Source of the DNA: an uncultured Candidatus Saccharibacteria bacterium
GTDB taxonomy: Bacteria > Patescibacteriota > Minisyncoccia > Phycocordibacterales > UBA12088
Assembly (NCBI GenBank): GCA_964409035.1
Contig: CAYPBQ010000004.1
Span: forward strand, 7,687 to 71,686
Direction: 5' to 3'
Length of the DNA stretch: 64,000 nucleotides
Program-made: the position numbers and the translations under genes
Shown here: piece by piece, positions 1 to 64,000 of the stretch
Layout: every line of letters starts with the position of its first letter
Position numbering within the stretch: position 1 is the first letter of the stretch
The notes under the pieces: model-generated
Seen by the model: the letters and a program-made list of their open reading frames with translations, nothing else
Databases searched by the model: none
What the model was told of the DNA's origin: nothing

Positions 1-853
1 TGCAGGAGAAGATAGACATGTCACCGCAGGAGCAGATAGTGTGTTTAAAGGAGAGGGGATAGGAAGTGATGAAAAACCTCTCACCCAAGAGGCAGTGAGG
101 TGGCGATGGAACTTCGGTGATGGGGTGGTCACACACGGCAAACGAGTAACTCATACCTTTGCTTACCCTGGCACATACGTAGTTGAGCTATCAGTATCAA
201 ACGAAGCGATGTTTGAAAGTGTGAGTGATAGAGTGGTGATTACTGCACGTCCCGCGCTGGTAACCATAGTTGAGGCAAGTAATCAATATATAGAGCTCAA
301 AAATAGCGATACGGTTGAGCTTGATATTTCAAGGTGGTTACTCTCTGATGGGGCGCATGTGTTTAGTATTCCTGAGGGTACCTATATTCTTCCGGGTATG
401 TCGGTGCGCTTTGCTGGCTCCACTACCAATCTTCGTGGTGGAGGCAATACATCACTCTTGTATCCAAATACCATGTTGGCAACAACACTGACAAAACAAG
501 ATGCTGGTGCTGTTGCTCTGTCTTCCGCTCAAAATCAAGTGGTGCCCGACACCACACCAGAGCGTATTTCTGTACCGATACGCATAAACAAACCACTTTC
601 ACCTCAAGCGACACAAGAAGTAGTAAACAGTACACCGACTACACAACACGCTGATGCGATACTAGCAGTTGATCCGCTTGCTGCTGCTGCCGTTGCATCT
701 GCAAGTACTGAAAACACGTTGTATAAGTGGCTTCTTATGCTTAGTGCGGTTATTGCAATAGCAGGAGTGATATTGTTTATTCATGATGGACATAAAGACA
801 CTGACACACATATAGTCCAACAGGAGGCAGATACATACACCATAGTATCGTGA
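1..853 (+). CDS. PKD-domain secreted protein, 5'-partial (reading frame open to window edge), C-terminal TM anchor
   Basis: Frame is open from nt 2 with no stop upstream of the called GTG at 41. Motif WRWNFGDGVVTHGKRVTHTFAYPGTYVVELSVSN matches the PKD-domain consensus (WxFGDG...HxY...G.Y.V.L.V.N). A hydrophobic C-terminal helix (LLMLSAVIAIAGVILFI) follows. Confidence 0.5.
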   Translation, partial: AGEDRHVTAGADSVFKGEGIGSDEKPLTQEAVRWRWNFGDGVVTHGKRVTHTFAYPGTYVVELSVSNEAMFESVSDRVVITARPALVTIVEASNQYIELKNSDTVELDISRWLLSDGAHVFSIPEGTYILPGMSVRFAGSTTNLRGGGNTSLLYPNTMLATTLTKQDAGAVALSSAQNQVVPDTTPERISVPIRINKPLSPQATQEVVNSTPTTQHADAILAVDPLAAAAVASASTENTLYKWLLMLSAVIAIAGVILFIHDGHKDTDTHIVQQEADTYTIVS

Positions 854-864
854 TAAAAACCCAT

Positions 865-2076
865 ATGACCCAAAAAAGAAAAATTCTAATTTTCTCACTT
901 TCTTACTACCCGTATGTGGGTGGGGCAGAAGTCGCCGTCAAAGAAATTACTGACAGAGTAAGTGATATAGAATTTCATCTTATTACTGCGCGTCTTGATG
1001 GTAACCTTCCTAGGGACGAAGTAATGGGTAATGTGGTTGTGCACCGTGTGGGGTGGGGAAAGAAATCTCCAACTCTTGAGGAGCTATCTTCATTCCCTTG
1101 GTATGTCATCTCTAAACTTAGTTACCCCATGCTCTCTGCAATAGTTGGGTATCGTCTACATAAGAAATACCATTTTGATGGCGCATGGGTGATTATGGCA
1201 TATGCGGGATTTGGCCTTGCGATACTTGATATCTTTGGCGTTCGTATTCCGTACATGCTTACCCTTCAAGAAGGTGATCCTCTTGAAAAAATCACAGGGC
1301 GATCACTCGTAAAGCCATTTTTCCCACTGTTCAAAAGGATATTTAGTAGAGCAAGCAAGGTTCAGGCTATTTCTCGCTATCTTGGGGCATGGGCTACGCA
1401 CATGGGATACATGGGTGAAGTAGCGGTAATTCCCAATGCGGTGGACTCAGCACATTTTAGTAGCCACAGTGGTGAGGAAAGCTCTGTGTATAAACAGATG
1501 AAGGCTAAAAAGCGGCAGGGTGATATATGGCTCATCACCACGTCGAGGTTGGTATACAAAAATGCCGTTGATGATGTAATACGCGCGCTAACATTACTTC
1601 CATCACATGTGTCTTTTGCTGTGCTTGGGATTGGTCCTGATGACACTACGCTTCGGGCTCTCGTGAAAGAGCTCGGGCTACAGGAGAGAGTGCACTTTTT
1701 TGGATATGTTGATCATGCTGATTTGCCTGCTTGCTTATCGCTAGGAGATATTTTTATTCGCCCATCTCGGACAGAGGGAATGGGCAACTCATTTATTGAG
1801 GCAATGGCGAGAGGGCTTCCGGTTATTGCCACGCAGGAGGGCGGTATTGCGGACTTTTTATTTGATGCAAAAAGGAATCCTGATATGGCAGAAACTGGTT
1901 TTGCAGTGGATAAAGATTCTCCATCACAAATTGCCGATGCGGTACTTAGGATTCTTGGAGACCCTGAGGCGACACAACGCACAATAGGTAACGCCAAAAG
2001 TATGGTTAAAGAAAAATACACGTGGGATATTGTAGCGGAGAGTATAAAACAACTATTAACAGATATGTATAAATAA
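865..2076 (+). CDS. Glycosyltransferase family 4 (GT4, GT-B fold)
   Basis: The N-terminus ILIFSLSYYPYVGGAEVA is typical of Glyco_trans_4. The C-terminal motif RPSRTEGMGNSFIEAMARGLPVIAT is the GT1/GT4 E-x7-E nucleotide-sugar site. ATG at 865; the ORF track calls GTG at 850. Confidence 0.8.
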   Translation: MTQKRKILIFSLSYYPYVGGAEVAVKEITDRVSDIEFHLITARLDGNLPRDEVMGNVVVHRVGWGKKSPTLEELSSFPWYVISKLSYPMLSAIVGYRLHKKYHFDGAWVIMAYAGFGLAILDIFGVRIPYMLTLQEGDPLEKITGRSLVKPFFPLFKRIFSRASKVQAISRYLGAWATHMGYMGEVAVIPNAVDSAHFSSHSGEESSVYKQMKAKKRQGDIWLITTSRLVYKNAVDDVIRALTLLPSHVSFAVLGIGPDDTTLRALVKELGLQERVHFFGYVDHADLPACLSLGDIFIRPSRTEGMGNSFIEAMARGLPVIATQEGGIADFLFDAKRNPDMAETGFAVDKDSPSQIADAVLRILGDPEATQRTIGNAKSMVKEKYTWDIVAESIKQLLTDMYK

Positions 2077-2102
2077 AGGAATTTTGGGAGAAGAAGTGGT
2101 TA

Positions 2103-2137
2103 GCGCCAAGCGGCGGCCCGCTGGCCGCCGCTTGGCG
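2103..2137 (+). terminator. GC-rich 16-bp inverted repeat (GCGCCAAGCGGCGGCC / GGCCGCCGCTTGGCG) after the GT4 gene
   Basis: Near-perfect hairpin read directly from the sequence. The downstream T-run is weak, so it may be an intrinsic terminator or simply a stabilising stem-loop. Confidence 0.45.
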
Positions 2138-2180
2138 TGTATCTATGTTCACACATCGTGAGTTATGATTATATGTGACT

Positions 2181-3302
2181 ATGCGATTTCTCATTGCAAC
2201 GGGGCTGTATCCGCCTGAAATAGGCGGCCCAGCCACTCATACAGTGACATTGGAGCGATATCTGCCACAGATAGGCATCGCAGTGTCAGTACTTCCGTTT
2301 TCACTCGTGAGAAGACATGTTCGAGGTGTTAGGCATGTGCTCTATTTTTTTGCTTGTATTAGGGCATTAAAGGGTGTGAATCTTATGTACGCGCTCGATC
2401 CATTTTCTGTTGGATTACCTGCGCTGTTTGCATCTCGTATAAAGGGTATTCCATTTGTACTTCGAGTGGCGGGTGATTATGCGTGGGAGCAAGGTGTCGG
2501 CAGATTTGGGGTAGTAGATACACTAGATGTCTTTGCTAAAAAAACCTCCGGTTATGGTTTTTTTGTATCGATACTAAAGAAGGTGCAGTTATTTGTAGCT
2601 CGTCAAGCTGATATGGTGATTGTGCCAAGCAAGTACATGAAAACAATAGTAGAGGCGTGGGGAGTTGATGGTAAAAAAATCGAGGTGGTCTATACCAGCT
2701 TTGAACCCGAGCTAGCACTTGGCAATAGGCGCACTCTCAGGGGTTTGTTACGCTTTAAAGGAAAGATGATTATTTCTATTGGGCGGTTGGTTCCGTGGAA
2801 GGGATTTACCGCTCTTATAGAATTAGTACCTGAGCTAGTGAAGCGCTACACAGATATGCGTCTCTTTATAGTGGGGAATGGTCCGGATATGCCACTTCTT
2901 GAAAAGCGAATTAAGGAACTAGATATAGAAAAATATGTATCACTTGGTGGATCTCTAGACCATGAGATCATGCTTCGTTATATACAGGCGGCAGACATAT
3001 TTGTTCTTAATACAAATTATGAAGGATTCTCACACTTACTACTTGAGGTAATGAGTGTGGGGACACCTATCGTGACAACTAATGTAGGGGGTAATACCGA
3101 GCTAATTGAGCATGATAAAAATGGGCTCTTAGTAGGTTATAATAATAAGAAGCAACTCATGCGATCTATTGTAAGTGTGCTTGATTCGCCAGTGTTGCGA
3201 AAACGTATTACAGAAGGAGGGGTAAAGGAGCTTGGGCGATTTACCCATCAAAAAATGATTGAACGGTTGGTACCGCTTTTGCTCAGGATACTTAGGAATT
3301 AG
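2181..3302 (+). CDS. Glycosyltransferase family 4
   Basis: N-terminus GLYPPEIGGPATH. C-terminal motif NTNYEGFSHLLLEVMSVGTPIVTTNVGGNTELIEHDKNGLLV is the GT4 EX7E motif. ATG at 2181 preferred over GTG at 2175. Confidence 0.8.
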   Translation: MRFLIATGLYPPEIGGPATHTVTLERYLPQIGIAVSVLPFSLVRRHVRGVRHVLYFFACIRALKGVNLMYALDPFSVGLPALFASRIKGIPFVLRVAGDYAWEQGVGRFGVVDTLDVFAKKTSGYGFFVSILKKVQLFVARQADMVIVPSKYMKTIVEAWGVDGKKIEVVYTSFEPELALGNRRTLRGLLRFKGKMIISIGRLVPWKGFTALIELVPELVKRYTDMRLFIVGNGPDMPLLEKRIKELDIEKYVSLGGSLDHEIMLRYIQAADIFVLNTNYEGFSHLLLEVMSVGTPIVTTNVGGNTELIEHDKNGLLVGYNNKKQLMRSIVSVLDSPVLRKRITEGGVKELGRFTHQKMIERLVPLLLRILRN

Positions 3303-3318
3303 TAATTTTCAACACACA

Positions 3319-4434
3319 ATGAAGGTACTCATGGTCTCAGGTGATAGGGCATACTTTGACGAAAAAAGCGCAGTACGCAAGCGGGCTGTTGCGTATGGGT
3401 CTGTGCTCACAGAGCTACACATAATTGTCACCACCACACAGTCGATGGGATTTTCACGTACAAAATTGGCAGATAACATTTGGCTCTATCCTACTAACTC
3501 TGCCTTCAGGGCTATTATGTGGCTCGATGCGATCTTTTTAGGAAGAGGTTTGCCGCCTACCGAACTAGTCACGTCACAAGACCCATTTGAACTTGGACTT
3601 GCATCATATGCAATTGCAAATGATCATTCTGCGCGATTGCAGCTACAAATTCATACGGATTTTATGAGTCCGCACTATAGAAAGCAGGGGGTGATACAGA
3701 GTATTCGTGTGCGCATTGCACGCTACCTTATCCCGAAAGCAGATTGCATCCGTGTGGTATCAGAGCGTATTCGTACATCACTCGCTGGTATGATGCTTCG
3801 AAAGGAACCACACGTACTCCCAATACACACTGATATAGGACATTTTCTTACTGATGAACCGTTATTTAAACTGCACACTAAGTACCCGCAATTTAATTTT
3901 ATCGTGGTTATGATGTCACGTATCACTAAGGAAAAGGATATTGGTACCGGCATGCGTGCATTCAAGATACTCCTTGAGAAAGATACTCGAGCGGGTTTGT
4001 GTATTGTTGGTGATGGTGAGGAGATGGGAGCGTTAAAGAAATTGGCGCACGAGCTTGGCATTGAAAATAATACGGTATTTGCAGGGTGGCAGCATGACAC
4101 TCTTTCGTATCTAAAGAGTGCAGATGTATTTCTTAACACCTCTTTGTATGAGGGGTACGCACTCACTCTCATTGAGGCAGCTGCTGCCAAGCGACCCATT
4201 GTTACCACTAATGTGGGTATTGCAGGCGAGCTGCTTATGAACCACCGTCACGCGCTTATTGCGCCCGTGGGAGATAGCAAAGAGCTAGGGTCACATCTTG
4301 TAGCGCTTATGTCGGATAATACACTCAGAGAGCGCCTTGCGGTCAATGCGCACGAGGAAGCAATGGCAAGCGCAAATATTTCTTTTGAAGAATACCTAGA
4401 AAGAATGAAAAATTCCTTCTCGTCATGTTTTTAG
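3319..4434 (+). CDS. Glycosyltransferase family 4
   Basis: MKVLMVSGD... N-terminus. Motif NTSLYEGYALTLIEAAAAKRPIVTTNVGIAGELL. Start moved to the internal ATG at 3319, because the track start at 3259 overlaps the upstream gene by 44 nt. Confidence 0.75.
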   Translation: MKVLMVSGDRAYFDEKSAVRKRAVAYGSVLTELHIIVTTTQSMGFSRTKLADNIWLYPTNSAFRAIMWLDAIFLGRGLPPTELVTSQDPFELGLASYAIANDHSARLQLQIHTDFMSPHYRKQGVIQSIRVRIARYLIPKADCIRVVSERIRTSLAGMMLRKEPHVLPIHTDIGHFLTDEPLFKLHTKYPQFNFIVVMMSRITKEKDIGTGMRAFKILLEKDTRAGLCIVGDGEEMGALKKLAHELGIENNTVFAGWQHDTLSYLKSADVFLNTSLYEGYALTLIEAAAAKRPIVTTNVGIAGELLMNHRHALIAPVGDSKELGSHLVALMSDNTLRERLAVNAHEEAMASANISFEEYLERMKNSFSSCF

Positions 4435-4443
4435 CTCTTTCTC

Positions 4444-5487
4444 ATGAAGTTACTTATTTGCACGCAAAAGGTTGATAGCAATGATCCAGTCTTAGGTTTC
4501 TTTCATCGATGGATTGAGGAGTTTGCCACTAACTACGAAAAGGTCACCGTGGTGTGTCTTTATAAGGGTGAGTACTCACTTCCACAAAATGTGGAGGTAA
4601 TTTCTCTTGGCAAGGAACGAGGGGTGCCCAAAATTGAGTATCTGATACAGTTTTACCGCTCTATATTACTGTATAGAAAAGACTACACACATGTATTTGT
4701 GCATATGAATCCTGTGTATGTGGTACTGGGAGGAATAATGTGGCGACTCCTTGGAAAGAGAATTTCCCTTTGGTATACACATAAATCAGTCGATACAAAA
4801 CTTAGAATTGCAGAAAAATTGGTGCATCACATCTTTACCGCATCTGCAGAAAGTTTTAGATTGCCATCAAAAAAGGTGGTTATCACGGGACATGCTATTG
4901 ATGTAGGGGCATATGCATCGGTAGCACATGAGCAAAGTGCAAGACTTCGATTATCGGTTATTGGAAGAATCTCACCGGCAAAACGAATTGATGTATTTAT
5001 TAGGACAATTGCAGAGTTAAAGAAGAGGGGAGTCGATGTGGTCGGGACGATAGTGGGAGATGTTGGTACACCAGAGGATGCTCCATATCTTGGCGCAATG
5101 AAGCGTCTTTCGCAGGAACTTTCATGTAGTGAGAATGTGCAATTTGTTGGGGCAGTCTCTCATCAAAAGATTGTCCACTATCTAGAGCAGACTGATATAT
5201 TTTTACACACCAGCGAGACGGGAAGTATGGACAAGTCTGTGCTAGAGGCATTTGCTTGTGGAGTCACGGTGCTCTCCTCAAGTGAGGCGTTTGAAGATGT
5301 TTTGATGCCGTATGCGCTATCTCTTAAAGAGATGAGTCCATCTCATATTGCTCAAAAAGTAGAAGCAATAACGGTACTTCCAGAAGACAAGCGTGATAGT
5401 ATCAAAATATTCCTGCGAGAGTATGTTCAAAAGGAGCACGGCCTTAAGGCTACCATTAAAAAGATAGTGGTTACTATGGAATCATAG
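4444..5487 (+). CDS. Glycosyltransferase, GT4-like (GT-B)
   Basis: The C-terminal HTSETGSMDKSVLEAFACGVTVLSS motif resembles the GT-B sugar-nucleotide binding motif. N-terminal half is Rossmann-like. Confidence 0.6.
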   Translation: MKLLICTQKVDSNDPVLGFFHRWIEEFATNYEKVTVVCLYKGEYSLPQNVEVISLGKERGVPKIEYLIQFYRSILLYRKDYTHVFVHMNPVYVVLGGIMWRLLGKRISLWYTHKSVDTKLRIAEKLVHHIFTASAESFRLPSKKVVITGHAIDVGAYASVAHEQSARLRLSVIGRISPAKRIDVFIRTIAELKKRGVDVVGTIVGDVGTPEDAPYLGAMKRLSQELSCSENVQFVGAVSHQKIVHYLEQTDIFLHTSETGSMDKSVLEAFACGVTVLSSSEAFEDVLMPYALSLKEMSPSHIAQKVEAITVLPEDKRDSIKIFLREYVQKEHGLKATIKKIVVTMES

Positions 5488-5549
5488 ATTTTGTCTTTGT
5501 TGCGTATCTGTCTTTTCTTGCTAGGATTTGATATACACTGCTTCCGCAT

Positions 5550-7049
5550 ATGAATTCCGCTATTTCAACAATAGAGCGGTATGTAGAAAAAGCAACTAAC
5601 CACAGGCTTTTTTTTGTTTCTCTAGTAACAGTAGCTGGCTTAGCAAACCTCCTTCTGTGGATCTTTTCTGATGTTAAATTTCAAAATGATGATCAGTTCA
5701 TTCTGTATCGCTATATAGATAATCTGTTAGCCGGGGAGGGTTTCGTATATAACATTGGGGAAAAAGTACTAGGATCTACAACTCCATTGTTTACCATAGT
5801 GGTTGCAGCTGTTGCTTTTTTACTCCCATTTCTAAGTACGCCTACAGCACTCGCATTTTGCAACATTGCTTTCTTCTCATTTTCAGCGCCGTACTTTCAC
5901 CGTGTCTCAAGTCGTTTTCTATCGAAGGGATTTGCCGCCCTCGTGACATTTATATACATACTGCTTTTATCACGGACCGTGTTAGAGGGTATGGAGACAT
6001 CCCTCTTTCTCCTTCTGCTTTTTGCCGCGCTCTCGTACCTATATAGCGGCAAGCATGTACTTGTGAGTATTCTTATAGCGCTTCTCGTGCTCACTCGACC
6101 TGATGCCGGCATTATTGCCATCCTTATCGGTATTTTTTGGATTGCTACGCTCGGCATGCGGGAAACAGTGAGACTAACAACCATAAGCGTGAGTGTGTTT
6201 TTAGTGTGGGCAGTATTTGCGACTTGTTACTTCGGCTCATTCATTCCGCAGTCACTACTCACTAAACTCAACTCTGGAGATATTTATCAACTGCCGTGGT
6301 ATCAGGCAGCAAAGATACAAATAGCACACATCAGCAAACTTCTTTTGGGTAGGCTATTTGATTTTAATGCGACAATACTGAACATGGGATTTCATCTTAC
6401 TCCTATCGCGGGACTCATCGTGCTTGGTGCTTCACGGGTATCAAAAGTAATTGGCGGTTCGCTCATTGTGAGTATTCCGCTAAGTTACCTCCTGCTTTTC
6501 TCTCTATCTAACCCTATTATATTTCCTTGGTACTTATCGCAAACTGAGCCTTTTTGGATACTGCTTATAATGGTTGGTGTGGAGCGGCTACTTGCCTATA
6601 GCAGTAAGGTGTGGGTGAAGGTGGCTGTACTTTCTATTATAATTTTGGGTCCGCTCATGTTTTACCTTACAACAGCCTTCGGCTCCCACCCGCAACCAAA
6701 GGCAACGCTATTTGAGGTGGGGACATACCTCAAAGAACACATACGAGAGGGTGAGTCAGTGGGTATCGCGGATATTGGCATTGTGGGGTACATGACGGGA
6801 GCCTATGTTCACGACTTTATAGGGCTAGTATCCCCCTCGTCAGTGGCATTTTATCGACCTCAATCTTGTATACCAACTGATTCGTTTTATACGATACCGC
6901 CACTTCTTATCAATCATACAAACCCTGATTACGTAGTTGGGAGGAAAGACCAACTTGGAGCATGTTTTTATAACGGTGACGCCATCAACAAATACGCACT
7001 TGTATTTGTTGATACAAGCAGTATGGTAGAGGTGTGGCGTAAAAAATAA
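5550..7049 (+). CDS. Polytopic membrane glycosyltransferase, GT-C superfamily (ArnT/PMT family 39/83-like)
   Basis: At least 11 predicted TM helices followed by a soluble C-terminal domain. The architecture and the adjacent 4-TM ArnE-like gene match lipid-linked-sugar-dependent GT-C enzymes. Confidence 0.55.
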   Translation: MNSAISTIERYVEKATNHRLFFVSLVTVAGLANLLLWIFSDVKFQNDDQFILYRYIDNLLAGEGFVYNIGEKVLGSTTPLFTIVVAAVAFLLPFLSTPTALAFCNIAFFSFSAPYFHRVSSRFLSKGFAALVTFIYILLLSRTVLEGMETSLFLLLLFAALSYLYSGKHVLVSILIALLVLTRPDAGIIAILIGIFWIATLGMRETVRLTTISVSVFLVWAVFATCYFGSFIPQSLLTKLNSGDIYQLPWYQAAKIQIAHISKLLLGRLFDFNATILNMGFHLTPIAGLIVLGASRVSKVIGGSLIVSIPLSYLLLFSLSNPIIFPWYLSQTEPFWILLIMVGVERLLAYSSKVWVKVAVLSIIILGPLMFYLTTAFGSHPQPKATLFEVGTYLKEHIREGESVGIADIGIVGYMTGAYVHDFIGLVSPSSVAFYRPQSCIPTDSFYTIPPLLINHTNPDYVVGRKDQLGACFYNGDAINKYALVFVDTSSMVEVWRKK

Positions 7050-7050
7050 C

Positions 7051-7413
7051 ATGGCATACCTACTGCTTATCATTGCGTTCTCATTGAATGCCTTAGCGAA
7101 CATACTTCTCAAATCAGCTGCAAGCATTGGAATATTTGGTTCTGTACTTGTTCCTCATGTGTTTGTCGTGCAAAACTGGAAACTTATTCTTGGACTTTCG
7201 TTTTTTGCTCTTAATGTTGTTTTTTACTTTCTCGCACTTAGGTCGTTATCACTTTCCGTCGCGTATCCCGTTATGGTGGTAATGACCTTTGTACTCGTTA
7301 ACGCAGGCGCAGCATATTTTTTTGGCGAGCAGATACATACCATACAAATAATTGGCTATGCACTGATGGTACTCGGCATCGTTCTTGTCTTAGGCTCAGT
7401 CGCCCGAGTATGA
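7051..7413 (+). CDS. 4-TM SMR/EamA-like small membrane protein (ArnE/ArnF-like candidate lipid-linked sugar flippase subunit)
   Basis: 120 aa with four hydrophobic helices (LLIIAFSLNALANILLK...). Start is 2 nt after the GT-C stop, and the gene ends in an ATGA overlap with the next gene. Confidence 0.55.
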   Translation: MAYLLLIIAFSLNALANILLKSAASIGIFGSVLVPHVFVVQNWKLILGLSFFALNVVFYFLALRSLSLSVAYPVMVVMTFVLVNAGAAYFFGEQIHTIQIIGYALMVLGIVLVLGSVARV

Positions 7414-8696
7414 AGTACTTTAAGGACCTTGCCATCACCCCGCTTACTGGCGCGCAGGTGATTCTTGATATCGATGGAACGCTCCTTCGAGATGGGGATA
7501 CTAGGGTTGGTAAAGATGAAGAAATACAACTGCGCAAGCTTTCGCAAATTGCGGACGTTTATCTTTTTTCAAATGGCGCAAGAGATAGATCGGCAATGCT
7601 CGCCAAGGAGTATGGTGTTTCTTATATCGATTCAATTAGAAAGAAGCCAAATAAGAAAGTCGCGACGAGCTTGCCATTTAGTCAAAAACGAGTGGTTATA
7701 GGTGATAAAGTACTCACGGATGGATTTTTCGCTCTTTTTACAGGAAGTTCATTTATACAGGTTGAACGTCTCACACAAACTAATCAAGCGCTCTTTACGC
7801 ATTTCGTTGATACGCTTGATAATCTCTTGTCGCCAATCATCCGGCCACTAATGCCACTACTTCATTACATCAGAATGCTTCGACCAGAGCAGTGGATTAA
7901 AAATTTACTCGTCTTCGCTCCTTTGTTCTTTGCGGGTGAGCTCTTTGATGTTGGTCTGCTTGGTAACGCAAGTATGGCCTTTATTGTGTTTTGTCTCGTA
8001 TCGAGTGCGGTATATATCATAAACGACGTTGTCGATACGGAAACAGACGCAAAGCATCCAATAAAGAGATTTAGGTCGCTACCGTCTGGGTCTGTGTCTG
8101 TTTTTGGCGCGCTAGCCTTTGCTGGTGTATTGCTGCTCTTCGCCTTTGCTGTTCTTTCATCCATTACGGCACTCATCCCGTACCTTACTTTTTACTTTCT
8201 GGCGAATGGCATCTATTCGCTCTTTTTAAAACATGTCGCGGTACTCGATATTGTCATTGTCGCGTCATTTTACGTGCTTAGAGTCTTAGTGGGAGGTGTC
8301 TCGACTAGTGTGTTTGTTTCTCTGTGGCTGCTCCTCGCGACGTTTTTTCTGGCACTATTTTTAGTAACTGGGAAGAGACGGGCAGAATTGCTTCATGCGC
8401 ATAAGCGAAAAGTACTTGAAGGCTATGCAAAAGAAACACTCGACTACTTTCTTATCAGCGCTGCACTGCTTTCAATTGTTACCTACAGCACGTGGGTGAT
8501 TCTTACCCATCCATCAATCATTGCAGTGGTAAGTGTCATGGTCGCTGTTGCAGCAATCTTTAGGGCTATCAATGTTCTGTTTCTGCATCCGAGTGAAGGA
8601 GAAAGTCCAGAAACTATTTTTCTTAAAGACAGATGGCTCTTTGTGTGTGCTTTGGCGTGGGGACTACTTATGGTCATGACATTTTACGGTGTATAG
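7410..8696 (+). CDS. Fusion protein: N-terminal HAD-family phosphatase + C-terminal UbiA-family polyprenyl-phosphate phosphoribosyltransferase (DPPR/Rv3806c-like)
   Basis: HAD motif I ILDIDGTLL, motif II-like VYLFSNGA and motif III-like VIGDKVLTD. UbiA part: RPEQWIKNLLVFAPLFFAG, NDVVDTETD (NDxxDxxxD) and KRFRSLPSG, followed by 7-8 TM helices. Confidence 0.7.
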   Translation: MKYFKDLAITPLTGAQVILDIDGTLLRDGDTRVGKDEEIQLRKLSQIADVYLFSNGARDRSAMLAKEYGVSYIDSIRKKPNKKVATSLPFSQKRVVIGDKVLTDGFFALFTGSSFIQVERLTQTNQALFTHFVDTLDNLLSPIIRPLMPLLHYIRMLRPEQWIKNLLVFAPLFFAGELFDVGLLGNASMAFIVFCLVSSAVYIINDVVDTETDAKHPIKRFRSLPSGSVSVFGALAFAGVLLLFAFAVLSSITALIPYLTFYFLANGIYSLFLKHVAVLDIVIVASFYVLRVLVGGVSTSVFVSLWLLLATFFLALFLVTGKRRAELLHAHKRKVLEGYAKETLDYFLISAALLSIVTYSTWVILTHPSIIAVVSVMVAVAAIFRAINVLFLHPSEGESPETIFLKDRWLFVCALAWGLLMVMTFYGV

Positions 8697-8717
8697 AAAC
8701 GTGGGTGTATAAGCAAT

Positions 8718-8747
8718 TGTCGGCGCCCTCTCAGGAGGGCGCCGACA
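8718..8747 (+). terminator. Perfect 13-bp stem hairpin (TGTCGGCGCCCTC-TCAG-GAGGGCGCCGACA) downstream of the HAD-UbiA gene
   Basis: Read from the sequence. No T-run follows, so function as an intrinsic terminator is uncertain. Confidence 0.4.
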
Positions 8748-8923
8748 GACTGGAGGGGAGACTACTTGCCGAGAATCCGACACAGTATCTCCCACAAATA
8801 ATAATACCTTTTGAGGAGCTGGGGTGGGGGTACAACTGCTGGATATAAAACACGCAACATTAATCATGTCAATGGTAATTTTTTGTTTATTTAGCATCAA
8901 AAAACATGGTACACTCGTAACAC

Positions 8924-10345
8924 ATGAGGTTTTTTATAACTGGAGGGTCTGGTTTCCTCGGCATCAATCTTGTTAGGTACCTTCTCAAAAGAGGGCATGT
9001 TGTTACGTCATACGACCTTGTTGCGTTTGATTATCCTGAAAAGGACGCCATAGTGTGGCACAAGGCTGACATTCGTGACTACCCAACCCTCGTTGAGGCT
9101 ATGAAGGGGAGCGACGTTGTCGTGCACTGCGCGGCTGCGCTCCCCTTGTACTCACCTGAAGATATACGAAGTACTGACATAATGGGTACTGATAACGTGG
9201 TAAAGGCAGCAAAGAGTAATGGTATCAAAAGAGTTATTCATATTTCTTCTACGGCGGTGTATGGTATACCCGATCATCATCCGCTCTACGAAACGGATAA
9301 GCTTGACGGTGTAGGGGAGTACGGTAAGGCAAAAATTGCTGCTGAGGAAATTTGTCTTGGGTATAGAAAAGAGGGAATGATCGTCCCCATATTGCGACCA
9401 AAATCATTTGTTGGACCTGAGCGCCTTGGGGTTTTTGCGCTCTTTTATGATTGGGCACTTTCTGGCGCGTGCTTTCCACTTATGGGTTCAGGGAAAAATA
9501 GATACCAACTACTTGATGTTGAGGATCTCTGTGACGTGATTTATATGTGCGCGATAAAAGATGACACAGTGGTGAATGATACTTTTAATATAGGCGCGAA
9601 AGTGTTCGGTACGATGAAAGAAGACTATCAGGCTGTGCTCGACGAGGCTGGATTTGGAAAATATGTAATTGGGATACCCGCATATCCAATGTTGGTTGCG
9701 TTGCGCATACTCGAGCGGTTACAACTCTCACCGCTCTACAAGTGGGTTTACGAAACCGCATTTAAAGACAGTTTTGTTTCTATTGAGAAAGCTGAGCAAC
9801 AACTTGGCTATACGCCAAAGTTTTCAAATAAAGATGCGTTGATTAAAAATTTCAGATGGTACAAAAACAATCTTGATTCATTTAGAGGAGAGAGTGGTAT
9901 ATCGCACCGAGTCCCATGGAAGCAAGGAGTACTCGCATACTTAAAGCCGCTATTTAGTGATCCCTACCGTGTTCTTAAATACCTCACAACAGGAGGTATT
10001 GGTGCAATTACCAACCTTGGCATTACGTATCTATGTGTGGATGTATTTGATTTCGTTGTCCTTTTGGGATCATCAATCGGCCTTGGTGTTTCTATGGTCA
10101 TTGGATTTCTTCTTCAAAAGTTTTGGACGTTCTCAGAATCAACCCTTTCACGCCTCCATACGCAGTTTGGTATGTACCTAAGTGTTTCCTTTGTTGGTCT
10201 TTTATTCAACGGCTTTTTGGTGTACTTCCTTGTCTCTATGCATGTCCACTACCTCATCGCGCAAACCGTAAGCATCGCCGCAGTAGCATTATTGAGCTTT
10301 TTTGTGTATCGTTCTATCATATTTACTTTCAAGAAGAGAGACTAG
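8924..10345 (+). CDS. Fusion protein: NAD-dependent epimerase/dehydratase (SDR) + C-terminal GtrA-like 4-TM domain
   Basis: N-terminus ITGGSGFLGINLVRYLLKRGH is the Rossmann GxxGxxG of the extended-SDR epimerase family. C-terminal ~120 aa (YLTTGGIGAITNLGITYLCVDVF...LLQKFWTF...) has 4 TM helices typical of GtrA family. Confidence 0.65.
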   Translation: MRFFITGGSGFLGINLVRYLLKRGHVVTSYDLVAFDYPEKDAIVWHKADIRDYPTLVEAMKGSDVVVHCAAALPLYSPEDIRSTDIMGTDNVVKAAKSNGIKRVIHISSTAVYGIPDHHPLYETDKLDGVGEYGKAKIAAEEICLGYRKEGMIVPILRPKSFVGPERLGVFALFYDWALSGACFPLMGSGKNRYQLLDVEDLCDVIYMCAIKDDTVVNDTFNIGAKVFGTMKEDYQAVLDEAGFGKYVIGIPAYPMLVALRILERLQLSPLYKWVYETAFKDSFVSIEKAEQQLGYTPKFSNKDALIKNFRWYKNNLDSFRGESGISHRVPWKQGVLAYLKPLFSDPYRVLKYLTTGGIGAITNLGITYLCVDVFDFVVLLGSSIGLGVSMVIGFLLQKFWTFSESTLSRLHTQFGMYLSVSFVGLLFNGFLVYFLVSMHVHYLIAQTVSIAAVALLSFFVYRSIIFTFKKRD

Positions 10346-10349
10346 TGAT

Positions 10350-11366
10350 ATGGATACCAAAAAAACATATTTCATTTCTGGGGTTGCCGGTTTCCTTGGG
10401 AGCCATTTAGCCGAACATCTTTTGAAAGAGGGTAATCGGGTTATTGGAAACGATACCCTCATTGGAGGATACCTCGATAATATCCCAGAAGGGGTTGAAT
10501 TTCATCAGGTAGACTGCCTCGACTTTGCCCGAATGAAGGAGCTCATGAAAGATGTTGATGTGGTGTATCACACAGCAGCGTACGCATATGAGGGATTGTC
10601 TGTTTTTTCACCTCATGTTGTTTGCGAAAATGTTTTTAGCGCTACTACCTCAGTGTTAAGCGCGGCAATCGCAAACAAGGTAAGACGGTTCGTATACTGT
10701 TCGAGTATGGCTCGCTACGGAGAACAACCGCAAACACCATTTACCGAGGATATGACACCTCGTCCGCAGGATCCTTACGCGATAGCTAAACTTGCCGCTG
10801 AAGACCAAGCTCGTCTTCTTGGCGCTATTCACGGCATGGAGGTGGTTATTGCCATTCCACATAACATCATTGGTCCTCGGCAGAAGTATGATGACCCGTA
10901 TAGAAATGTTGCCTCTATTATGATTAACCTCATGCTCCAGGGTAGGCAACCTGTTATATATGGGGATGGAAACCAGATGCGATGCTTCTCATTTGTTAAT
11001 GATGTTGTTGATCCATTAAAAAAGCTCGCCTACTTGCCTGAGGTTGTTGGTGAGTCCATCAATGTCGGACCTGATGAAGAGTTTGTGACGATCAATGATC
11101 TTGCAAGGGTTATCGCGGATCAACTCAACTTTACCCTAGAGCCAATCTACATGCCGGGGAGACCACAAGAGGTATTGAAGGCAACATGCAGCGCTGATAA
11201 GGCTCGAAGGCTCTTGGGTTATAAAACCACTACCACTCTTGAGGAAGGCATAGCCGAGATGATTGCGTACATACAGAGCCGTGGTCCAAAGCCTTTTAGC
11301 TACCACCTCAATCTTGAAATTGTAAACGACAAAACACCCAAGACGTGGAAAGACAAGATTTTCTAA
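10350..11366 (+). CDS. NAD-dependent nucleotide-sugar epimerase/dehydratase (extended SDR)
   Basis: ISGVAGFLGSHLAEHLLKEGNRVIGND (GxxGxxG) with YxxxK-type catalytic region. ATG at 10350 immediately after the upstream stop. Confidence 0.75.
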   Translation: MDTKKTYFISGVAGFLGSHLAEHLLKEGNRVIGNDTLIGGYLDNIPEGVEFHQVDCLDFARMKELMKDVDVVYHTAAYAYEGLSVFSPHVVCENVFSATTSVLSAAIANKVRRFVYCSSMARYGEQPQTPFTEDMTPRPQDPYAIAKLAAEDQARLLGAIHGMEVVIAIPHNIIGPRQKYDDPYRNVASIMINLMLQGRQPVIYGDGNQMRCFSFVNDVVDPLKKLAYLPEVVGESINVGPDEEFVTINDLARVIADQLNFTLEPIYMPGRPQEVLKATCSADKARRLLGYKTTTTLEEGIAEMIAYIQSRGPKPFSYHLNLEIVNDKTPKTWKDKIF

Positions 11367-11377
11367 TATACTTCTAC

Positions 11378-12112
11378 ATGTATCAAGGAAAAAAGGTGAG
11401 TATAGTTTTTCCAGTTTATAACGAAAAGGAAAACATATATAACGCAATAATCGAATTTTCTTCACACTCGCACGTTGATGAAGTGATTGCTGTTGATAAT
11501 AACTCTTCAGATGGATCCGACGTTGAGATTAAGCGTACAAATGCTCGGTATATAAAAGAGACTCGACAAGGATACGGTGCCGCTCTAACGCGAGGTATGC
11601 GCGAGGCTACGGGAGACATCATCGTGACGGTAGAGCCGGATGGTACCTTTTTAGCAAAAGATCTCGATAAGCTTCTCGTATACAGCAGAGATTTTGGAGC
11701 GGTGATTGGCACACGTACTGTTCGAAGTCCGGTATGGTCGGGAGGCGATATGGGCGCTAACATGGGCTTTCATATGCGAATGGGAAATTGGATGGTAGCA
11801 AAACTACTTGAATACCTCTTTAATGGGCCATCATTTACCGACGTGGGTTGTACATTTAAGCTCATTCACAAAAGTGACTACGACAAACTCAAAGACACGC
11901 TCATGGTAACAGGGTCACACTTTTCTCCCCATCTTATGATGCGTATACTTCAGTTTAAGATTCCAGTAATAGAGGTACCTGTGCACTATCGCGCGCGCAT
12001 CGGCACTTCTAAGATTACTGGGAAATTAAGTAAGACAATACGACTAGCGTTGAGAATGATACGGCTCATTGTAGAGCAACGCTTAAAATCAGTACATGAT
12101 CCCATTTCATAA
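11378..12112 (+). CDS. GT2 glycosyltransferase (polyprenyl/dolichyl-phosphate sugar synthase-like)
   Basis: VSIVFPVYNEKENI...VIAVDNNSSDGSD...DGT matches the GT-A fold DxD region of Dpm1/GtrB/ArnC-like enzymes. About 245 aa with no C-terminal TM. Confidence 0.7.
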   Translation: MYQGKKVSIVFPVYNEKENIYNAIIEFSSHSHVDEVIAVDNNSSDGSDVEIKRTNARYIKETRQGYGAALTRGMREATGDIIVTVEPDGTFLAKDLDKLLVYSRDFGAVIGTRTVRSPVWSGGDMGANMGFHMRMGNWMVAKLLEYLFNGPSFTDVGCTFKLIHKSDYDKLKDTLMVTGSHFSPHLMMRILQFKIPVIEVPVHYRARIGTSKITGKLSKTIRLALRMIRLIVEQRLKSVHDPIS

Positions 12113-13817
12113 GGTGATTGATTGGGTACAAGGCGCGCGTATACCGCTACTTATCCTGCCTTTTTTGGTAGGTTTCTATGCTGTGGTGACACGACTTATG
12201 GGGGTAGGGCAGTTGTACCATCAGGACGAGCATCGTTGGGCCATCGCGGTAAATGGCTCGTATGGCGTTTGGGACGCTATTCCGCACCCGATATTCTCAA
12301 AGCTTATATACATGGGGATTGGTGCCATAACTGGCTACGATTACTTGAGAGTTGTACCCCTCATACTGAGCCTTCTTACGCTCACCCTTATAATGGTTGT
12401 CGCGCAGCGTGCATACGGCACGCTCACCTCGCTCATTGCTGGGTTATTGTATGCTACTACTACCTACGCACTTATTGGATCGTTGCAGATAGATATTGAT
12501 GGAGCGTTTCTTCCATTCTTCACTATTCTCTCTATTGGCGCCTATCTGGAATGGCAACGCGCCACAGCTAAAAAAACAACATACGGAGCTTTGGGCGTTC
12601 TGCTTTTAGCTATAGTGCTAGGGCTTATGACAAAGCTCAGCTTTGTGCTCGTTCCGGCAGCCATAGGTGTTGACGCGCTTCTTCGGTATCAAAAGGTACG
12701 AGATGTGCTTATGAGTGTCCGCATCATGCTGCCACTTGTTCTGTTCGGAGTACTCGGTGCTTTTTTTGTATGGACGTATTGGGGTGATACACGAGCATTT
12801 TCATACATAGAACACTTTGTCGCTTTTAGCGGGCGCGACTATACACAGGTCTTATTCCAACTTGCTAAGGTGCTCTTCTATACGTCGCTTTTCATCCCTC
12901 TACTCATTGTCCTGGGGCTTCAGCATGTTCGACAACTATCAGTATGGTATCTATTTCTTGCCGCGAACATACTCTTTTATTTCGTTATATTTGATTTTAC
13001 CCACCGCACATTCGATAGGTATCTCATGTTTATCATTGTGCCAGGTGTCATCATTGCGGCCTACGTACTCAGCAGGGTGTATGCAGCAATGACGAATAAG
13101 GCAAGACAGGTTATGGTATACAGCTTTTGCATTGTCGGAGTAATCGCGACAAGTATAACGCACATTGTTTTTTCTTCAGCACACACACTTCTTGCGCTTA
13201 CCCCAAAGAGTAAATTTATTGAGGCATTGAAAACATTTGAGTGGAATATCCTTTTTCCGCTCTCTGGAGGATCCGGCCCCATTGGATTCTATTTGCCGCT
13301 TGATGGAATGCTGTACCTAGTCCTTGCCTCGTTCTTTTTTGGTGTCTTGTTTATCCTTGATCACTTAATAAAGAAGCAGGGAAGTGTTGCCCCCTTACTC
13401 CTCGGTGCGTTTATTGCTACTACGGCAGTACACAATGGCTTTGTTACCTTTGAATACCTAACCGGCGGCTACTATGGAAATACAACAAAAGTAGCTACGA
13501 CGATACTATCTGCGTTACCTGACGGAACAAAAGAAGTAAGGACGTATAATGATATTGCCGCATACGAGTTGTATGAGAGGGGTGTGTACGCTGGACGCTT
13601 CTACCCACATGAAGCATTCTTTGAAGCAAATGAAAAAAGACTCAAAGCATATATTGGTCTTTACATGATTGTCGACATGCCGCACCTTAATCCGGACCAA
13701 CTGTTTGGTAGATTTTTTTCAGCATGCAGCGTTGTCGCAACCACTTCAGACAAGTACATAGAAGGAAAATTGGTTTTTTGTGATGAACGGGCGCGACGCA
13801 TGTTTGAAAATAATTAA
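12096..13817 (+). CDS. Second polytopic GT-C family membrane glycosyltransferase (PMT/ArnT-like)
   Basis: More than 12 predicted TM helices. The loop-1 acidic motif YHQDEHRW resembles the conserved DE motif of PMT/ArnT-type GT-C enzymes. 17-nt overlap with the GT2 gene. Confidence 0.5.
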   Translation: MIPFHKVIDWVQGARIPLLILPFLVGFYAVVTRLMGVGQLYHQDEHRWAIAVNGSYGVWDAIPHPIFSKLIYMGIGAITGYDYLRVVPLILSLLTLTLIMVVAQRAYGTLTSLIAGLLYATTTYALIGSLQIDIDGAFLPFFTILSIGAYLEWQRATAKKTTYGALGVLLLAIVLGLMTKLSFVLVPAAIGVDALLRYQKVRDVLMSVRIMLPLVLFGVLGAFFVWTYWGDTRAFSYIEHFVAFSGRDYTQVLFQLAKVLFYTSLFIPLLIVLGLQHVRQLSVWYLFLAANILFYFVIFDFTHRTFDRYLMFIIVPGVIIAAYVLSRVYAAMTNKARQVMVYSFCIVGVIATSITHIVFSSAHTLLALTPKSKFIEALKTFEWNILFPLSGGSGPIGFYLPLDGMLYLVLASFFFGVLFILDHLIKKQGSVAPLLLGAFIATTAVHNGFVTFEYLTGGYYGNTTKVATTILSALPDGTKEVRTYNDIAAYELYERGVYAGRFYPHEAFFEANEKRLKAYIGLYMIVDMPHLNPDQLFGRFFSACSVVATTSDKYIEGKLVFCDERARRMFENN

Positions 13818-13867
13818 ACATAGCCCTCGTTGAGGCTTCGTGGCTAAAATGCTACAATCCTCGGTAC

Positions 13868-14494
13868 ATGACATGGCGTCTCTCAATTTTACGCTCGGAA
13901 CAGTATAAGGCGCTTCAACGCATTACCTTTATGGGTAAAGTGCTCGACCTTGGTGGAACCAAAGATGCCGTCTATCACCGGATGATAAACGGTTCTGGAA
14001 CTTTTTTGGTTGGAAACATTTCCCCAGCGTCAAACCCAGACATACTTTTCGATGCTCAAAAACCTTTTCCGCTAGAAAATGAATCGTTCGACAACATCGT
14101 GTGTCTCAATGTGCTTGAGCATGTATATGACTACAAGCCACTCCTCACTGAGTCATACAGAGTGCTAAAGAGTAGTGGAAGTATGGTTGCCTCTACGCCA
14201 TTTATGTATAGACTACACGGGTCACCTGATGATTTTTTTAGGTATACACCTTCTGCGTTAAAAAAAGCATTCACTGATGCTGGATTTAGAGAGGTTGTAG
14301 TAACCAATCTAGGCAAAGGCCCTTTTTCAATTTTTTGGCAGAGTGTATGCGGCGCTGTTCCCACAGTATTTCTGAGGACATTTTTTCAAGCTGTATTTGT
14401 TGGTATAGATACCGTGTTATCTATACTGAGTAGTCGGTATAAGCGAAACGCTGAACACTTACCGCTCGGGCTATTTGTTGTCGCTAAAAAATAA
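13868..14494 (+). CDS. Class I SAM-dependent methyltransferase (Methyltransf_11-like)
   Basis: VLDLGGTKD (motif I), VCLNVLEHVYD (motif post-II), LKSSGSMV. An extended -10 (TGCTACAAT) at about 13850-13858 may be the promoter. Confidence 0.65.
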   Translation: MTWRLSILRSEQYKALQRITFMGKVLDLGGTKDAVYHRMINGSGTFLVGNISPASNPDILFDAQKPFPLENESFDNIVCLNVLEHVYDYKPLLTESYRVLKSSGSMVASTPFMYRLHGSPDDFFRYTPSALKKAFTDAGFREVVVTNLGKGPFSIFWQSVCGAVPTVFLRTFFQAVFVGIDTVLSILSSRYKRNAEHLPLGLFVVAKK

Positions 14495-14500
14495 TCTTGT

Positions 14501-16192
14501 ATGCGTACGCACTATTTATTCAAGGCTGAGGGGGGCGCAGTAAAGGCGGAAAAGGGAATGCTCAGTGAGTACACGAGTGGAGAGGTAACTATATATTCAC
14601 ACGGACTTTCTGATGCCGTGATTAAAGAAATACTCCATTCGTATAAGTCTGAAGGCCTTATACCGTACGTAGATTCACTCACGATAAGTACCTTTTTGTG
14701 TATTATCTCTGATACACAGAAGGGAACCATCATTGTCATTAACGATAAATTCGGGAATAACGAAATATATTATCTCAAAACAAAAACTGGATTTTATCTC
14801 TCTGATTCACTGTCGGCTCTATTTGACTCTGCTAATATTACGCCTGAGGTTGATGTAGTTTCTGCGTATGAGCTCCTTTCATTTTTTACTATTCTTCCAC
14901 CTCGTACAATATATAAAGAGGCACAAGCAGTACCTGTGGGGAGTATGCTCACTCATTCATCAGAGGAAACCACATGCGTACGGTACTGGAACCTTGAGAA
15001 GAGGCTTTCAGATAAAGCAACAGACTATGAAGCACACGTTAATGCGTACCGGAAGATCTTTCATGACACAATCAAGCAAAGCGCTGATGGCAAGGTAGCT
15101 GTGGCGCTTTCGGGTGGTATTGATTCGGGTGGTATTCTTGGGGTCCTTACAGATATAAAAAAGTCTCCAGTACCGAGTATCTCGGTGGGAGCACAAGGTC
15201 CTAATAGTCATGATCTTGTAAGTGCCCGAAAGACCGTAGCCCATTTTGCATCTCCCAATGTTGAGTTGTACCCTGAGGCAAAATCATTCCTCTCACTTCT
15301 TGCATTTGTTGCGAAGAATATACAACAACCAATTAGTGTTGAAATGATACTTTCATGTTCGCCTGTATATAAGAAAGCAAAAGAGATGGGATATGAAAAG
15401 CTTTACTTTGGCTACGGCACGCAGCTACTGCTTGGCAACTTAAAGTCTGCACAATTTGAATACGCAACTCGTCTTTATGAGAAGTATCTTCCAAGAATTA
15501 TCCTCAATCCCTTATACTTACTCTATGCAAAGTACAAGGGTTTTTCAGAAACTAGAGTGGCGTACTTACTTGCTTCATCATGGCGGGAGCGTTTTGGATA
15601 TGCAAAGGGGGCACTCTACACAAGAGAAAAGCATTTATTTAAGGCACTCCCACAAAACTTTTTTGATGAGGTAACAGCGCACATCGCTCCTATCGAGGCG
15701 AGCTCGATTGCCCGAAGTGACGCTTTTGTCATTATGGAGATAACAAGTTGGATTGAATGCCAACAACAAAAAGATGGTCACGCAATCGCGCGAGTGTTTG
15801 AGATGGAGTCAATTGCTCCGTGGAATACTCCAACGGTTGCAGAAATCATGTTCCGTACATCAGATGAGATGCGACGACGCAATAAGTGGCAAAAGCAACT
15901 CATTCGGGACATGCTTAAACCATTTGTGCCTGAGCACCTCTACACAAGAGGGGGGAATTCACTCCTTGTTCCGTACACAACTCTGTTTGAAGAATATCGT
16001 CCTGTGCTGATTGCATACCTGAAGGGGAACAAGCTTATACAAAAACTTATTGATATGGATAGGTACGAAAAGGATTACAACACCCTTCCTGAGCCTGGGC
16101 TTAGTCTATTGCGTCTTACGAGCCTTGCGCTATGGTATGACGGCAAGCATGATAAAAATCATTTAGAAGAATTTGAGTCTCAAATAAAGTAA
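14501..16192 (+). CDS. Asparagine synthetase (AsnB)-like amidotransferase/ATP-pyrophosphatase, lacking the N-terminal Cys nucleophile
   Basis: PP-loop VALSGGIDSGGILGVL (SGGxDS). The N-terminal domain resembles the Asn-synthase glutaminase domain, but the protein does not begin with MCG. Confidence 0.6.
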   Translation: MRTHYLFKAEGGAVKAEKGMLSEYTSGEVTIYSHGLSDAVIKEILHSYKSEGLIPYVDSLTISTFLCIISDTQKGTIIVINDKFGNNEIYYLKTKTGFYLSDSLSALFDSANITPEVDVVSAYELLSFFTILPPRTIYKEAQAVPVGSMLTHSSEETTCVRYWNLEKRLSDKATDYEAHVNAYRKIFHDTIKQSADGKVAVALSGGIDSGGILGVLTDIKKSPVPSISVGAQGPNSHDLVSARKTVAHFASPNVELYPEAKSFLSLLAFVAKNIQQPISVEMILSCSPVYKKAKEMGYEKLYFGYGTQLLLGNLKSAQFEYATRLYEKYLPRIILNPLYLLYAKYKGFSETRVAYLLASSWRERFGYAKGALYTREKHLFKALPQNFFDEVTAHIAPIEASSIARSDAFVIMEITSWIECQQQKDGHAIARVFEMESIAPWNTPTVAEIMFRTSDEMRRRNKWQKQLIRDMLKPFVPEHLYTRGGNSLLVPYTTLFEEYRPVLIAYLKGNKLIQKLIDMDRYEKDYNTLPEPGLSLLRLTSLALWYDGKHDKNHLEEFESQIK

Positions 16193-16194
16193 AA

Positions 16195-16226
16195 CCCCAA
16201 GTTCGTAATTTTGCACGAACTTGGGG
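16195..16226. terminator. Bidirectional intrinsic terminator between convergent genes (perfect 11-bp stem CCCCAAGTTCG...CGAACTTGGGG), A-run on + strand and T-run on - strand
   Basis: Perfect inverted repeat read from the sequence, lying between the + strand stop at 16192 and the - strand stop at 16243. Confidence 0.6.
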
Positions 16227-16242
16227 GAAGGCCCCCTAGGGG

Positions 16243-17082
16243 CTAAAGATACGGTTCGGCAGAGTCTCCCATCACTCCTATCATTTTGGTGTAACCCATT
16301 GTTTGGGCTACTCTTTCCATTGCGGCATAGACTCCGCCTCCTTGACGTCCGACAGAGATCCCTTGCTCGTATAGCCATCTCATTCTCGAGTCCGCCTCTT
16401 CCCATGTTATTGGTATTCCTGTGAGGCCAATTTCCTCGATTTCCACTATGAAGGGGGTTCTCAAGTCAACACTTCGAAGATAAGTTCCAGTTATCCCTCT
16501 TTTTTGAGGGTCCCCATTCACTGTGTACAGGATGTTGGCTCTATAACCAGTATCTTCTAGTGCTCTTCTTATACCAGCACAAGTTGCTCCACTTCCTGCG
16601 GAGCATACAATGCAGTCGTATTGCTGTAGGGAATTGAAAATTTCCCTTGCGGTAATTTGCTGATGTGCCAGTACTGCACGTGGATCATTTAGTTGATCAA
16701 CGTAGTAGTACTCTCCTGCGCTTTCTTTAACCATATTTAGCGCATGGTTGTGGCTCTCCAGTGTGCAGGTGCCGCATTGTATGATGTTAGCACCAAACTC
16801 TCGAAGCTTTGAAAGCTTCAAAGGCGGGATTTTTTCGTTTACAACGACGGTACACCTGATACGTTTCTCTGCGCAGTAGAGGGCTACTGCGCAAGCAAAG
16901 CTGCCGCTCGAAGCACACCAAATATGTTTGTGCCTTACCCTTCTCAGCTCATCATCAAGAATGAACCTAGCTGGTTTTGCCTTTACTGCGCCATAAGGAT
17001 CATGTCCTCCCTCAAGTTTTGCAAACAATTGTAAGCTGCTTCTTGAGGGAAGCCTGACAATCGGAGGTGTCTTGGTTGCCAC
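16243..17082 (-). CDS. PLP-dependent enzyme of the cysteine synthase/CBS (tryptophan-synthase-beta fold II) family
   Basis: Collinear with CysK: PIVRL (substrate loop), KLEGGHDPYGAVKAKPA (PLP-lysine region, compare KxExxNPxxSVKxR), SSGSFACAVALYCA (compare TSGNTGIALA), CSAGSGATCAGIRRAL (compare GTGGTxxG glycine loop). Confidence 0.6.
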   Translation of the reverse strand: MATKTPPIVRLPSRSSLQLFAKLEGGHDPYGAVKAKPARFILDDELRRVRHKHIWCASSGSFACAVALYCAEKRIRCTVVVNEKIPPLKLSKLREFGANIIQCGTCTLESHNHALNMVKESAGEYYYVDQLNDPRAVLAHQQITAREIFNSLQQYDCIVCSAGSGATCAGIRRALEDTGYRANILYTVNGDPQKRGITGTYLRSVDLRTPFIVEIEEIGLTGIPITWEEADSRMRWLYEQGISVGRQGGGVYAAMERVAQTMGYTKMIGVMGDSAEPYL

Positions 17083-17199
17083 TGAAGTTCTCCTCGGGAC
17101 ACCGTGCCCATTTGTTAAACAAAATGTGATAACAGTTAGTTACAGGAGTAATTAACTGTCCACATTGCCACAGGCACTATGCCATTTTCTTTCAAAAAA

Positions 17200-18438
17200 T
17201 CAACCCAATGCTTGTATTTTCGATTGAATGAGGTTTTTTGTGAATGTTACATCGCCAATGTCTAATGATGCGGTAACCAATTTCTCCATATCCTCAGGTG
17301 CTATATCTAGTAGGTCTTGAAGCAGGTCATACCATAGAGATTCTTGCATGTGGTACAAGAACCGTTTTTGATCATTTCCAAAATATGCGGTGATGGCTGT
17401 GTTAGATAGGCTGATATCCCACAACACATCTATGATGTGTAGTGATAAGAGATCATCCGTATCTGCGCATCTTCCACCAAGGGATGTAGCATCCTTAAAA
17501 AAGCTAAATGCCGGTATGTTAAAAATAGAATCAAAAGCTATAAGAGCATGTTGCCAGTACAAATTCTCGTCGTATACATTTGGAGTCGTAAAGTGAGCAA
17601 ATGAATCTCGGTGATTGCGTATGACACTAACTAGTTTAGTGCCTATTGGTTCTGATGCATTCGTGTTTGAACTTTCAGCTACAAATTTACCAGCATAGAT
17701 GACCTCAAAGTAGTAATGAAGAAATACTGTAGCGCGAGTAAGAAGTGGGGCAGTGGCTGACACATTCTTATCAGCAGTGAAAAAAGTGATTACCCCAGCT
17801 TCCTTGCTATGACTCACGCGCCAAGGCTTGAGTGTCCTCCCTGCATTATTAAGAGTTTGCGAATATTGCTGCATATCTAAGACTTGCAGGGCTAGTTCTC
17901 TGTCTTCAAAATCAGCAGCAGTACAAGCGCTAAGTGATGATTGGTACGCATGTTGCCACGCATCATCTTCCGTGTGCCTTGTTGCAGAAAGTATCATTCT
18001 AAGTGAAAGTTTTTTACTTAAGTTCTCTATGTTGTCAGCATGGTGAAGCTTTAAAAGAGCATGCGGAGGATTTGCTACAAGCAATCTCTTAATTGCAGTA
18101 TCAGTGAGGTACTTGGTGGCTATGGGGTTGTGTGGAATAGAGTCGAGCAATGAATGCCCAAATGTTAGAAGCGCATCAGCACTGGAAGGATCAACCAATG
18201 GAAATATATTTTTTAGTGTGCGCTCTATTTCTTCAATTAAAGCAATCATTTTGTTGTGAGCACACGCCGATGCGTCAGATGAAGAAATGTCGCATCCTAA
18301 TGCGACTACCTTCTCGCGAAACTGCTTTTGATTCTTATCAGAGAGAATCTGTAATTTTTCGTGTGTATTTGGGAGCACTTCAAGAAGATGGCTACACTCA
18401 TCATTAAGTATGTGCTGTAGGTGGGGAATTGATTTCAT
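17200..18438 (-). CDS. Hypothetical protein (412 aa), no recognisable motif; probably co-transcribed with the downstream CysK-like gene
   Basis: Long ORF with coding-like composition. The only support is the open frame and operon context. Confidence 0.4.
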   Translation of the reverse strand: MKSIPHLQHILNDECSHLLEVLPNTHEKLQILSDKNQKQFREKVVALGCDISSSDASACAHNKMIALIEEIERTLKNIFPLVDPSSADALLTFGHSLLDSIPHNPIATKYLTDTAIKRLLVANPPHALLKLHHADNIENLSKKLSLRMILSATRHTEDDAWQHAYQSSLSACTAADFEDRELALQVLDMQQYSQTLNNAGRTLKPWRVSHSKEAGVITFFTADKNVSATAPLLTRATVFLHYYFEVIYAGKFVAESSNTNASEPIGTKLVSVIRNHRDSFAHFTTPNVYDENLYWQHALIAFDSIFNIPAFSFFKDATSLGGRCADTDDLLSLHIIDVLWDISLSNTAITAYFGNDQKRFLYHMQESLWYDLLQDLLDIAPEDMEKLVTASLDIGDVTFTKNLIQSKIQALG

Positions 18439-18566
18439 ATTTGTCGTAACGGTATGCTAGAAACGCTTTTTAATTATAGTTTTTCCATGGTATCACCACT
18501 TGAAGACGCGTACACTACCCAGCAAAAATTGGAATAATAAATACACTGTTACTGCTTTGGTCTGCG

Positions 18567-19844
18567 TTAATTTGGTGTAGTAAATATCTTGTTTAAATAT
18601 ATCGAGCCTAGCCCAGCTTGTAGGATGCGCGCACCGATGCGGGCGACAATCGCACCCATGATGCCAAAGAAGGCAATACCAATAACCAGTGAACAGATTT
18701 GAATCACTGACCCAGTGATTTGTAGTGTGTATAGCTCCCTTACTTTTTTGTGTGCTTTTAGAATGGTATTTGGGATAGACATAAGCGCCCCAAGTATGGT
18801 GAGTGAGAGTAGTTGAGTGTAGGGGATACTCGCAAGATATTGTGGAAAGAGTAGTGCAAATATATATGGAGCAAGTAGGGCATAGATGCCAGCAATGGCA
18901 AGGAGGAATACACCAAAAAGCATCATTCGAGCATAGATAGTGCGTCCTATCTCATTGATTGAACGTTCTGCAAACTTTGGCAGCGCAACAGTGCTTATCG
19001 TGCGCGTCATGTTGCGTATGTAGTCGGGAAATAGGGTAGCAAAGGTGTATATCGCAAGCTCAATCGGTCCTAAAAAGTAGAATACTAAGACCTTGTCTAT
19101 GTGGTTGGTGATTACATAAAAACCATTTATGTAACTAAGGTGTTTGCCGTACTCGATGGTGTCTGTGTGTGTTGCGCCATCAACTAATACCTCGTGGTAC
19201 TTGTTTACGACAAACATAAGCATTATCGCGTGTGCTGCGGTATAAAACGCAAAGTATGCAATCACCAGCGAGAGTAGCTCTGTGGAGTAAAACAAGGCGC
19301 TCACAACACCTAGGGTGCCGGCAATATGCGCAAGCGTGACATACATACTTGTTCGCTTGAAATCCTTTTTTCCACTTAGGTACGATGAGTACATCTGTAC
19401 AGGCTCAAATAGAGGGAGGAATACCGCAGCGACAACTAACGCAAGTGCTAGTTCAGTATGTTGCTCTACTACATAGTAATAGATGGCAATACCTAATGCG
19501 GCAACTGATGCAAGGACACCCCAACGCATGCGAACCATAAGGCTATATGCAAAAACTCCTCTTTCATTAAGCGCGACCGCTCTTACAACTGATGTTGCAA
19601 GACCTGGTAGGGTAAGAGCACCCAATACACCAGCAACAGAGAGAATGAATCGATAGTTACCAAAGACTTCAGGAGGAATGAGGTTGGCAAATGCATAGGA
19701 TAGAATGAGCCCTGATGCACCAGTAATCAGTTGCCCGAAAGTAATCCAAAACCCTCCACCCAGGAGGTATTTCATGTCGGTTTTGGTGTACCGCTCGGAT
19801 TTTTTCAGTATGACAAGAAGGCGGTTTTTTAGGGATGTGAGCAT
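18567..19844 (-). CDS. Wzx-like oligosaccharide flippase (MOP/MATE superfamily polysaccharide biosynthesis protein)
   Basis: 425 aa with 12 predicted TM helices. The N-terminus (GGGFWITFGQLITGASGLILSYAFANLIPPEVFG) is typical of the Polysacc_synt/Wzx family. Confidence 0.65.
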   Translation of the reverse strand: MLTSLKNRLLVILKKSERYTKTDMKYLLGGGFWITFGQLITGASGLILSYAFANLIPPEVFGNYRFILSVAGVLGALTLPGLATSVVRAVALNERGVFAYSLMVRMRWGVLASVAALGIAIYYYVVEQHTELALALVVAAVFLPLFEPVQMYSSYLSGKKDFKRTSMYVTLAHIAGTLGVVSALFYSTELLSLVIAYFAFYTAAHAIMLMFVVNKYHEVLVDGATHTDTIEYGKHLSYINGFYVITNHIDKVLVFYFLGPIELAIYTFATLFPDYIRNMTRTISTVALPKFAERSINEIGRTIYARMMLFGVFLLAIAGIYALLAPYIFALLFPQYLASIPYTQLLSLTILGALMSIPNTILKAHKKVRELYTLQITGSVIQICSLVIGIAFFGIMGAIVARIGARILQAGLGSIYLNKIFTTPN

Positions 19845-19902
19845 GTACAGTATTGTAACTCTCGATTCGCAATAGGGATACTGCCGTGGTATAGTTTTTC
19901 CA

Positions 19903-22068
19903 ATGACTATAAAAGATGCACTGCGTTATACGCTTATTGCCGGTACCTTTTTGGTGCCTTTTATTCCGCTTATTGTTAGTGAGTCGATGTTTTTCCCTTA
20001 TATCACTGGGAAGGGATTTTCATTCAGAATACTAGTTGAGGTTCTCTTTGGTGTCTGGGCAGTGCTTGCCATTATGGAGCCGGCGTATCGTCCTAAGTTT
20101 TCATGGCTTCTTGCTTCACTTGCCATGTTTGTGGGGTGGATATTTGTCGCGGATCTATTTAGCCCAAATGTATTTAAGAGCTTCTTTTCAAACTTTGAGC
20201 GAATGGAGGGATGGATCACGCTGTTCCACCTGCTTCTGTACTTTGTGATAACAATAAGCGTACTCACTACCGAACGCTTGTGGTATTGGTTTTGGCATAT
20301 CTCAATCGCGGTTGCTGCGGTGATTGGTATACAGGGCATGCTCGAGATACGAGAATATCTATTTAATGGAGTAGGTGGATCACGTATTGATGTTACTCTT
20401 GGCAATCCTACCTATCTTGCGGTGTACACACTCTTCCATATATTTATTGCAATTCAGTACGCTTTACGAGACGGGCTTAAATGGTTCTACCGTTTGCCAT
20501 ACGGATTCTTTATCCTCTTAATGCTTGTAACGCTCTACTACACTGCAACCCGTGGAGCGATACTAGGATTTTTGGGCGGTATTACTCTCGCGGCGATTAT
20601 TGCAGGATTTCTTTCATCAACAAAGCAGATTCGATATGGCTCAGGGATACTACTTATCACACTTGCGCTTGGTGCGGGGGTATTCTTTATGAACCGCGAC
20701 AGTGCCTTTGTTACGTCCTCACCGGTACTCAATCGTTTCGCTTCTATTTCTCTTACAGACACTACCACCATTTCTCGATTCATGATCTGGAACATGGCGT
20801 ACGAAGGCTTTAAGGAGAGACCGGTGCTTGGGTGGGGGCAAGAGAGTTTCAACTACGTTTTTAACCAGCACTACAATCCGCTCATGTTTAAGCAAGAGCA
20901 GTGGTTTGATAGGGTGCATAACATTTTCCTAGATTGGCTTATTGCAGGAGGTATATTTGGGTTTGTTCTCTATCTGTCTTTGTTCGGAATCGCTCTCTAC
21001 TATCTATGGTTTTCTAAAAAGGGTGACTTCTCTGTAACAGAGAAAGCGGTGTTCACAGGACTACTTGGCGCCTACATGGTGCACAACATCTTTGTGTTTG
21101 ATAACCTCATAAGCTATGTGTTCTTTGTAAGTTTACTTGCATACCTACACGTGCGTAGCACTAAAGATGAGCCAGTGATCTTTGCTGAAAAGAGAGTGAG
21201 CGAACAGACCGTCTATACAATAGTAGCTCCGGCGGTATTTGTGATTACGGTGGTATGTGTATACGCGCTTAATGTTCCAGGTATTCAAACTGCAAAGCTG
21301 CTTATTGATACTTACTCTCCGCAAGAGGGTGGTGTGCTAGTTAATCTTGCAATGTACGAGCAGGCATACGCAAAAAATAGTGTAGGAAAACAAGAGACGG
21401 CTGAGCAAGTAATTCAGGCAGCACTACAGGTAATAAGTGCTGATACAGTGAGTAGCGAAGAGAAGCAGAAGTTTTCTGCTGGTGCGGTCGCAATACTTCA
21501 ATCTGAAATTGATCAGTACCCTGATGATGCGCGACTCCAACTTTTCTTAGGTACATTCCTTAATGGCGCAGGTCAGCCAGGCGAAGCAAGCGAGTCACTA
21601 TTAAGAGCATTAGAGCTTTCTCCAAAGAAGCAGACAATATATTACGAGCTAGGACTTGCAAGTATTAATGGTGGTGACACCAAGAAAGGTGTTGAGTACA
21701 TGAAGGCAGCATTTGACCTTGCTCCTTCAAATGAACAGGCAGCGGTCTTTTATGCAGTTGCGTTAATCTATGACGACAGACTTGCTGAGGCAAAGGCCTT
21801 TCTCACTGAACAGGTGGGTACGCATATACTTGATAACAACACACTCTTAACTAGTTATTACAATGCCAAGGACATGCCATCAGTTGTAGCTATTTGGGAG
21901 CTACGGGCATCAACCGATAATGAATCACTTCTTGGATTAGCTGCAGCATATCTAAATAGTGGAGACAAGAAAAAGGCTCGAGAGACACTAGTAAGAATGC
22001 AGGCAGCGTTTCCTGATAGGGCAGAAGAAATAACCGCGTATCTTGCTGAAGTTGATGCAATGAAGTAA
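19903..22068 (+). CDS. Wzy/O-antigen-ligase-like polytopic membrane protein fused to C-terminal TPR repeats
   Basis: About 12 TM helices with a large periplasmic loop (Wzy_C-like) in the N-terminal 420 aa. The C-terminal 300 aa hold TPR-like helical repeats (LLRALELSPKKQTIYYELGLASINGGDTKKGVEYMKAAFDLAPSNEQAAVFYAVAL...). Confidence 0.55.
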   Translation: MTIKDALRYTLIAGTFLVPFIPLIVSESMFFPYITGKGFSFRILVEVLFGVWAVLAIMEPAYRPKFSWLLASLAMFVGWIFVADLFSPNVFKSFFSNFERMEGWITLFHLLLYFVITISVLTTERLWYWFWHISIAVAAVIGIQGMLEIREYLFNGVGGSRIDVTLGNPTYLAVYTLFHIFIAIQYALRDGLKWFYRLPYGFFILLMLVTLYYTATRGAILGFLGGITLAAIIAGFLSSTKQIRYGSGILLITLALGAGVFFMNRDSAFVTSSPVLNRFASISLTDTTTISRFMIWNMAYEGFKERPVLGWGQESFNYVFNQHYNPLMFKQEQWFDRVHNIFLDWLIAGGIFGFVLYLSLFGIALYYLWFSKKGDFSVTEKAVFTGLLGAYMVHNIFVFDNLISYVFFVSLLAYLHVRSTKDEPVIFAEKRVSEQTVYTIVAPAVFVITVVCVYALNVPGIQTAKLLIDTYSPQEGGVLVNLAMYEQAYAKNSVGKQETAEQVIQAALQVISADTVSSEEKQKFSAGAVAILQSEIDQYPDDARLQLFLGTFLNGAGQPGEASESLLRALELSPKKQTIYYELGLASINGGDTKKGVEYMKAAFDLAPSNEQAAVFYAVALIYDDRLAEAKAFLTEQVGTHILDNNTLLTSYYNAKDMPSVVAIWELRASTDNESLLGLAAAYLNSGDKKKARETLVRMQAAFPDRAEEITAYLAEVDAMK

Positions 22069-22096
22069 TTGACAAAAGATACTTATTTGCTATAAT
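22069..22096 (+). promoter_or_regulatory. Near-consensus sigma70-type promoter: TTGACA - 16 nt - TGCTATAAT (extended -10)
   Basis: TTGACA at 22069-22074 and TGnTATAAT at 22088-22096, read directly from the sequence. Confidence 0.6.
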
Positions 22097-22102
22097 AGTT
22101 TT

Positions 22103-22174
22103 GTGAGTGCCTCGAAAGTTGTGAGGCTTCCAAGAAAATCTACGAAAACGCCCCCTCGGGGGCTTTTTCGTTTT
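22103..22174 (+). ncRNA. Candidate ~70-nt small RNA or attenuator leader: two hairpins, the second a GC stem followed by TTTTTCGTTTT
   Basis: Hairpin 1 is GCCTC-gaaagttgt-GAGGC (22109-22127). Hairpin 2 is GCCCC-ctcg-GGGGC (22150-22163) followed by a T-run, a typical intrinsic terminator about 70 nt downstream of the consensus promoter. Confidence 0.3.
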
Positions 22175-22205
22175 ATGGCTCGCATAGCTAGTAGCTAATA
22201 GACAT

Positions 22206-22505
22206 GTGCGATACACTCTCTTTATGGCGGTTACTCAAAATAATGATGTCCAATTTGATGAGGGAGGGGATGCTAATCCTCTTTTTAATAACCATGGTTC
22301 AGGAATGGTTACTCTTTTGATGCGCTACTCATATGGGCGCATCAGTACACCCTCGCAAGCGTCACTGGTGCTTTTATTGATGAGTGTCTGCTTTATTGTT
22401 GTATCGCTATGGATTGCTTTTGCAAATTCTAAACAAGCAGAGTATGAACCGGTCCCTGTAACGGGAGGGGTGAGTGGTGATGTAAACTGGCCACCAGTAC
22501 GGTAG
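22206..22505 (+). CDS. Hypothetical small membrane protein (99 aa, one TM helix)
   Basis: ORF between the terminator and the pilin gene, with TM segment ASLVLLLMSVCFIVVSLWIAFA. No homology recognised. Confidence 0.3.
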   Translation: MRYTLFMAVTQNNDVQFDEGGDANPLFNNHGSGMVTLLMRYSYGRISTPSQASLVLLLMSVCFIVVSLWIAFANSKQAEYEPVPVTGGVSGDVNWPPVR

Positions 22506-22525
22506 TGGCTATTGCAGACTGATAT

Positions 22526-23104
22526 ATGCGTTCTCAAAAAAACCAAAAAGGATTTACCCTCATCGAGTTACTCGTCGTGATTGCAATTATTGGACTACTC
22601 TCGAGTGTTGTCTTTGCGAGTCTACAATCAGCGCGTGAGAAAGGGAAGATTGCACAGGTAATTAGCAACGTAAAGTCTGTGGTGCTTGCGATTGAGTTGT
22701 ATCGTGATGATATGGGCTTTTATCCACCTGATGTGAGCCGTGGGTGGGATCCTGGAGTTACGAACCCCATGCCATATAACCCTGATACTGGCGCGACAGA
22801 AATACCGGTGTGTAATCATTGCCCAGATAATTGGACCAGTATTGTTGCCGAGAGGTGGAAAGGCCCGTACCTCCCTTCATGGCCAAAGACACCGTGGGGT
22901 GGAACATTCGACTTCAACTATTGGGCAATCGGGTCTACTCGCTATGGATGTGTCCTTCCTCCTGGTGTATATATCGGCGCGCAGCGCGATGTGGCAGATG
23001 TAAACCCAGTGAGTGTTGAAGCTGAACAAATGATGCTTGACCAAGGTTTTGATGGTGACGGGTGCCTTAATGGAGAGGTGCAAATACGTCTCTTCCCCTT
23101 GTAG
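22526..23104 (+). CDS. Type IV pilin/pseudopilin-like protein (class III prepilin signal)
   Basis: MRSQKNQKG|FTLIELLVVIAIIGLLSSVVFASL has the prepilin peptidase motif G-F-T-L-I-E with Glu+5, followed by a Cys-containing variable C-terminal domain. Confidence 0.75.
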   Translation: MRSQKNQKGFTLIELLVVIAIIGLLSSVVFASLQSAREKGKIAQVISNVKSVVLAIELYRDDMGFYPPDVSRGWDPGVTNPMPYNPDTGATEIPVCNHCPDNWTSIVAERWKGPYLPSWPKTPWGGTFDFNYWAIGSTRYGCVLPPGVYIGAQRDVADVNPVSVEAEQMMLDQGFDGDGCLNGEVQIRLFPL

Positions 23105-23134
23105 GGGGCGTGTATTGTCCGTGGTGTATGTGCG

Positions 23135-25567
23135 GTGCTAATATACGCATACATGTTGGGTGTGGCACACATACGGCTCGCCTTTATTTTTCTCCTCAGT
23201 GGACTTGTCTTTTTTGTGCCGGCTACTAGTTTTGCTGCGGGGCTTGAGCTTGTGTCTGTGCGGACGGGTGGCAAGGTAATACATGATGGAGATGTAGTAA
23301 TTCCTGAAGATTTTTTGCAGACAAGTGATTCTTGGCAGTTTGTTGTCTCTTCTGATTCTACGGTGAGATTTCCTGACGGTGGTATTGGTGTTTTTAAGGG
23401 GGTCTTTGGTAATACTGACCCTGCCTATTCTGGTTTTGGATTTAAGGGATGGTCTGCAGGAGAGAGTGTGCCTGTATCAAACAGATTTTTAGCAATGAAA
23501 AATGCGCCATTTGGTACGTATACGGTATTGCTCTCTAAGCCACACCCTTCAATGCTAAATCAGGCATATCAGTGGTTTACCTCAGGAGGAATTAGTGGCG
23601 CAGAGCCCATATACGACACACTCACTTTTACGTATGCCCCAACCCGGATCGAGGAGTGCTGCTCAAATGTATTTTTTATCCCTGGTATCTCAGGGAGTGA
23701 TTTATACGTGCAAGACAGTGACGATCAGCTGTGGCCACCTCAATTATTTGTAGGGAACTATGACTCTTCAGAACTCAGAATGAATAATGACGGTACAAGT
23801 AAAAAGGATATCTACACAAAGGAGGTGATTGCGAGTGCGGGGACGTCGCATTTTTATACGCAGTTTTTCGCGTCGCTTGATGAACTTAGAGAGAGTAGAG
23901 AGATTAATGAGTGGCACGCGCAGCCATATGATTGGCGACTAGATATTGAGACTATTGCTCGTGGAGTAATAAATACAAAGGACGGCGGTACCACAATGGT
24001 AGAAGAACTAGAGCGCCTTGCTGCCACATCACAAACAGGAAAGGTAACCATTGTCGCCCACTCAATGGGAGGGTTGATAGGAAAGCTTCTTATTGATGAG
24101 CTAGTTAGACAAGGCAAAGAGCATCTTGTCGATAAATTTGTAACAGTGGGTACGCCAGAGGCGGGTACACCAAGCGCGGTGGGTACACTTCTTCATGGTC
24201 ATGGACAACGATTTTTCTTCGGGCTTGCTCTTAGCGAACCGTACGCCCGTGAGGCAATACAAAATATGGTGAGCGCGCACGTACTTCTTCCGTCGCGTGC
24301 ATACTTTACTAATGGAGGGGCAAGTACAGTGCAGATACTTCCACATAATCAGAAACTTTCGACATGGAAGTTGGCATATGGTGAGAACATTACTTCGCGA
24401 GAATCACTCGAGACATTTCTGACCGATAGCCACGGACTCAGGAACCTACCTGTATTTGATGACATACAAACACCAACAACGTTGCATCAAGGATTGTTAA
24501 CTCGCGCGCAAAACCTTCATGATGTACTTGATTCTTGGACTGCGCCTGATGATATTGAGGTGACTACTGTGGTGGGGTGGGGTATGCCCACCATTGAGGG
24601 TATTACATATGAAGGGGAGCCACCATCAAATGAAGCTATACGATACAGTCCACAAATTACTTTCGATGGGGATGGTACGGTGGTGGGGGATAGTAGCAAT
24701 AACGTGACATATTATTTTAATATTTTTGGGTTTAATGATGATGAAAAGACGAATTACAGTCATGCAGATATTTTTGAGTCTAGTAAAATTTTTTCATTAA
24801 TAAAAAATATAATTCGAAGTGAAGACTTACCAATTATATTTATAGGTAAAAATAAGCCATTACCCTCCTCTATCCCTAAAAACACCCTCATAGGTGTCCA
24901 TTCACCAATATCTATTGCTGCGACAAATAACAGTGGGCAATATGTTGGCAAACATATCCATACTTCCGAGGTTGTTTCTTATATAGAAGATATTCCAAAT
25001 AGTGCCTATCTTGAAGTGGGGGACGCTAAGTATGTGGTACTTCCAACTGGCGAGGAATACCACCTAGAGTTAAGTGGTACAGGAAGTGGTACTTTTTCAC
25101 TATCATTTGATGCTGTTACTGAAGCTGGGGTGGTAAAGGGAAAAAACTACCCAGACATCCCCATATCTATAAATACTGATGCCAAGGTAACTATCGCCCC
25201 TGATGGCACCCTTACTTCATTTTTGGTGGATACTGAAGGTGATGGAAATTATGAAAAAGATATACTCGCAAGTATACCCACGCCAAATGAGGGGCATCGT
25301 GACCCAGAAGCTATCATGGCAGATATAACCGCTATGGCACCCACACTCCCTATATCACGCTACTATCAGATGGTATTTTTGCACAAGCTTTACTACGCAC
25401 GGCGATACATTGCCATGAATAGGCCGTATACCGCATCTATAGTTATTAATGGTGGATACAAGATAATGAAAAAGCGCACCATGGGAACATGGGCAAGTCC
25501 TGAGATGAATGCATTTAGAGGACTGTATAAAGAGCTTTATGAAAGTTTAAGAAGTAGGATAAAATAA
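23135..25567 (+). CDS. Large secreted alpha/beta-hydrolase (lipase/LCAT/PGAP1-like) protein with signal peptide
   Basis: N-terminal signal/TM (LAFIFLLSGLVFFVPATSFA). FFIPGISGSDLY and VTIVAHSMGGLIGKLLIDELV (GxSxG nucleophile elbow) are typical of the lipase class-2/PGAP1 family. Long C-terminal beta-rich extension. Confidence 0.55.
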   Translation: MLIYAYMLGVAHIRLAFIFLLSGLVFFVPATSFAAGLELVSVRTGGKVIHDGDVVIPEDFLQTSDSWQFVVSSDSTVRFPDGGIGVFKGVFGNTDPAYSGFGFKGWSAGESVPVSNRFLAMKNAPFGTYTVLLSKPHPSMLNQAYQWFTSGGISGAEPIYDTLTFTYAPTRIEECCSNVFFIPGISGSDLYVQDSDDQLWPPQLFVGNYDSSELRMNNDGTSKKDIYTKEVIASAGTSHFYTQFFASLDELRESREINEWHAQPYDWRLDIETIARGVINTKDGGTTMVEELERLAATSQTGKVTIVAHSMGGLIGKLLIDELVRQGKEHLVDKFVTVGTPEAGTPSAVGTLLHGHGQRFFFGLALSEPYAREAIQNMVSAHVLLPSRAYFTNGGASTVQILPHNQKLSTWKLAYGENITSRESLETFLTDSHGLRNLPVFDDIQTPTTLHQGLLTRAQNLHDVLDSWTAPDDIEVTTVVGWGMPTIEGITYEGEPPSNEAIRYSPQITFDGDGTVVGDSSNNVTYYFNIFGFNDDEKTNYSHADIFESSKIFSLIKNIIRSEDLPIIFIGKNKPLPSSIPKNTLIGVHSPISIAATNNSGQYVGKHIHTSEVVSYIEDIPNSAYLEVGDAKYVVLPTGEEYHLELSGTGSGTFSLSFDAVTEAGVVKGKNYPDIPISINTDAKVTIAPDGTLTSFLVDTEGDGNYEKDILASIPTPNEGHRDPEAIMADITAMAPTLPISRYYQMVFLHKLYYARRYIAMNRPYTASIVINGGYKIMKKRTMGTWASPEMNAFRGLYKELYESLRSRIK

Positions 25568-25705
25568 TAGTATGGACAATCTGATACAAAAAATAGCATT
25601 CATGGTGGTAGGAGCAGTGCTTTTATTTACTAGCTATGTGTTGTGGAGTCCTGGGACGTTTGGGTTGTGTGAGGAGCCAGTTAGGCTCGTTGAGCATAAT
25701 ATTTT
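25560..25705 (+). repeat. 146-bp perfect direct repeat, copy 1 (RBS region + first 45 codons of paralog A); copy 2 at 26072-26217
   Basis: Base-by-base comparison: identical from 11 nt upstream of the ATG through codon 45, with divergence beginning at 25706 versus 26218. Confidence 0.8.
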
Positions 25706-26033
25706 CGGCACAGTTGAGAGGTGTGAAATTGGATTTAACATAGATTCAAGTATTAAAATAATTCTTGAATACATCGGACTGGTATTTGTGGTAGCAAGTT
25801 CGTTTTCTTTTTTTCTAAATTTTTCCCAATTTAAGGTCTTCATTAGCTCGTTTTTTATTGGGTTAATGCTTGTATTGTCTTTTATTTTCTTTTTCCCGGA
25901 TTTCGATGTTATGTACGGGGCTACTTATGACGTGAAGGATCGCTCGGCATCAGGTGCCTTAGTTTTGGCTATCTACACAGTTATTGTTTATTTGCATGCT
26001 CTAATAAGGGCAAAAACTCGTGATTTAAAGTAA
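25572..26033 (+). CDS. Small polytopic membrane protein, paralog A
   Basis: 153 aa with 4 predicted TM helices. First 45 codons are identical at nucleotide level to the next gene. Confidence 0.5.
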   Translation: MDNLIQKIAFMVVGAVLLFTSYVLWSPGTFGLCEEPVRLVEHNIFGTVERCEIGFNIDSSIKIILEYIGLVFVVASSFSFFLNFSQFKVFISSFFIGLMLVLSFIFFFPDFDVMYGATYDVKDRSASGALVLAIYTVIVYLHALIRAKTRDLK

Positions 26034-26071
26034 GTGTTCACTTGTGTCCATGCAACTTTTACATTGAAAAG

Positions 26072-26217
26072 TAAAATAATAGTATGGACAATCTGATACA
26101 AAAAATAGCATTCATGGTGGTAGGAGCAGTGCTTTTATTTACTAGCTATGTGTTGTGGAGTCCTGGGACGTTTGGGTTGTGTGAGGAGCCAGTTAGGCTC
26201 GTTGAGCATAATATTTT
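26072..26217 (+). repeat. 146-bp perfect direct repeat, copy 2 (5' end of paralog B)
   Basis: See copy 1. Confidence 0.8.
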
Positions 26218-26548
26218 TGGTCAAATTGAAAGATGTACTCTGATATCAGCATCCGAGGTGCACAAATTTGCTGGAGTTGCTGAAAATATTGCTTTCATCA
26301 TAATAATATTTTTTACTTTCTCTTTCCTTTTCAACTCAACGCAATTTAGAATTTTTAGAAATCTATTTTTGATTGGATTAGTTGCAACTATATTATTTAT
26401 ATACTTCTTCCCAAATTTTGATGTTGCATTTGGTTCAACATTTGAAATAACACACCGAACAAGGGTGGGTTCATATGCGCTTGCGGTATATTCTGCAGTT
26501 GGATACATATATGCCCTTATAAAAGGAAGAGCTCAAAAAGCGAGTTAA
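26084..26548 (+). CDS. Small polytopic membrane protein, paralog B
   Basis: 154 aa. N-terminal 46 aa identical to paralog A, the remainder about 30% identical with the same hydropathy pattern. Confidence 0.5.
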   Translation: MDNLIQKIAFMVVGAVLLFTSYVLWSPGTFGLCEEPVRLVEHNIFGQIERCTLISASEVHKFAGVAENIAFIIIIFFTFSFLFNSTQFRIFRNLFLIGLVATILFIYFFPNFDVAFGSTFEITHRTRVGSYALAVYSAVGYIYALIKGRAQKAS

Positions 26549-26949
26549 CGCTTTCTGAGCTCAAGTAGCACCGCCTCACCTTCGTAAACTTCAATAGGTG
26601 TTACCAACAATAGAGATTCTCTAACTACTCTATCAGTGCAACCGCTATCAACTAGTTGTTGCAATGCATCACAATTTGCTCTCAAGTTTTGGTGTAATTT
26701 TACCAAATGCTCTAATATTCTTTGTCGTAATACGATACGAATAGCAGCACAAATTTGTGGAGTCTTACAACACATAGTGAGCCATTTGTGCCAGGCATCG
26801 TCCAGTGCCTCAGCTCCGCTTATCTTGCTTCCGATACTGGATATTATTGTTCTAGAATCCCCCTTCTTAGCAGCAGTAATTTCATTCTCGAGTATGCTAT
26901 TCATTGCAATGAGTTTCTGAAAGAGTGTAAGCGCAATTTCCTCACTCAT
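26545..26949 (-). CDS. Hypothetical protein (134 aa), helical, Cys-containing
   Basis: Open frame only. Its end overlaps paralog B convergently by 4 nt. Confidence 0.3.
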   Translation of the reverse strand: MSEEIALTLFQKLIAMNSILENEITAAKKGDSRTIISSIGSKISGAEALDDAWHKWLTMCCKTPQICAAIRIVLRQRILEHLVKLHQNLRANCDALQQLVDSGCTDRVVRESLLLVTPIEVYEGEAVLLELRKR

Positions 26950-27082
26950 CGCAACCCCCAGTTATTAGACCCAACACAGATTACCTGATTTTTTGAAATT
27001 TAGAAGAGGTGAATTGTTGGCTTGCGTGCTTTTAAAAAAGTGGTTCACTTGAGGTAGCATCCCCTAACAGTGGAGGGTTCCC

Positions 27083-27301
27083 ATGCCTGCTACTGCAGTT
27101 CATACAGTTATCAAGCGCCATGCCCAACTTGAGTTTGAAGCTGCAAACAGCAATGTATCCCAAACTCCGCCGGTATACATGAATCATCCCGGTACGTACT
27201 GCATTATTGAGTATTATATTAATCTCTGGCGTACTGCACTCGGTCTTGCGAGTATTTTCAATCGCCATCTTGAACAAATAGGAAAAACATGGCGTATCTG
27301 A
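27083..27301 (+). CDS. Candidate small protein (72 aa) with SD GGAGGG 5 nt upstream and a strong terminator immediately downstream
   Basis: GGAGGG-ttccc-ATG at 27083. The stop at 27301 is followed by the hairpin at 27307-27338. Confidence 0.3.
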   Translation: MPATAVHTVIKRHAQLEFEAANSNVSQTPPVYMNHPGTYCIIEYYINLWRTALGLASIFNRHLEQIGKTWRI

Positions 27302-27306
27302 AATTG

Positions 27307-27338
27307 GGCCAGAAGTAGTACACGTACTACTTCTGGCC
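27307..27338 (+). terminator. Intrinsic terminator: perfect 14-bp stem GGCCAGAAGTAGTAC-acg-GTACTACTTCTGGCC followed by a T-rich tract
   Basis: Perfect inverted repeat read from the sequence, followed by TCCTTGCTTTTTGG. Confidence 0.6.
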
Positions 27339-27497
27339 TCCTTGCTTTTTGGATAGTAATAATCCTTGATAACATTTGGTTGCAACTTTACTCATATCCG
27401 TTACTATAGATACGTTCTTAACAGGTACGGGGGGCGGTGGCACTCACATAGATTTTCACTTGGAGCTCGCTCCCGCTCCCCATATCTTTTCGGAACT

Positions 27498-28526
27498 ATG
27501 GACTTGAGAGAATACATATCACTTAGAGAATACTCTACATTTAAGACAGGCGGCAACGCCCGCTTTTTTGTTTCTGCTACTAGTATTGATGTGGTGCGTG
27601 AGGCAGTTGCATTTGCGAACTCCAAATCACTTCCATGGATCCTTCTCTCTGGGGGTTCAAATGTGCTGTTCGATGACAAAGGATTTGATGGGTTGGTCAT
27701 TCATATACAAATAAAGGGTATACATCTTGAACAAGGTGTAGGTGATACCGTTTTGCTCCATGCGGGTGCTGCCGAAGAGTGGGATTCTCTTGTTGTATAT
27801 GCGGTCGATCACGATTTGTGGGGATTAGAAAATCTCTCCGGTATACCTGGATACGTTGGTGCATCACTCGTACAAAATATTGGTGCGTATGGAGCAGAAG
27901 TTAAAGATGTATTTATGTGCGCGCATGTACTCGACACCAAACTAAATGAAGTGCGTACTGTAACCATAAAGGATGCTGACTTTGGTTATCGTCATAGTAT
28001 GTTTCAGCATAACGAGCATCTAGTTATCACTCATGTTACTTTCAAACTCTCTACTGTAGGTACACCACAACTCTCATATAAAGACCTTGCGCAGAGTGTG
28101 CTCACTGCACAATCTTCTGCGCGTGAGGTGCGAGATACAGTGCTAACGATACGGGCCAACAAGTTTCCACCGCTTACCATCTATGGCACTGCGGGGTCAT
28201 TTTTCAAAAACCCTCATATTACCCACGAGGCGTATGCTCACCTTAGAGAGCGGTACCCCCTAATTCCTGGCTATATAGAAGGGGATTTAGTAAAGGTACC
28301 TCTTGCCTGGATATTGGACAATGTACTAAATTTGAAAGGATACAAGCAAGGACATGCATCGTTATACGAACGACAGCCGCTTGTTATGGTTGCAGATGTT
28401 GGCGCGACAACACATGAAGTGCTCACACTTGCTGATGACATAATTAAAAAAGTTTTTGATGTTACTGCAATCACCATCACACCAGAGGTAACTATCATCA
28501 CTACATCGCATAAGAAAAAATTTTAA
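27498..28526 (+). CDS. murB: UDP-N-acetylenolpyruvoylglucosamine reductase (MurB)
   Basis: FAD-binding PCMH domain (TFKTGGNARFFVSATSIDVVREAVAFANSKSLPWILLSGGSNVLF) and C-terminal AGSFFKNP (MurB GSxFKNP substrate motif). ATG at 27498 chosen, because the upstream ~44 codons of the track ORF lack similarity. Confidence 0.7.
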   Translation: MDLREYISLREYSTFKTGGNARFFVSATSIDVVREAVAFANSKSLPWILLSGGSNVLFDDKGFDGLVIHIQIKGIHLEQGVGDTVLLHAGAAEEWDSLVVYAVDHDLWGLENLSGIPGYVGASLVQNIGAYGAEVKDVFMCAHVLDTKLNEVRTVTIKDADFGYRHSMFQHNEHLVITHVTFKLSTVGTPQLSYKDLAQSVLTAQSSAREVRDTVLTIRANKFPPLTIYGTAGSFFKNPHITHEAYAHLRERYPLIPGYIEGDLVKVPLAWILDNVLNLKGYKQGHASLYERQPLVMVADVGATTHEVLTLADDIIKKVFDVTAITITPEVTIITTSHKKKF

Positions 28527-28595
28527 TACATGACACTGCGTGCAAAATTTTTTGTAACAAGGTGTACATAAAAAATTTGTTAAAAAAAGTTATCC

Positions 28596-28683
28596 ACACA
28601 AATTGTGTAAATATTATTGTTAGTTACATTGTTGTGCATGATAATTATAACGAGCAGCGATACTATGTAACACAATGTGTTAC
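28596..28683 (+). promoter_or_regulatory. AT-rich upstream region with two inverted repeats sharing ACACA/TGTGT half-sites (ACACAA-a-TTGTGT at 28596-28608; GTAACACA-a-TGTGTTAC at 28667-28683)
   Basis: Inverted repeats read directly from the sequence. They lie 50-140 nt upstream of the lysine-rich small gene. Confidence 0.35.
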
Positions 28684-28732
28684 TGGTCGGATATCGTTCG
28701 CCTTTAATTGGTAAATTTGCATAAAAAAAATC

Positions 28733-28849
28733 ATGCCAGCAAAAAAGAAGCGAGTAGCTAAGAAAGCTACAAAGAAGGTAGCAAAGAAGCGAGTAGCTAA
28801 GAAAGCTACAAAGAAGGTAGCAAAGAAGGCAGCACGCCGCCGCCGATAA
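28733..28849 (+). CDS. Lysine/arginine-rich 38-aa basic protein (histone H1/Hc-like, KKAxKK repeats); missing from the ORF track because it is under 60 aa
   Basis: Translation: MPAKKKRVAKKATKKVAKKRVAKKATKKVAKKAARRRR*. It contains a perfect 39-bp tandem duplication (28747-28785 / 28786-28824). An A-rich tract precedes the ATG and a terminator hairpin lies at 28871-28897. Confidence 0.6.
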   Translation: MPAKKKRVAKKATKKVAKKRVAKKATKKVAKKAARRRR

Positions 28850-28870
28850 CTCTACTCTCTTGTAGAAAAC

Positions 28871-28897
28871 AAAACCCCCACAAGGGGTTTTGTTTTT
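28871..28897 (+). terminator. Intrinsic terminator AAAACCCC-caca-GGGGTTTT + TGTTTTTTG
   Basis: Read from the sequence, 22 nt after the stop of the lysine-rich ORF. Confidence 0.6.
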
Positions 28898-28946
28898 TGT
28901 TGTATCTTTGCGACTGCTTGATACAGCACTATGGTAGGGTATATGC

Positions 28947-29477
28947 ATGAGTCCGGTACATATACGAACAGCTCTACCAGAGGATAGCGCAGCTATGGTA
29001 GATATTTTATTCCGTGCATGGTGCGCAACATATGTAACACTTGGAGTTCCTGAAGCAGCAATTATCGAATCATTTGGTGATAGGGATAAAAAGATAGATG
29101 TGTATGCAGAGTATATAAAAGCACAAGATGTTTCTGCGCGTGTCGTTCTTGTTGCTGAAAATGATGAGGGGGTAGTGTGTGGTTTGTGTGTGCTAAACAA
29201 AAAAGATGAAATATGGAGGTTGTCACAGTTTTATGTTGATCCAACGTGGATAAGAATGGGTATCGGCTCTGCGCTAATGGCCGAGGCAATTGATCGTGCC
29301 AATACAGATATAGAGCTATCAGTTGTGGTAAACAATGATCGTGCAATCGCCTTTTATACAGCGCAGGGCTTTGCACCAACGGGAGAAACATCAAAATATC
29401 AGCTAACTAATACAGTGTATCTTGATGAGATTGTAATGAGGCGTTCAAGAGCTGGTAAGCGGGTTGAAGGCAGCTAA
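28947..29477 (+). CDS. GNAT family N-acetyltransferase
   Basis: 176 aa. Motif A VDPTWIRMGIGSALMAEAI (Q/R-x-x-G-x-G/A acetyl-CoA site) and motif B-like region AIAFYTAQGF. Confidence 0.65.
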   Translation: MSPVHIRTALPEDSAAMVDILFRAWCATYVTLGVPEAAIIESFGDRDKKIDVYAEYIKAQDVSARVVLVAENDEGVVCGLCVLNKKDEIWRLSQFYVDPTWIRMGIGSALMAEAIDRANTDIELSVVVNNDRAIAFYTAQGFAPTGETSKYQLTNTVYLDEIVMRRSRAGKRVEGS

Positions 29478-29583
29478 AAAGCGGCGTGTTAAAAGAGCCT
29501 CTTTTTAGCCATATATCATACAAAATTAAAAATAGCCGGTTTCGAACCAGCAAAAAATGTGCTACCATGCACATGTTTTACCT

Positions 29584-32085
29584 ATGAAAATATTTGATAC
29601 TATATTCGGCACTCCGTCGTCAAAGGCTATAAAACGCTATAAGCCAATAGTGGCTAGTATTAATGCGCTAGAGCCATCCATTGCATCACTTACTGATGAT
29701 GAACTTCGTCAAAAAACTGCTCAGTTTAAAGCGCGCCTTAAAGAGGGTGAGACTACCGCAACACTCCTTCCAGAGGCATTTGCGGTGGTGAGAGAGGTCT
29801 CAAAGCGCTTAAGCGGGGAAAGGCACTATGATGTGCAGCTTATGGGCGGTATTGCGCTTCATGAAGGAAATATAGCAGAAATGAAAACAGGTGAAGGAAA
29901 GACGCTTGTCGCCACACTGCCTGTGTATCTTAACGCGCTTGTTGGTGACGGTGTTCATGTTATTACGGTCAATGACTACCTCGCTCGTCGCGACGCGGTA
30001 TGGATGGGGCAAATATATGCATTCCTAGGGTTAAGTGTCGGCATCATCAATAGTGATGGAGCATATTTATATGACGCATCAGCCAAACCTGAAGAATCAA
30101 ATGAAGATGACATAAGGGATGAGTTAGGTTCATTCAAGGTGGTGCATGAATACCTACGCCCTGCATCAAAGAAAGACGCGTACTATGCTGATATTACCTA
30201 CGGTACCAACAACGAATACGGCTTTGATTATCTACGAGATAATATTGAGTATGAACCACAGGCACTGCGACAACGCGGACACCATTATGCCATTGTCGAT
30301 GAAATTGACTCTATATTAATAGACGAAGCGAGAACACCGCTTATTATTTCAAGCCCCGCGGCAGAGTCTGAAAATTTGTATCAGACGTTTGCTGAAATAG
30401 CCCGCGCACTAAAGGAGGGTGAGGATTTTGAAAAGGAGGAAAAATCAAGATCAATTTCAATAACAGATAAAGGTATAGAAAAAGCTGAACAGATGCTCGG
30501 CGTTACCGATATATATACCCAAAAAGGTATTAAGTATGTGCACCACCTTGAGACAGCGATACGAGCGAAGGCGTTGTATACAAAGGATAAGCAGTATGTA
30601 GTCAAAGATGGACAAATTGTGATTGTCGATGAGTTTACCGGTAGATTGCAACCAGGAAGACGGTGGAGTGAAGGGCTTCATCAAGCAATAGAAGCAAAGG
30701 AGGGTATGGCAGTACAAAGAGAGAGCCGTACCTATGCCTCAGTGACATTTCAAAATTATTTCAGAATGTACAAAAAGCTCTCTGGAATGACGGGTACCGC
30801 AGAGACCTCTGCTGAAGAATTTCAAACCGTATACAACTTGGAGACTATTGTTATACCGACACATCGAGCTATTTCAAGGATCGATAGGAATGATCTCATT
30901 TATAAAAATGAAAATGCAAAATTCAGCGCGGTTGCAAAAAGAGTTAAGGAGGTAAGCGCACTCGGGCAACCTGTACTTATCGGTACTGTTTCTATTGAAA
31001 AGAATGAATTACTTAGTGCCTACCTTCATAAAGAGGGAGTACCCCACGAAGTGCTAAATGCTAAAAACCATGAACGTGAAGGAGAGATAATCGCACAAGC
31101 AGGGAAGAAGGGTAATGTGACAGTGGCAACCAACATGGCAGGAAGAGGAGTAGATATAAAACTAGGAGGTGTGCCAACAACACCTGAAGACAGAGAAGAA
31201 GTTAAAGCGCTTGGAGGTCTCTTTGTGCTTGGAACAGAACGCCACGAAGCACGTCGCATTGATAACCAGTTACGAGGCCGATCAGGTAGGCAAGGCGATC
31301 CAGGAGAAACACAATTTTTTGTGTCGCTTGATGATGACCTAATGCGAGTATTCGGAAACAATGAGCTTATACGAATGGTAATGGACAAGCTACCAGAAGA
31401 TGAAGCCATAGCACACAGTCGTATTTCAAAATCACTTGAAACCGCCCAAAAGAGAATCGAAGGATTCAATTTTGATTCACGAAAACACGTGCTTGCCTAC
31501 GATAATGTGATGAATCATCAGCGCCAGGCAATATACAAAAAGCGCATGATCGCGCTACTAGGGAGTGATGCCGAAGTTGATGAGCTCTTAGTATCATGTT
31601 CACGTGATACAGATGCGGTGGCTCGTATATTAGAGAGTAAAAAGAATGAGCTTGGTGCAAGCGCGCTGTATATGCAAGCGCGTAGATTAGTTATGCGCAC
31701 TATAGATACTTTATGGATGGACCATCTCGAGAGTATGGAGTATTTGCGCTCCAGTGTTAATTTAAGAGCGTATGGTCAAAGAGACCCACTCATAGAATAT
31801 AGAAAGGAGGGACTTAGACTCTTTAAAGAATTGGAAGAAAACATTGAAGAAGATATCAGGAATAAACTACCAACTCTTGCCCTCAGCACTCTTCCGGTGG
31901 GGCAGATAAAAGTGCAAGCTATACAACCAACATCAAGCACCACTTCACCAGTCGTTGAGAATGGAGCAACCTACGGCAGAAATGATCTTGTCACCATTAG
32001 TGATGGGGTAACCACTGAAACAGTAAAGTTTAAAAAAGCAGAAGCAAAAATCGCACAAGGTTTTAGGATTATTGAAAAAAAATAA
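29584..32085 (+). CDS. secA: Preprotein translocase ATPase SecA
   Basis: MKIFDTIFGTPSSKAIKRYKPIV (SecA N-terminus), MKTGEGKTLVATLP (Walker A), DEIDSILIDEARTPLIIS (DEAD-like motif), MAGRGVDIKLGG, RRIDNQLRGRSGRQGDPGE. ATG at 29584. Confidence 0.9.
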   Translation: MKIFDTIFGTPSSKAIKRYKPIVASINALEPSIASLTDDELRQKTAQFKARLKEGETTATLLPEAFAVVREVSKRLSGERHYDVQLMGGIALHEGNIAEMKTGEGKTLVATLPVYLNALVGDGVHVITVNDYLARRDAVWMGQIYAFLGLSVGIINSDGAYLYDASAKPEESNEDDIRDELGSFKVVHEYLRPASKKDAYYADITYGTNNEYGFDYLRDNIEYEPQALRQRGHHYAIVDEIDSILIDEARTPLIISSPAAESENLYQTFAEIARALKEGEDFEKEEKSRSISITDKGIEKAEQMLGVTDIYTQKGIKYVHHLETAIRAKALYTKDKQYVVKDGQIVIVDEFTGRLQPGRRWSEGLHQAIEAKEGMAVQRESRTYASVTFQNYFRMYKKLSGMTGTAETSAEEFQTVYNLETIVIPTHRAISRIDRNDLIYKNENAKFSAVAKRVKEVSALGQPVLIGTVSIEKNELLSAYLHKEGVPHEVLNAKNHEREGEIIAQAGKKGNVTVATNMAGRGVDIKLGGVPTTPEDREEVKALGGLFVLGTERHEARRIDNQLRGRSGRQGDPGETQFFVSLDDDLMRVFGNNELIRMVMDKLPEDEAIAHSRISKSLETAQKRIEGFNFDSRKHVLAYDNVMNHQRQAIYKKRMIALLGSDAEVDELLVSCSRDTDAVARILESKKNELGASALYMQARRLVMRTIDTLWMDHLESMEYLRSSVNLRAYGQRDPLIEYRKEGLRLFKELEENIEEDIRNKLPTLALSTLPVGQIKVQAIQPTSSTTSPVVENGATYGRNDLVTISDGVTTETVKFKKAEAKIAQGFRIIEKK

Positions 32086-32087
32086 TT

Positions 32088-32432
32088 TTGCCTATGACCC
32101 ATTTAATCTCACGGTATCTACTTATAGTGTTTAGCATCCTTCTCATCGCAAGGCTTGTTCCCGGTGTCTCGGTTGATGGACTTACTACCACTCTCATTGT
32201 TGCGCTTGTACTTGGGCTTATCAATATTACTCTGAAGCCAATCCTCTTTGTGCTTACGCTACCTGTTACTATCCTCACCCTCGGGTTATTTGCATTCATA
32301 CTCAATGCGTTACTGCTCTGGTTCGTCGCCTCCTTTGTTGAAGGTTTTTATATTGACGGATTTATTCCTGCACTTCTTAGTGCACTTATCATCTCGCTCG
32401 TAACGTGGGTGGGGAACAAGGTGCTCCCATAA
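32088..32432 (+). CDS. 4-TM membrane protein of the YvlD/phage_holin_4_2 family
   Basis: 114 aa. LIARLVPGVSVDGLTTTLIVALVLGLINITLKPILFVLTLPVTILTLGLFAFILNALLLWFVASFVEGFYIDGF matches the conserved PF04020 pattern. Confidence 0.55.
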   Translation: MPMTHLISRYLLIVFSILLIARLVPGVSVDGLTTTLIVALVLGLINITLKPILFVLTLPVTILTLGLFAFILNALLLWFVASFVEGFYIDGFIPALLSALIISLVTWVGNKVLP

Positions 32433-32463
32433 TACTTGGCACGTACCACTACACTCCCTCTGC

Positions 32464-32494
32464 TAAAAACACCTCTTATTAAAAGAGGTGTTTT
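32464..32494 (+). terminator. Intrinsic terminator: 13-bp stem AAAAACACCTCTT / AAGAGGTGTTTTT
   Basis: Perfect inverted repeat with a T-run, downstream of secA and the holin-like gene. Confidence 0.6.
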
Positions 32495-32540
32495 TAGCAT
32501 GCTTGCAGGAGTTCGCTATGCACTGTAGTCTGTGAGATAC

Positions 32541-33512
32541 ATGGCATTCGTAGATGAATTACTCATACAAGCAAAGGCAGGCAACGGCGGAACCGGTGTT
32601 GTTCGTTGGCGTAGAGAAAAGTTCGTCCCACTTGGAGGTCCAGCGGGTGGTAATGGTGGCAAGGGCGGTGATGTGTACCTTAAGGGTGTGCGAGATAGGA
32701 TGATACTAGCGAGGTACAAAGGAGACACCAACTTTGCTGCAGCTAATGGCGAATCAGGAAGAAAGGATAATGAACATGGAAAAAATGGGCAAGACCTTTA
32801 CATTGAGGTTCCTACCGGAAGTATCATTACTCAAAGAGATTCTGACCGACAAATAAGAATTGATCATGAGGGGCAGATCGAGCTTCTTCTTAAGGGTGGA
32901 AAGGGAGGTCTTGGCAATACTGAGTTTAAAAGCTCCCGCAACACTACCCCGATGGAATTTACTCCTGGTGAGGATGGTGAAGGTGGTGTTTTTCTCATTG
33001 AGCTTGAGCTAATCGCAGATATTGGCCTCATCGGATTTCCAAATGCAGGAAAGTCATCGCTTCTTAATGCGCTTACTAATTCTCATTCTAAAGTGGGCGA
33101 CTATCCATTTACCACACTGGAGCCATCACTAGGAGTTATGGACAAGTATGTTATTGCAGACATACCTGGTCTAATTGAAGGAGCATCAGAGGGCAGAGGG
33201 CTTGGTCACAAGTTTCTAAAGCATGTTACTAGGACAAAAATACTCGTTCATCTTATCTCGGCTAGCCGAGATAACCAAGTTTTAAGCTATAAATCAATAC
33301 GAACAGAGCTAGGTGCATTTAGCGATGATTTGTTAAAGAAGGAAGAGCTCGTGCTACTTTCCCAAGCTGATACAGTTTCTCCAGAGGAAGCAACAAGACT
33401 AGTAAAAGAATTTAAGAAGGAGACAGGTAAGGATATGATTCAGGTTTCAGTTATTGATGATGCCGCAATGAAGCACCTTCGCGAAGTACTCCTCACAATT
33501 TTGAGCAAATAG
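32541..33512 (+). CDS. obg: GTPase Obg/CgtA
   Basis: Glycine-rich Obg fold (FVDELLIQAKAGNGGTGVVRWRREKFVPLGGPAGGNGGKGGDVY), G1 GFPNAGKSSLLNALT, G3 DIPGLIEGAS. Start at 32541 (MAFVDE); the alternative at 32532 is also possible. Confidence 0.85.
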   Translation: MAFVDELLIQAKAGNGGTGVVRWRREKFVPLGGPAGGNGGKGGDVYLKGVRDRMILARYKGDTNFAAANGESGRKDNEHGKNGQDLYIEVPTGSIITQRDSDRQIRIDHEGQIELLLKGGKGGLGNTEFKSSRNTTPMEFTPGEDGEGGVFLIELELIADIGLIGFPNAGKSSLLNALTNSHSKVGDYPFTTLEPSLGVMDKYVIADIPGLIEGASEGRGLGHKFLKHVTRTKILVHLISASRDNQVLSYKSIRTELGAFSDDLLKKEELVLLSQADTVSPEEATRLVKEFKKETGKDMIQVSVIDDAAMKHLREVLLTILSK

Positions 33513-33534
33513 GGCGCTCTGCTATAGTGTCGTT

Positions 33535-34932
33535 ATGGAATTTAAACCTACTATTGGTCTAGAAATACACGCGGAGCTGAAGACAAAAACAAAGATGTTT
33601 TGCAGCTCTGCTAATGATCCATCAGCAGAGCCAAATACTAATATTTGCCCAGTGTGTATGGGGCACCCTGGAGTACTCCCTAGAGTAAACAAGGAAGCAG
33701 TAAAGAGCGTGTTAACTGTTGGGGTTGCAGTTGGAGGCACCCTAGCTGATTACACTGAGTTTGATAGAAAGAATTATTTTTACCCCGATATACCAAAGGG
33801 CTATCAGATAAGTCAGTACAAGCATCCTCTTGTTTCTGGAGGTAGCATCAATGGCGTTTTGTTGACTCGTATTCATCTTGAGGAGGATACAGCAAAATCT
33901 TCTCACGAGAGTGCAAGTGGCAGTCTTGTCGACTTTAATAGAGCTGGGGTGCCGCTCATGGAGCTGGTTACAGAGCCTGTTATCCATAGTGCAGAAGAGG
34001 CAAGTTTGTTTGCTAAGGAATTACAGTTGCTTCTTCGAACACTCGGAGTGTCTGATGCAAACATGGAAAAGGGTGAGATGCGAGTAGAGGCAAATATATC
34101 AGTGAGTGCAAATGATACTCTTGGTACTAAAGTGGAGGTAAAAAATCTCAACTCATTCAAGTCTGTCGAGAGAGCAATTGAGTACGAGATAAAACGTCAC
34201 ATTGAAGCTATATCTCGGGGAGACGAGATAGTTCAGGAGACAAGAGGGTGGGATGAGATGGGTGAAAAAACATTCTCTCAAAGAAAAAAGGAGAGTGCTC
34301 ATGACTATCGATATTTTCCAGACCCAGACATTCCAAAGTATGTTATTTCAGAAATCCCAGAATTTTCCCTTGAAGCATTACGTCTCTCAATGCCGGAGTT
34401 GCCAGTAGATAGGAGGGTACGATTAGATTCGTACGGAATTGCAAAAGATGTGCGTGACACCCTTACTAATCAGATCGAGCTAGGTCATTTTTTTGATGAG
34501 ATTATTAGTGGAAAGGAGGCAGTTATTTCATTTGTTACCAAGGCAGCTAATTACCTCACGTCTGATTTAAATGGACTAGGGGGTAGGAATCTACTCACTG
34601 TCAGTGGTATGCGGTCACTTATTGATTTACTTGAATCTGGCGAACTATCCTCAAGAGGAGCAAAAGATGTACTCAAATCACTAAATGAATCAGGTGATAA
34701 TGACGCAATGGCTACTGCTAAAAGGCTTGGCGTGCTTCAGGTAAATGATGACTCACTACTTATAACCATTGCGCAAGACGTTGTGGCAGCTAATGCTGCT
34801 GTTGTACTTGAGTATAAACAAGGGAAGGAGAGCTCGCTACAGTTTTTGGTGGGGCAAGGAATGAAGTTGTCTAAAGGTTCTGCTAATCCTAAGAAGCTAA
34901 GTGAGGCAATAGTAAAGGCTATCAGTGCATAA
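33535..34932 (+). CDS. gatB: Asp-tRNA(Asn)/Glu-tRNA(Gln) amidotransferase subunit B (GatB)
   Basis: MEFKPTIGLEIHAELKTKTKMFCS...CPVCMGHPGVLP...RIHLEEDTAKS...VDFNRAGVPLMELVTEP follows the GatB/GatE catalytic-domain pattern, with a C-terminal YqeY-like tail. Confidence 0.85.
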   Translation: MEFKPTIGLEIHAELKTKTKMFCSSANDPSAEPNTNICPVCMGHPGVLPRVNKEAVKSVLTVGVAVGGTLADYTEFDRKNYFYPDIPKGYQISQYKHPLVSGGSINGVLLTRIHLEEDTAKSSHESASGSLVDFNRAGVPLMELVTEPVIHSAEEASLFAKELQLLLRTLGVSDANMEKGEMRVEANISVSANDTLGTKVEVKNLNSFKSVERAIEYEIKRHIEAISRGDEIVQETRGWDEMGEKTFSQRKKESAHDYRYFPDPDIPKYVISEIPEFSLEALRLSMPELPVDRRVRLDSYGIAKDVRDTLTNQIELGHFFDEIISGKEAVISFVTKAANYLTSDLNGLGGRNLLTVSGMRSLIDLLESGELSSRGAKDVLKSLNESGDNDAMATAKRLGVLQVNDDSLLITIAQDVVAANAAVVLEYKQGKESSLQFLVGQGMKLSKGSANPKKLSEAIVKAISA

Positions 34933-34989
34933 AAGTATCTCGTCTAGCCGACCTGTGTACAAGTGTATTGTGCTTTAAATAGCACTGGG

Positions 34990-34998
34990 TGGTATAAT
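34990..34998 (+). promoter_or_regulatory. Extended -10 element TGGTATAAT placed 7 nt before the ATG at 35005, implying a leaderless mRNA
   Basis: TGgTATAAT at 34990-34998; ATG at 35005. Confidence 0.4.
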
Positions 34999-35004
34999 TA
35001 CCGC

Positions 35005-35640
35005 ATGAAGGAGAACGCACTAGTATTTAATGGTAAGGCATATGTATCCTCGGTACGAGCATCACAGCTTACCGGTTATACTACTGATTACATCGGGCAA
35101 CTCTGCAGAGCAAATAGGGCAGACTGTAGGTTAGTCGGGCGTACCTGGTATGTCGAGCAGACATCCCTATGCGGCAGAAAGGTTCAAAAGCGTATTTCTG
35201 AGAACTCTCCTAAGGGAATGACTATAGAAATAAGAAGAAAGGGCACATATACTGATAGACAAAAGTATCTGGTTGAAGAGTTATCAAGGAGATCATCCTA
35301 TATTCCAAAAAACGAAGAGCAGATAGTTTTTGAGTATGATGATGCGCCACTATTTCCAGCGGTATCGAAGGAGTTACCAGTCGAATCACTCAAAAAAGTA
35401 GAGCCAGCTAAGACTTACGTTGAGGTACCTTCTGTTAAGAGAGACATTCTTTCACCAATTCAGACCCGACATATATCTCGAAGGGGTAAGTTTGCTATAC
35501 AGGGTATTTTACTGCCAGTCTCTGCTGTCCTTCTATTTGCTATTGCTACTTTTGGACTTGAAGCAACGTATTCATACTCAGATAAGGATGGTCTTACTCG
35601 GGGCGTTCAAGTCGTATCCGCATCAGAAATATCATTATAA
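35005..35640 (+). CDS. Membrane-anchored DNA-binding protein: N-terminal excisionase/MerR-type HTH (HTH_17-like) + C-terminal single TM
   Basis: SVRASQLTGYTTDYIGQLCRANRADCRLVGRTWYV matches the excisionase-family HTH pattern (compare ...vgr.Wr.). A basic linker and a TM helix (AIQGILLPVSAVLLFAIATFGL) follow. ATG at 35005 rather than the GTG at 34963. Confidence 0.5.
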   Translation: MKENALVFNGKAYVSSVRASQLTGYTTDYIGQLCRANRADCRLVGRTWYVEQTSLCGRKVQKRISENSPKGMTIEIRRKGTYTDRQKYLVEELSRRSSYIPKNEEQIVFEYDDAPLFPAVSKELPVESLKKVEPAKTYVEVPSVKRDILSPIQTRHISRRGKFAIQGILLPVSAVLLFAIATFGLEATYSYSDKDGLTRGVQVVSASEISL

Positions 35641-35647
35641 TTCAACA

Positions 35648-35675
35648 TATCTCGTATAGACGAGATAGATTTTTA
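35648..35675 (+). terminator. Intrinsic terminator ATCTCGT-atag-ACGAGAT + GATTTTT
   Basis: Read from the sequence, 8 nt after the stop. Confidence 0.5.
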
Positions 35676-36240
35676 GATATACTCCTTAAAAAATTGGGAT
35701 TTTCAGCTTCGGTTTATTGCTTAAAAGTAATTAAGTACCGTTCATTTTGATACAAGGGCTACAAGAAAAATACTTAATGTGGATTTATTATTTTTATACT
35801 GGTTTAGTGTGGATTTATGACTGATCCCTTTGCATTAGTCTTGGTTATTTTGGCACAAACAGCTCTATTGGTATGGTAATGCCTTATCAACCCACATTTT
35901 GAAGTGTATTTGCACTCTAATTCATAATTCTGGGTAGTTTTAGAGTCAAATCACAAATTTTTGTAGCACTTCTACTTTTTCTATATTGGTAACTAAAAGG
36001 ATGGATCACATACACATATGCATGCGTATTTTATTTGTCCATACGATTACGCAATCTGACTTCCAAAGATTAATTTATGGGTAGTAAATATTGTTAAACA
36101 AAAATTTGAATGGTACACCATCTCGCTACTTCAATTAGAAATTTATAAGTAATTGTTATCCACACATATACATGATGCCTATTGTTGATTACGTTGTAAA
36201 ATATAATTAATTCGGCAATGCGAACTAGTTCGTTAAGTAT
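35676..36240. promoter_or_regulatory. ~565-bp AT-rich non-coding spacer (after the 35648-35675 terminator; ~600 bp between the two HTH genes) with an 11-bp direct repeat TGTGGATTTAT (35778-35788 and 35808-35818), a TATAAT at 36202-36207 and a perfect 12-bp palindrome CGAACTAGTTCG (36221-36232) 9 nt upstream of the next start codon
   Basis: No ORF over 60 aa in any frame. Repeat and palindrome coordinates were counted directly. Confidence 0.4.
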
Positions 36241-37155
36241 ATGAATCAAAAAATAATCGCAAAGCAAGAACTAATCTCATCAAACGAGGCATCGCGCCTA
36301 TCAGGGTATTCAACCGAGTATATCGCTCGTCTTTGTAGACGTGGTGACATAGAGGCTCGCAGAGTAGGAAGAGCGTGGTATGTGGTTGATGCTTCATTGA
36401 AGCAACATCTTTTAAAGAGGGATGGAAATATTGTTGAGAGTAATGACTCCACGCTAGCTCGAGATTTACTTCCAGCAGATCAGGCGGGTAAGTTTGTGGG
36501 GTACTCTGGAGACTACGTAGCTAAGCTTTGCAGAGAAGGGGTCATTTCTTGTAGTAAGGTTGGGCGGGTGTGGCATGCGCAGGTTGAGTCATTGAGGCAG
36601 TTTGAAGCCTTGCAATCTGCAAAGATTCAGGAAAAGAAACTTAGTCTTACAGAAGTTAGGCGCAAGGAATATCAAAATAAACAGAGAGCAAGAAAAATAG
36701 TAGAGGTAATAACTGGTAGATCACTTATCACGTTTTTTGCTGAACAAGGTGCAATGAGGAGTTTTGCTGTAGCACTATTTGCTCTTGCTACGGTGTTTGG
36801 GAGTGTGGAGCTGCAGCACAACAGATTAATTGTTAGTGCAGTCGATGCCGCTTCTACCATTGTTGAATCAGTTTATAACGGACGATTAGCAGATGATCAG
36901 GTGGCAAGTAGCGTGGATTCAACCCTGAAGGCTCATGATGATTCAGCGCAAGATAGAGCGCTTGGAATGGTAGTTATACCAAGCGATAACACGCAAAATA
37001 TTAACAACATCAAAGATTCTTTTTCTGATGAAGTAGTCATATCACGCGCTGATAGTACTACCGGAGTGATTACCCCAGTATTTAAAAATTCTAATGGAGA
37101 TGAATATCTGTACGTCATGGTGCCGGTTGATCAAACTATAAAAGAGAGCCCATAG
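36241..37155 (+). CDS. Membrane-anchored DNA-binding protein with two tandem excisionase-type HTH domains, one TM helix and a ~110-aa extracytoplasmic tail
   Basis: HTH 1: ASRLSGYSTEYIARLCRRGDIEARRVGRAWYV. HTH 2: AGKFVGYSGDYVAKLCREGVISCSKVGRVWHA. Basic linker, then TM FAVALFALATVFGSV. Paralogous to 35005-35640. Confidence 0.5.
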   Translation: MNQKIIAKQELISSNEASRLSGYSTEYIARLCRRGDIEARRVGRAWYVVDASLKQHLLKRDGNIVESNDSTLARDLLPADQAGKFVGYSGDYVAKLCREGVISCSKVGRVWHAQVESLRQFEALQSAKIQEKKLSLTEVRRKEYQNKQRARKIVEVITGRSLITFFAEQGAMRSFAVALFALATVFGSVELQHNRLIVSAVDAASTIVESVYNGRLADDQVASSVDSTLKAHDDSAQDRALGMVVIPSDNTQNINNIKDSFSDEVVISRADSTTGVITPVFKNSNGDEYLYVMVPVDQTIKESP

Positions 37156-37251
37156 TCTGTTTTTGGAAACCACGACTCAACATTTGAATCATGGTTTCCG
37201 AGCGTAGACTCGGAGGTCGAACATTATCAGAAATAGCATTACTCGAGGATT

Positions 37252-37953
37252 ATGATAGTAACAAAGATACAGATAGTACTTAAAGATGCGGGCATAGCTA
37301 CGCTCTTGTTGGCTATACTAATCTACACAAGCTATCTAATGCTTGAGCCAAAAATTTCCGGTGCGGTGTCTACATCGGAGCAGTTTACCGTGTCACTTAC
37401 GGTAGCTGAAGAAATATCATTCTTTACTCCACCTGCAGATGTATCTCTCTCTCCAGCACTCTCTGGACTAACGGGAGGAACAGCAAATGGTGGTACACAA
37501 GTAAGAGTGTTAACCAACAATGCGACTGGTTACCAAATGTCGCTTAAGGCAAGCTCATCGCTTGGGATGATAGGACACAGTAATGGTGGGGTTATTCCTG
37601 CGCTTGTACCAAGTGTCGGCACTGTTCCTAATTTCAGCTTTGATAGCGGGACGGTAGCAGCAAACACTACTCGGTTTGCGTATTCAGTAGAGGCAAGTAC
37701 TACTGCTGATCTTGATCCTTCGTTCAAGGACAATGGATCTGCATGTAATACAGGCAGCTCAGATACTGCAAACAAGTGTTGGTTAAATGCAAGTACTACT
37801 CCTGAAGTAGTAATAAATAGAACCACCATCACGCCAAATTCAGGTGCGACTACTACCATAAAGTTTAGAGTGGTGATGCGTAGCAACCCTTCTCCACTCA
37901 TTCCTAACGATACCTATACCGCTACCACAACACTTACCGCAACCACTAATTAG
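37252..37953 (+). CDS. Secreted surface protein (233 aa), paralog of 38950-39738; possible WxL-like C-terminal domain
   Basis: SD GAGGA 4 nt upstream. N-terminal signal anchor. Shared motifs with the paralog: TGGTANGGTQV...TGYQMSLKA / TGGTANGSTTANV...TGYELKIKA, and C-terminal KCWLNASTTPEVVI / TCWDPVTTSDVVI. Confidence 0.5.
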   Translation: MIVTKIQIVLKDAGIATLLLAILIYTSYLMLEPKISGAVSTSEQFTVSLTVAEEISFFTPPADVSLSPALSGLTGGTANGGTQVRVLTNNATGYQMSLKASSSLGMIGHSNGGVIPALVPSVGTVPNFSFDSGTVAANTTRFAYSVEASTTADLDPSFKDNGSACNTGSSDTANKCWLNASTTPEVVINRTTITPNSGATTTIKFRVVMRSNPSPLIPNDTYTATTTLTATTN

Positions 37954-37955
37954 TT

Positions 37956-38948
37956 ATGTATCGCATACTCATTGCACTTCTTATACCGTTTTCCATCACT
38001 GCGTTTTTAGCGGTGCCTATTGTTGGTGCACCGACTCCGGTTATATCTGAAGAGACAGTGCTTGCGATAGATGATTTGCCTTCAGACGAAGTATTTGGTG
38101 ATTTTGTGGTGGGTCCAGGAAAGGTGGATGTACTTCTTGCGCCTGGCGCAACCACCACTGTGTATCTTCGAGTATCGAACAGAATGGGTGACGATAAAAT
38201 GTTCAATGTAGAGGTAGAGGACTTTGCAGGAACGCAAGATCCCAACCAAACAATCGTACTTTTGGGAGATGAGCGTGGACCTTACTCTCTTAAGGATTAT
38301 GTGCGACCAGCAACAACAACCTTTCCGGTTGATCACGCAACAAGGGTTACTATTCCGGTAACTATTACTGTTCCATCTGACGCAGAGCCAGGGGGTAGGT
38401 ATGGCAGCGTACTTATTAGTACTGTGTCAAAAAATGCTGATGTTGGGGCACGTGATGGCGCGCAAAGCGGCGCGGCAATTGTATCAAGAATAGGCGTACT
38501 CTTTTTTGTTCGTATAGAAGGAGAAGCAGTTGAAGAGGGTAAGCTTACATCTTTCGACACAAAAGATTCACGCCGATTATTTCAAGGTGGAGAGATTCCT
38601 CTTGAAATCTTGTATGAAAACACCGGATCGGTACACCTAAATCCTTATGGCTACATCACTATAAAAAATATATTTGGTGAGGTTATAGGAGCACAAGAAC
38701 TTGATCCTTGGTTTACACTTCCAAAGTCATTGCGTTTGAGAGAGGTGACGTGGGAACGAGCACTTCTTGTTGGTAGGTATACCGCCGAGCTGCAGCTTAA
38801 TAGGGGGTATGACGATATTGTTGAGAGTGCGAGTGTTTCTTTCTGGGTGATACCTATAAAGATGGTTGTGCTAGTACTTTCTGGACTATTCATCTTAATG
38901 ATTATCCTCAGATGGATAACAAAGAATTTTGAGATCAAAAAGAAGTAG
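37956..38948 (+). CDS. Cell-surface protein with N-terminal signal, two beta-sandwich-like regions and a C-terminal TM anchor + basic tail (DUF916/DUF3324-like architecture)
   Basis: Signal MYRILIALLIPFSITAFLAVPIVGA. C-terminal MVVLVLSGLFILMIILRWITKNFEIKKK. Start is 2 nt after the upstream stop. Confidence 0.45.
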   Translation: MYRILIALLIPFSITAFLAVPIVGAPTPVISEETVLAIDDLPSDEVFGDFVVGPGKVDVLLAPGATTTVYLRVSNRMGDDKMFNVEVEDFAGTQDPNQTIVLLGDERGPYSLKDYVRPATTTFPVDHATRVTIPVTITVPSDAEPGGRYGSVLISTVSKNADVGARDGAQSGAAIVSRIGVLFFVRIEGEAVEEGKLTSFDTKDSRRLFQGGEIPLEILYENTGSVHLNPYGYITIKNIFGEVIGAQELDPWFTLPKSLRLREVTWERALLVGRYTAELQLNRGYDDIVESASVSFWVIPIKMVVLVLSGLFILMIILRWITKNFEIKKK

Positions 38949-38949
38949 T

Positions 38950-39738
38950 ATGCATATGTTCTTTATTGCAACACGCAATCGAATACTGAGAGGGCTTGCA
39001 TCTTTGATTGTGACGGTACTTCTTTTTGGATTTTCTACTCACCTTGGTAGGGCTGCGGTAATGCAAAGCAGTAACTATAAAATTGAGCGCGACAGTATAA
39101 ACACTGGCGGAGCACTTGGTGAATCAGGAAGTTACTCAATGGAAGATTCTATGGGTGAAGTAGCGACTGGATATTCAGAAAGTGCAACATTCAAATTGCA
39201 CGCAGGATATCAACAGCTTCACGAGGCAACACTCTCATTATCTGGTATGACGAATGTACTACTCACACCAACACTACTACCAATTACTGGCGGTACTGCA
39301 AATGGAAGTACTACCGCAAATGTGTATTCAGATAGTTCAACTGGCTATGAGCTCAAAATAAAAGCTGAGTATGATCCAGCCATGCGCCAATCTGCAACAA
39401 GTAGTTTTGCTAACTATACACCAGCGGGTGTTGCTCCTGATTATGCATTTACCGTTGGTACGCAAGCGGCAGAGTTTGGATTCTCTGCGTATGGAGTAGA
39501 CATAGCAACTCGATACAAAAATAATGGATCTGTTTGCGGAGTTGGAAGTCTTGTTACTGATAGTACGTGTTGGGACCCAGTTACCACTTCTGATGTAGTT
39601 ATCGCACGTAGAACAAGCCAGACAGGTATAGCAGGTATAGCCACCAAAATAAACTTTAGGGCAGTAGTAGCACCAAACGCGAATCCTGCGGAGGGTACGT
39701 ACATAGCTACAACTACCGTAACGTTGGTTGCTATATAA
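38950..39738 (+). CDS. Secreted surface protein (paralog of 37252-37953)
   Basis: See the paralog. ATG at 38950 chosen, right after the upstream TAG. Confidence 0.5.
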   Translation: MHMFFIATRNRILRGLASLIVTVLLFGFSTHLGRAAVMQSSNYKIERDSINTGGALGESGSYSMEDSMGEVATGYSESATFKLHAGYQQLHEATLSLSGMTNVLLTPTLLPITGGTANGSTTANVYSDSSTGYELKIKAEYDPAMRQSATSSFANYTPAGVAPDYAFTVGTQAAEFGFSAYGVDIATRYKNNGSVCGVGSLVTDSTCWDPVTTSDVVIARRTSQTGIAGIATKINFRAVVAPNANPAEGTYIATTTVTLVAI

Positions 39739-39743
39739 AGACA

Positions 39744-41069
39744 ATGAAGAATGTTCTTTTACAATTTTTTCTTATCGTACTCATTATCTTCTTAGCTCCT
39801 CGCTATGCTGAGGGGCAAGGGAAAACCTTCGAAGTATCTTTTGAAGTAACTGATGGTATTGCATCTACTACTGTTATTTCTAATCCTCCACCAGGCGGCG
39901 GGCCACTTCCAGTACAGCCACAACCTATATTTATTGATATAGCGGTAGAGGCAACTACTGATTCTTCAGAAATATTCTGGAGCACAAATCCACACACAAG
40001 AGGAATAATCATGTGGGGTGCAACTCCAGACTTAGAGCTCGGATCAATCAGCGCTCCTCTATATAATAGAGAGCATACTACATTTATAGAGTCTCTTGTT
40101 GAGCAGAAAACCTACTACTTTCGGATTATTGCACAGGATGGCTTTGGAAATCTGATTGACTCTGGAGTTATCTCCTTTGTAACCAAGGGTAAGGATGACG
40201 TGCTATCGCCATCAAATCCTATTACCTTCACTGCAAAAGCAGAGGGTGTTGCGATTCGCCTTGATTGGCAAAATCCTTCCGATGAAGATTTTCGCTCGGT
40301 GCGAATTATTAGGAGTCCACTATTCTATCCCGCAGATATCGTAGATGGGGCGCTTGTATACGAAGGGTCTTTAGAGACATTCCTTGATACAGATGTGGTT
40401 ACTGACACCCGCTACTATTACACTTTGTTTGCAAAGGATGCTGCTGGTAATTACTCATCAGGAGTTGTTGCTGACGCGATCATCTTTGGAGATGGAGGTA
40501 TTGGAGAAGTACAAAAGCCATTTGAAAATCTTCCAAATGCGCCAATAGTACACCCACAGTTACAATCGATCACACTCTATGATCTTGAATATATTCAAAA
40601 GGGGATATTGCTTCCTGTCTCAAGTACCTCACCTCGAATATATATAGATGGAGGATATGACCTGTTAGTGAGGCTTGAGTACGGAAAAGTTCCTGAAGTG
40701 TTAAAGACTATTGCGATCACAATCACTGATCCGATTGAAAAAGACAAACACTTTTCTTTTCTTCTTCGAGTGAATAAGGATAAGTCGTACTATGAAGCAC
40801 GACTTTCACCACTTGAGAGGAAGGGGGTATACGAATTCCTTTTTGCAGTTCTTGATTACAAAAATCAAAACCTAAAAAAGCTGTACGGACAATTTATAGT
40901 TGATAAGGTTTCCTCGCTTATCACTGTCGTACGAACATCTCCCACACTTACTTACGCGCGTACTGCCCTCATGAGCTTCTTGATGCTCTTTATGATCTTC
41001 ATTATTGCCTGCCTAAGAAGAAGACAACAATTTACTGAGGAGTTACCACAATCATGCAATCGTTGCTAA
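39744..41069 (+). CDS. Secreted fibronectin type III domain protein with C-terminal TM anchor
   Basis: Signal peptide. FWSTNPHTRGIIMWGATPDLELGS...KTYYFRIIAQDGFGN is an FN3 / purple-acid-phosphatase-N-like fold. A second beta domain follows, then C-terminal TM MSFLMLFMIFIIACLRRRQQF. Confidence 0.5.
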   Translation: MKNVLLQFFLIVLIIFLAPRYAEGQGKTFEVSFEVTDGIASTTVISNPPPGGGPLPVQPQPIFIDIAVEATTDSSEIFWSTNPHTRGIIMWGATPDLELGSISAPLYNREHTTFIESLVEQKTYYFRIIAQDGFGNLIDSGVISFVTKGKDDVLSPSNPITFTAKAEGVAIRLDWQNPSDEDFRSVRIIRSPLFYPADIVDGALVYEGSLETFLDTDVVTDTRYYYTLFAKDAAGNYSSGVVADAIIFGDGGIGEVQKPFENLPNAPIVHPQLQSITLYDLEYIQKGILLPVSSTSPRIYIDGGYDLLVRLEYGKVPEVLKTIAITITDPIEKDKHFSFLLRVNKDKSYYEARLSPLERKGVYEFLFAVLDYKNQNLKKLYGQFIVDKVSSLITVVRTSPTLTYARTALMSFLMLFMIFIIACLRRRQQFTEELPQSCNRC

Positions 41070-44000
41070 AAACAACCGCATATATAGTTAATTTCATACT
41101 GCTTTTTGAAGCGGTGGTTTTTCCATTTTCATACTCTACCGCACAGGCGCAAGTTGCATTTACTCGTCAAATCAATTACCAGGGTAAACTCACTGATACA
41201 GTGGGTGGAGTAGTTGCTGATGGTAATTACAATCTTCGTTTCAAATTGTATACATCTGCAACTGGTGGCTCGCCAATATGGACTGAAACATGGTGCTACT
41301 CACCAAATGCTGGAATAACTTGTAACGGTACTGGAGTAAACAACAGACCAGCGCTGGTTAATGGATTGTTTTCAGTAATGCTTGGCTCAACCACTGCTCT
41401 TACTAGTATTAACTTCAATCAACCACTCTACTTAGGTGTAGAGGTAGGTGGTACTGGTACTACTCCAACATGGGATGGAGAGATGTCACCACGAAAGCGA
41501 TTAGGCACTGTGCCATCTGCATTTGAAGCAGAAAATGCACAAACAGTAGGTGGTGTTGCATCTTCTTCATTGCTAAGGAGCAACACGAGTGACGCCTACA
41601 CCTCGGGTACACTCACTTTCGATTCAGGGACATCTCTTGTGGTAAATGGTAATGCGACCTTTGCGAGGGCAACTACCACTAATGCAACAACCACTCATTT
41701 ATATATAGGTACGGATGTGTGGCTAAATGGAGAACGTTTTACCGACCTTACGGGTACTGGACTTAAAAATACTGCTGGAGCACTACAGGTTGATGATACC
41801 GTCTTTCTATCTCTTTCAAATTGGTTTGCAACCACCACCGATGCGCTTGATGAGGGATCATCAAATCTTTACTTTACTAATGCAAGAGTGGCTGCGTATA
41901 TTAACGCATCATCAACTATTCCACATGTTGCGGGTGGAGCATTTGGTAACATACTACGTTGGAGTGGCTCTGCATGGCAGAGTGTTGCCACCTCAACACT
42001 AAGGATTGCAATAGGAGATACCACCGGAACTTTATCCGTTGCTCGAGGAGGTACCGGCGCCACTACGCTAACTGGCGTACTTAAGGGTAACGGTACGAGC
42101 GCCTTCACTGCTATGACAGGGACTGCAAATTACGTTACTCGTTGGACTGATGCAAATACGCTTGGTACAGGAGTGCTCTATGATAATGGGACAAATGTAG
42201 GAATTGGAACCACAACCCCAATTGATAAATTGTTTGTGTATGGCGGTGATGTGAGTGTTGGGAAGTCATCAAACACTTCTTTTACAGGAACGCGAATATA
42301 CACAGGCGGAGTTGAGCGAGCACAAGTACTTGCAAACATCGATTCTACCGATGGCGGTAAATTAGTCTTTTATACAAAGGCATCAGGCGGATCAATAACT
42401 GAAGCGGCACGCTTTGACCAAGCGGGGAGAATGTCTATTGGTGTGGGTGCTACTCCATCAGGGCGCCTTCATGTTGCTGGGTCAGGAAATGTGCTTTTCA
42501 TGAATTCGGGCAACACCGGTATTGGCACCACCTCCCCATACGCAAAACTTTCTGTGGCAGGACACGTAGTCGGTGCATACTTCACCGCTACCACTACATC
42601 TACAAGTACATTGCCACGCACCAATATCACCCGCCTCACACTAGGGGGTGACTATGTTACTGATATCACCGGCACTGGACTTTCAGTATCATCTGGCTCA
42701 CTCAATGTATCTGCGGTACCAGCATCAGCTCTCTCACTCACTCAGGGATACACCTATGTGGGCAATGCTTCAAATGTTGCTTCTGCTACGTCGACGTTGT
42801 TTATTTCAACAGCAAAGAATGTGGGAGTGGGGACGACGGTGCCTGCGGCAAAATTGCAGATACAAGGATCAGGGGGAATTGGTCAATCAGTGATGATTGA
42901 TAACAGAGAATTGAAGTTTAGAGGAGATGGAGACGCTCACTACTCTATCTTTGCAAATAGAATAGCAGGAACACTAACCATTGAAGAGACGAGCGCAAAT
43001 GGAGATGTTGGATACGCTGGTTCAGTAAGGCTTGCAATACAGAAGACAACTGGGTATGTAGGTATAGGTACAGATACCCCTTTATCAAAACTTGATGTAG
43101 TTGGTGGTTCTCTTGGAGTACGTTCCTCTACACTTACAAATGGTTCAATTTATATAAATCCAGGTGGATCAGATTATGCGGGGTACATAGATTTTTATAA
43201 GGCAGGACCAACAAGAATCGCATATCTTGGATACAAGGATGGTGGTAGTGGTAATTTGGGATTAAATCTCGAAAACTCCGCTAGCTTTAACATAAATGGT
43301 GGCAATGTTGGTATTGGTACCACTAGCCCTACCGCACTACTTCATGTTCGCAAGGATCAGAATGAGGGAACTAAATCAAGAGTGGTAAACCTTAGTAGTG
43401 GCACCAATGCGTTTTCACAATTTTCAGTTGATGCGCTAGGTGCTAGTCTCTACAACTATGCAATAGGTTCTGGATACACTACTGCAGGACGATACGTAGC
43501 AGCCTCTGGCGCACTTGATGCAGTTGGTGCTGGTGGGCTTAGTATTTCTGCATCTGATGGTTCGGGAGTAATCCGATTTTATACTGCGGGGGATAATGAG
43601 CGACTTCGCATTACTAGCACAGGTAATGTTGGGATTGGCACCACCTCCCCATACGCAAAACTTTCTGTTGCAGGACACGTCGTCGGTGCATACTTCACTG
43701 CTACCACCACCTCAACCTCAACTCTCCCACGCACGAACATAACAAGACTCACACTAGGGGGTGACTATGTTACTGATATCACCGGCACTGGACTTTCAGT
43801 ATCATCTGGCTCACTCAATGTATCTGCGGTACCAGCATCAGCTCTCTCACTCACTCAGGGATACACCTATGTGGGCAATGCTTCAAATGTTGCTTCTGCT
43901 ACGTCGACGTTGTTTATGTCGAGCGCAAGTAGAGTAGGTATCAAACAAACCTCACCTGGAACCACACTTGATGTTGGCGCAAGCACCTTAGATACTATTC

Positions 44001-47000
44001 GCTCGTATGGGGGATTTGTTGGGCACGCATCAGCAAATATAGATGGAACGGGTGCGGCGGCGTACTTCCCAAATGGGCTATATTCAAATGCTGCTACCTC
44101 ATGGATATATGGCAATGTATATTTTTCCGCAGGTGCGTCTGTAATTCAGAGTGATGGGGATGTGGGTATTGGAACTACCAATCCTACAGGTAGATTCAGT
44201 ATTGTGTCGGCTGACTCGCCGTATATGTTTACGGTCTCTGGAGCTTCAAAAGGAGTGAGATTTGAAGGTAACTCAACGGGAGTAATTCTTTCGGGTGTAG
44301 ACAACACGCTGGCATCTTCGTACCAACCACTTTATATGAATGGTAGTTACCTTGGATTTCAAAACAGTACTACCGAAGTAATGAGGATAACAGGAAATAA
44401 AGTAGGCATAGGAACAACAAATCCAAACTATAAACTCACAGTGTCTGCTGGTGATCAAGATGGTATAAGTGTTGTTTCGTCAGGAACAGCTCGAATGGAA
44501 TTTAATCCAGATGGAGGAGGTGCGGTGGTATTTAACAACGCAGATGCGAATGGGTTTTACTTTAATCAAAATGGCACAACAAGGGTTACCTTTGATGGGT
44601 CTGGTAAAGTAGGCATCGGGACAGCGGCGCCTGACACTATTTTACACATTAGCAGCGCAACCCCAGTTCTACGAATAGACGCTTCAAATAACAATGTTGA
44701 TTCAACACTGCAGTTTCTTGGTAGAGATTCAAACAGTGGTCAGACCTCAAAGGTTCAATTCGTACAGGGAGTTACCGAAACAGTAAGTGGTATTGGTGCG
44801 ACGTTAAACATACTCACCACAAAGGAGAGTTCGGGTGGTTCTACTTTCACCTCATCAATGTTTATAAATAAACTTGGCAATGTAGGTATAGCAACAACTG
44901 CGCCCGCATATAAGATGGATGTAAACGGATACATCAATACCTCAGGGATAACTGGTGGATATAAGATGCAAGGTAACACCGTCCTCTATGCTTCTACGAC
45001 CAACACCTCTCTTGCGGTAGGGGCATCGTCTGCTGCTGCATGGATGCGCGCCTCTTCTTCTCAAAAGTACTCGATAGCGATGGGGTATCAAGCGCTTGCC
45101 GCTACTCCAACCGGAAACCCAACCAAAAACACCGCACTTGGTTTCTATGCCTTAAGTGCAAACACCTCTGGAACTCAAAACACATCAATAGGCGCAAATA
45201 CACTTCAACAAAACACCACTGGATCATATAACACTGCAGCGGGCGTACTTTCTCAATACGCCAACACCACCGGATCATACAACACCAGCTATGGCTACGC
45301 ATCTTTGTTTAGTAATACTACAGGAACAGACAACACCGCATTAGGATTTCAATCTCTCTACTACAATACGTCAGGAGTACACAATACTGCTGTGGGTCAG
45401 AATACATTACTTTCAAATACTACCGGATCATATAACAGTGCGTTTGGTCTACAAGCACTCCAAAGCAATACATCAGGAATACACAATACATCGATTGGAC
45501 GCACTTCGATGTATTTAAATACAAGCGGCTCATACAATGCTGCCCTCGGAATGTACGCCCTCTACTACAACACCTCTGCAACTACAAGTACCGCAATTGG
45601 TTGGGGTGCGGGACAAGGATCGACAAATTACTCAAATACAGGAGGTACATATGTTGGATATGCTGCTGGCTATAATTTAGGAAATGCTTCCAACTACAAC
45701 ACGCTCATTGGCCTTCAAACGGGATTCGGCATTACCACAGGAGCGCGTAACACTGTAATCGGCAACAGTACTATTGCTGCTTCATACAATCAAATCACCA
45801 CTGGAAGCAACAACATTGCAATTGGTAATGATGTTGCAGTACCGAGTGCTACCGCATCCAATCAATTAGTAATTGGCAACCTTATCTATGGCACAGGACT
45901 TAGTGGGACAGGAAGCACTGTCTCAACCGGAAGTATTGGTATCGGTATTGTAAATCCGACCGGTAAACTGCAAGTTGTTGGTGATGAGGTGCGCGTGGGT
46001 GATAGCGGATCGGTGGATATTGCGACTGCAGACGGAGATTTATTTGTCGAAGATGATCTTGAGGTTGATGGTGAGATATATGCCTCAACAATTCTCTCTG
46101 GGGATACTAACCTTGTTCCAAATTGGCAATTTGAGAGTGATGGCGCCTGGCCCGACCCTGCTGATACAGTAGAGACAACTTTTATTGATGGAGAATCTAT
46201 AAAGGCGCATCGATCGGTAGAGAGTGGCACGGGTTGTTATGGGTGGGGGCATTCGCCTACATTCTTGGTCAATCCAACTAAAACATATGAATTTAGTGTC
46301 TGGATAAAATCTACCGAGAATGACATGAACAACTACTTTGGATTTTTTGCGTATGACGCAAGTGGTACGCAAATATCTACTTCACCATTTGATAATCCGT
46401 ATTTTAGAGGGGATGAAAATGATCCAAATGAATGGCATAGGTGGAGTGGATACATCATGCCATCATACAGCGACGATAACGCTAATGGTTTTCCTGACGC
46501 AGGAGACTCACCACAAACACGAGGAGTGGATTATTCATGGCCAAGTAACACAGTCTCTGCCAAGGTGCGCTTTGGATCGTGTTATGGCGATGGCTCTAAT
46601 ACAGGCCTATCCTACTTTGCATACCCACAGGTAAAAGAGATACAGCCTGACAAACGCTTTGTAGAGGGTGATCATACAATATACGGGGATCTTGTGGTGG
46701 GACAATCAGGCGCAACAAACAAGGTCGATATTGCAAGTGGGACACGATCAGCAACACACGCGAGCGGGTTACCACTATATGTAACTGGCGATATAGGTGC
46801 CGCATCAAGTGGTATTGAGTTTAGACATTCAAATGGTTCACAAGGCATTGGCTTTGGCTACAATACTATTTATGCTACGGGTAGTAACTCTTCACAAGAG
46901 CTAAACTTTACCACAAAGGGTACTTCCGGCATGCACTTTCAAATTGGAGGAAATACCAAAATGGCTATTAATGGCACGACTGGCAACGTAGGCATCGGCA

Positions 47001-50000
47001 CTACAACACCTGGAGTAAAACTGGATGTTGTCGGCTCGATTCGAGCTTATTCAAATGCGCTTAACAATGCCACTATCGATCAAACAAAGATTGCTTTTAT
47101 AAATACAACAAACACTGCAGCCTTTGATGTTGGATTACTTGGAGGAACATCAGATGCGATTGCCTATCTATACAATCGAGCAAATGCAGCAATGATATTT
47201 GGTACAAACAACTCCTCAAGAATGACAATAGATGGTAGTGGAAATGTTGGTATCGGCACAACAAATCCTGGGCAAAAATTGGAAGTTACCGGTAATACCA
47301 CCATTACCGGCACATTACGCGTTGGTGCCTCAACCGGAGGATCGGGGACTGCTGGAGATATTGTTGCTCGACGTTCAGCAACAACTGGGGCTTATTATTT
47401 TGGGGATTCAACGAGTAATTATCTTTACTTCGATGGTACTAATTACATATTTGGTCTCGGGGGATTGTATGTTAATACCAACGGCAATGTAGGTATTGGC
47501 AACACTTCCCCCTCTCAAAAACTTGATGTTGTTGGCAACATAAAATCAACTGGATACGGTATTTTCCCAACAGGCATAGCACCTGCGGTAACTGGTGCTC
47601 CTGATGGAAAGATATTCTCACCTTCTGGTGACTACCTCGGAGCTACTACTTGGGGTATCAATTATAACGAGGGAACTCCAGATTATATTGAGTTTAATAA
47701 TGCAAGCGGAGCAACATCGAGGATTGCTTTGGATGATGGTAGTGCGCATTTTGCCTTAAGTGGCGGCTCTGTCGGTATTGGAACGACGGCACCAGGAAGT
47801 AAATTGGTTGTTAGTGGCGGCAATGTAACTATTGCTCCTACAGGTTCTGAAATTGCTGCTGGCTATAATCCTTTGTATGTTAATGCGCCTGTAGCTTCAT
47901 CGGTAACAACCGATGAAGAGGTTTCTACGGCTGGTATCAACATAAGAGGCTACGGAGACAATGTGAATTTGCAACTTGGGGTTGGGGGTTCGGCTTTGAA
48001 TTATTCTGGTTGGATACAGGCATCGTATGATAATGGTGGAACTGGAGGAGTAGAGCCACTGTTATTGAATCCTGCCGGTGGCAACGTTGGTATTGGCACG
48101 ACAAGCCCAACAAAAAAACTATCAACCTATCATACTGGTTCACAAAACGGCATAGAGATTGCAGGATATGTTCCTACGCTCTACTTTAGAAATGTCGGGT
48201 ACACGGGTGATCACTACCACATCTCTGTTGCAGAAACTGGAACTAATAGCACTTTTGCAATTAAAAACGAAACAGACGGTACGTACCCATTTGCCATTGA
48301 TGGGGCCGGAAAGGTGGGTATCTTAAATAGCTCTCCTACATACTCACTTGATGTAAGTGGCACCGGAAGATTTACCGACGATCTTTATATGGAGAGTGGG
48401 CTAAAGAGAGAAAACAACTCTCTTGATGATACTGACAGCTCATTATACATGCAGTACTACTCTAGTGGGGGTGGGGTGGTTATCGGTGATAGTGGTGTAG
48501 ATCACGACCTTACTGTGTATGGTACCGGTACATTTAATGAATATATTTATCTTCCTGACTCCAACACGCGCCTTAGTGAAGGTGCGGGTAACGCGCTTAG
48601 AATGCAAACCAACTCTGGATATATTGATATTGGCGCACAAAACACCTCGTACGCACACATTTATACTGATAGACCTGCCTTTTATACTAACGCACCTGTT
48701 CGTGTGCAAGGCTCGTTAAGTGTTGGTTCAGCAACCTATGCGGGAACTGATGCGCCAACAAACGGGGCTATTATTGAGGGAAATGTTGGTATCGGTACAA
48801 CAAATCCTGCATCATTTAAACTACAGGTTGCTGGAAATGTGGGGCCAGAGACAGATGCTACCTATGACCTTGGCTCATCTGCAAAGCGATGGAATAACTT
48901 GTACCTTACCAATGCGCCAATTATTGGTGGATATCACGACCTTACCAACGACAATCTTCTTTCTAATGGAGATTTTGAGACAGGCACCTTTACGGGCTGG
49001 ACTGCCTCGGGCACAACTGGTGTTGTTTCTGCGGGTGCCTATGCAGGAAATTACTCCGCACAGTCAACAGGAAATCAAACAGTGCTCAGTGATGATTACA
49101 TACCAGTTGATCCAGATTACGACGTGCTTCAACTTGAGGGATGGTTTAAAGAAACTACTACTGGTTCGCCAACACCCGGCGTATTGTATTTTGGCTACAT
49201 TGCGTATGACGAGAGCAAGGTAGCGATTACCACTAGCCCATGCGGCACCTATTGTTACTTTGCAGCATCAGGATATAACATTCCTAATGATGGTGCGTGG
49301 CACAAGTTTTCAGCTACCACCAATGGCGAAGGCACCAGTTACCCAAACTTCCCAGTGGGTACGAAGTATGTACGTGTGCTCATGCTTATGAACTACGCTG
49401 CATCATCAAATGAGGTTACCCGCTTTGACCACGTTACCCTCAAGAGAGTTAACAATGGACCTCTCTTTGTTGGAAATAACTTCTCAACAACAAACCTAGC
49501 TGATCAAAATCAGGCTACAAAGCTCTACACTACCGCATCAAATAATTTTGTTATTGAGCCGCCATCCTCGGGTAAGGTTGGTATTGGTACTGCGTCTCCA
49601 CGGCAAAAATTAGAAGTCATTGGTATATCTCAAATTTCATATGCTGACGGCGGTAATGATTTCTTGACCATACAGCCTTATACAGATGGGTACACGTATT
49701 TTAATTCTCATGGAGATGGCGCTGGAGAAGGTGGATTTAGATTTAGAACCAATGATGGAGCTGCAGAGTCTATGGTAATTACACACAGTGGTTATGTAGG
49801 GATAGGGACCACCGGTCCAGGCAACCTCCTTAGTGTAAACCAGGCGGGTAATGCAACAGTGGGTACCGGCACCACTTATGGAATAGCGCTATACAACCAA
49901 GGTACGTTAAACGCAGGGCTTGGCTCTGATGCAAGTAGTGTGTTTTTGCAAAGCTGGGCAGGCAAGCCACTTCATATAAACAATCAAGGCAATAATACGA

Positions 50001-53000
50001 TCCTTAACTATGGAGGTGGGGGCGTGGCAATAGGTGCTCTTTCCTCGCCTAGCTATACTCTTGATGTAAGAGGAGACACGCGTACAAGCAGACTTCGTTT
50101 GTTGGGAGAAGGGACAGATAGCGGACAAAGCAATTGCTACTACTGTATGTATCAAGAGGGTGGTGCATGGAGTAGTCCGTATCCTGACCTGCGCATACAA
50201 TTTCACACCGGAATAAAAATGGAAGCGTACCACGCGTATGGTGGTATTAAGATGTACAACGGATACGATGGGTCTGGTAATCCTGCTGGCCTTGCCTTCT
50301 CAGTGGGAGACGGAGATCAAACGGTGCGCTCGTATCAAAACTTCTATGCACCTATTGTGTATGATCAAGATAATGCATCGTATTATCTTGATTCAAGTGC
50401 AAGTGGTACGAGCCTCAACACCGCCGGCGCGATATACGCAGGGGCAGATGTTATTGTGGGGAATCAAATTGTATTATCTCAAGCAAATGGTACTGACAAT
50501 GGCTCCCCAAGTATTACCCCATTTGCAACAGATGATTTTTCATACGATGGCGATTATTTAAGCCATTACGGCTTTGGTTTTTACAGCAATAGTGGTTCAG
50601 GGGGCACACACGCATACATGAACGGTTACTACGGCCTCGACTTTTTTACCTCAGGCACTAACAGAATGCGAATAAGATCTGACGGCAATATAGGCATCGG
50701 AACAGTCGCTCCTTCAGCAAAGCTCACTATAATTACGAGTAGTGACTCTGCTCCAAGTACTATTAGTGCCTACGACGCACGGCATATCTCGGTTGGTCCA
50801 AGTGTCTCAGATGCTATTGCTTTCTCAAAAACAACAGGAGGTAGTTCATACATCACTTCTCTTCGTCCGGGTGTTGCATGGGACCCTCTTGCAATACAAG
50901 CAAGTACATTCACCTTTAATCCAGGCGGAGGCACTTCTTCTTTTTACATTAATAGTTCCGGCAACATTGGTATTGGGACGACAGGTCAGCAAGAGAAGGT
51001 ACAGATTTTTAAGGATGGTACACCTGCTGAGGGTAACTTTGGTCTTTCTATACTCTCAGCTTCGGCAGATTCAGAGCTTGCACTCGGTGCCTCTGCTTCG
51101 GGGGACTACTCATACATTCAATCATTTTCAGATGGGGTAAGTTGGACAAACAGACCACTTATACTACAACCAAATGGTGGCGCGGTTACAATAGGAGCAG
51201 TAGCTAATCCACGAACAAATACTGTACTAGATGTAGCAGGAGGAATTGGAATGGGACGACTTGGTACGTTTGGTACATATAATTCTTCACAGATACAAGG
51301 TATATGGAGTATTTCTCCTGATTATTTGATTAGCACCGGTTCCAATAATGGAGGCAATGCATACGGCATGGCGTACAGCTACGATAGTAATGGTGTCGGT
51401 ATTTCCGGATATGGTCACCAGATAGTATTTGTCGGAAATGGTACACGATACGCAAGCATTGGTGTTGATTCCGGTCATGCATATTTCGCTGGCAACGTCG
51501 GCATAGGGACGACAGCGCCAGGGGTAAAATTGGATGTTGTAGGAAATATTGCCGTCTCTGGTTCAAATGGTAATAGCATTTATACATGGACAAACTCAGA
51601 CACTAACTGGAGAATGGGTATGTCTAATAGTCCTGGATTCACGAGAGCGCTCGCGACTACGCATACGTCCTATGTGACCTATTCAAATGGAGCTGGGCAG
51701 GGATTTGCGGTTGGGGTAAATGGAGGCAACTCCAGTTTTGAAGTTGCTGGTTCAGATCATACGGCATACTTCAGAGGTAATGTTGGTCTTGGGACGGCAG
51801 CGCCAGAATCTAAACTAGAGGTAAATGGCGGAGCGCTCACTATGCAACGAGACAACGTACTCCATTACAGAAACGTTGTGCACTATCGAGTTAATGCACC
51901 AGATCAGCCAGGCACCATGCAAATCGAGATGCCAAAATTGTGGTCGGACACCATGATAACAGTGACTATTAAGGGGTACGACTATGATGCAAGTGCGGTA
52001 GGGGCAGGAGCGTGGGAGGTGGTGGTAAGTGGCTACAATTATGGTGCTGGTCCTTACTGGGTTAACACGTCAGCAGAGATACGAGGTAACGCTCCATTTA
52101 CACAGGTGCGTCTTGCGCGCAATGGATCTAAAAACGTTATCCTCCTTGGTGATACATCAACAGACTGGGACTACCCACAGGTAGCGGTAACTGATGTTGT
52201 TGCTGGGTATTCATCACAGACAGGGTGGGGTAGCGGGTGGTCTATTTCGCTCCTTAGCTCTGAGGCAAGTATTTCAGTTGTTACCACACCAAACCTTAAT
52301 ATGGGTAGGTTTGCAGATGGTTCAGCGTCAGCACCTACCCTTAGCTTTTTCACTGATACCAATACTGGTATCTATCGCCCAGGTAGCGATATTATTGGCT
52401 TTACCACGGGTGGCACAGAGCGTTTACGTCTAGATGGTTCTGGAAATCTTACCTTCAGTGGGGCAAATCCAACCATACAATCTGGAGGATCATATTTTGT
52501 TATTCCAAACGGTGTTTATTTCTCAGGTGGTACATCTTATTTTCAGACTAATACCAATTTTAGAGCAAACATTCAAAATGATACTGCAGCCTACCTTACC
52601 ATTGCTGGTGGCACTAGTGGCAATACTTACTTCTCTGGCAACGTAGGTATTAATACCAGCGCACCTAGTGTCAAATTGCATGTAAATGCTGGAGCTGCAG
52701 AAGCAATACGCATACAAGGTACTGCGGCATATATGTCATTCTACGATACGGCAGGCAGCGACCGATTTGGCTATATTCAACACACAGGCTCTAACCTGGC
52801 ATTGGTAAACGAAGAAGCAGGAATACTTAGTTTCTATACTTCAAATACCGAACGTGCTCGTTTTGATAGTTCGGGTAATCTTATCTTTAATCGCGTAGGG
52901 ATAGGAGCGGTTGGATCGTATGATGCTACCAAGACGCAGGCAGTGTGGTCTATGGGATCATCGTATGTATTGCCTCCTGATGGCGGAACCACCTCATATG

Positions 53001-54643
53001 GTACTTTGTACGGACTCGGGTGGTCATACAATCCAGACTACGGAGGAGCGGGTAATAACCCTCAATCAAAGGCGGGTCTTAATCATCAACTACTCCTAAT
53101 GATGAATGGTGTCACATATACAGCACTTGGAAATGGTATTTGGACAGCGGGTAAAATAACCACGACTGGAGGTATTGCAAGCTCTGGTGGGACAGTTCTA
53201 TCAAACTATGCTGGCTCAGGAGATATCTGGTTGCCGTACACTGATGGGAATTCATATTTGCGTAGCCCAACAAACTGGGTAACAAATACTATTCGAGCAG
53301 AAAATGGAAATTGGTACTTGCCAAATAGCGGAAGTGCCTATTTCAATCAGGGTAGTATGGGTATTGGCACCACCTCGCCTGTCTCAACTCTTGAAGTCAG
53401 TCGCACTTCTCAAGATAGTAACTCGGTCAACTCATACGGATTTAATGTGACGAATGGTAATGGAAAAATTGGTATGGGATACGACTTGGCGGACAACATG
53501 GCATACATCCAAAGTTATAGATATCTCGTCTCGTGGAATAACCTAGTTATCAACCCACATGGAGGTAATGTTGGTGTTGGCACCATATCTCCTAACCAGG
53601 GCAAGGTAGAGGTAATGGGAGGATCAGTGTGTGTAGATACGAACTCCGATGCTAATGCTTCATCATGTATCGCAAACGAATCCGATGTGCGCTTGAAGAA
53701 AAATATTGAAACACTCTCTGCGAGTTCATCACTTGCAACTCTCCTTACCCTTAACCCCGTTACCTTTGATTGGCGAGTTGACGATCCTGAGGTGCTCTCG
53801 CACTACCCACTTATCTCTCGCTTCGCATCGTCAACACACTCAGTAGGACTTATCGCTCAAGAGGTGCTTGAAGCATATCCACTTGCGATGGGTACAGAGA
53901 CGGTGGGAGATAGTGAGGTGCAATATTTCCAGCTCGATTATGAAAAATTTATACCGCTTATTATTAGTGGTGTGAAAGAGCTTGCAATACGGGTAAATAC
54001 CTTTGGGGATACGCTAACCACACTCACCGGAAAAGTAGATGAGCTTGCCCTTGCAGTTACTACCCTTACCACAAAAGTCGAGGAGGGAGTGATAGCGAGC
54101 GGTAATGTAATAAGTAGCGGTCTATCACAATTTAGCGCGCTGTGGGTGGGAGAGATTGCAGTTGGTACAAGTGAAAAACCAACCGGTATTACTATGTATG
54201 ATGAAGTAACAGGTGAGCCGTATTGCTTTAAGATACGAGAGGGACAGATAGCTACCACTCTTGGTGTGTGTAGTACTATACCTACTGATGAGGATATGGA
54301 TACTGATGCTGATACAGAAGCTCCGATTATTGTGATAATGGGCAATAATCCTGCACAAATTAGTATTGGTGAGACGTATAATGATTTAGGAGTAACGGTT
54401 ACAGACAATATAAACCCAAATGTTGGGTACACTGTATTTGTTGATGGGGTAGAAGTATCAAACATTATGCTCGATACTTCAGTTGAAAGAACATACGAGA
54501 TTAAGTATGTAGCAGAAGATCAAGCAGGGAATATTGGTACCGCAACCAGAACGGTGATAATAGCCCCAATAGAAAATACGCCTCAAGAAGATACAGAGGT
54601 ATCAGATGAGGGTGATGTGCCAGAGGGTACACCATCTGAGTAG
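41054..54643 (+). CDS. Giant (4529 aa) secreted fibre/adhesin-like protein: signal peptide, tail-fibre-like repeats, two CBM4_9-like domains, phage-type intramolecular chaperone (peptidase S74) domain, C-terminal DUF5011 Ig-like domain
   Basis: Signal ...FSYSTAQAQ. More than 15 occurrences of G(N)VGIGTT(S/N)P...KL(D/E)V(V/S)G. 15-aa repeats NTAxGxxALxxNTTGxx (~45127-45600). NWQFESDGAW (46121-) and SNGDFETGTFTGW (48961-) are CBM4_9 hallmarks. SDVRLKKNIETL...LIAQEVLEAYP...QLDYEKFIPLII (53681-54000) is the endosialidase-chaperone domain. MGNNPAQISIGETYNDLGVTVTD (54318-54570) is DUF5011. Confidence 0.8.
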   Translation: MQSLLKTTAYIVNFILLFEAVVFPFSYSTAQAQVAFTRQINYQGKLTDTVGGVVADGNYNLRFKLYTSATGGSPIWTETWCYSPNAGITCNGTGVNNRPALVNGLFSVMLGSTTALTSINFNQPLYLGVEVGGTGTTPTWDGEMSPRKRLGTVPSAFEAENAQTVGGVASSSLLRSNTSDAYTSGTLTFDSGTSLVVNGNATFARATTTNATTTHLYIGTDVWLNGERFTDLTGTGLKNTAGALQVDDTVFLSLSNWFATTTDALDEGSSNLYFTNARVAAYINASSTIPHVAGGAFGNILRWSGSAWQSVATSTLRIAIGDTTGTLSVARGGTGATTLTGVLKGNGTSAFTAMTGTANYVTRWTDANTLGTGVLYDNGTNVGIGTTTPIDKLFVYGGDVSVGKSSNTSFTGTRIYTGGVERAQVLANIDSTDGGKLVFYTKASGGSITEAARFDQAGRMSIGVGATPSGRLHVAGSGNVLFMNSGNTGIGTTSPYAKLSVAGHVVGAYFTATTTSTSTLPRTNITRLTLGGDYVTDITGTGLSVSSGSLNVSAVPASALSLTQGYTYVGNASNVASATSTLFISTAKNVGVGTTVPAAKLQIQGSGGIGQSVMIDNRELKFRGDGDAHYSIFANRIAGTLTIEETSANGDVGYAGSVRLAIQKTTGYVGIGTDTPLSKLDVVGGSLGVRSSTLTNGSIYINPGGSDYAGYIDFYKAGPTRIAYLGYKDGGSGNLGLNLENSASFNINGGNVGIGTTSPTALLHVRKDQNEGTKSRVVNLSSGTNAFSQFSVDALGASLYNYAIGSGYTTAGRYVAASGALDAVGAGGLSISASDGSGVIRFYTAGDNERLRITSTGNVGIGTTSPYAKLSVAGHVVGAYFTATTTSTSTLPRTNITRLTLGGDYVTDITGTGLSVSSGSLNVSAVPASALSLTQGYTYVGNASNVASATSTLFMSSASRVGIKQTSPGTTLDVGASTLDTIRSYGGFVGHASANIDGTGAAAYFPNGLYSNAATSWIYGNVYFSAGASVIQSDGDVGIGTTNPTGRFSIVSADSPYMFTVSGASKGVRFEGNSTGVILSGVDNTLASSYQPLYMNGSYLGFQNSTTEVMRITGNKVGIGTTNPNYKLTVSAGDQDGISVVSSGTARMEFNPDGGGAVVFNNADANGFYFNQNGTTRVTFDGSGKVGIGTAAPDTILHISSATPVLRIDASNNNVDSTLQFLGRDSNSGQTSKVQFVQGVTETVSGIGATLNILTTKESSGGSTFTSSMFINKLGNVGIATTAPAYKMDVNGYINTSGITGGYKMQGNTVLYASTTNTSLAVGASSAAAWMRASSSQKYSIAMGYQALAATPTGNPTKNTALGFYALSANTSGTQNTSIGANTLQQNTTGSYNTAAGVLSQYANTTGSYNTSYGYASLFSNTTGTDNTALGFQSLYYNTSGVHNTAVGQNTLLSNTTGSYNSAFGLQALQSNTSGIHNTSIGRTSMYLNTSGSYNAALGMYALYYNTSATTSTAIGWGAGQGSTNYSNTGGTYVGYAAGYNLGNASNYNTLIGLQTGFGITTGARNTVIGNSTIAASYNQITTGSNNIAIGNDVAVPSATASNQLVIGNLIYGTGLSGTGSTVSTGSIGIGIVNPTGKLQVVGDEVRVGDSGSVDIATADGDLFVEDDLEVDGEIYASTILSGDTNLVPNWQFESDGAWPDPADTVETTFIDGESIKAHRSVESGTGCYGWGHSPTFLVNPTKTYEFSVWIKSTENDMNNYFGFFAYDASGTQISTSPFDNPYFRGDENDPNEWHRWSGYIMPSYSDDNANGFPDAGDSPQTRGVDYSWPSNTVSAKVRFGSCYGDGSNTGLSYFAYPQVKEIQPDKRFVEGDHTIYGDLVVGQSGATNKVDIASGTRSATHASGLPLYVTGDIGAASSGIEFRHSNGSQGIGFGYNTIYATGSNSSQELNFTTKGTSGMHFQIGGNTKMAINGTTGNVGIGTTTPGVKLDVVGSIRAYSNALNNATIDQTKIAFINTTNTAAFDVGLLGGTSDAIAYLYNRANAAMIFGTNNSSRMTIDGSGNVGIGTTNPGQKLEVTGNTTITGTLRVGASTGGSGTAGDIVARRSATTGAYYFGDSTSNYLYFDGTNYIFGLGGLYVNTNGNVGIGNTSPSQKLDVVGNIKSTGYGIFPTGIAPAVTGAPDGKIFSPSGDYLGATTWGINYNEGTPDYIEFNNASGATSRIALDDGSAHFALSGGSVGIGTTAPGSKLVVSGGNVTIAPTGSEIAAGYNPLYVNAPVASSVTTDEEVSTAGINIRGYGDNVNLQLGVGGSALNYSGWIQASYDNGGTGGVEPLLLNPAGGNVGIGTTSPTKKLSTYHTGSQNGIEIAGYVPTLYFRNVGYTGDHYHISVAETGTNSTFAIKNETDGTYPFAIDGAGKVGILNSSPTYSLDVSGTGRFTDDLYMESGLKRENNSLDDTDSSLYMQYYSSGGGVVIGDSGVDHDLTVYGTGTFNEYIYLPDSNTRLSEGAGNALRMQTNSGYIDIGAQNTSYAHIYTDRPAFYTNAPVRVQGSLSVGSATYAGTDAPTNGAIIEGNVGIGTTNPASFKLQVAGNVGPETDATYDLGSSAKRWNNLYLTNAPIIGGYHDLTNDNLLSNGDFETGTFTGWTASGTTGVVSAGAYAGNYSAQSTGNQTVLSDDYIPVDPDYDVLQLEGWFKETTTGSPTPGVLYFGYIAYDESKVAITTSPCGTYCYFAASGYNIPNDGAWHKFSATTNGEGTSYPNFPVGTKYVRVLMLMNYAASSNEVTRFDHVTLKRVNNGPLFVGNNFSTTNLADQNQATKLYTTASNNFVIEPPSSGKVGIGTASPRQKLEVIGISQISYADGGNDFLTIQPYTDGYTYFNSHGDGAGEGGFRFRTNDGAAESMVITHSGYVGIGTTGPGNLLSVNQAGNATVGTGTTYGIALYNQGTLNAGLGSDASSVFLQSWAGKPLHINNQGNNTILNYGGGGVAIGALSSPSYTLDVRGDTRTSRLRLLGEGTDSGQSNCYYCMYQEGGAWSSPYPDLRIQFHTGIKMEAYHAYGGIKMYNGYDGSGNPAGLAFSVGDGDQTVRSYQNFYAPIVYDQDNASYYLDSSASGTSLNTAGAIYAGADVIVGNQIVLSQANGTDNGSPSITPFATDDFSYDGDYLSHYGFGFYSNSGSGGTHAYMNGYYGLDFFTSGTNRMRIRSDGNIGIGTVAPSAKLTIITSSDSAPSTISAYDARHISVGPSVSDAIAFSKTTGGSSYITSLRPGVAWDPLAIQASTFTFNPGGGTSSFYINSSGNIGIGTTGQQEKVQIFKDGTPAEGNFGLSILSASADSELALGASASGDYSYIQSFSDGVSWTNRPLILQPNGGAVTIGAVANPRTNTVLDVAGGIGMGRLGTFGTYNSSQIQGIWSISPDYLISTGSNNGGNAYGMAYSYDSNGVGISGYGHQIVFVGNGTRYASIGVDSGHAYFAGNVGIGTTAPGVKLDVVGNIAVSGSNGNSIYTWTNSDTNWRMGMSNSPGFTRALATTHTSYVTYSNGAGQGFAVGVNGGNSSFEVAGSDHTAYFRGNVGLGTAAPESKLEVNGGALTMQRDNVLHYRNVVHYRVNAPDQPGTMQIEMPKLWSDTMITVTIKGYDYDASAVGAGAWEVVVSGYNYGAGPYWVNTSAEIRGNAPFTQVRLARNGSKNVILLGDTSTDWDYPQVAVTDVVAGYSSQTGWGSGWSISLLSSEASISVVTTPNLNMGRFADGSASAPTLSFFTDTNTGIYRPGSDIIGFTTGGTERLRLDGSGNLTFSGANPTIQSGGSYFVIPNGVYFSGGTSYFQTNTNFRANIQNDTAAYLTIAGGTSGNTYFSGNVGINTSAPSVKLHVNAGAAEAIRIQGTAAYMSFYDTAGSDRFGYIQHTGSNLALVNEEAGILSFYTSNTERARFDSSGNLIFNRVGIGAVGSYDATKTQAVWSMGSSYVLPPDGGTTSYGTLYGLGWSYNPDYGGAGNNPQSKAGLNHQLLLMMNGVTYTALGNGIWTAGKITTTGGIASSGGTVLSNYAGSGDIWLPYTDGNSYLRSPTNWVTNTIRAENGNWYLPNSGSAYFNQGSMGIGTTSPVSTLEVSRTSQDSNSVNSYGFNVTNGNGKIGMGYDLADNMAYIQSYRYLVSWNNLVINPHGGNVGVGTISPNQGKVEVMGGSVCVDTNSDANASSCIANESDVRLKKNIETLSASSSLATLLTLNPVTFDWRVDDPEVLSHYPLISRFASSTHSVGLIAQEVLEAYPLAMGTETVGDSEVQYFQLDYEKFIPLIISGVKELAIRVNTFGDTLTTLTGKVDELALAVTTLTTKVEEGVIASGNVISSGLSQFSALWVGEIAVGTSEKPTGITMYDEVTGEPYCFKIREGQIATTLGVCSTIPTDEDMDTDADTEAPIIVIMGNNPAQISIGETYNDLGVTVTDNINPNVGYTVFVDGVEVSNIMLDTSVERTYEIKYVAEDQAGNIGTATRTVIIAPIENTPQEDTEVSDEGDVPEGTPSE
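42641..42804 (+). repeat. 164-bp perfect intragenic direct repeat, copy 1 (copy 2 at 43754-43917), embedded in ~290-bp homologous blocks whose 5' parts differ at scattered sites
   Basis: Base-by-base comparison of 42517-42810 against 43636-43920. Confidence 0.8.
43754..43917 (+). repeat. 164-bp perfect intragenic direct repeat, copy 2
   Basis: See copy 1. Confidence 0.8.
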
Positions 54644-54672
54644 TTGAAGTAATATGACACCATCAATCATAT

Positions 54673-55203
54673 ATGAATAATTTTTATAGAAACAAGCATG
54701 GATTCACTCTTATAGAGCTGCTCGTTGTCATCGCTATTATTGGGCTTCTATCATCAGTGGTATTTGCGTCATTAAATACCGCGAGAGGAAAAGCTCGTGA
54801 TGCCCGAAGAAAAGCCGATCTTGCGGAGCTTCAAAAAGGACTAGAGTTGTATTACGACACCTACGGCGGGTATCCATCAAGTGCGTGTCCTGCGGTTGAT
54901 TATCAAATCGAGACAAGTCTTGCAATGGAATCAAAGATGCTCCAGTTTCTACCGACATTTCCAAAGGATCCTCAAGATGGTAGCTGCTACAATAATTCAT
55001 ACCTTTATATTAGTAACGTATACAACAACTGCAGCGCCCCAAATGCTGGAGCGACACAATATGCGCTATACGCAACGCTAGAAGACCAGACACAAAACAA
55101 CTTAAACCCCGCAAGTGGTACCGACAATTGGCTCCGTGGTGGCGCTGGAGCGTGTGGTAATAGTAACCGACCAAATTACAAAGTAACCACAGGCGGCATA
55201 TAG
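54673..55203 (+). CDS. Type IV pilin/pseudopilin-like protein
   Basis: MNNFYRNKHG|FTLIELLVVIAIIGLLSSVVFASLNTARGKARDARRK. C-terminal domain has 4 Cys. Confidence 0.75.
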   Translation: MNNFYRNKHGFTLIELLVVIAIIGLLSSVVFASLNTARGKARDARRKADLAELQKGLELYYDTYGGYPSSACPAVDYQIETSLAMESKMLQFLPTFPKDPQDGSCYNNSYLYISNVYNNCSAPNAGATQYALYATLEDQTQNNLNPASGTDNWLRGGAGACGNSNRPNYKVTTGGI

Positions 55204-55255
55204 GGATTGGGAATAAGCAGCAAGATGTTCAAATTAAACTAATGTATACTACACA

Positions 55256-56296
55256 GTGATGAAAAGAATACGAGTAGCAATAAATGGATTTGGAAGAATA
55301 GGGAGGGCATTTTTTAGTGTTGCTAAGAATGTCCCTGAATTACAAGTAATCGCCATCAATGATTTAGGAGACGCAGAAAATCTTGCCTATTTGCTTAAAT
55401 ACGACACGGTATATGGAAGGAGTGGATTTGATCCAAAAATAAAAAAGGAGGGGAGTGCGGTATTTATGGATGTTGAGGGTAATCACACTCGATTTTTATC
55501 GGAAAAAGACCCAACTATGTTGCCCTGGAGTGAGTTAGATATTGATATAGTACTTGAATCAACTGGTGTGTTTGCAAGTTACGAGAAGGCGCGAGTACAT
55601 CTTGAGGCGGGAGCTAAGCGGGTTGTTATTAGTGCGCCAGTAAAGGATGAGGCGCCTTCTGGGATCATCGGTGTTACGGCGCTTATGGGTATTAATACTG
55701 AGCTCCTTAAAGACGCGGATATATCTTCTAATGCATCGTGTACCACTAATGCGGTATCTCCAGTAATACAAATACTTCACGAAGCTATTGGAATCGAAAA
55801 GGCAATGCTCAATACCACCCATGCGTATACCGCAAGTCAGTCTATAGTTGATGGTACTAAGCCAAAGGATTGGAAAGAGGGAAGAGCTGCGGCACACAAC
55901 ATTGTCCCCACCACTACCGGCGCGGCAGTTGCAACCACCAAGGCAATTACTGATCTTGCAGGAAAGTTTGATGGAGTTGCAATGCGTGTGCCGGTTATCG
56001 CAGGTTCAATTGCTGATATTACTTTTGTTGCAAAGAGGCGTACCTCGGTAGTAGAAGTAAATACCGCCCTCAAGGAAGCGGCACTTACCCCTCGTTGGAA
56101 AGATGTATTTTCTTTCACTGAAGAGCCGATAGTATCAAGTGATGTACTTGGACAGCCTTTTGCTTCTATCGCAGATCTTTCTCTCACTCAGGTAGTAGAC
56201 GGTGATTTGGTAAAGGTGCTTGCGTGGTATGACAATGAAATGGGCTATACTCACTCACTCATACAACATGTAAAGGAAGCAGGAAGGTATGTATGA
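55256..56296 (+). CDS. gap: Glyceraldehyde-3-phosphate dehydrogenase
   Basis: RVAINGFGRIGRAFF (NAD-binding), SNASCTTNAVSPV (active-site ASCTTN), WYDNEMGYTHSL. Confidence 0.9.
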   Translation: MMKRIRVAINGFGRIGRAFFSVAKNVPELQVIAINDLGDAENLAYLLKYDTVYGRSGFDPKIKKEGSAVFMDVEGNHTRFLSEKDPTMLPWSELDIDIVLESTGVFASYEKARVHLEAGAKRVVISAPVKDEAPSGIIGVTALMGINTELLKDADISSNASCTTNAVSPVIQILHEAIGIEKAMLNTTHAYTASQSIVDGTKPKDWKEGRAAAHNIVPTTTGAAVATTKAITDLAGKFDGVAMRVPVIAGSIADITFVAKRRTSVVEVNTALKEAALTPRWKDVFSFTEEPIVSSDVLGQPFASIADLSLTQVVDGDLVKVLAWYDNEMGYTHSLIQHVKEAGRYV

Positions 56297-56835
56297 AAAT
56301 AATAAATAATCCATCTCTATCAATAAGTGACGTAAAAAGAGGATTTACCCTCATAGAACTACTTGTAGTGATTGCCATTATCGGGCTACTTTCATCGGTG
56401 GTATTTGCGTCACTTAATAGCGCGCGCACAAAGGCGCGTGATGCTAAGCGACAGGCAGATTTGGGGCAAATACGAATAGCGCTAGAACTTTACTATGACG
56501 CAAATGGCGCATACCCCATAGGTGGTTGGTGGTATAGTTGCGATTCGTCCTGGAATAACTTACAAAGTGCCCTTGCTACGTATATGCCTAACTTGCCGAA
56601 GGATCCAGTTAACACATCATGTGCGGGTCCGTGGAATAACGGCTACTACACATATGTGTACGGCTCTGGCTCTGGGCAAAAATACGATCTTATAGGACAG
56701 TTTGAAAATACTAGTCATCCAGAGCGATGTGCAGTACGCGGGTGGCGATATCATGATTGGGGAGGAGGAACTTACTGGTGTAGTTACGCGGGCGGTGGCT
56801 ACGGTTATAGCCCCTACATGTTTGCAGACCATTAA
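56293..56835 (+). CDS. Type IV pilin/pseudopilin-like protein (ATGA overlap with gap)
   Basis: ...SDVKRG|FTLIELLVVIAIIGLLSSVVFASLNSARTKARDAKRQ. Cys-rich C-terminus. Confidence 0.75.
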   Translation: MKIINNPSLSISDVKRGFTLIELLVVIAIIGLLSSVVFASLNSARTKARDAKRQADLGQIRIALELYYDANGAYPIGGWWYSCDSSWNNLQSALATYMPNLPKDPVNTSCAGPWNNGYYTYVYGSGSGQKYDLIGQFENTSHPERCAVRGWRYHDWGGGTYWCSYAGGGYGYSPYMFADH

Positions 56836-56843
56836 AATACAGT

Positions 56844-57299
56844 ATGACAAAAAAGACAGTAATCATTGGTGCTGATCATGCAGGCTTTGCACTCAAAAAA
56901 GCCCTTATTTCATATGTTCAAAATGAGCTTCAACATGAGGTGGTTGATATGGGAGCCACTGATTTTGATGAAAATGACGATTACCCCACTATACTTATTC
57001 CAGCGGTCTCCCGAATGTTGGGCTCGCTTGAAAATAGTGTCGGTATTTTTATAGGAGGTTCAGGGCAGGGAGAGGCGATAGTAGCTAATAGGTGTAAAGG
57101 GATACGAGCCGCGGTGTACAATAATGACAATCTCGAATTAATTAAACTTGCGCGAGAGCATAATGACACAAATGTTCTATCGATTGGGGCGCGGTTTATT
57201 TCTGAAGATGGCGCAAAAGAGGCGGTAGCACTTTTTCTTGCAACTGATTTCTCCAACGAAGCGCGTCATGTTCGTCGTATTGCACAAATAGATGCTTGA
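56844..57299 (+). CDS. rpiB: Ribose-5-phosphate isomerase B (RpiB/LacAB family)
   Basis: VIIGADHAGFALKKAL...GIFIGGSGQGEAIVANRCKGIRAA...LSIGARF follows the RpiB pattern. Confidence 0.85.
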   Translation: MTKKTVIIGADHAGFALKKALISYVQNELQHEVVDMGATDFDENDDYPTILIPAVSRMLGSLENSVGIFIGGSGQGEAIVANRCKGIRAAVYNNDNLELIKLAREHNDTNVLSIGARFISEDGAKEAVALFLATDFSNEARHVRRIAQIDA

Positions 57300-57306
57300 T
57301 ATGCTA

Positions 57307-57795
57307 ATGATAAGAAAAACATCCGGATTCACCCTCATCGAGCTTCTTGTTGTTATCGCTATTATTGGGCTACTGTCATCGGTGGTATTTGCATCACTTA
57401 ATAGCGCACGAGCAAAAGCACGTGATGCGGTGAGAAAAACACAATTAGCTGAGGCGATGAAAGCACTTCAATTATATTACGACACCTATAATACCTTTCA
57501 GGTGGCTGGGTCTGGGTGGCAGGGGTGTTCGTGTGGGTGGTTCGACTATCAAGATTCAGGTTCATACGCTCTATCTGTCTCAAGAGCGCTTGTAAATGCG
57601 GGTTTGGTTAGTGGAGAGATTTCGCACCCAACACCCGGGCAGTACTACATGATATATCACCCATACGGAGCAACGGTTGGAGTCTGTTTGTATGCTCAGC
57701 TTGAAAATCCTACTGCGGAGGATAGAGCAAAGTATGCATCACAGCCTAACAACCTTGATGGCTATGGTATGAATTATGCTGTTTGTTCGCGATAA
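57307..57795 (+). CDS. Type IV pilin/pseudopilin-like protein
   Basis: MIRKTSG|FTLIELLVVIAIIGLLSSVVFASLNSARAKARDAVRK. Start at the ATG at 57307, which gives a 7-aa leader; the track start 57292 overlaps rpiB. Confidence 0.75.
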   Translation: MIRKTSGFTLIELLVVIAIIGLLSSVVFASLNSARAKARDAVRKTQLAEAMKALQLYYDTYNTFQVAGSGWQGCSCGWFDYQDSGSYALSVSRALVNAGLVSGEISHPTPGQYYMIYHPYGATVGVCLYAQLENPTAEDRAKYASQPNNLDGYGMNYAVCSR

Positions 57796-57804
57796 TTTTA
57801 TTTT

Positions 57805-58479
57805 ATGAATGTTCAAATTCTACCCGCTATATTGCCTACATCACACGCAGATTTAGTTGAAAAGGTTGCACTTGTCGTGCCTCCTGCGACTCGTATTCAA
57901 ATTGATATTGTTGATGGTATATTCGCAGCGCCATCCACATGGCCAATAGCCAATAAAGCGGATAATGAATGGCAAGAAATTCTCACCCAAGATAGAGGGC
58001 TTCCTAAGTGGGAGAGTGTTGAGTATGAGATTGATCTTATGGTAGAAAACCCAAGAGAGCATATGGATGCCTGGATTGACGCAGGTGCCTCTACACTCAT
58101 ATTTCATTTTAACTCTTCCATACTACCTGCATTGCAAGAATGTATTTCATTGGCACATGAGCGTGGAACACAAGTAGGTCTTGCGATAAAACCATCTAGT
58201 GAAGGTTATGAAGATTTGTTAGGTGGTATTGACCTTATCCAAGTAATGGGGAGCGATACCATTGGTATGCAGGGCACTCCACTTGATGAACGTATATATG
58301 ACATCATTGCGCGGCTACATGCTAGTAGCGAGGTTACGATTGGTGTAGATATTGGCGTGAATAAACGTACGCTAAAAAAGCTAGTTGCTGCAGGAGCAAC
58401 ACACTTTGCTGTTGGGTCAGCTATATTTGGCGACTCATCACCTAAAGATGCGTATAAACAATTACTTGAATTGGTGTAG
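57805..58479 (+). CDS. rpe: Ribulose-phosphate 3-epimerase-like (TIM-barrel Rpe family)
   Basis: ILPAILPTSHADLVEKV...IQIDIVDG (compare IAPSILSADF...HVDVMDG), DLMVENP (compare HLMV.NP), GVDIGVNKRTL, AVGSAIFG. Confidence 0.7.
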   Translation: MNVQILPAILPTSHADLVEKVALVVPPATRIQIDIVDGIFAAPSTWPIANKADNEWQEILTQDRGLPKWESVEYEIDLMVENPREHMDAWIDAGASTLIFHFNSSILPALQECISLAHERGTQVGLAIKPSSEGYEDLLGGIDLIQVMGSDTIGMQGTPLDERIYDIIARLHASSEVTIGVDIGVNKRTLKKLVAAGATHFAVGSAIFGDSSPKDAYKQLLELV

Positions 58480-58487
58480 TAAGTGCT

Positions 58488-59000
58488 ATGAGACAAAACA
58501 GCGCATTTACCCTCATAGAACTACTGGTCGTTATCGCTATCATCGGACTACTGTCATCGGTGGTATTTGCGTCACTTAATAGCGCACGCACAAAGGCGCG
58601 TGACGCGACGAGACTTGCAGAAATCCAAGAAATTGTAAAAGCACTTGCGCTGTATTATTCAGATTATAATGCGTATCCTGATTCAGATTTTGATGGGTGC
58701 GGTGGATGGGATAATGGTAATCTCGCGTATCCGTTACTTAATGGTAGGGGCATGGATACATATTTTTCAGGGAGAGTACCTATCGATGAGGGATTTTCTG
58801 GAAACTGCCAAGGATACAATTATTATAGATATCCTGCGGGCTATGCTAATTGTGATAGTGCTCGCGGAGCGTATTTTGTGCTTGGGGTAAGAGATATGGA
58901 AACATCAGGTAACCCACATCCTGATTCACCAGGGTGGAGCTGTCCATCTAGAGACTGGCAAGGAGAGTTTGATTATGTGGTCGGAGGGTTTGAGCGTTGA
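58488..59000 (+). CDS. Type IV pilin/pseudopilin-like protein
   Basis: MRQNSA|FTLIELLVVIAIIGLLSSVVFASLNSARTKARDATR. 6 Cys in the C-terminal domain. Confidence 0.75.
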   Translation: MRQNSAFTLIELLVVIAIIGLLSSVVFASLNSARTKARDATRLAEIQEIVKALALYYSDYNAYPDSDFDGCGGWDNGNLAYPLLNGRGMDTYFSGRVPIDEGFSGNCQGYNYYRYPAGYANCDSARGAYFVLGVRDMETSGNPHPDSPGWSCPSRDWQGEFDYVVGGFER

Positions 59001-59034
59001 TATGTGGATACTGAAAGCTGCTACTTGAGGTATC

Positions 59035-59907
59035 ATGGTAATGATGGCATATCTAACAGAGGAGAAACGATTATTTCTTGAACAAAAAGCAAACGAAGTA
59101 CGTCAGTTACTGATCGACATGCTTGAGGATGCAGGATCAGGGCACACTGCAGGCCCTTTGGGTATGGCAGATGTATTTACTGCGTTTTATTTTCATATTC
59201 TTAATCACAACCCTAAAGAACCAATGTTTCAAGATAGGGATCGATTCATTCTTTCTAATGGACATATCGTACCAATTAGATATGCAACTATGGCGCTCGC
59301 TGGTTATTTTAGTGTTGAAGAAGCAAAAACACTTAGAAAGTTTGGCTCAAGGATGCAGGGACACCCAGAGCGCATATTATTACCAGAAATGGAGACCACT
59401 TCTGGTCCACTAGGAACAGGGCTTTCTCAGGCTGCGGGTATTGCACTTGCTGCACGTATGGATAAAAAAACTTTTCGCACCTATTGCATGATGGGTGATG
59501 GAGAGCAGGACGCGGGTAATGTGTGGGAAGCAGTAATGTTTGCGGGAAAGTATAAACTATCTAATCTCACCGCCATCATAGACAGAAACAATATACAAAT
59601 TAATGGTATGACTGAAGAGGTTATGCCACTTGAACCCCTACGAGATAAATATGAGGCGTTTAACTGGAATGTGATTGATATAGATGCGCACAACATGGAA
59701 GCTATTGTTGATGCGGTAGAGCAGGCAAAAGCAGTGTATGAAAAACCTACACTTATCATTGCGCATGCAATTGCAGGTAAGGGAATAAAGGAAATCGAGT
59801 ATGATTATAAGTGGCACGGTATACCGCCTAATAAAGAGCAAGAACAAAAGTGGCTCAAAGAACTTCGTTCATTAGGAGGAAAAATAACTCCAAGTAACCA
59901 CGATTAA
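59035..59907 (+). CDS. Transketolase, N-terminal (ThDP-binding) subunit of a split enzyme
   Basis: GSGHTAGPLGMADVF (ThDP-binding), MMGDGEQDAGNVWEA (GDG motif), IIDRNNIQING. Confidence 0.85.
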   Translation: MVMMAYLTEEKRLFLEQKANEVRQLLIDMLEDAGSGHTAGPLGMADVFTAFYFHILNHNPKEPMFQDRDRFILSNGHIVPIRYATMALAGYFSVEEAKTLRKFGSRMQGHPERILLPEMETTSGPLGTGLSQAAGIALAARMDKKTFRTYCMMGDGEQDAGNVWEAVMFAGKYKLSNLTAIIDRNNIQINGMTEEVMPLEPLRDKYEAFNWNVIDIDAHNMEAIVDAVEQAKAVYEKPTLIIAHAIAGKGIKEIEYDYKWHGIPPNKEQEQKWLKELRSLGGKITPSNHD

Positions 59908-59908
59908 T

Positions 59909-60907
59909 ATGATTGTAGGAGAAGCACGACTACACAAAGGAATACTTGACGACACTCTGAGAGAAACAGGTGCTACTCGTGATGGTTTTGGAAAGGGTGT
60001 GGTTGAGGCAGGAGAGCGTGACGCAAGGGTGGTGGTGTTATGTGCTGATCTAGCAGAGAGTACCCGCAGTCATTGGTTTAAAGAAAAATTTCCTGATAGA
60101 TATATTGAGCTTGGAGTTGCGGAACAAAATCTTGCAGGGGTAGCAAGTGGTATGGCATCTATGGGTAAAGTACCATTTATTACTTCTTATGCGGCATTTA
60201 ACCCTGGTCGCAATAATGAACAGATACGAACAACAATCGCCCTTAATGAGCAACCAGTGATTGTTTGTGGTATGCATGCCGGTCTATCGGTAGGACCTGA
60301 CGGCGCAACACACCAAGCACTAGAGGATGTTGCGCTTATGCGTGTCATTCCTAATATGACAGTCATTGTTCCAATGGATATGGAAGAAGCAAGAAAGGCC
60401 ACACTTGCTGCAGCTACAAACAAACGTCCTACATACCTTAGATTTGCGAGAGAAAACACTCCAATACTAACAACCAAAGATACCCCATTTGAAATTGGTA
60501 AGGCGTATCGAGTGTGGCAGGGAGATAAGCCAAAAGTTGGTATTATCGCGATGGGTAGTATGGTATATCAAGCAATACAAGCAGCAGTTGATTTAGAAAC
60601 TCGTCTTGGTATTAGCTCGGTGGTGCTTTCAGTACATACTATAAAACCACTTGATACTGATGCGGTAGTTGCGCTTGCGCATGAGACTAATGCAATACTC
60701 ACTGTTGAAGAACATCAGGTAATGGGTGGATTAGGCGGCGCGGTGGCAGAAACGTTAAGCTTGATGCGCCCAACTAAAATGGCATTTATTGGAGTACAAA
60801 ATCGGTTTGGTCAGTCTGGTACAACACAAGAGTTATACAGCGCATACGGATTAGATGTACCTACTATTGTACAAAAAGCTATTTCCTTAACACAATCTTC
60901 ACTATGA
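59909..60907 (+). CDS. Transketolase, C-terminal (pyrimidine-binding + C-terminal domain) subunit
   Basis: GVAEQNLAGVASGMA, MHAGLSVGPDGATHQALEDVALMRVIPNM. Starts 1 nt after the N-terminal subunit stop. Confidence 0.85.
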   Translation: MIVGEARLHKGILDDTLRETGATRDGFGKGVVEAGERDARVVVLCADLAESTRSHWFKEKFPDRYIELGVAEQNLAGVASGMASMGKVPFITSYAAFNPGRNNEQIRTTIALNEQPVIVCGMHAGLSVGPDGATHQALEDVALMRVIPNMTVIVPMDMEEARKATLAAATNKRPTYLRFARENTPILTTKDTPFEIGKAYRVWQGDKPKVGIIAMGSMVYQAIQAAVDLETRLGISSVVLSVHTIKPLDTDAVVALAHETNAILTVEEHQVMGGLGGAVAETLSLMRPTKMAFIGVQNRFGQSGTTQELYSAYGLDVPTIVQKAISLTQSSL

Positions 60908-60949
60908 AAAAGAAATATTCCGCAATGAAATCGTATGAAGTGAGACCAT

Positions 60950-61249
60950 TTGTTGCTTGGTTTTTTATCTCTTCTGTCACTGCCGGTGCATACTACTTCC
61001 TCTGGAGTATATCCAACAGTATGGTTGTTTATTAGCATTGTAATGTATATGAGAAAATTACACGCAATAAAATTAAATTTTTGGTTCAGTGGAATATTTC
61101 TCGGGGCACTTGCTGGAGGCGCCATGTTTCTTATTTATAAAGTCTCACACAGCGAAGCATTTATCGCTGATATTTCAGCGACACGTGTGCAGAATGATCA
61201 GATTTTAAAGGGTAGAGATTTTGATGAGATAAATCTCTACGCTGAATAG
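60950..61249 (+). CDS. Hypothetical small membrane protein (99 aa)
   Basis: Open frame with two hydrophobic segments. An alternative 43-aa ORF in another frame starts at 60904. Weak support. Confidence 0.25.
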   Translation: MLLGFLSLLSLPVHTTSSGVYPTVWLFISIVMYMRKLHAIKLNFWFSGIFLGALAGGAMFLIYKVSHSEAFIADISATRVQNDQILKGRDFDEINLYAE

Positions 61250-61258
61250 GTATTTATC

Positions 61259-62257
61259 CTACAGCGCAGTCGGAATGTACTCAGGTGGCGCTTTGCGTAG
61301 ATAGTCTTGTATCTGATCTTGCGAGAGAAGTCCCTTTTGCGCACCAATCTCTTGCACTACAGACATTGAGTTGATTGGTCCCCAACTTAGGGCGGTAGGT
61401 ATGTCGTGTCCTAGTGCGAGTGCTGTGGTGAATGTTGAAGAAAATGAATCACCAGCACCTGTTCTATCAACGGGTGGGGCGATATCTGGGTACATTGGCA
61501 TATGCCACGCACTCACGCCATCGCTTGCATACGCACCACGTGGGCCATCAGTAATGACAACTATTTTTGGACCCTTTTGATGTATAGCATGCAGCAATTG
61601 TTTTATATCAAGACCCTTTTCACCTACGATACTTTGCGCCTCCTCTTTATTACAAAAAAACAGAGTTGATGCTTCGTATACAGATTTAAGTGCCTCGTAT
61701 CCGAGTTTGATTTGAAATGATCCTGGTTGAAATACCAACTTGCTTGTGGGGTGATTTTTTACATAGGTAGCTATCTCCTCGTGGTATGGAAGTGAATTAT
61801 GCTCTCCCACTGAGCTGAAATATATCCACGATGGTTCACCAAGATCAGGGAGTGAGTATGGATATTCCTCATGCTTAATTAAAATAGTGCGCTCCGGCGC
61901 TAGGCGTAGTACGTAATGATGATTGGATTTTTTACCAGCGTGCCTTCGTACAAATCTTTTATCAACACCCTCTTGCTCAAGCTGACGTATCATCTGGTCA
62001 CCCTCGTCGTCATCTCCCATATCAGTTACGAGTGCGCTACGAAGACCTAGCCGATGTGCACTCACAGCGGCATTAGGACTATTACCCACAGCAGGCACAA
62101 TCACAAAGTCTTTGAACTCAATTTTATCTCCAAAGTTCATCGCAAGGAGCTCGCGACCACTTTCGGTATCAGTTACTACCTTAGCCCATTCAGGTGAGAG
62201 CTCAATAAACTCATCGTTTACTATGTCGCCAATTGCTACGAAATCAAGTTTTTCCAT
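61259..62257 (-). CDS. PfkB-family carbohydrate kinase (ribokinase/fructokinase-like)
   Basis: VDRTGAGDSFSSTFTTALALG (PfkB signature 2, DTxGAGD) and an N-terminal GG dipeptide region. 332 aa. Confidence 0.75.
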   Translation of the reverse strand: MEKLDFVAIGDIVNDEFIELSPEWAKVVTDTESGRELLAMNFGDKIEFKDFVIVPAVGNSPNAAVSAHRLGLRSALVTDMGDDDEGDQMIRQLEQEGVDKRFVRRHAGKKSNHHYVLRLAPERTILIKHEEYPYSLPDLGEPSWIYFSSVGEHNSLPYHEEIATYVKNHPTSKLVFQPGSFQIKLGYEALKSVYEASTLFFCNKEEAQSIVGEKGLDIKQLLHAIHQKGPKIVVITDGPRGAYASDGVSAWHMPMYPDIAPPVDRTGAGDSFSSTFTTALALGHDIPTALSWGPINSMSVVQEIGAQKGLLSQDQIQDYLRKAPPEYIPTAL

Positions 62258-62313
62258 AATAGAAATGCGGATAAGCTGATATATTATAGTTACGTATATA
62301 CAGTGTAGCAGTT

Positions 62314-62889
62314 ATGCATAATTTGTTACAGAGATTTAAAACAAGAAATATCTACAGAGGATTTACTCTCATAGAGTTACTCGTAGTCATTGCTATTATT
62401 GGACTCCTTTCCTCGGTGGTATTTGCTTCACTTAACAGTGCGCGTAGCAAGGCACGTGACGCCAAACGAATTGCAGATTTTCAGCAAATTCGAACCGCAC
62501 TAGAATTGTTTTATGATACACATGGTAGATACCCCAATAGCCCTGGAGCTGCCACATGGGATCAACATTGGGATTATTTTGCCCAGTGTCTTGAAACAGC
62601 GAGTGATGCCTCATGCGGATTTGCCCTCTCAACTCGCCCTGTCTTTATGTCAGAGGTGCCACAAGATCCTCAAGACAGCCCATCGGGATTTTCTGATGCA
62701 GATCCGACATATTACTATGCATGGCCAGCGGGTTGTGGGACGGGACAAAGCTATAGACTCGCAGTACGCCTAGAAAATGCAAGCAACCAGAGCCTGGGTG
62801 GGGATTTAGACGGCAGTTTTTATAATAATAACGGGCTTTGTAATGATCCATATTATTGTATTGGGGTGGGTACCTGTGGTGGCTGGTAG
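62314..62889 (+). CDS. Type IV pilin/pseudopilin-like protein
   Basis: ...NIYRG|FTLIELLVVIAIIGLLSSVVFASLNSARSKARDAKR. 7 Cys in the C-terminal domain. Confidence 0.75.
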   Translation: MHNLLQRFKTRNIYRGFTLIELLVVIAIIGLLSSVVFASLNSARSKARDAKRIADFQQIRTALELFYDTHGRYPNSPGAATWDQHWDYFAQCLETASDASCGFALSTRPVFMSEVPQDPQDSPSGFSDADPTYYYAWPAGCGTGQSYRLAVRLENASNQSLGGDLDGSFYNNNGLCNDPYYCIGVGTCGGW

Positions 62890-62959
62890 GATTCGATTTT
62901 TATAGTGATTAGTCATTACTGGGTTGCCAAATATCCATAATTAGGTATAGTTTTGCGGT

Positions 62960-63610
62960 ATGGTAGTAAAACTAGAAGCAACAAAACGAGAGACATCAAA
63001 GTCCGCACGCGCCACCCTCAGAAAGGAGGCGATGATTCCTGCGGTGGTGTATGGCAAGAAGGAGGCATCAACTCCTATTGCGGTGTCAGTAATTAATTTT
63101 AAAAAGGTGTGGGAAGAGGCTGGCGAGTCAACAGTGGTTACTCTTGATGGCTTTGGAAAAAGCGTTGATGTGCTAATCCAGGAGGTATCAATAGATCATA
63201 TATCGGGCCTTCCGGTGCATGTTGATTTTTATGCTATTGAGGCAGACAAAAAAGTTGAGGTAGAGGTACCACTTGAGTATGTTGGTGAGGCTCCTGCGGT
63301 GAAGCTCCTTGGAGGAAACCTTGTAAAGGTTCTTCACGAAGTATCTATTGAAGCACTTCCAAAAAATCTTCCTCATAGTATTGAAGTTGATATCTCTTCA
63401 CTAGAAACATTTGAAACTCAAATTCTTGCTAAGGATTTGAAGCTAAGTACCGGTGTTACCCTTATTACTGATGCTGAGGAAGTAGTTGCACTGGTAGCTC
63501 CAGTTACAGAGGAAAAAGAAGAAGAGGTAGCTGCTCCGGATTTATCTGCCATTGAAGTAGAAAAGAAGGGTAAGACTGATGAAGAAGCAGACACTAAAGC
63601 TGACGAATAA
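62960..63610 (+). CDS. rplY: 50S ribosomal protein L25 / general stress protein Ctc
   Basis: MVVKLEATKRETSKSARATLRKEAMIPAVVYGKKE (L25 N-terminal consensus), full-length Ctc form with an acidic C-terminal tail. Confidence 0.8.
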   Translation: MVVKLEATKRETSKSARATLRKEAMIPAVVYGKKEASTPIAVSVINFKKVWEEAGESTVVTLDGFGKSVDVLIQEVSIDHISGLPVHVDFYAIEADKKVEVEVPLEYVGEAPAVKLLGGNLVKVLHEVSIEALPKNLPHSIEVDISSLETFETQILAKDLKLSTGVTLITDAEEVVALVAPVTEEKEEEVAAPDLSAIEVEKKGKTDEEADTKADE

Positions 63611-63630
63611 TACATATACAATTAGAGAGT

Positions 63631-63662
63631 AAGCAACATGCCCCAATGGGGGCATGTTGCTT
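63631..63662 (+). terminator. Intrinsic terminator: 14-bp stem AAGCAACATGCCCC-aatg-GGGGCATGTTGCTT followed by TAGTGTTTTGTG
   Basis: Perfect inverted repeat read from the sequence, 20 nt after the rplY stop. Confidence 0.6.
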
Positions 63663-63690
63663 TAGTGTTTTGTGATAGAATATTTCTGTT

Positions 63691-64000
63691 ATGAAGCGTT
63701 TAGGATATATCACAATAATTACGCTCTCACTGTGTGTGGGGATGTTTTCGCACACACCTATACTTAGTGCCCAGGTGACCAGTGAAGATGTGGCACGCAG
63801 AAGAGCCGAACTAGAGGCGCAGTTGCAGCAAATTGAAAAAGAGATACAAGCGCAGGGCGTGCTTCTAGAAGGAAAGCAGAAAGAGAGAGTTTCTCTTGAG
63901 CGAGACGTGGCTATTCTTGATGCTCAAATCGCCAAGGCTAAACTTGCAATTAAGCAACGTGATATTGCCATACAGCAAATCAATGGTGATATAGGGGATA
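63691..64000 (+). CDS. 3'-partial gene: signal peptide + coiled-coil N-terminus, typical of EnvC/M23-peptidase-type murein hydrolase (activator) proteins
   Basis: MKRLGYITIITLSLCVGMFSHTPILSAQ (signal) followed by heptad-rich RRRAELEAQLQQIEKEIQAQ...ILDAQIAKAKLAIKQRDIAIQQ. Runs off the window edge. Confidence 0.4.
   Translation, partial: MKRLGYITIITLSLCVGMFSHTPILSAQVTSEDVARRRAELEAQLQQIEKEIQAQGVLLEGKQKERVSLERDVAILDAQIAKAKLAIKQRDIAIQQINGDIGD

Follow-up and report, generated by a model that had tools for sequence, protein, structure and literature searches.

The genes at positions 7051-13817 of the window (the whole 64-kb stretch of DNA analyzed), together with the ORF at 5550-7049, probably form a 'three-component' module for polyprenyl-phosphate-linked pentofuranose glycosylation, within a larger Patescibacteria (CPR) surface-glycan locus. 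The core module consists of an SMR-like 4-TM protein, a HAD-PPPRS fusion, an NAD-dependent SDR (SDR_A) and an AftB-like GT-C. Very likely, the cluster makes a lipid-carried pentofuranose donor and then decorates a surface glycan with it. An initial annotation of this DNA had described a lipid-linked pentose pathway of fused enzymes reproducing the actinobacterial decaprenyl-phospho-arabinose (DPA) pathway. The making of a pentofuranose donor from PRPP is supported, but the cluster is not a copy of the DPA pathway.

Organization of the cluster

The ORF check and the profile searches recovered every ORF and domain that had been named, with the ORFs at the positions initially given. All lie on the + strand and are closely spaced (gaps of -17 to +50 nt), the sole exception being a 227-nt gap after position 8696, between the HAD-UbiA and SDR-GtrA genes. 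Inside this gap is a perfect, GC-rich 13-bp hairpin (8718-8747, unstranded), found once in the 64-kb window and without a T-tract on the + strand. It is possibly a transcript boundary or processing site.

The HAD-UbiA protein

The protein encoded at 7410-8696 joins a HAD phosphatase domain (aa 1-145; 7410-7844, + strand) to a UbiA-type polyprenyl-phosphate 5-phosphoribosyltransferase with 8-9 TM segments (PPPRS/DPPRS-like; aa 150-428; 7857-8696, + strand). Three DPPR-synthase models gave the UbiA half 200.6, 188.8 and 157.6 bits in the NCBIfam profile search, the best of them (DPPRS, NF008978; E 3e-59) narrowly missing its equivalog cutoff of 207. The structure of M. tuberculosis Rv3806c (8J8J) aligned with it end to end (aa 152-418; E 9e-39), and the sequence does contain RPEQWIKN and NDVVDTETD. 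The alternative that the domain is an ordinary prenyltransferase for quinones, haem or lipids, in a cluster unrelated to pentoses, is effectively refuted. The Pfam match (UbiA, E 4e-19) reaches the general family only, but the models for quinone, haem and GGGP prenyltransferases (UbiA, CyoE and GGGP) gave about 30 bits or less, which agrees with the earlier placement of the domain closer to DPPR synthase. Rv3806c was also the sole solved structure family matched at E<=0.01 among PDB sequences, and the operon of a Dojkabacteria relative, ordered SDR_A-UbiA-HAD-RpiB-PRPP synthetase, holds both PRPP synthetase and RpiB. The gene content of this operon favours PRPP as the donor.

The HAD domain matched the YqeG HAD-IIIA model (E 7e-13; NCBIfam, aa 17-143, E 8e-12), and its orthologues match Pfam PGP_phosphatase (PF09419) above the gathering score. 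Its catalytic positions are D20-x-D22-G-T, S54-N55, K79 and G98-D99-K100...D104. No variation was seen among 19 diverged homologues in DxDGT, SN, K or GDKxxxD of the HAD part, nor in NDxxDxxxD or KRxxE of the DPPRS part, and the catalytic Asp is thus kept. Judged by its sequence, the domain is of the GEP4/YqeG PGP-phosphatase type, a lipid-headgroup phosphatase family and a different HAD subfamily, and it is predicted to strip the 5-phosphate from polyprenyl-P-ribose-5-P. The DPPRS scores and the invariant motifs support the proposal that a single polypeptide is both synthase and phosphatase. Its fusion is not unusual, as had been claimed, but the CPR norm: the same fusion of about 425 aa is shared by some 80 of the 120 top database clusters, all from Patescibacteria wherever named.

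Candidate flippase and AftB-like GT-C

The SMR-like 4-TM protein (ArnE/ArnF-like; 7051-7413, + strand), whose stop overlaps the HAD-UbiA start, matched ArnE (E 5e-6) and ArnF (E 6e-6); Pfam SMR, TMEM234 and EamA matches were weak. Orthologues sharing 32-63 % identity adjoin the UbiA gene in 12 of the 17 CPR loci examined. The protein is a candidate polyprenyl-P-pentofuranose flippase, with an SMR assignment made on weak scores (E ~1e-5).

GTC1 (5550-7049, + strand) has about 10 TM segments and a soluble C-terminal domain. It had no Pfam match, but residues 26-90 matched the NCBIfam AftB model (E 3e-9), and a four-sequence profile searched against all PDB sequences recovered AftB only (9DLF, E 9e-10). 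D47-D48 align with AftB D61-D62, of which D62 is catalytic, and T182-R183-P184-D185 with the phosphate-binding R221; both are invariant in the family. GTC1 is a candidate pentofuranosyltransferase that would use a lipid-linked donor outside the membrane. A large polytopic ORF was located no more than 6 kb away in 14 of the 17 CPR loci.

SDR_A and its linkage to PPPRS

SDR_A (aa 1-345 of the 8924-10345 protein; 8924-9958, + strand) is an extended GalE-like NAD-dependent SDR, which matched Pfam Epimerase at E 2e-37. Its GxxGxxG and S-Y133xxxK137 motifs do not vary, and no dehydratase-type Asp-Glu pair was found in the SDR_A sequence. The fold (AF2 model, pLDDT ~90) is shared with ordinary nucleotide-sugar epimerases, decarboxylases and dehydratases. 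It is the gene neighbourhood that suggests action on lipid-linked ribose, and SDR_A is a candidate epimerase or oxidoreductase on polyprenyl-P-ribofuranose.

Across CPR, where SDR_A identity is 60–84 %, the gene directly adjoins the UbiA/PPPRS gene in 14 of 15 reference loci, mostly less than 100 nt apart, and both the gene order and the state of fusion differ between loci. All three reverse look-ups likewise placed the two genes side by side. Orthologues with 43-50 % identity lie near DPPRS genes on four haloarchaeal, one Streptomyces and one Nonomuraea replicon (within about 0.6 kb in five of the six; about 3.5 kb in Natronococcus CG52). In the SDR phylogeny SDR_A forms its own clade, and at least three SDR types neighbour DPPRS genes across phyla: SDR_A, a rhizobial/Ilumatobacter sister clade and an SDR_B-like type (Fimbriimonadales).

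By tblastn, no DprE1 or DprE2 homologue was detected (best E 0.3) in the 64-kb window, where the only FAD_binding_4 protein is MurB. DprE1/E2 were found in 0 of 15 CPR loci versus 32 of 65 non-CPR loci. The absence of an FAD-dependent DprE1 from the window was thereby confirmed, and the suggestion drawn from it, that one NAD-dependent epimerase acts or that the product is ribofuranosyl, is supported. Near DPPRS genes, close SDR_A orthologues and DprE1/E2 never occur together. Sister-clade SDRs (30-36 % identical) were found with DprE1/E2 in loci L047, L049 and L059; therefore, this clade does not duplicate a 2'-epimerase.

The GtrA domain and a second branch

After a linker of about 8 residues, the SDR_A ORF continues into a GtrA-like 4-TM domain (aa 347-473; 9962-10345, + strand) that matches PF04138 (E 2e-15) over model positions 1-117 of 117. 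AF2 modelled a confident SDR and four long helices (347-373, 379-401, 405-438 and 443-472; pLDDT ~70), and both the fusion and the predicted 4-TM GtrA fold of its tail agree with the initial description. A lost stop codon, through a sequencing or assembly artefact, would fit the 118 of 120 best-scoring SDR_A clusters that are unfused, with proteins of about 345 aa ending where the linker begins. However, the ORF is uninterrupted, the identical protein is recorded on three contigs, and an independent sample holds a 75 % identical protein with the same fusion and gene order (GtrA domains 52 % identical); this sibling contig refutes the artefact for all practical purposes.

The fusion is thus real, though it is present in two genomes only, and it is probably incidental. 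In the L013 relative GtrA is fused to a GT4 instead, and in other CPR genomes it is a separate gene adjoining GT2; the window's domain is 27-35 % identical to the stand-alone or GT4-fused GtrA genes of L001, L003 and L013. Because the fusion is limited to two genomes, a GT4 fusion exists and GtrA elsewhere stands beside GT2, it says little about DPA-type translocation, to which it had been taken as a pointer; the conserved flippase candidate is the SMR-like protein. The GtrA domain is probably a membrane anchor and/or flippase and a partner of the GT2 branch. The fusion may be a lineage-specific junction of two branches that would at least tether SDR_A to the membrane.

SDR_B (10350-11366, + strand), a second extended, epimerase-like SDR (Pfam Epimerase, E 8e-47; GDP_Man_Dehyd over the full length), is 27 % identical to SDR_A, falls outside its clade and is absent from the conserved CPR core. 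It is probably a nucleotide-sugar enzyme supplying GT2 (11378-12112, + strand; Glycos_transf_2, E 6e-19), a soluble protein of the polyprenyl-phosphate hexose synthase type (GtrB/DPM1/AglJ-like). Its matches to AglJ (E 3e-18) and to Dol-P-hexose transferase (E 2e-14) covered almost the whole model, and hydropathy revealed no TM segment. GTC2 (12096-13817, + strand), with at least 9 TM segments and a soluble C-terminal domain, scored near the PMT_2 threshold (22.6 bits; relatives 25.3 and 19.5; cutoff 26.1) and had no match among PDB sequences. Its D44-E45, directly after TM1, is invariant, and it is a probable PMT_2/ArnT-like GT-C.

Most likely, the GtrA domain, SDR_B, GT2 and GTC2 would constitute a second, polyprenyl-P-hexose branch of the Gtr/Arn type. 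The second SDR and GT2 had been assigned to the pentose pathway; both genes are present but are better read as part of this separate branch. Similarly, of the two GT-Cs and the ArnE-like protein proposed to handle the lipid-linked donor, GTC1 and the SMR-like protein are retained, but GTC2 fits better in the hexose branch. The pairing of GT-Cs with donors is ambiguous: GT2 adjoins or is fused to a GTC1 homologue in L003 and L013, and it overlaps GTC2 in the window.

Identity of the transferred sugar

We tentatively consider, with somewhat less than even confidence, that SDR_A corresponds to C. youngae O2 ORF13 as a C3 epimerase and that the donor is polyprenyl-P-xylofuranose. ORF13, a GalE-like cytoplasmic SDR that carries TGxxGxxG and YxxxK and is encoded beside a HAD-PPPRS, is the only characterized epimerase of such architecture (PMC11127046). 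Kelly et al. (2024, PMC11127046) used a mutant, complementation and NMR to show that a single SDR epimerase converts Ribf to Xylf. A 34 % identical SDR_A relative is found in the Rhizobium CCGE531 locus, listed in the same paper as a candidate system with epimerases. However, ORF13 may belong to any of the three or more SDR types that adjoin DPPRS genes.

It is somewhat unlikely that SDR_A is a single NAD-dependent 2'-epimerase replacing DprE1/DprE2, giving a DPA-like route to a D-arabinofuranose surface glycan. The arabinofuranosyltransferase AftB is the sole detectable solved-structure relative of GTC1, with catalytic residues kept, and GTC1 also matches the AftB-position gene of Amycolatopsis loci carrying DprE1/E2. 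The mutual exclusion of close SDR_A orthologues and DprE1/E2 points the same way, as does the Dojkabacteria operon, which mirrors the step order of the mycobacterial DPA route, SDR_A standing where DprE1/E2 would act. Nevertheless, every known-structure glycan surveyed pairs Araf with DprE1/E2 and a single SDR with Xylf (PMC11127046), and a single-SDR 2'-epimerase for polyprenyl-P-ribose is not described in the literature searched. GT-C homology cannot fix the sugar, because the characterized GT-C takes Ribf and Xylf donors alike (PMC11127046). An arabinose end product, one of those initially proposed, is not favoured over xylose, the product of the only characterized single-SDR partner of PPPRS.

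It is unlikely that SDR_A leaves the lipid-linked pentose untouched and that Ribf is hence transferred. The specific form of this reading, in which SDR_A is a glycan-backbone nucleotide-sugar enzyme merely travelling with the module, is distinctly unlikely. In fold and motifs SDR_A does look like a standard UDP-hexose 4-epimerase, and epimerase-free Ribf systems exist in C. youngae O1 (PMC11127046) and on a Lactococcus plasmid (GT-C, DPPRS, HAD and GtrA). Against this, SDR_A stays beside PPPRS throughout CPR classes, in haloarchaea and in actinomycetes, although all other neighbours change; its evolution is much slower than theirs (~70 % versus ~40 % identity); and it is the only sugar-modifying enzyme among the PRPP supply and use genes of the Dojkabacteria operon. 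A product of SDR_A other than Xylf or Araf is very unlikely.

Proposed pathway and comparison with known systems

At the cytoplasmic face, the UbiA domain would transfer ribose-5-phosphate from PRPP to polyprenyl phosphate, as its strong homology and conserved motifs suggest. The GEP4/YqeG-type HAD domain, with its conserved catalytic residues and a characterized analogue in C. youngae ORF15, would remove the 5-phosphate to give polyprenyl-P-ribofuranose. SDR_A, given its gene linkage, may then oxidize and reduce the lipid-borne ribose NAD-dependently to an epimer, without DprE1/DprE2. The SMR-like protein would flip the donor, and GTC1, with its catalytic Asp and phosphate-binding Arg, would move the pentofuranose onto an extracytoplasmic acceptor.

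The 'three-component' scheme of Kelly et al. (PNAS 2024, PMC11127046) comprises a HAD-PPPRS fusion, a flippase (SMR or MATE), a GT-C and an optional single SDR epimerase, and the fusion of a HAD phosphatase with a UbiA-type polyprenyl-phosphoribose synthase was demonstrated there biochemically. The pathway is not confined to Corynebacterineae, with which it had been associated, since DPPRS-like genes with partners occur across many phyla. Unlike the actinobacterial DPA pathway, the window cluster has SDR_A and no DprE1/E2. A system type known since 2024 now appears to be conserved in ultra-small Patescibacteria, with enzyme variants of its own.

Organization of the proposed pentose module

We consider it well supported that this region carries a real lipid-linked pentofuranose module, a variant of a system recently described in Citrobacter youngae (Kelly, Duong, Nothof, Lowary and Whitfield, PNAS 2024, PMC11127046). 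In C. youngae O1/O2 the parts are ORF12 (GT-C/GT136), ORF14 (a MATE flippase), ORF15 and the SDR epimerase ORF13. ORF15 consists of an N-terminal HAD phosphoribose-phosphatase (HAD-PRP) and a UbiA-type polyprenyl-phosphoribose synthase (PPPRS) and makes polyprenyl-P-ribofuranose (Ribf) from PRPP. The "three-component" system also includes a GT-C and a flippase, which is of the MATE type in C. youngae and of the SMR type in other candidate systems (PMC11127046). Judged by sequence, the window has every gene-level part: a putative PPPRS, a HAD phosphatase, a candidate flippase and a GT-C.

The ORFs of the initial annotation were all recovered with unchanged coordinates, every one on the + strand. 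Between successive module genes, stop and start codons overlap or are almost contiguous; the exception is a gap of 227 nt after 8696. This gap, the sole sizeable one of the cluster, holds a hairpin at 8718-8747 (perfect 13-bp inverted repeat, 10 G-C pairs, 4-nt loop). The hairpin may be a transcript boundary or a processing site; its coding strand has no T-tract, and no second copy was present within the 64-kb window.

The predicted synthase-phosphatase protein

The protein encoded at 7410-8696 (HAD-UbiA) has a YqeG-type HAD-IIIA domain at its N-terminus (E 8e-12) and a UbiA domain at its C-terminus. The latter scored 200.6 (NF008978, E 3e-59), 188.8 and 157.6 bits on three NCBIfam models of decaprenyl-phosphate phosphoribosyltransferase (DPPRS), against only ~30 bits or less on the models for 4-hydroxybenzoate, haem O and GGGP prenyltransferases, which bears out its initial assignment as DPPR-like. 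Its sole match among all PDB sequences was Mtb Rv3806c (8J8J; E 9e-39, aa 152-418 against 16-292 of 302). When 19 diverged homologues were aligned, the DPPRS motifs N205-D206-xx-D209-xxx-D213 (NDxxDxxxD) and K322-R323-xx-E326 were invariant, as were the HAD motifs D20-x-D22-G-T, S54-N55, K79 and G98-D99-K100...D104; the catalytic Asp of the HAD domain is thus present (D20 and D22).

The fusion, which had been presented as unusual, is real but less exceptional than proposed. Of the best 120 database clusters, about 80 are HAD-UbiA fusions of this kind, with roughly 425 aa, and where named they belong to Paceibacterota, Uhrbacteria, Zambryskibacteria, Komeilibacteria and similar groups; the fusion is the norm in the CPR (Patescibacteria). 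Other CPR arrangements place the HAD domain C-terminally (loci L029 and L043) or in a separate gene (L020, L021 and L095).

ORF15-type proteobacterial proteins (Rhizobium CCGE531, Ruegeria) scored 609-631 bits on NCBIfam PRK08238, and their HAD domain is a capped HAD-IB. In the window protein only the UbiA part matches PRK08238, and the HAD domain is of the compact HAD-IIIA kind; in four orthologues this domain exceeds the Pfam threshold for PF09419, the GEP4-type phosphatidylglycerophosphate phosphatase family. Because the HAD subfamilies differ (HAD-IIIA GEP4/YqeG versus capped HAD-IB), the CPR fusion is independent of the ORF15 type, and the domain comparison shows that the predicted synthase-phosphatase fusion originated at least twice, from different HAD subfamilies. 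Membership of a lipid-headgroup phosphatase family also suits the predicted activity on polyprenyl-P-ribose-5-P.

Several lipid-phosphate phosphatase families accompany DPPRS genes: HAD-IIIA, HAD-IB and PgpA and, as candidates in loci of archaea and Streptomyces, PHP or EEP. In a Zambryskibacteria locus (L003), a PgpA (phosphatidylglycerophosphatase A) gene at 11368-11823 lies between HAD-UbiA and the SDR gene described below.

SDR_A, the conserved partner of the putative synthase

The product of 8924-10345 combines an extended SDR (Epimerase, E 2e-37) with a C-terminal GtrA domain. In its SDR part (SDR_A, 8924-9958) the GxxGxxG motif (G7-G8-x-G10-F-x-G13), the Ser (S108-110) and YxxxK (Y133/K137) are invariant. 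The Asp-Glu pair used by 4,6-dehydratases is not present. A database search found SDR_A to be 69-73% identical to more than 100 unfused proteins of ~344 aa from many CPR lineages, and identity across the CPR is ~70% versus ~40% for the neighbouring genes. When an exhaustive phmmer search was made against 1.84 billion representatives, only 383 proteins were returned at E<=1e-30.

Linkage was surveyed in 80 reference-genome loci found by the HAD-UbiA profile (15 CPR and 65 non-CPR). An SDR_A orthologue (60-74% identity) was present in 14 of the 15 CPR loci, usually within 100 nt of the UbiA gene, and in a reverse look-up all three SDR_A orthologues picked from long contigs of other lineages adjoined a UbiA gene. 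Among the non-CPR loci, 32 of 65 had DprE1, nearly always with DprE2, and only one, in a Spirochaete-labelled MAG, had a close SDR_A. The initial annotation had reported no DprE1 homologue, and this held: tblastn with two queries each for DprE1 and DprE2 gave a best E of 0.3 in the 64-kb window and nothing in the 15 CPR loci. The only FAD_binding_4 protein in the window is MurB.

Outside the CPR, the best plasmid-database matches to SDR_A (43-50% identity) adjoin or lie near DPPRS-like and GT-C genes on four haloarchaeal replicons, one Streptomyces plasmid and a Nonomuraea replicon. Symbiosis plasmids of rhizobia carry relatives of 33-35% identity, among them one in the CCGE531 locus that Kelly et al. 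list. Neighbour-joining places SDR_A in a clade of its own, to which the rhizobial and Ilumatobacter sequences are sister; SDR_B, the second SDR of the cluster (10350-11366), falls far outside it at 27% identity. Together, these data define a clade that, in both Bacteria and Archaea, replaces DprE1/DprE2 as the companion of DPPRS-type enzymes.

In a Dojkabacteria genome (GCA_016927655.1, 6001-9863) the operon reads SDR_A-UbiA-HAD(PF12710 type)-RpiB-PRPP synthetase. It directly couples pentose-phosphate supply to the lipid-linked pentose module, and the presence of RpiB and PRPP synthetase supports PRPP as the donor.

SDR_A has the same architecture as ORF13-type proteins: it is an extended SDR, carries the GxxGxxG and YxxxK motifs and is encoded beside a putative PPPRS, the likeness being one of motifs and gene context. 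A Foldseek search with the model of the SDR-GtrA protein returned only generic extended SDRs (epimerases, decarboxylases and dehydratases) and did not discriminate function. Since the fold resembles ordinary nucleotide-sugar epimerases and their relatives, we infer the substrate of SDR_A from linkage and not from structure.

Two further database proteins were treated with caution. The apparent SDR_A-UbiA fusion P0332 was used as adjacency evidence only, as its linker and tail resemble out-of-frame high-GC translation; P0333, a distant SDR relative fused to PgpA, was given little weight as its best score was HpnA-like. In two Fimbriimonadales loci another type of SDR, 31-32% identical to SDR_B, lies immediately upstream of a DPPRS-like gene (L065, 9039-9950; L075, 7695-8618). 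As this type differs, at least three SDR lineages became neighbours of DPPRS. The rhizobial symbiosis-plasmid cluster is conserved between Rhizobium CCGE531 (L010) and S. fredii NGR234 (L093, pNGR234a, near nodSU); it contains an SDR_A-like gene, two SMR-like genes, a GMC oxidoreductase, a 658-aa polytopic protein, a second SDR and a HAD-IB/UbiA fusion. Its genes are unnamed and carry generic annotation only.

Candidate flippase and glycosyltransferases

The 4-TM gene at 7051-7413 is SMR/ArnE/ArnF-like with weak scores. Its stop overlaps the HAD-UbiA start, and it is kept in 12 of 17 CPR loci examined. Its product is the conserved candidate for the flippase of the pentose module.

GTC1 (5550-7049), a polytopic protein of ~10 TM segments, had no Pfam match. 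When a profile of four family members was compared with all PDB sequences, only the arabinofuranosyltransferase AftB (9DLF) was found (E 9e-10). The invariant D47-D48 of GTC1 aligns to AftB D61-D62, and the invariant T182-R183-P184-D185 to V220-R221-P222-E223. The AftB structure paper identifies D62, on the tip of JM helix 1, as catalytic and R221 as essential for binding the phosphate of the decaprenyl-phospho-arabinose (DPA) donor. Because the equivalents of both residues are kept, GTC1 is a credible GT-C dependent on a polyprenyl-P-pentofuranose donor. In 14 of 17 CPR loci a large polytopic ORF is found no more than 6 kb from the UbiA gene.

The second polytopic protein, GTC2 (12096-13817), a putative PMT_2/ArnT-like GT-C, has an invariant D44-E45 after TM1. 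Three family members scored 19.5-25.3 bits on PMT_2, just under the 26.1 cutoff. Its profile matched no PDB sequence and gave no similarity signal to GTC1 in a profile-profile comparison. An AlphaFold2 single-sequence model (pLDDT 41.7) was discarded before any fold search.

The SDR-GtrA fusion and a probable parallel branch

The tail of the 8924-10345 protein (9962-10345) matches PF04138 (GtrA) over model positions 1-117 of 117 (E 2e-15). AlphaFold2 gave a confident SDR (pLDDT ~90) followed by four long helices at 347-472 (pLDDT ~70), in agreement with the predicted 4-TM GtrA-like tail. The linker has only about eight residues, which would place the C-terminus of SDR_A at the membrane surface, a position compatible with a lipid-linked substrate.

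An identical copy of the protein occurs on three contigs, and a 75% identical one with the same fusion and gene order was found in an independent sample. The fusion is therefore genuine, though rare (2 of the top 120 clusters) and less exceptional than first proposed. Relatives from Paceibacterota and Zambryskibacteria have GtrA as a gene of its own, beside GT2 or beside an SDR_B-like gene. In L013, from a related CPR bacterium, a GT4 is the fusion partner of GtrA (522 aa, 5278-6846) and the GTC1 homologue that of GT2 (732 aa, 7807-10005); the parts of these glycan loci are repeatedly fused, with changing partners.

Coupling of an epimerase to a flippase was considered as the meaning of the SDR-GtrA fusion and judged weak, given the GT4 partner of GtrA in L013 and its association with GT2 elsewhere. 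As GtrA pairs with GT2 or GT4 in other genomes, we read GtrA, SDR_B, GT2 (11378-12112) and GTC2 as a second, Gtr/Arn-like branch, which would handle a polyprenyl-P-hexose. The SDR_A-GtrA fusion would then be the junction of two adjacent branches in a compact genome.

Surrounding genes

Nearby genes encode four GT4 enzymes, a methyltransferase, an AsnB-like amidotransferase, a Wzx-like flippase and a Wzy_C/TPR protein followed by a pilin-like gene. This setting suggests that the acceptor is a Wzx/Wzy-type surface glycan. The last three genes span 18567-23104: the flippase (Polysacc_synt) is on the - strand, the Wzy_C/O-antigen-ligase-like protein (721 aa) has TPR repeats at its C-terminus, and the type IV pilin-like gene (N_methyl motif) lies 457 nt downstream of it. 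Since the Wzy_C proteins include pilin O-oligosaccharyltransferases, the glycan could be pilin-attached. In a Peregrinibacteria locus (L095) the pentose module is followed by the same Wzy_C/TPR gene.

The class I methyltransferase and AsnB-like amidotransferase follow GTC2 at 13868-16192. Other CPR loci (L003 and the P0164 locus) have the same pair downstream of their module, and its recurrence suggests that the glycan is further modified by methylation and amidation.

A PKD and lamin-tail-domain protein at the start of the window (41-853) and an LCAT-like lipase/acyltransferase of 810 aa (23135-25567) flank the glycan locus and are likely secreted or surface proteins. A giant ORF of 4529 aa (41054-54643) has only a Peptidase_S74 domain, of the endosialidase chaperone/tail-fibre type, and a bacterial surface Ig-like domain recognisable, near its C-terminus; the three ORFs preceding it had no Pfam match. 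GC skew is positive across nearly the entire window and almost all genes are on the + strand. A scan of positions 1-64000 found no tRNA genes and no Rfam families at the gathering threshold, and thus no direct marker of taxonomy; the region is assigned to the CPR by the names attached to its nearest homologues.

Possible identity of the pentose and its significance

Xylofuranose (Xylf) is the product of the only characterised single-SDR system: in C. youngae serotype O2 a single cytoplasmic GalE-like SDR, ORF13, converts a Ribf side chain to Xylf, and glycans containing arabinofuranose (Araf) have DprE1/DprE2 homologues instead (PMC11127046). Araf would be compatible with the AftB-like GT-C and with the mutual exclusion of SDR_A and DprE1/DprE2. 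It is less likely that SDR_A acts elsewhere and that Ribf is the end product.

The more specific proposal is that SDR_A is a single-polypeptide, NAD-dependent polyprenyl-phospho-ribose 2'-epimerase, giving a route to D-arabinofuranosyl donors independent of DprE1/DprE2. We regard this as possible but rather doubtful. If it were true, the route would be conserved in much of the Patescibacteria and common to haloarchaea and some actinomycetes as well, and AftB-like GT-C enzymes would decorate surface glycans or proteins of these organisms with arabinofuranose. The regiochemistry of the SDR_A clade is worth determining.

Patescibacteria have tiny genomes from which most biosynthesis has been lost, and the composition of the cell surface through which they meet their hosts is poorly characterised. 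A dedicated module that would lead from PRPP to a lipid-linked pentofuranose is retained in many of their lineages. The prediction that follows is specific and testable: these surfaces would carry a pentofuranose (Xylf, Araf or Ribf) attached on the outer side of the membrane. Patescibacteria are not mentioned by Kelly et al. (PMC11127046), and no paper linking the CPR to this pathway was found in the literature searched. The SDR_A clade and the conservation of the module among Patescibacteria seem not to have been reported before, and both are experimentally tractable.

Comparison with known systems

The mycobacterial DPA pathway comprises Rv3806c (DPPRS), Rv3807c, DprE1, DprE2, Rv3789 and AftA/AftB/Emb. 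Like it, the CPR module would start from PRPP and has a DPPRS homologue (E 9e-39 against Rv3806c), a GtrA-family (Rv3789-like) protein in the locus and a GT-C resembling AftB in which the catalytic Asp and the Arg that binds phosphate are both kept. It differs in the phosphatase and in the epimerisation step, and its product may differ from mycobacterial arabinose. The mycobacterial phosphatase Rv3807c is a PAP2-type enzyme; no PAP2 domain was found among the cluster proteins scanned, and the CPR module has the fused HAD instead. Rv3807c is described as unrelated to HAD-family phosphatases (PMC11127046). In place of DprE1 (an FAD oxidase) and DprE2 there is a single extended SDR. The region is read as a variant of the more recently described system and not as a transplanted mycobacterial pathway.

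DPPRS clusters with DprE1/DprE2 also occur outside Actinobacteria, for example on Chondrinema and Ruegeria plasmids and in Pseudomonas aeruginosa pilin arabinosylation. Like the CPR module, they combine a DPPRS-like gene with GT-C genes, and Ruegeria also has a HAD-UbiA fusion and GtrA. They carry the FAD oxidase and short SDR pair, however, which none of the 15 CPR loci has.

In gene composition the 9962-13817 part resembles the Gtr system (GtrA/GtrB/GtrC), with a GtrA domain, a GT2 like polyprenyl-P-sugar synthases and a polytopic protein that may be PMT_2-like, and the SMR-like protein resembles ArnE/ArnF of the Arn system (ArnC/ArnE-F/ArnT). Unlike in Gtr and Arn, GtrA is fused to the SDR of the neighbouring pentose module, and SDR_B is an additional gene between GtrA and GT2.

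As in C. youngae, PRPP and polyprenyl-P would be converted to polyprenyl-P-Ribf-5-P, from which the N-terminally fused HAD is predicted to remove the 5-phosphate. By analogy, an optional single cytoplasmic GalE-like SDR would alter the pentose before flipping and GT-C transfer, with no DprE1/DprE2 involved. The two systems differ in the HAD domain (compact HAD-IIIA GEP4/YqeG of the PGP-phosphatase kind in the CPR versus capped HAD-IB in ORF15-like proteins), in the flippase candidate (SMR-like versus MATE) and in the GT-C (AftB-like, as classed by its AftB match, versus GT136). Furthermore, SDR_A is fused to GtrA in the window, unlike in the C. youngae system, and the host is a CPR bacterium. 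The general mechanism is already established, and the CPR module extends this known scheme rather than founding a new one.

Follow-up and report, generated by a model that had tools for sequence, protein, structure and literature searches.

Does the short interval between murB and a GNAT acetyltransferase gene contain a gene of its own and, if so, how might it be controlled and what might its product do? The question arises in a 64-kb stretch of DNA from an uncultured Candidatus Saccharibacteria bacterium, the whole of which (64,000 nucleotides) is called the window. The initial annotation had placed there a 38-aa ORF of histone-H1-like composition with an internal duplication, followed by a terminator and preceded by two inverted repeats that were taken for candidate operators. 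The features concerned are as follows.

27498-28526, + strand: murB (UDP-N-acetylmuramate dehydrogenase), upstream neighbour and synteny anchor (NCBIfam NF000755, 307 bits, cut-off 277)
28733-28849, + strand: gene of a lysine-rich mini-protein, 38 codons, translation MPAKKKRVAKKATKKVAKKRVAKKATKKVAKKAARRRR
28744-28828, + strand: in-frame tandem repeat of 39 bp that encodes KRVAKKATKKVAK twice (TRF: 2.2 copies, 100% matches, score 170)
28580-29200, - strand: antisense ORF, 206 aa
28947-29477, + strand: GNAT acetyltransferase gene, downstream neighbour (Pfam Acetyltransf_1, 3e-15)

The mini-gene and its conservation

Reading and translation of the + strand confirmed the 38-aa ORF, which ends with a stop codon at 28847-28849 and whose product has Lys or Arg at 21 of its 38 positions. 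The product of the upstream murB also matches the Pfam families FAD_binding_4 and MurB_C, and the 342-aa form of murB that starts at ATG 27498 agrees with its relatives. The ORF had been described as unannotated, which holds for an ORF track limited to 60 aa but not for public gene calls, in which the identical product occurs on 11 contigs. In the 9 of these contigs that were examined, the differences from the mini-gene of the window are solely synonymous.

Examination of the syntenic site in relatives revealed in about 22 lineages a sense-strand ORF of 13-92 aa, rich in K, R and A, just 3' of murB and usually directly 5' of secA. MurB of these lineages is 28-77% and SecA 56-64% identical to the proteins of the window, and the two labelled genomes among them belong to Ca. 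Saccharibacteria and Ca. Paceibacterota. In 18 loci secA is the next gene after the ORF, at a distance of 41-241 nt in the 16 that were measured. It is missing in only three loci in which murB is close to secA (L012, L056 and L072), and in the other MurB loci (L058, L062-L119) no ORF of this kind adjoins murB. As far as seen, the gene is confined to Patescibacteria and to the fixed locus murB-X-secA. No GNAT gene was found by tblastn between murB and secA in the loci of the other lineages. Since the position 3' of murB is kept in about 22 lineages, the comparison indicates that the 38-codon ORF is a real, self-contained gene, the translation of which is predicted from the conserved coding frame.

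The nucleotide sequence of the mini-gene cannot be aligned between lineages. What is kept are the ATG, the frame, the stop, an N-terminus of the form M-[A/P]-A-K-K-K, a basic C-terminus and the composition, beyond which the family has no conserved core sequence. Its 877 residues consist of K (43%), A (21%), R (15%), T (6.5%), V (6%) and P (4%), so that the composition reminiscent of an H1 tail, noticed in the single product, is true of the entire family. D, E, N, Q, H, the aromatic residues, L, I and C are essentially absent, the few that were counted stemming from one mis-framed entry. A single substitution in an AAR codon easily produces E, N, Q, I or stop, so that the lack of these suggests that the peptide is under selection.

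Within the species group of the window, the mini-gene differs by 3-4 synonymous changes and by nothing else. Three synonymous codon changes were observed, compared with 13.6 expected from SecA (P about 2e-5), and the promoter and leader of the mini-gene are 96% identical while the adjacent spacers are 41-58% identical. An independent pair, L011 and L045, shares 67 of 69 nt of the ORF, compared with 76% of murB and 82% of secA. This very strong constraint suggests a high level of expression; alternatively, the nearly frozen synonymous sites could reflect a role at the RNA level or the exchange of the unit as a cassette.

Such constraint also bears on the view that the ORF is not translated at all, in which case the region would encode a non-coding RNA, would owe its frame to an accident of composition, or would have the antisense ORF as its real gene. 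The nucleotide conservation of the unit goes far beyond what selection on amino acids explains, the folded transcript has a z-score of -5.3, and all 21 lineages have an open antisense frame in phase with the ORF. The open frame is, however, an automatic result of the codon set, since the mini-gene peptide is encoded without TTA, CTA and TCA, and the fold signal comes mostly from the terminator and from hairpins of the repeat. Between lineages, the nucleotides and the length of the ORF vary whereas ATG, frame, composition and stop are kept. Rfam gave no match in the entire window at the gathering threshold and, between 28450 and 29000 at E<=10, nothing but sub-threshold terminator-like matches. 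The 206-aa antisense ORF, already suspected of being spurious, is present in the window; it overlaps the GNAT gene, has no Pfam match and shrinks to 118 aa in L001. It is thus considered very unlikely that the region is untranslated or that its gene lies on the other strand.

The 39-bp in-frame duplication is exact in the window. It might have been a sign of recent duplication, which was ruled out by nine related contigs from different samples that share both copies, the two differing from each other at 3 synonymous sites (36 of 39 nt identical). As these relatives carry both copies, the duplication is older than the divergence from a lineage with a MurB identity of only 77%. In the species group of the window the repeat number is fixed at two on all nine contigs; elsewhere the proposal that it can vary was borne out: L060 and L061 are identical over 331 nt save for one 30-bp repeat unit, and across the family the ORF ranges from 13 aa (L046 and L050) to 92 aa (L052). 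The extreme range of lengths, together with the repeat indel, agrees better with an electrostatic role without specificity than with a fixed site in a structure.

The upstream control region and the leader

The interval between murB and the mini-gene contains four elements.

28582-28598, + strand: A-tract followed by the DnaA-box-like 9-mer TTATCCACA (28590-28598), a perfect match about 18 nt 5' of the -35 element
28617-28645, + strand: sigma-70-type promoter, TTGTTA - 17 nt - GATAAT (promoter scan 9/12)
28667-28683, + strand: leader hairpin GTAACAC-AAT-GTGTTAC (the second inverted repeat), contained in the minimum-free-energy fold
28685-28690, + strand: GGTCGG, an instance of the motif (G)GTCGR that is conserved across leaders

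Both inverted repeats pointed out by the initial annotation exist, ACACAAATTGTGT at 28596-28608 and GTAACACAATGTGTTAC at 28667-28683. In a motif search of the window, ACACA-N1-5-TGTGT occurred 3 times in 64 kb compared with 0.59 expected, and two of the three copies are at the mini-gene. Their interpretation as operators was nevertheless not supported. The first repeat is degraded in the closest relatives (ACATAAATTGAGT), in which the overlapping TTATCCACA is kept instead. The second is a hairpin of the 5' leader, and the sole difference in its stem among relatives, from C-G to U.G in the L001 group, leaves pairing in RNA intact but disrupts a palindrome in DNA. In the other lineages neither repeat is found again, and most of them have hairpins of unrelated sequence at the same place of the leader. 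NrdR-like boxes were also considered for the inverted repeats and rejected, the spacing being wrong and the sequence not conserved. The conserved control elements, as judged by comparison of the leaders and promoters, are the DnaA-box-like TTATCCACA and the (G)GTCGR motif, not the TGTGT/ACACA repeats.

TTATCCACA has 2 perfect copies in the 64 kb of the window. The other 20 lineages contain 5' of the mini-gene, in the same orientation, either TTATCCACA or a variant with one mismatch (TTATCCCCA, TTGTCCACA, TTATCAACA, ATATCCACA), so that in all 21 lineages a 9-mer with no more than one mismatch lies upstream of the -35 element, the position and orientation being those of 28590-28598. In 210 kb of mini-gene loci 18 perfect copies were counted compared with 2.3 expected, an eight-fold enrichment. 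At least 10 lineages share the arrangement box - N12-19 - TTGnnn - about N17 - GATAAT. The probable ligand of TTATCCACA is DnaA in the role of a transcription factor, a proposal based on the match to the textbook consensus only. The same 9-mer is also found 5' of a gene for an HTH_17 regulator, and the true binder could instead be the product of that gene; the window encodes such an HTH_17 protein at 36241-37155. The DNA analysed from these lineages contains neither a dnaA nor an oriC locus. A replication origin at this site was dismissed: the box stands alone and the GC skew is uniformly positive in the window. This conserved upstream control region seems not to have been described so far.

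The second conserved element, in its exact form GGTCGR, occurs 19 times in the leaders of 21 lineages, which together comprise 2,940 nt, compared with 0.74 expected from the same loci, and all 19 copies are on the sense strand. Several known elements were compared with it and discarded. A sigma-28 or ECF -10 element would require a consistent -35 element, which is lacking, and the distance to the ATG varies; the CtsR heptad (GGTCAAA) is one base off and forms no regular tandem here; the sequence fits neither a tRNA T-loop nor a partner of the anti-Shine-Dalgarno sequence. Hairpins are present in the leaders, but RNAalifold applied within groups yielded only 0-2 compensatory pairs; the leaders vary too much in length to be aligned globally. 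The leader of the mini-gene mRNA is A-rich and has no Shine-Dalgarno sequence.

Separation from the neighbouring genes

Two features on the other side of the ORF determine its relation to the genes that follow.

28862-28900, + strand: intrinsic terminator with a perfect 13-bp stem (28866-28878/28884-28896) and a subsequent T run
28932-28940, + strand: TGGTAGGGT, extended -10-like box, 6 nt 5' of the GNAT start (ATG 28947)

The terminator noted earlier was confirmed and is strong, and nearly all lineages have a strong hairpin with a T run 3' of the mini-gene. The window and the L001 group have identical copies of TGGTAGGGT within a spacer of only 41% identity, and the pattern TGnTAnnnT-N6-8-ATG is found 5' of many genes of the window and of secA in other lineages. 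The mini-gene is preceded by its own promoter and followed by a strong terminator, and the next gene is equipped with its own -10 box; the unit is for these reasons regarded as independent and, from its predicted signals, as monocistronic.

A short ORF in front of secA calls to mind a cis-regulatory leader peptide, in this case a lysine-rich attenuator or a SecM-like arrest peptide controlling read-through of the terminator into secA or GNAT. In agreement with this model, the ORF is directly 5' of secA in 18 loci with a terminator in between; it is short, dominated by one amino acid and closely followed by the terminator (stop codon 28847-28849, stem from 28862/28866). Moreover, AAGCGAGTAG, present in each repeat, is 90% complementary over 10 nt to CTACTCTCTT just past the stop, so that alternative pairings are conceivable. 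An attenuator would be expected to precede promoterless genes that are tied to the amino acid. Instead, GNAT and most secA genes have a TGnTAnnnT box 5-10 nt before their start, 3' of the terminator, and lysine supply has no obvious tie to secA; a lysine attenuator for secA was dropped since secA is served by a promoter of its own. The window and L019 have inserted genes between the ORF and secA, and in both the ORF has stayed with its promoter and terminator. The positions not occupied by Lys are strongly constrained and acidic residues are excluded, which would be needless for codon counting, and the length varies 7-fold. A regulatory leader peptide is for these reasons considered very unlikely.

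Possible function of the product and comparison with known systems

The reading we favor, with a probability of roughly one half, is that the product is a polycation resembling an H1 tail or a protamine that binds nucleic acid, most likely the chromosome, and whose synthesis is linked to DnaA. In this model, positions 28582-28900 would form a self-contained transcription unit for the translated mini-gene. Transcription would proceed from the sigma-70-type promoter with the conserved TTATCCACA upstream, and DnaA at TTATCCACA would tie synthesis of the peptide to the state of replication. The leader would supply a variable hairpin and the conserved GGUCGR, possibly a site of feedback or processing, and the strong terminator would close the unit. 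The product, predicted to be a pure Lys/Arg/Ala polycation with some Thr, Val and Pro and devoid of a globular domain, would bind and neutralize nucleic acid non-specifically, most likely the chromosome of the very small cells, and would fold into a helix upon binding, its length being tuned through gain or loss of repeat units. The comparisons show that the gene is real and conserved, with a constrained composition, repeats of variable number and a conserved regulatory module, and that the unit is monocistronic; binding to DNA, control through DnaA and a role of the leader are what we infer. AlphaFold2 (AF2) models the 38-aa product as one helix (residues 3-37, pLDDT 89), as expected of K/A repeats of the H1-tail type. 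A polycation would equally well bind rRNA, polyphosphate or membranes, and the 13-aa version of L046 and L050 is very short for a nucleoid protein.

An association with the ribosome or with RNA was weighed, in which a small basic protein comparable to bS22, bL37, Thx or SRA would offset the trimmed rRNA and missing ribosomal proteins of Patescibacteria. Reduced ribosomes are a known feature of CPR bacteria (PMC9297842). In favor of this role, the product is tiny and extremely basic, its expression is probably very high in view of the nearly invariant synonymous sites and the strong promoter and terminator, and mRNAs of autoregulated ribosomal proteins typically have a conserved structured leader. 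Ribosomal proteins, however, occupy fixed rRNA sites with fixed length and sequence, whereas this family ranges from 13 to 92 aa, keeps only its composition and has repeat indels between near-identical strains. The gene is unlinked to ribosomal-protein operons, and neither the ribosomal-protein models of NCBIfam, those of bS22, bL37, Thx, bL34 and bL36 included, nor PDB chains matched the product. A ribosomal role is thus doubtful.

Functions of a polycation outside nucleic-acid packaging would include a membrane-active or host-directed peptide, or a binder of polyphosphate or of anionic cell-wall polymers. The period-4 pattern of A/V hydrophobic residues and KK, predicted to form a continuous helix, resembles designed cationic helical peptides, and Patescibacteria live attached to hosts. 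AlgP-type K/A repeats organize polyP granules (PMC9239181). Arguing against such functions are the lack of a signal peptide or hydrophobic segment in any family member, the absence of L, I, F and W, which leaves the peptide insufficiently hydrophobic to insert into membranes, and the lack of a linked transporter or immunity gene; together these points make such functions improbable.

Similarity searches contributed little to the choice. In Pfam, the 38-aa protein had no match at E<=1 and five longer family members had none at E<=10; the chlamydial Hc1/Hc2 models (PF07432, PF07382) matched neither the protein of the window nor these five. The best score against NCBIfam NF038053 (hist_H1_lk_Burk) was 10.7 bits (E 0.45, L052; cut-off 80), the protein of the window giving none. 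A phmmer search of the PDB at E<=10 and an exhaustive HMMER search of 1.84 billion representative proteins at E<=0.001 were without matches, and in an exact-sequence cluster look-up 0 of 8 family members were in the collection. The mini-gene was not found in the literature on lysine-rich small proteins and H1 or nucleoid proteins of CPR, on the DnaA box, promoters and leaderless mRNAs in Patescibacteria or Saccharibacteria, or on Nanosynbacter transcriptomes and CPR ribosome cryo-EM.

A large part of bacterial diversity belongs to the Patescibacteria (CPR), whose cells and genomes are tiny and whose small genes mostly escape annotation and family databases. The present gene is invisible to similarity search, yet conserved at one locus across deep lineages; it bears the marks expected of very highly expressed genes, and its conserved control region has three parts, namely the DnaA-box-like site, the promoter and the leader motif. 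The order murB - X - secA provides a simple synteny rule for annotating it in Patescibacterial genomes in which murB adjoins secA. If the peptide is a main counter-ion of DNA or RNA, it bears on chromosome packaging in ultra-small bacteria, and if the proposed control is correct, it offers a concrete, testable case of DnaA as a cell-cycle transcription factor in the phylum. An extended version, which we regard as speculative and rather unlikely, envisages a phylum-wide mini-protamine whose synthesis is coupled to replication by the DnaA box, a new cis-regulatory element composed of the hairpin and GGUCGR by which the peptide or another factor controls its production, and a length tuned by slippage. 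The peptide would replace polyamines and many nucleoid proteins as the main DNA counter-ion of cells with minimal metabolism, and its replication-coupled synthesis would be the bacterial counterpart of S-phase histone expression.

Among known systems, the bacterial H1-like K/A-repeat proteins (Chlamydia Hc1/Hc2, Bordetella BpH1/BpH2, Burkholderiales hist_H1_lk, Pseudomonas AlgP and the C-terminal tail of mycobacterial HupB) have in common with the mini-protein family the low-complexity composition of Lys and Ala, with Pro, Thr or Val, and short tandem repeats of strain-variable number. The mode of action expected by analogy, non-specific binding of polyanions with induction of a helix, would also be shared. 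The mini-protein differs in consisting of the tail alone (13-92 aa), without an N-terminal or globular domain, in having no similarity detectable with models, and in being encoded at the fixed murB-X-secA locus with its own conserved promoter-leader module. Eukaryotic protamines, the C-terminal domain of histone H1 and Coxiella ScvA, a basic small-cell-variant protein of roughly 30 aa, are also very short, almost purely basic, encoded counter-ions for DNA; the mini-protein is Lys-rich rather than Arg-rich and has no homology to them. bS22, bL37 and Thx are similar in size and charge, and high expression is likely in both cases, but their sequence is conserved and their length fixed, neither of which applies to the mini-protein family, which matches no model. 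With secM and other arrest peptides the mini-gene shares, in most lineages, the position of a small ORF immediately 5' of secA. It differs by the lack of a signal sequence and an arrest motif, by the strong terminator and separate secA promoter in between, and by staying in place where genes are inserted before secA.

The closest parallel to the proposed control is seen in promoters regulated by DnaA boxes, such as those of dnaA and nrdAB in E. coli and of sda and dnaA in B. subtilis. Common to both is a perfect TTATCCACA in fixed orientation just 5' of a sigma-70-type promoter, kept across deep lineages. The mini-gene differs in having a single box rather than a cluster, and the binding of DnaA is putative in this clade; a gene for a polycationic mini-protein would be a new target of such a site.

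The lysine-rich mini-gene and its coding frame

The open reading frame (ORF) between murB and the GNAT gene translates as MPAKKKRVAKKATKKVAKKRVAKKATKKVAKKAARRRR, in which 21 of the 38 residues are Lys or Arg. The features that the initial annotation had described here, namely the ORF, an exact repeat, a terminator and two inverted repeats, were all confirmed in the window sequence. The region is composed as follows.

27498-28526, murB, flanking the mini-gene region
28617-28645, promoter of the mini-gene
28733-28849 (+), mini-gene, 38 aa
28866-78 and 28884-96, terminator stem 3' of the mini-gene stop, 13 bp, perfect, followed by a T run
28947-29477, GNAT gene, flanking the mini-gene region
29557, beginning of secA, after the GNAT gene

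Lys is encoded 12 times by AAG and three times by AAA, Val only by GTA, Thr only by ACA and Ala only by GCA or GCT. Codons 3-5 (GCA AAA AAG) include, in the correct phase, the classic -1 frameshift heptamer A_AAA_AAG (28741-28747), at which a -1 slip would terminate the product after MPAKK-EASS. The same GCAAAAAAGAA start is found in the loci L041, L047 and L057, and the heptamer may be a simple consequence of coding AKKK. The window has a G+C content of 43% and contains neither tRNA genes nor Rfam matches; its GC skew is positive throughout, which indicates that it lacks a replication origin. Elsewhere in the window, tandem paralogues of 153 and 154 aa (25572-26033 and 26084-26548), probably membrane proteins, are identical in their first 46 residues, and since only one copy, of 150 aa, is found at this place in the related genome L001, the duplication is recent in the window's lineage. 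Positions 41054-54643 form a single ORF of 4,529 aa.

A MurB scan of species-representative genomes yielded two more labelled Patescibacteria. L019, another Saccharibacteria genome, has a MurB of a different type, only 28% identical, and carries MPRKKRTSKKRTTRKKAAPKRKRSTGRKKATPRKRKTARRRKRR 113 nt past murB; L011, labelled Paceibacterota, has a MurB of 47% identity and MAKKKKATKKKAAKKKTTKRRK between murB and secA. Scanning metagenomes with an alignment of MurB added about 20 lineages, whose MurB and SecA are 39-46% and 50-64% identical to those of the window, and in each a K/R-rich sense-strand ORF of 13-92 aa is located no more than a few hundred bases past murB. secA is the next gene in 18 loci, its start lying 41-241 nt from the ORF stop (measured in 16 of the 18). 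Among loci with murB close to secA, the ORF is missing only in L012, L056 and L072. The two genes are directly adjacent in L012 (murB 10001-11074, secA from 11178) and L056 (murB to 5047, secA from 5118), and in L072 they are separated by a 328-aa ORF. No comparable ORF is found beside murB in the remaining scanned MurB loci (L058, L062-L119).

The initial annotation had considered that the ORF might lack conservation and that the region might be preserved as a structured RNA instead. What is preserved is a coding frame and not an RNA sequence: the ORF DNA cannot be aligned between lineages, and the ATG, the N-terminus M-[A/P]-A-K-K-K and an Arg/Lys run ahead of the stop are kept. The family consists of 43% K, 21% A, 15% R, 6.5% T, 6% V, 4% P, 2% S and 1% G, with Asp, Glu, Asn, Gln, His, aromatic residues, Leu, Ile and Cys essentially missing; the few excluded-type residues in this count stem from one entry whose frame had been set two bases off. 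One base change can turn an AAR codon into a codon for Glu, Asn, Gln, Ile, Thr or Arg, or into a stop, and the exclusion of all of these except Thr and Arg at this evolutionary depth points to selection on the peptide. The recurrence of the ORF after murB identifies a real small gene, conserved across deep Patescibacterial lineages.

The 206-aa antisense ORF, already suspected to be spurious, is a shadow ORF. It matches no family, runs into the GNAT gene and is truncated in L001, where 118 aa are left. In all 21 lineages the antisense frame in phase with the mini-gene is open, an automatic consequence of a peptide whose coding uses none of the codons TTA, CTA and TCA.

A frozen unit amid diverged genes

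Exactly the 38-aa product occurs in public gene calls on 11 contigs from different samples, one of them belonging to the uncultured Candidatus Saccharibacteria genome GCA_964562615.1. The order murB - ORF - GNAT - secA - holin - obg - gatB is found at all places shown, as far as the contigs reach. These relatives represent a lineage other than the window's strain, since their MurB, GNAT and SecA proteins are 77%, 71% and 93% identical to those of the window. The DNA of the neighbouring genes is 71-84% identical, whereas the ORF shows only 3-4 differences, all synonymous and in third positions of Lys and Ala codons, and the 163 nt upstream of it are 96% identical, compared with 58% and 41% in the spacers on either side. 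Three changed codons were observed versus the 13.6 expected from the synonymous codon change rate of SecA (40%; P about 2e-5). Relative to L001, the unit as a whole (28570-28865) is 96-97% identical, and its conservation stops sharply at an A-tract on the left side and, on the other side, at the terminator.

Such conservation could result from strong mRNA or codon selection, or from exchange of the unit as a cassette between lineages. The pattern recurs in L011 and L045, whose ORFs agree in 67 of 69 nt while murB and secA are 76% and 82% identical, which argues that the freezing of synonymous sites belongs to the gene itself and does not stem from a single transfer event. The simplest reading is very strong selection on codons or mRNA, of the kind seen in highly expressed genes, and the mini-gene is probably highly expressed.

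The in-frame 39-bp unit (28744-28828; 2.2 copies, 100% identical by TRF and a repeat finder) had been taken to imply a copy number that could vary through slippage. That the copies are fully identical in the window does not indicate recent slippage: in relatives they differ at three sites, so that the duplication is old. Short repeats make up most family members, such as KAAKKPAKR in L042 and AVKK in L055, and repeat number does change within the family, as had been predicted: L060 (68 aa) and L061 (58 aa), on different contigs, are identical across 331 nt except for one 30-bp unit. In the window's own species group, by contrast, the number is constant, with two copies in all nine contigs of relatives examined.

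In nearly all lineages the mini-gene is closed off by a strong terminator. Past the terminator, the following gene (GNAT in the window, secA in most other lineages) carries a TGnTAnnnT sequence of its own, a few bases ahead of its start. Insertion of other genes has separated the mini-gene from secA in the window and in L019 without loss of the mini-gene's promoter or terminator. These observations argue against a secM-like or attenuator role.

Promoter and leader elements

The initial annotation had proposed the paired inverted repeats as operators, a proposal that does not hold. ACACA-N1-5-TGTGT occurs three times in the window (0.59 expected), twice at the mini-gene. The first repeat has decayed in the closest relatives (ACATAAATTGAGT) and is missing from other lineages. 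The conserved element that overlaps it is the 9-mer TTATCCACA (28590-28598), the textbook DnaA-box consensus. All 21 lineages have the box itself or a version with one mismatch (TTATCCCCA, TTGTCCACA, TTATCAACA, ATATCCACA), in constant orientation, usually preceded by an A-tract and followed after 12-19 nt by a TTGnnn -35 element and, about 17 nt further on, by GATAAT. The 210 kb of loci contain 18 perfect boxes versus 2.3 expected, 12 of them upstream of the mini-gene. Others precede a gene with an HTH_17 domain, in the window and in L011.

36156-36164, second and last perfect TTATCCACA of the window, with a TTGATT...TATAAT promoter about 18 nt downstream
36241-37155, gene with an N-terminal HTH_17 domain, downstream of that box
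18240-18248 of L011, box upstream of an ORF starting at 18309, arranged as in the window

The box thus defines a small regulon. The mini-gene promoter would be controlled by a TTATCCACA-binding factor, most likely DnaA; the HTH_17 protein itself may be the binder instead. Some paralogues of the HTH_17 gene have no box (window 34963-35640, L011 17048, L010 17455), and in L012 two TTATCCACA boxes (18118, 18422) precede another gene, located at the locus end.

The second inverted repeat is a hairpin within the 5' leader. Its closing C-G is U.G in relatives, a change that an RNA stem can accommodate and a DNA palindrome cannot, and in other lineages hairpins of unrelated sequence occupy the corresponding position. 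The motif (G)GTCGR (window 28685-28690) lies either immediately past the hairpin or within the 3' part of the hairpin loop. Exact GGTCGR occurs 19 times in 2,940 nt of leaders, always on the sense strand, versus 0.74 expected; in L041 and L052 it is located 7-8 nt past the -10 element, at the predicted transcript start. Its extensions are group-specific: GGTCGRA-N-RTTGTTGT(AG) in L049, L055, L060 and L054, and GGGTCGACA-N-ATATCAGTCRTAGCA in L011, L045 and L044. A search for a common secondary structure of the leaders established none. The 3' end of the leader is A-rich and lacks a Shine-Dalgarno sequence, which is normal here since most window genes lack one. In many, TGnTAnnnT (extended -10-like) lies 6-8 nt ahead of the ATG, as is typical of leaderless mRNAs, for example at 8924, 13868, 18567-19844 (-), 19903, 33535, 39744 and 62960, and at 28932-28940 before GNAT; secA of other Patescibacteria loci shows it too.

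A polycationic product

The product is a polycation without room for a fold. AlphaFold predicts one helix (residues 3-37, pLDDT 89), as expected for K/A repeats that turn helical on a polyanion. By inference, we favour the interpretation that the peptide binds nucleic acid and that its promoter is most likely controlled by DnaA. The peptide would serve as an abundant counter-ion or condensing agent, with the chromosome as its most likely target. Ribosomes or RNA may be its partners instead, as may polyP or the envelope. With lengths that span a seven-fold range, the family is unlikely to occupy a fixed ribosome site, and non-specific charge neutralisation is favoured. The GNAT product resembles RimI and spermidine/spermine acetyltransferases weakly, with scores below threshold, and a lysine or N-terminal acetyltransferase beside a polylysine peptide would be suggestive. 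tblastn revealed no GNAT homologue beside the mini-gene in any other locus searched.

The family falls outside the Pfam models Hc1 and HC2 and scores 10.7 bits against NCBIfam hist_H1_lk_Burk (cut-off 80). The mini-gene matches no ribosomal-protein model, PDB or Rfam entry, and its product no sequence among 1.84 billion representative proteins, which were searched exhaustively. The family is revealed by synteny only. No description of it was found in the family libraries or literature searched. Its two conserved cis elements yield testable predictions. The H1-like character first attributed to the peptide is borne out, since composition and repeat behaviour match those of the C-terminal tail of histone H1 and of the bacterial H1-like proteins (Hc2, BpH1, AlgP, the HupB tail). 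From this H1-like or protamine-like kind the family differs in being tail-only, 13-92 aa long, and in its fixed locus and conserved regulatory module.

Follow-up and report, generated by a model that had tools for sequence, protein, structure and literature searches.

Four co-directional open reading frames occupy positions 37252 to 41069 of the window, the 64,000-nucleotide stretch of DNA analysed here. All lie on the + strand, as do the features described below, and they encode small protein 1 (37252..37953, 233 aa), protein 2 (37956..38948, 330 aa), small protein 3 (38956..39738, 260 aa), and protein 4 (39744..41069, 441 aa). The initial annotation described these four genes correctly, with a single correction needed at the start of gene 3. 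The mechanical ORF for this gene, 38929-39738, begins at a TTG that overlaps gene 2, but the true start is most likely the ATG at 38956, and the 260-aa product from this ATG is identical to database protein P0121. A giant tail-fibre-like gene with a 4,529-aa ORF follows (41054..54643). With gene 3 starting at ATG 38956, the successive intergenic gaps are 2, 7, 5, and -16 nt, and the genes therefore form one tightly packed unit. Each of the four cassette proteins has an N-terminal hydrophobic segment, and proteins 2 and 4 have an additional transmembrane (TM) segment at the C terminus. GC content is flat across the cassette, and the region around it, with Obg and GatB and, further on, GAPDH and pentose-phosphate genes, is broadly syntenic. 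The cassette lineage is apparently Paceibacteria (Kaiser-, Zambryskii-, and Nomurabacteria).

The initial annotation had suggested looking for the same four genes in related genomes, and the arrangement proved to be widespread. In other species of Patescibacteria the order small–DUF916–small–FN3/TM is kept in 66/68, 70/75, and 56/57 testable loci, the first of these counts being for a paralogue upstream, in the position of small protein 1, and the last for a counterpart of protein 4 downstream. Order and orientation are nearly invariant across ~80 other species, which places the four-gene arrangement beyond chance. Independent in-frame fusions of protein 2 with small protein 3 occur in 16 of 149 representatives.

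Protein 2 and the Firmicute WxLIP proteins (DUF916/DUF3324) are truly, if remotely, homologous, a relationship that goes beyond a shared layout. Two beta-rich domains, a TM segment, and a KNFEIKKK tail had been recognised by the initial annotation as the DUF916 layout, an assignment now borne out by profile, PDB, hhalign, AlphaFold2, and Foldseek comparisons. Of the profiles that it proposed for searching, PF06030 (DUF916) matches the window protein with E=0.0039, under the curated Pfam cut-off, and matches 31/32 members of the protein 2 family (best 9.5e-8); PF11797 (DUF3324) gave no sequence match, and neither did PF13731 (WxL), as described below. In a phmmer search of the PDB, protein 2 alone finds WxLIP1 of E. 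faecium (EfmWxLIP1, 9i25/9i1y) with E=4e-5, and the family profile finds it with E=3.7e-9. An hhalign comparison with nine genuine Firmicute WxLIPs gives 96.7% (E=4e-10).

The AlphaFold2 model of protein 2 (pLDDT 88.5) predicts a membrane-anchored, two-domain protein with a chaperone-like fold. A predicted signal peptide (aa 1-22) is followed by two beta-sandwich domains (aa 37-187, nt 38064-38516, and aa 195-298, nt 38538-38849), a TM helix (aa 299-324, nt 38850-38927) covered by a hydrophobic segment at aa 299-317 and a modelled helix at aa 301-324, and the basic tail KNFEIKKK at the C-terminal end. The structural comparison proposed by the initial annotation agrees with its assignment: the top Foldseek matches are the WxLIP crystal structures 9i1y/9i25 (E=1e-12, with both domains aligned), and these are followed by the chaperone-usher chaperones CfaA, CsuC, Caf1M, DraB, and FimC (E from 1e-8 to 1e-6, target-normalised TM-score ~0.5). 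Within domain 1, a flexible loop of low confidence in the model (aa 158-174) directly precedes the most invariant strand of the family alignment, IVSRIGxLFF (aa 175-184), in a region equivalent to the WxLIP hairpin.

That small proteins 1 and 3 are paralogous, as the initial annotation had held, is confirmed (BLASTP E=6e-25 with 37% identity across 167 aa; hhalign 99.9%), and the motifs it quoted are present. TGGTANG, TGY(Q/E)(M/L), and C-W are invariant or nearly so in the family alignment of small protein 3 (n=34), as are two Cys residues without exception. Small protein 1 has a signal peptide or anchor, then a short N-terminal strand, FTVSLTVAE (aa 45-53, nt 37384-37410), and then a pilin-like core. 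Small protein 3 lacks this strand, which is common to proteins 1 and 4; it has a predicted signal peptide (aa 1-33), a highly conserved triple-repeat extension of SxNY type (aa 34-90, nt 39055-39225), and a pilin-like core (aa 91-260, nt 39226-39735) that contains both invariant Cys and has Y-x-A-T-T-T-V-T as its C-terminal strand. AlphaFold2 models the core with pLDDT >90 and the extension with pLDDT <50. The extension is better conserved than the core, yet disordered in the monomer model, and this combination makes it look partner-dependent. In relatives, LamG, DUF2341, or FN3 domains are borne on the small-protein-3 module, and lectin-like domains are found there.

The further proposal that the small paralogues are WxL-like found no support. 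PF13731 has no match in the window proteins at E<=10 or in the 34 members of the small protein 3 family at E<=1, comparison by hhalign with 14 genuine small WxL proteins yields only 0.4-0.5%, and neither small protein has a Trp at the WxL-motif positions. The Cys-Trp motif likened to the distal WxL motif lies elsewhere: it is part of a conserved Cys...Cys-Trp segment midway through the core, whereas the distal WxL motif is located in the C-terminal strand. The likeness to a WxL/DUF916 module therefore holds for the DUF916/WxLIP protein and for the order of the cluster, but not for the small paralogues, which are not detectable WxL proteins. By profile comparison, the small protein 3 family is instead homologous to PamT, a protein of the Pam pilus. 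The NCBIfam profile for PamT, NF058579, matches the window protein with E=3.5e-11, although its score of 43 is far below the equivalog cut-off of 240 bits, and matches 33/34 members of the family, over the full profile length in relatives P0326 and P0321. For the modelled core of small protein 3, Foldseek indicates a weak resemblance to subunits of donor-strand fibres. Its matches include CsuA/B, CfaB, CS17, FimG, PapE, TasA, and archaeal cannulae; their probabilities reach 0.99, but the E-values are weak (0.008-0.1).

Protein 4 has a predicted signal peptide (aa 1-24), an N-terminal strand, FEVSFEVTD (aa 29-37, nt 39828-39854), and a Pro/Gly linker (aa 47-62). Next come two domains of FN3 type (about aa 64-147 and aa 155-245), a conserved C-domain, and the TM segment (aa 406-424, nt 40959-41015). 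The initial annotation's description of an FN3 protein with a C-terminal TM segment is right about the hydrophobic segment; FN3 matches are weak and sub-threshold in the window protein, but clear in its relatives (precomputed PF00041 matches; FN3 region E~1e-22). Nearly all relatives have the N-terminal strand followed by a PP-rich linker. The N-terminal strands of small protein 1 and protein 4 are similar and co-vary across genomes. Their mean best match score is 18.9 within the same genome, compared with 15.9+-0.6 when genomes are shuffled (0/5000 shuffles reach the observed value) and 12.5 in a residue-shuffled control, statistics that ignore phylogeny. The same pattern could arise from gene conversion between genes 1 and 4 at their 5' ends.

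The homologies, predicted folds, membrane topology, conserved gene order, and strand co-variation are established here, and the cassette most likely builds a thin surface fibre or adhesive complex. We favour, with somewhat better than even confidence, a compact, usher-less structure, either a fibre or a short stalk, on an ultra-small CPR (Patescibacteria) cell with a single membrane, assembled by chaperone-assisted donor-strand complementation of subunits and related to the Pam pilus. The insertion of strands, polymerisation, the order of the subunits, and a role in adhesion are what we infer in this model. All four proteins would be exported by Sec, and the C-terminal helix of protein 2 would keep it in the membrane. 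There, protein 2 could act as a chaperone of PapD/WxLIP type, its loop and IVSRIGxLFF strand temporarily completing the incomplete Ig-like core of the subunits. Small protein 3, as a PamT homologue whose module bears lectin-like domains in other species, is proposed as the tip subunit, and small protein 1 as the shaft subunit, with its N-terminal strand inserted into the preceding subunit. Protein 4 is proposed as a PamR-like membrane anchor or terminator: its near-identical N-terminal strand would insert into the last subunit, and its FN3 stalk and TM helix would hold the fibre in the membrane.

The main alternative, which we consider possible but distinctly less probable, is a static surface complex like those of the WxL (Csc) systems. 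Protein 2 would then be a permanent scaffold that holds one copy of each small protein without forming a polymer and, together with protein 4, presents binding surfaces, or the giant neighbour, to a host cell or glycan. The nearest solved structures of protein 2 are WxLIPs, one of them bound to a long WxL protein (9i25), and published work on WxLIP describes a stable surface partner and not a chaperone. The layout of the cassette also mirrors WxL clusters, with their small WxL protein, WxLIP, larger protein, and small anchored protein; the variants of small protein 3 with lectin-like domains are similar to 'large WxL' proteins (PMC10599100), and a complex of fixed stoichiometry would be in keeping with the 1:1 fusions that join small protein 3 to the chaperone. 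However, the small proteins have no detectable WxL domain, small protein 3 has its homologue in a pilus, the fold matches are to subunits of polymerising fibres, and the co-varying strand common to proteins 1 and 4 suggests chain formation.

It is unlikely that the main role of the cassette is to serve the adjacent giant adhesin as a platform for export, anchoring, or assembly, without being a fibre itself. The 16-nt overlap between the end of the protein 4 gene and the start of the giant gene fits such a role, as does a giant homologue within 10 kb in 17/27 fully flanked loci, and pam operons, too, have a tail-fibre-like protein as their central neighbour (bioRxiv 10.64898/2026.03.03.709456). 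Against this, the homologue lies upstream in some loci and downstream in others, and is absent within 10 kb in the other 10/27. The giant protein is secreted with its own signal peptide, has a self-processing Peptidase_S74 domain (aa 4210-4277, E=2.8e-10) and a Bact_surface_Ig-like domain (aa 4427-4503), and matches neither the A1 nor the A2 profile. It has no pilin-like or DUF916-like module, and is therefore probably a separate adhesin and an associated neighbour. That four unrelated secreted or membrane proteins are merely co-located in a conserved core-genome block, as the broad synteny and flat GC content would allow, is highly improbable given the near-invariant gene order and orientation, the repeated in-frame fusions of protein 2 and small protein 3, the shared and co-varying strands of genes 1 and 4, and two independent homology links, to WxLIP and PamT, that lead to systems where such parts interact.

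WxL/WxLIP (Csc) clusters are known from Lactobacillales and Listeria (Siezen 2006, PMC1534035; Hassan and Williamson, PMC9772566, PMC10599100). WxLIP and protein 2 both have a signal peptide, a DUF916 domain followed by another Ig-like domain, and a TM helix at the C terminus; in published AlphaFold2 models, a hairpin strand of WxLIP completes the beta-sandwich of WxL (PMC10599100). Both clusters encode, in order, a small secreted beta-protein, a WxLIP or WxLIP-like protein, a second secreted protein, and a small anchored protein, and in both the second family member may carry large N-terminal binding domains. Phylum and envelope differ, however, and the cassette gives no sequence match to PF11797. 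Its partner proteins have no detectable WxL domain or Trp motifs and are homologous to PamT; anchoring is by the TM helix of an FN3 protein rather than by an LPXTG protein, and a sortase is absent. Among Gram-negative bacteria, chaperone-usher pili (Pap/Fim, Csu, CFA/I, Caf1) have chaperones whose fold matches protein 2 and pilin subunits matched by the core of small protein 3. Their logic would also be similar, with N-terminal strands, a tip adhesin made of lectin and pilin domains, and a terminator subunit. In contrast to these pili, the cassette has no outer membrane, no usher, a membrane-tethered chaperone, no sequence similarity, and a putative terminator that doubles as membrane anchor. 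Fibres of TasA and TasA-like (TLP) proteins from Bacillus, the top two Foldseek matches of small protein 3 (9ikk, 8aur), form on single-membrane bacteria from subunits of about 230 aa that are joined by donor-strand complementation. These matches have E-values of only 0.008-0.014, TM-scores of about 0.32, and no sequence similarity, and a dedicated two-domain chaperone is not required for TasA fibres.

The Pam pilus, overlooked in the initial annotation, is a closer known system than WxL. Its operon was described in Candidatus Mycosynbacter amalyticus (CPR, Saccharimonadia; Troman et al., bioRxiv 10.64898/2026.03.03.709456), in a preprint whose text mentions neither Paceibacteria nor DUF916 and WxL. 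The cassette has one chaperone where Pam has two, and its two subunits are single-module proteins; no two-domain major pilin like PamA, PamB, or PamE is encoded, and none like PamA or PamB was found in the window. No match to a Pam chaperone or PamR model was seen, and no ATP synthase appears among the 20 other window ORFs covered by the Pfam comparison. Both systems belong to CPR hosts, export all components by Sec without an usher, and have a membrane-anchored chaperone with two Ig domains and a C-terminal TM helix. They also share the homologous PamT and small protein 3 family, paired Cys in the subunits, and a tail-fibre-like neighbour, and the published layout of PamR, with an N-terminal strand, FN3 domains, and a TM helix, is that of protein 4. 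The donated linker is the most conserved part of PamA and PamB, and the strand or extension region is likewise in the cassette. The homology of protein 2 connects the Gram-positive WxL system with these newly described CPR pili.

The cell-surface module that the initial annotation likened to Firmicute WxL/DUF916 (Csc) complexes consists, as it described, of four open reading frames, all on the + strand: small protein 1 (37252-37953), the 330-residue protein 2 (37956-38948), small protein 3 (38956-39738), and the 441-residue protein 4 (39744-41069). The most likely start of small protein 3 is ATG 38956, which gives a 260-residue product, and not TTG 38929, where the mechanically called reading frame begins and overlaps the gene for protein 2. 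The ATG start removes this overlap, is the one used in database gene calls, and yields a product identical to database protein P0121. With this start, the gaps between the genes are 2, 7, and 5 nt, and the gene for protein 4 overlaps the next open reading frame (41054-54643), which encodes a giant 4,529-residue tail-fibre-like protein, by 16 nt. A hydrophobic segment is found at the N terminus of all four proteins, with an additional C-terminal transmembrane (TM) segment in proteins 2 and 4. Scanning the region for consensus promoters and terminators gave nothing above chance.

The cassette is conserved in other genomes. Two peptide patterns taken from protein 2 were used to scan GTDB genomes, one for each species. 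They matched in 151 species, from which 80 loci were kept, and features were counted only in loci with enough flanking sequence. The upstream small paralogue is present in 66 of 68 loci, the downstream small paralogue in 70 of 75, and the FN3/TM protein in 56 of 57, always in the same order and on the same strand. A homologue of the giant protein lies within 10 kb in 17/27 loci. The labels of nearly all loci are of Patescibacteria type (Kaiser-, Zambryskii-, Nomura-, Taylor-, and Falkowbacteria, Paceibacteria); the exceptions are two metagenome-assembled genomes (MAGs) labeled Azotimanducaceae and Nanoarchaeia, and many TPA genomes carry the label 'Saccharibacteria'. The wider synteny is also conserved, running from Obg, GatB, and two putative HTH-TM proteins through the cassette to GAPDH and pentose-phosphate genes. 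Therefore, the cassette is a core-genome feature and not an island; a mobile origin is rejected because of this synteny and of the GC content, which is flat across the region.

Protein 2 is a genuine relative of the Firmicute WxL-interacting proteins (WxLIPs), by homology rather than convergence. It matches Pfam profile PF06030 (DUF916, PGBD) with a sub-threshold score of 17.6 bits (E=0.0039; cut-off 27.3 bits) that covers profile positions 20-119 of 121, and 31 of the 32 sequences in an alignment of its family match the same profile, the best at 9.5e-8. Searched alone against PDB sequences with phmmer, protein 2 finds WxLIP1 of Enterococcus faecium (9i25_C, 9i1y_A) at E=4e-5, and the profile of the 32-sequence alignment finds it at E=3.7e-9. 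For comparison we assembled nine WxLIPs and 14 small WxL proteins from plasmids of Enterococcus, Lactococcus, Lactiplantibacillus, and Listeria. The protein 2 family aligns with these nine genuine WxLIPs in hhalign with 96.7% probability (E=4e-10), over the DUF916 domain only. The predicted DUF3324 domain (PF11797, HBD) was not borne out by sequence, with no match in protein 2 at E<=10 or in its 32 relatives at E<=0.01. Homologues of protein 2 number more than 1,800; the few that are named by source come from Patescibacteria/Parcubacteria, except for one with the MAG label 'Azotimanducaceae', and one homologue is already annotated as a 'DUF916 domain-containing protein'. Weak matches to the NCBIfam 'choice-of-anchor T family protein' model were seen in 11 of the 32 relatives (best E=0.0016).

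Structure comparison, which the initial annotation had proposed for this protein, led to the same relatives. The AlphaFold2 model of protein 2 (pLDDT 88.5) shows a signal helix, two β-sandwich domains, and a TM helix, and its best Foldseek matches in the PDB are the WxLIP crystal structures 9i1y and 9i25_C, at E=1e-12 over 272-276 columns that include both domains, with modest TM-scores of 0.38-0.48. The second of these structures, 9i25, was solved 'bound to long WxL'. The next match is RbmA, which superposes poorly, followed by the chaperones of chaperone-usher systems CfaA, CsuC, Caf1M, DraB, FimC, and EcpB, with E-values of 1e-8 to 1e-6 and target-normalised TM-scores of about 0.5. In AF2 modelling of WxLIP, an unstructured hairpin loop is predicted to become ordered and complete the β-sandwich of the WxL domain (PMC10599100). 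Protein 2 has a loop at residues 158-174, modeled with low confidence, that is followed by the most invariant strand of the family, IVSRIGxLFF. By analogy, this loop and strand may be the counterpart of the WxLIP hairpin, a correspondence between elements rather than between individual residues.

Small proteins 1 and 3 are true paralogues (BLASTP E=6e-25; hhalign 99.9%). The initial annotation compared their C-terminal motifs to those of WxL proteins, which is not supported. PF13731, the WxL profile, has no match in the proteins of the window at E<=10 or in 34 relatives of small protein 3 at E<=1, and hhalign of the family against the 14 genuine small WxL proteins gives a probability of 0.4-0.5%. 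When rerun with the core only, the best local match places the two C-terminal strands in register, Y on Y, at 0.5% probability. Neither WxL-motif position holds a tryptophan: GY(E/Q)(L/M) stands for GWxL and Y-x-A-T-T-T for TLTWxL, and the remaining motif-level likeness (V-T-D...G-W/Y-x-L, Y-T-x-T-x-T) is statistically unsupported. The long-WxL chain of 9i25 is absent from the top 50 Foldseek matches of small protein 3. We reject WxL homology of the small paralogues because Pfam and hhalign were negative while the same hhalign run was positive for WxLIP. Thus, of the proposed resemblance to WxL/DUF916 clusters, the DUF916/WxLIP link of protein 2 is real and the WxL identity of the small proteins is unsupported.

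The pili of the CPR bacterium Ca. Mycosynbacter amalyticus, termed Pam, are built by donor-strand exchange from the pilins PamA, PamB, and PamE and the tip protein PamT, with two membrane-anchored PapD/FimC-like chaperones, PamC and PamD, that each have a C-terminal TM helix (bioRxiv 10.64898/2026.03.03.709456). A further protein, PamR, which has tandem FN3 domains and a C-terminal TM helix and carries an additional strand at its N terminus, was proposed to terminate and anchor the pilus (10.64898/2026.03.03.709456). Small protein 3 matches the NCBIfam model NF058579, 'CPR-type pilus protein PamT', at E=3.5e-11, and 33 of 34 members of its family do so as well (best 1.5e-13), with relatives P0326 (positions 26-238 of 241) and P0321 spanning the model essentially in full. 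At 43 bits, the score falls well short of the 240-bit equivalog cut-off, and small protein 3 is therefore, as judged from this profile match, clearly a distant homologue of PamT and not its orthologue. A search of the families of protein 2, small protein 1, and protein 4, together with multi-domain relatives, for NCBIfam Pam models gave matches to PamT alone and none to a Pam chaperone, PamR, or PamA/PamB.

Searching the PDB with the profile of the small-protein-3 family gave no hits. For small protein 3, AF2 predicts a core with high confidence (residues 91-260) and a disordered extension (residues 30-88, pLDDT <50) that is the best-conserved part of the protein, with 37% of its columns at least 90% identical versus 22% in the core. 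Foldseek matches of the core are weak (E 0.008-0.1) yet dominated by donor-strand-complemented fibre subunits: TLP-1b, TasA, CsuA/B, CfaB, CS17, FimG, PapE, the pilin domain of PapG, and Pyrodictium cannulae.

An exhaustive profile search found 2,093 representatives of the small-protein family at 50% identity clustering, and modular architectures were counted in the best 149 of these. In 16 of the 149, the chaperone and small protein 3 are fused in frame, and both the TM helix of the former and the signal peptide of the latter are kept, as in P0247, P0250, P0252, P0255, and the related locus L072 (9980-11704). Another 24 carry other N-terminal domains (Laminin_G_3, DUF2341, FN3, Gly_rich_2) and reach 2,187 residues, and in nine an inserted domain separates the extension from the core. 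The module is C-terminal in larger proteins or split by insertions in P0251, P0265, P0296, P0298, P0301, P0350, P0270, and P0321, with added domains that include multiple FN3 domains and long β-helix-like repeats; the N-terminal part of P0321 weakly matches the NCBIfam 'TafC family fimbrial protein' model. In related loci the oversized variants (426 and 617 residues) hold the downstream position, that of small protein 3, while the upstream paralogues have only 209-300 residues. By analogy with adhesins that join a lectin domain to a pilin domain, this variation in size and domains is the behaviour of a putative tip adhesin, and the way in which lectin-like domains vary on this tip-type module among other species suggests diversity in host recognition.

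Protein 4 has FN3-like matches and a TM segment at residues 406-424. At 441 residues it is shorter than most relatives, which have about 510-540, because their first FN3 domain is missing from it. In nearly every relative the signal peptide is followed by a strand of the form [DE]xFx[VI]x[QT]x[VI]G, a DTTPPT.P-like linker, and FN3. In an alignment-free test, the best match to the N-terminal strand of small protein 1 falls exactly on the N-terminal strand of protein 4. For strands from the same genome the mean best BLOSUM62 score is 18.9, compared with 15.9±0.6 when genomes are shuffled (0 of 5000 shuffles reach 18.9, a statistic that ignores phylogeny), 12.5±0.5 when residues are shuffled, and 10.95 for the strand of small protein 1 against the N terminus of small protein 3. 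Matched pairs include FTVSLTVAE and FEVSFEVTD in the window and FEIHQTITA and FEVHQNIIL in related locus L011. Such similar, co-varying strands would be expected if small protein 1 and protein 4 both fit one acceptor groove.

We propose that the cassette encodes a Sec-exported, usher-less fibre or short stalk. Protein 2 would act as its chaperone, tethered to the membrane, with small protein 3 at the tip and small protein 1 making up the shaft, and protein 4 would donate a strand to terminate the structure and anchor it in the membrane. The analysis shows the homologies, predicted folds, membrane topology, gene co-occurrence, and co-variation of strands, whereas the insertion of strands, the length of the polymer, the order of the subunits, and the target of adhesion are parts of the model that we infer. 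The main rival is a static complex like those of WxL systems, assembled without polymerisation, which is plausible because, among solved structures, WxLIP is the closest relative of protein 2 and because 1:1 fusions of the chaperone and small protein 3 exist. The giant neighbor, which carries a Peptidase_S74 tail-fibre chaperone domain, was rejected as a fibre subunit because it has no pilin-like or DUF916-like module.

Several features surround the proposed fibre genes. Within the giant gene, a 95-residue segment is duplicated (42518-42802 and 43631-43915) with 100% amino acid identity and 20/285 nt differences, all of which are therefore synonymous, a pattern that speaks for strong purifying selection on the repeat and against a recent duplication or an artefact of assembly. 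Immediately upstream of the cassette are genes for a 304-residue protein with excisionase-type HTH (HTH_17) domains (36241-37155) and a 225-residue protein without a Pfam hit (34963-35640), the HTH of the latter being an impression from its sequence only. By eye, both appear to have a hydrophobic segment further on, and they may be membrane-bound regulators; their homologues occur in 33-36 of the 80 related loci. SecA is encoded at 29557-32085. The upstream half of the window (2175-28526) is rich in envelope-glycan genes, with several glycosyltransferases, a UbiA-family prenyltransferase, MurB, an epimerase fused to a GtrA-type TM domain, and a Wzy_C/O-antigen-ligase-like protein with TPR repeats. 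Downstream, four type IV pilin-like paralogues (54673-55203, 56293-56835, 57292-57795, and 58488-59000; N_methyl motif, E 1e-8 to 1e-10) alternate one by one with the central metabolism genes for GAPDH, RpiB, Rpe, and transketolase. Among the 80 related loci, just 10 have homologues of the pilin-like genes, compared with about 30 for the metabolic genes.

The attachment of CPR bacteria to their hosts is, to our knowledge, largely unknown. At least 80 of the 151 Patescibacteria species that matched keep the order of the cassette genes, and the small size of the cassette makes it a tractable system for usher-less donor-strand assembly. The DUF916/WxLIP homology of protein 2 ties work on Gram-positive WxL virulence and colonisation, in lactobacilli, enterococci, and Listeria, to work on CPR pili, and by analogy suggests that WxLIP may act mechanistically as an assembly chaperone. 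It is possible, if on balance somewhat doubtful, that WxL/WxLIP (Csc) clusters, the Pam pili of Saccharimonadia, and the Paceibacteria-wide cassette are branches of one ancient usher-less donor-strand system with membrane-tethered chaperones in single-membrane bacteria. In that case, the task of WxLIP/DUF916 proteins would be assembly, as PapD-like chaperones, and not binding to the host, and WxL proteins would represent diverged subunits that accept a strand.

Among known systems, chaperone-usher pili resemble the cassette at the level of fold only: their usher lies in the outer membrane and their periplasmic chaperone is soluble, whereas the cassette has no usher-like gene and protein 2 is TM-anchored. 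WxL/Csc clusters share with it the WxLIP architecture of signal peptide, two Ig-like domains, and C-terminal TM helix seen in protein 2, an adjacent HTH-domain protein in enterococci that recalls the two proteins upstream of the cassette, and 'large WxL' proteins, which are paralleled by the domain-bearing variants of small protein 3. However, a WxL cluster is defined by at least two proteins with the WxL domain (PF13731) and its dual Trp-x-Leu motifs (PMC10599100), and the small proteins of the cassette have no detectable WxL domain. CscD is a small LPXTG protein anchored by sortase, whereas no cassette protein contains LPXTG and the anchored member is the FN3 protein with its TM helix, protein 4. 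In our literature search, no paper connected DUF916/WxL with CPR bacteria. WxL, DUF916, and Paceibacteria also go unmentioned in the 2026 preprint that first described the Pam pilus, on the basis of a single cultured species of Saccharimonadia (10.64898/2026.03.03.709456). The cassette differs from Pam in several respects. Two-domain major pilins like PamA and PamB, with an N-terminal domain, linker strand, and C-terminal domain, are absent from the 64-kb window, which has only two single-module subunits, although relatives elsewhere add an N-terminal domain to the small-protein-3 module. The cassette also has no second chaperone. Pam operons are conserved next to a tail-fibre-like protein and ATP synthase genes; beside the cassette, the giant Peptidase_S74 protein is tail-fibre-like, and no ATP synthase gene turned up among the 20 other ORFs of the window with Pfam results. 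Cryo-EM showed donor-strand exchange in the Pam filament; for the cassette such exchange is predicted, with indirect support from the disordered but conserved extension and the Foldseek matches of small protein 3 and from the strand co-variation. Set against the Pam parts, small protein 3 is a distant homologue of PamT, protein 2 would fit PamC/PamD in architecture and fold class (two Ig-like domains and a C-terminal TM helix), and protein 4 has the PamR layout of FN3-like domains, TM segment, and N-terminal strand with linker (in architecture only). The Pam pilus is a closer known system for the cassette than the WxL clusters, and the cassette would be its minimal relative, built from two single-module subunits with a single chaperone and a single anchor.
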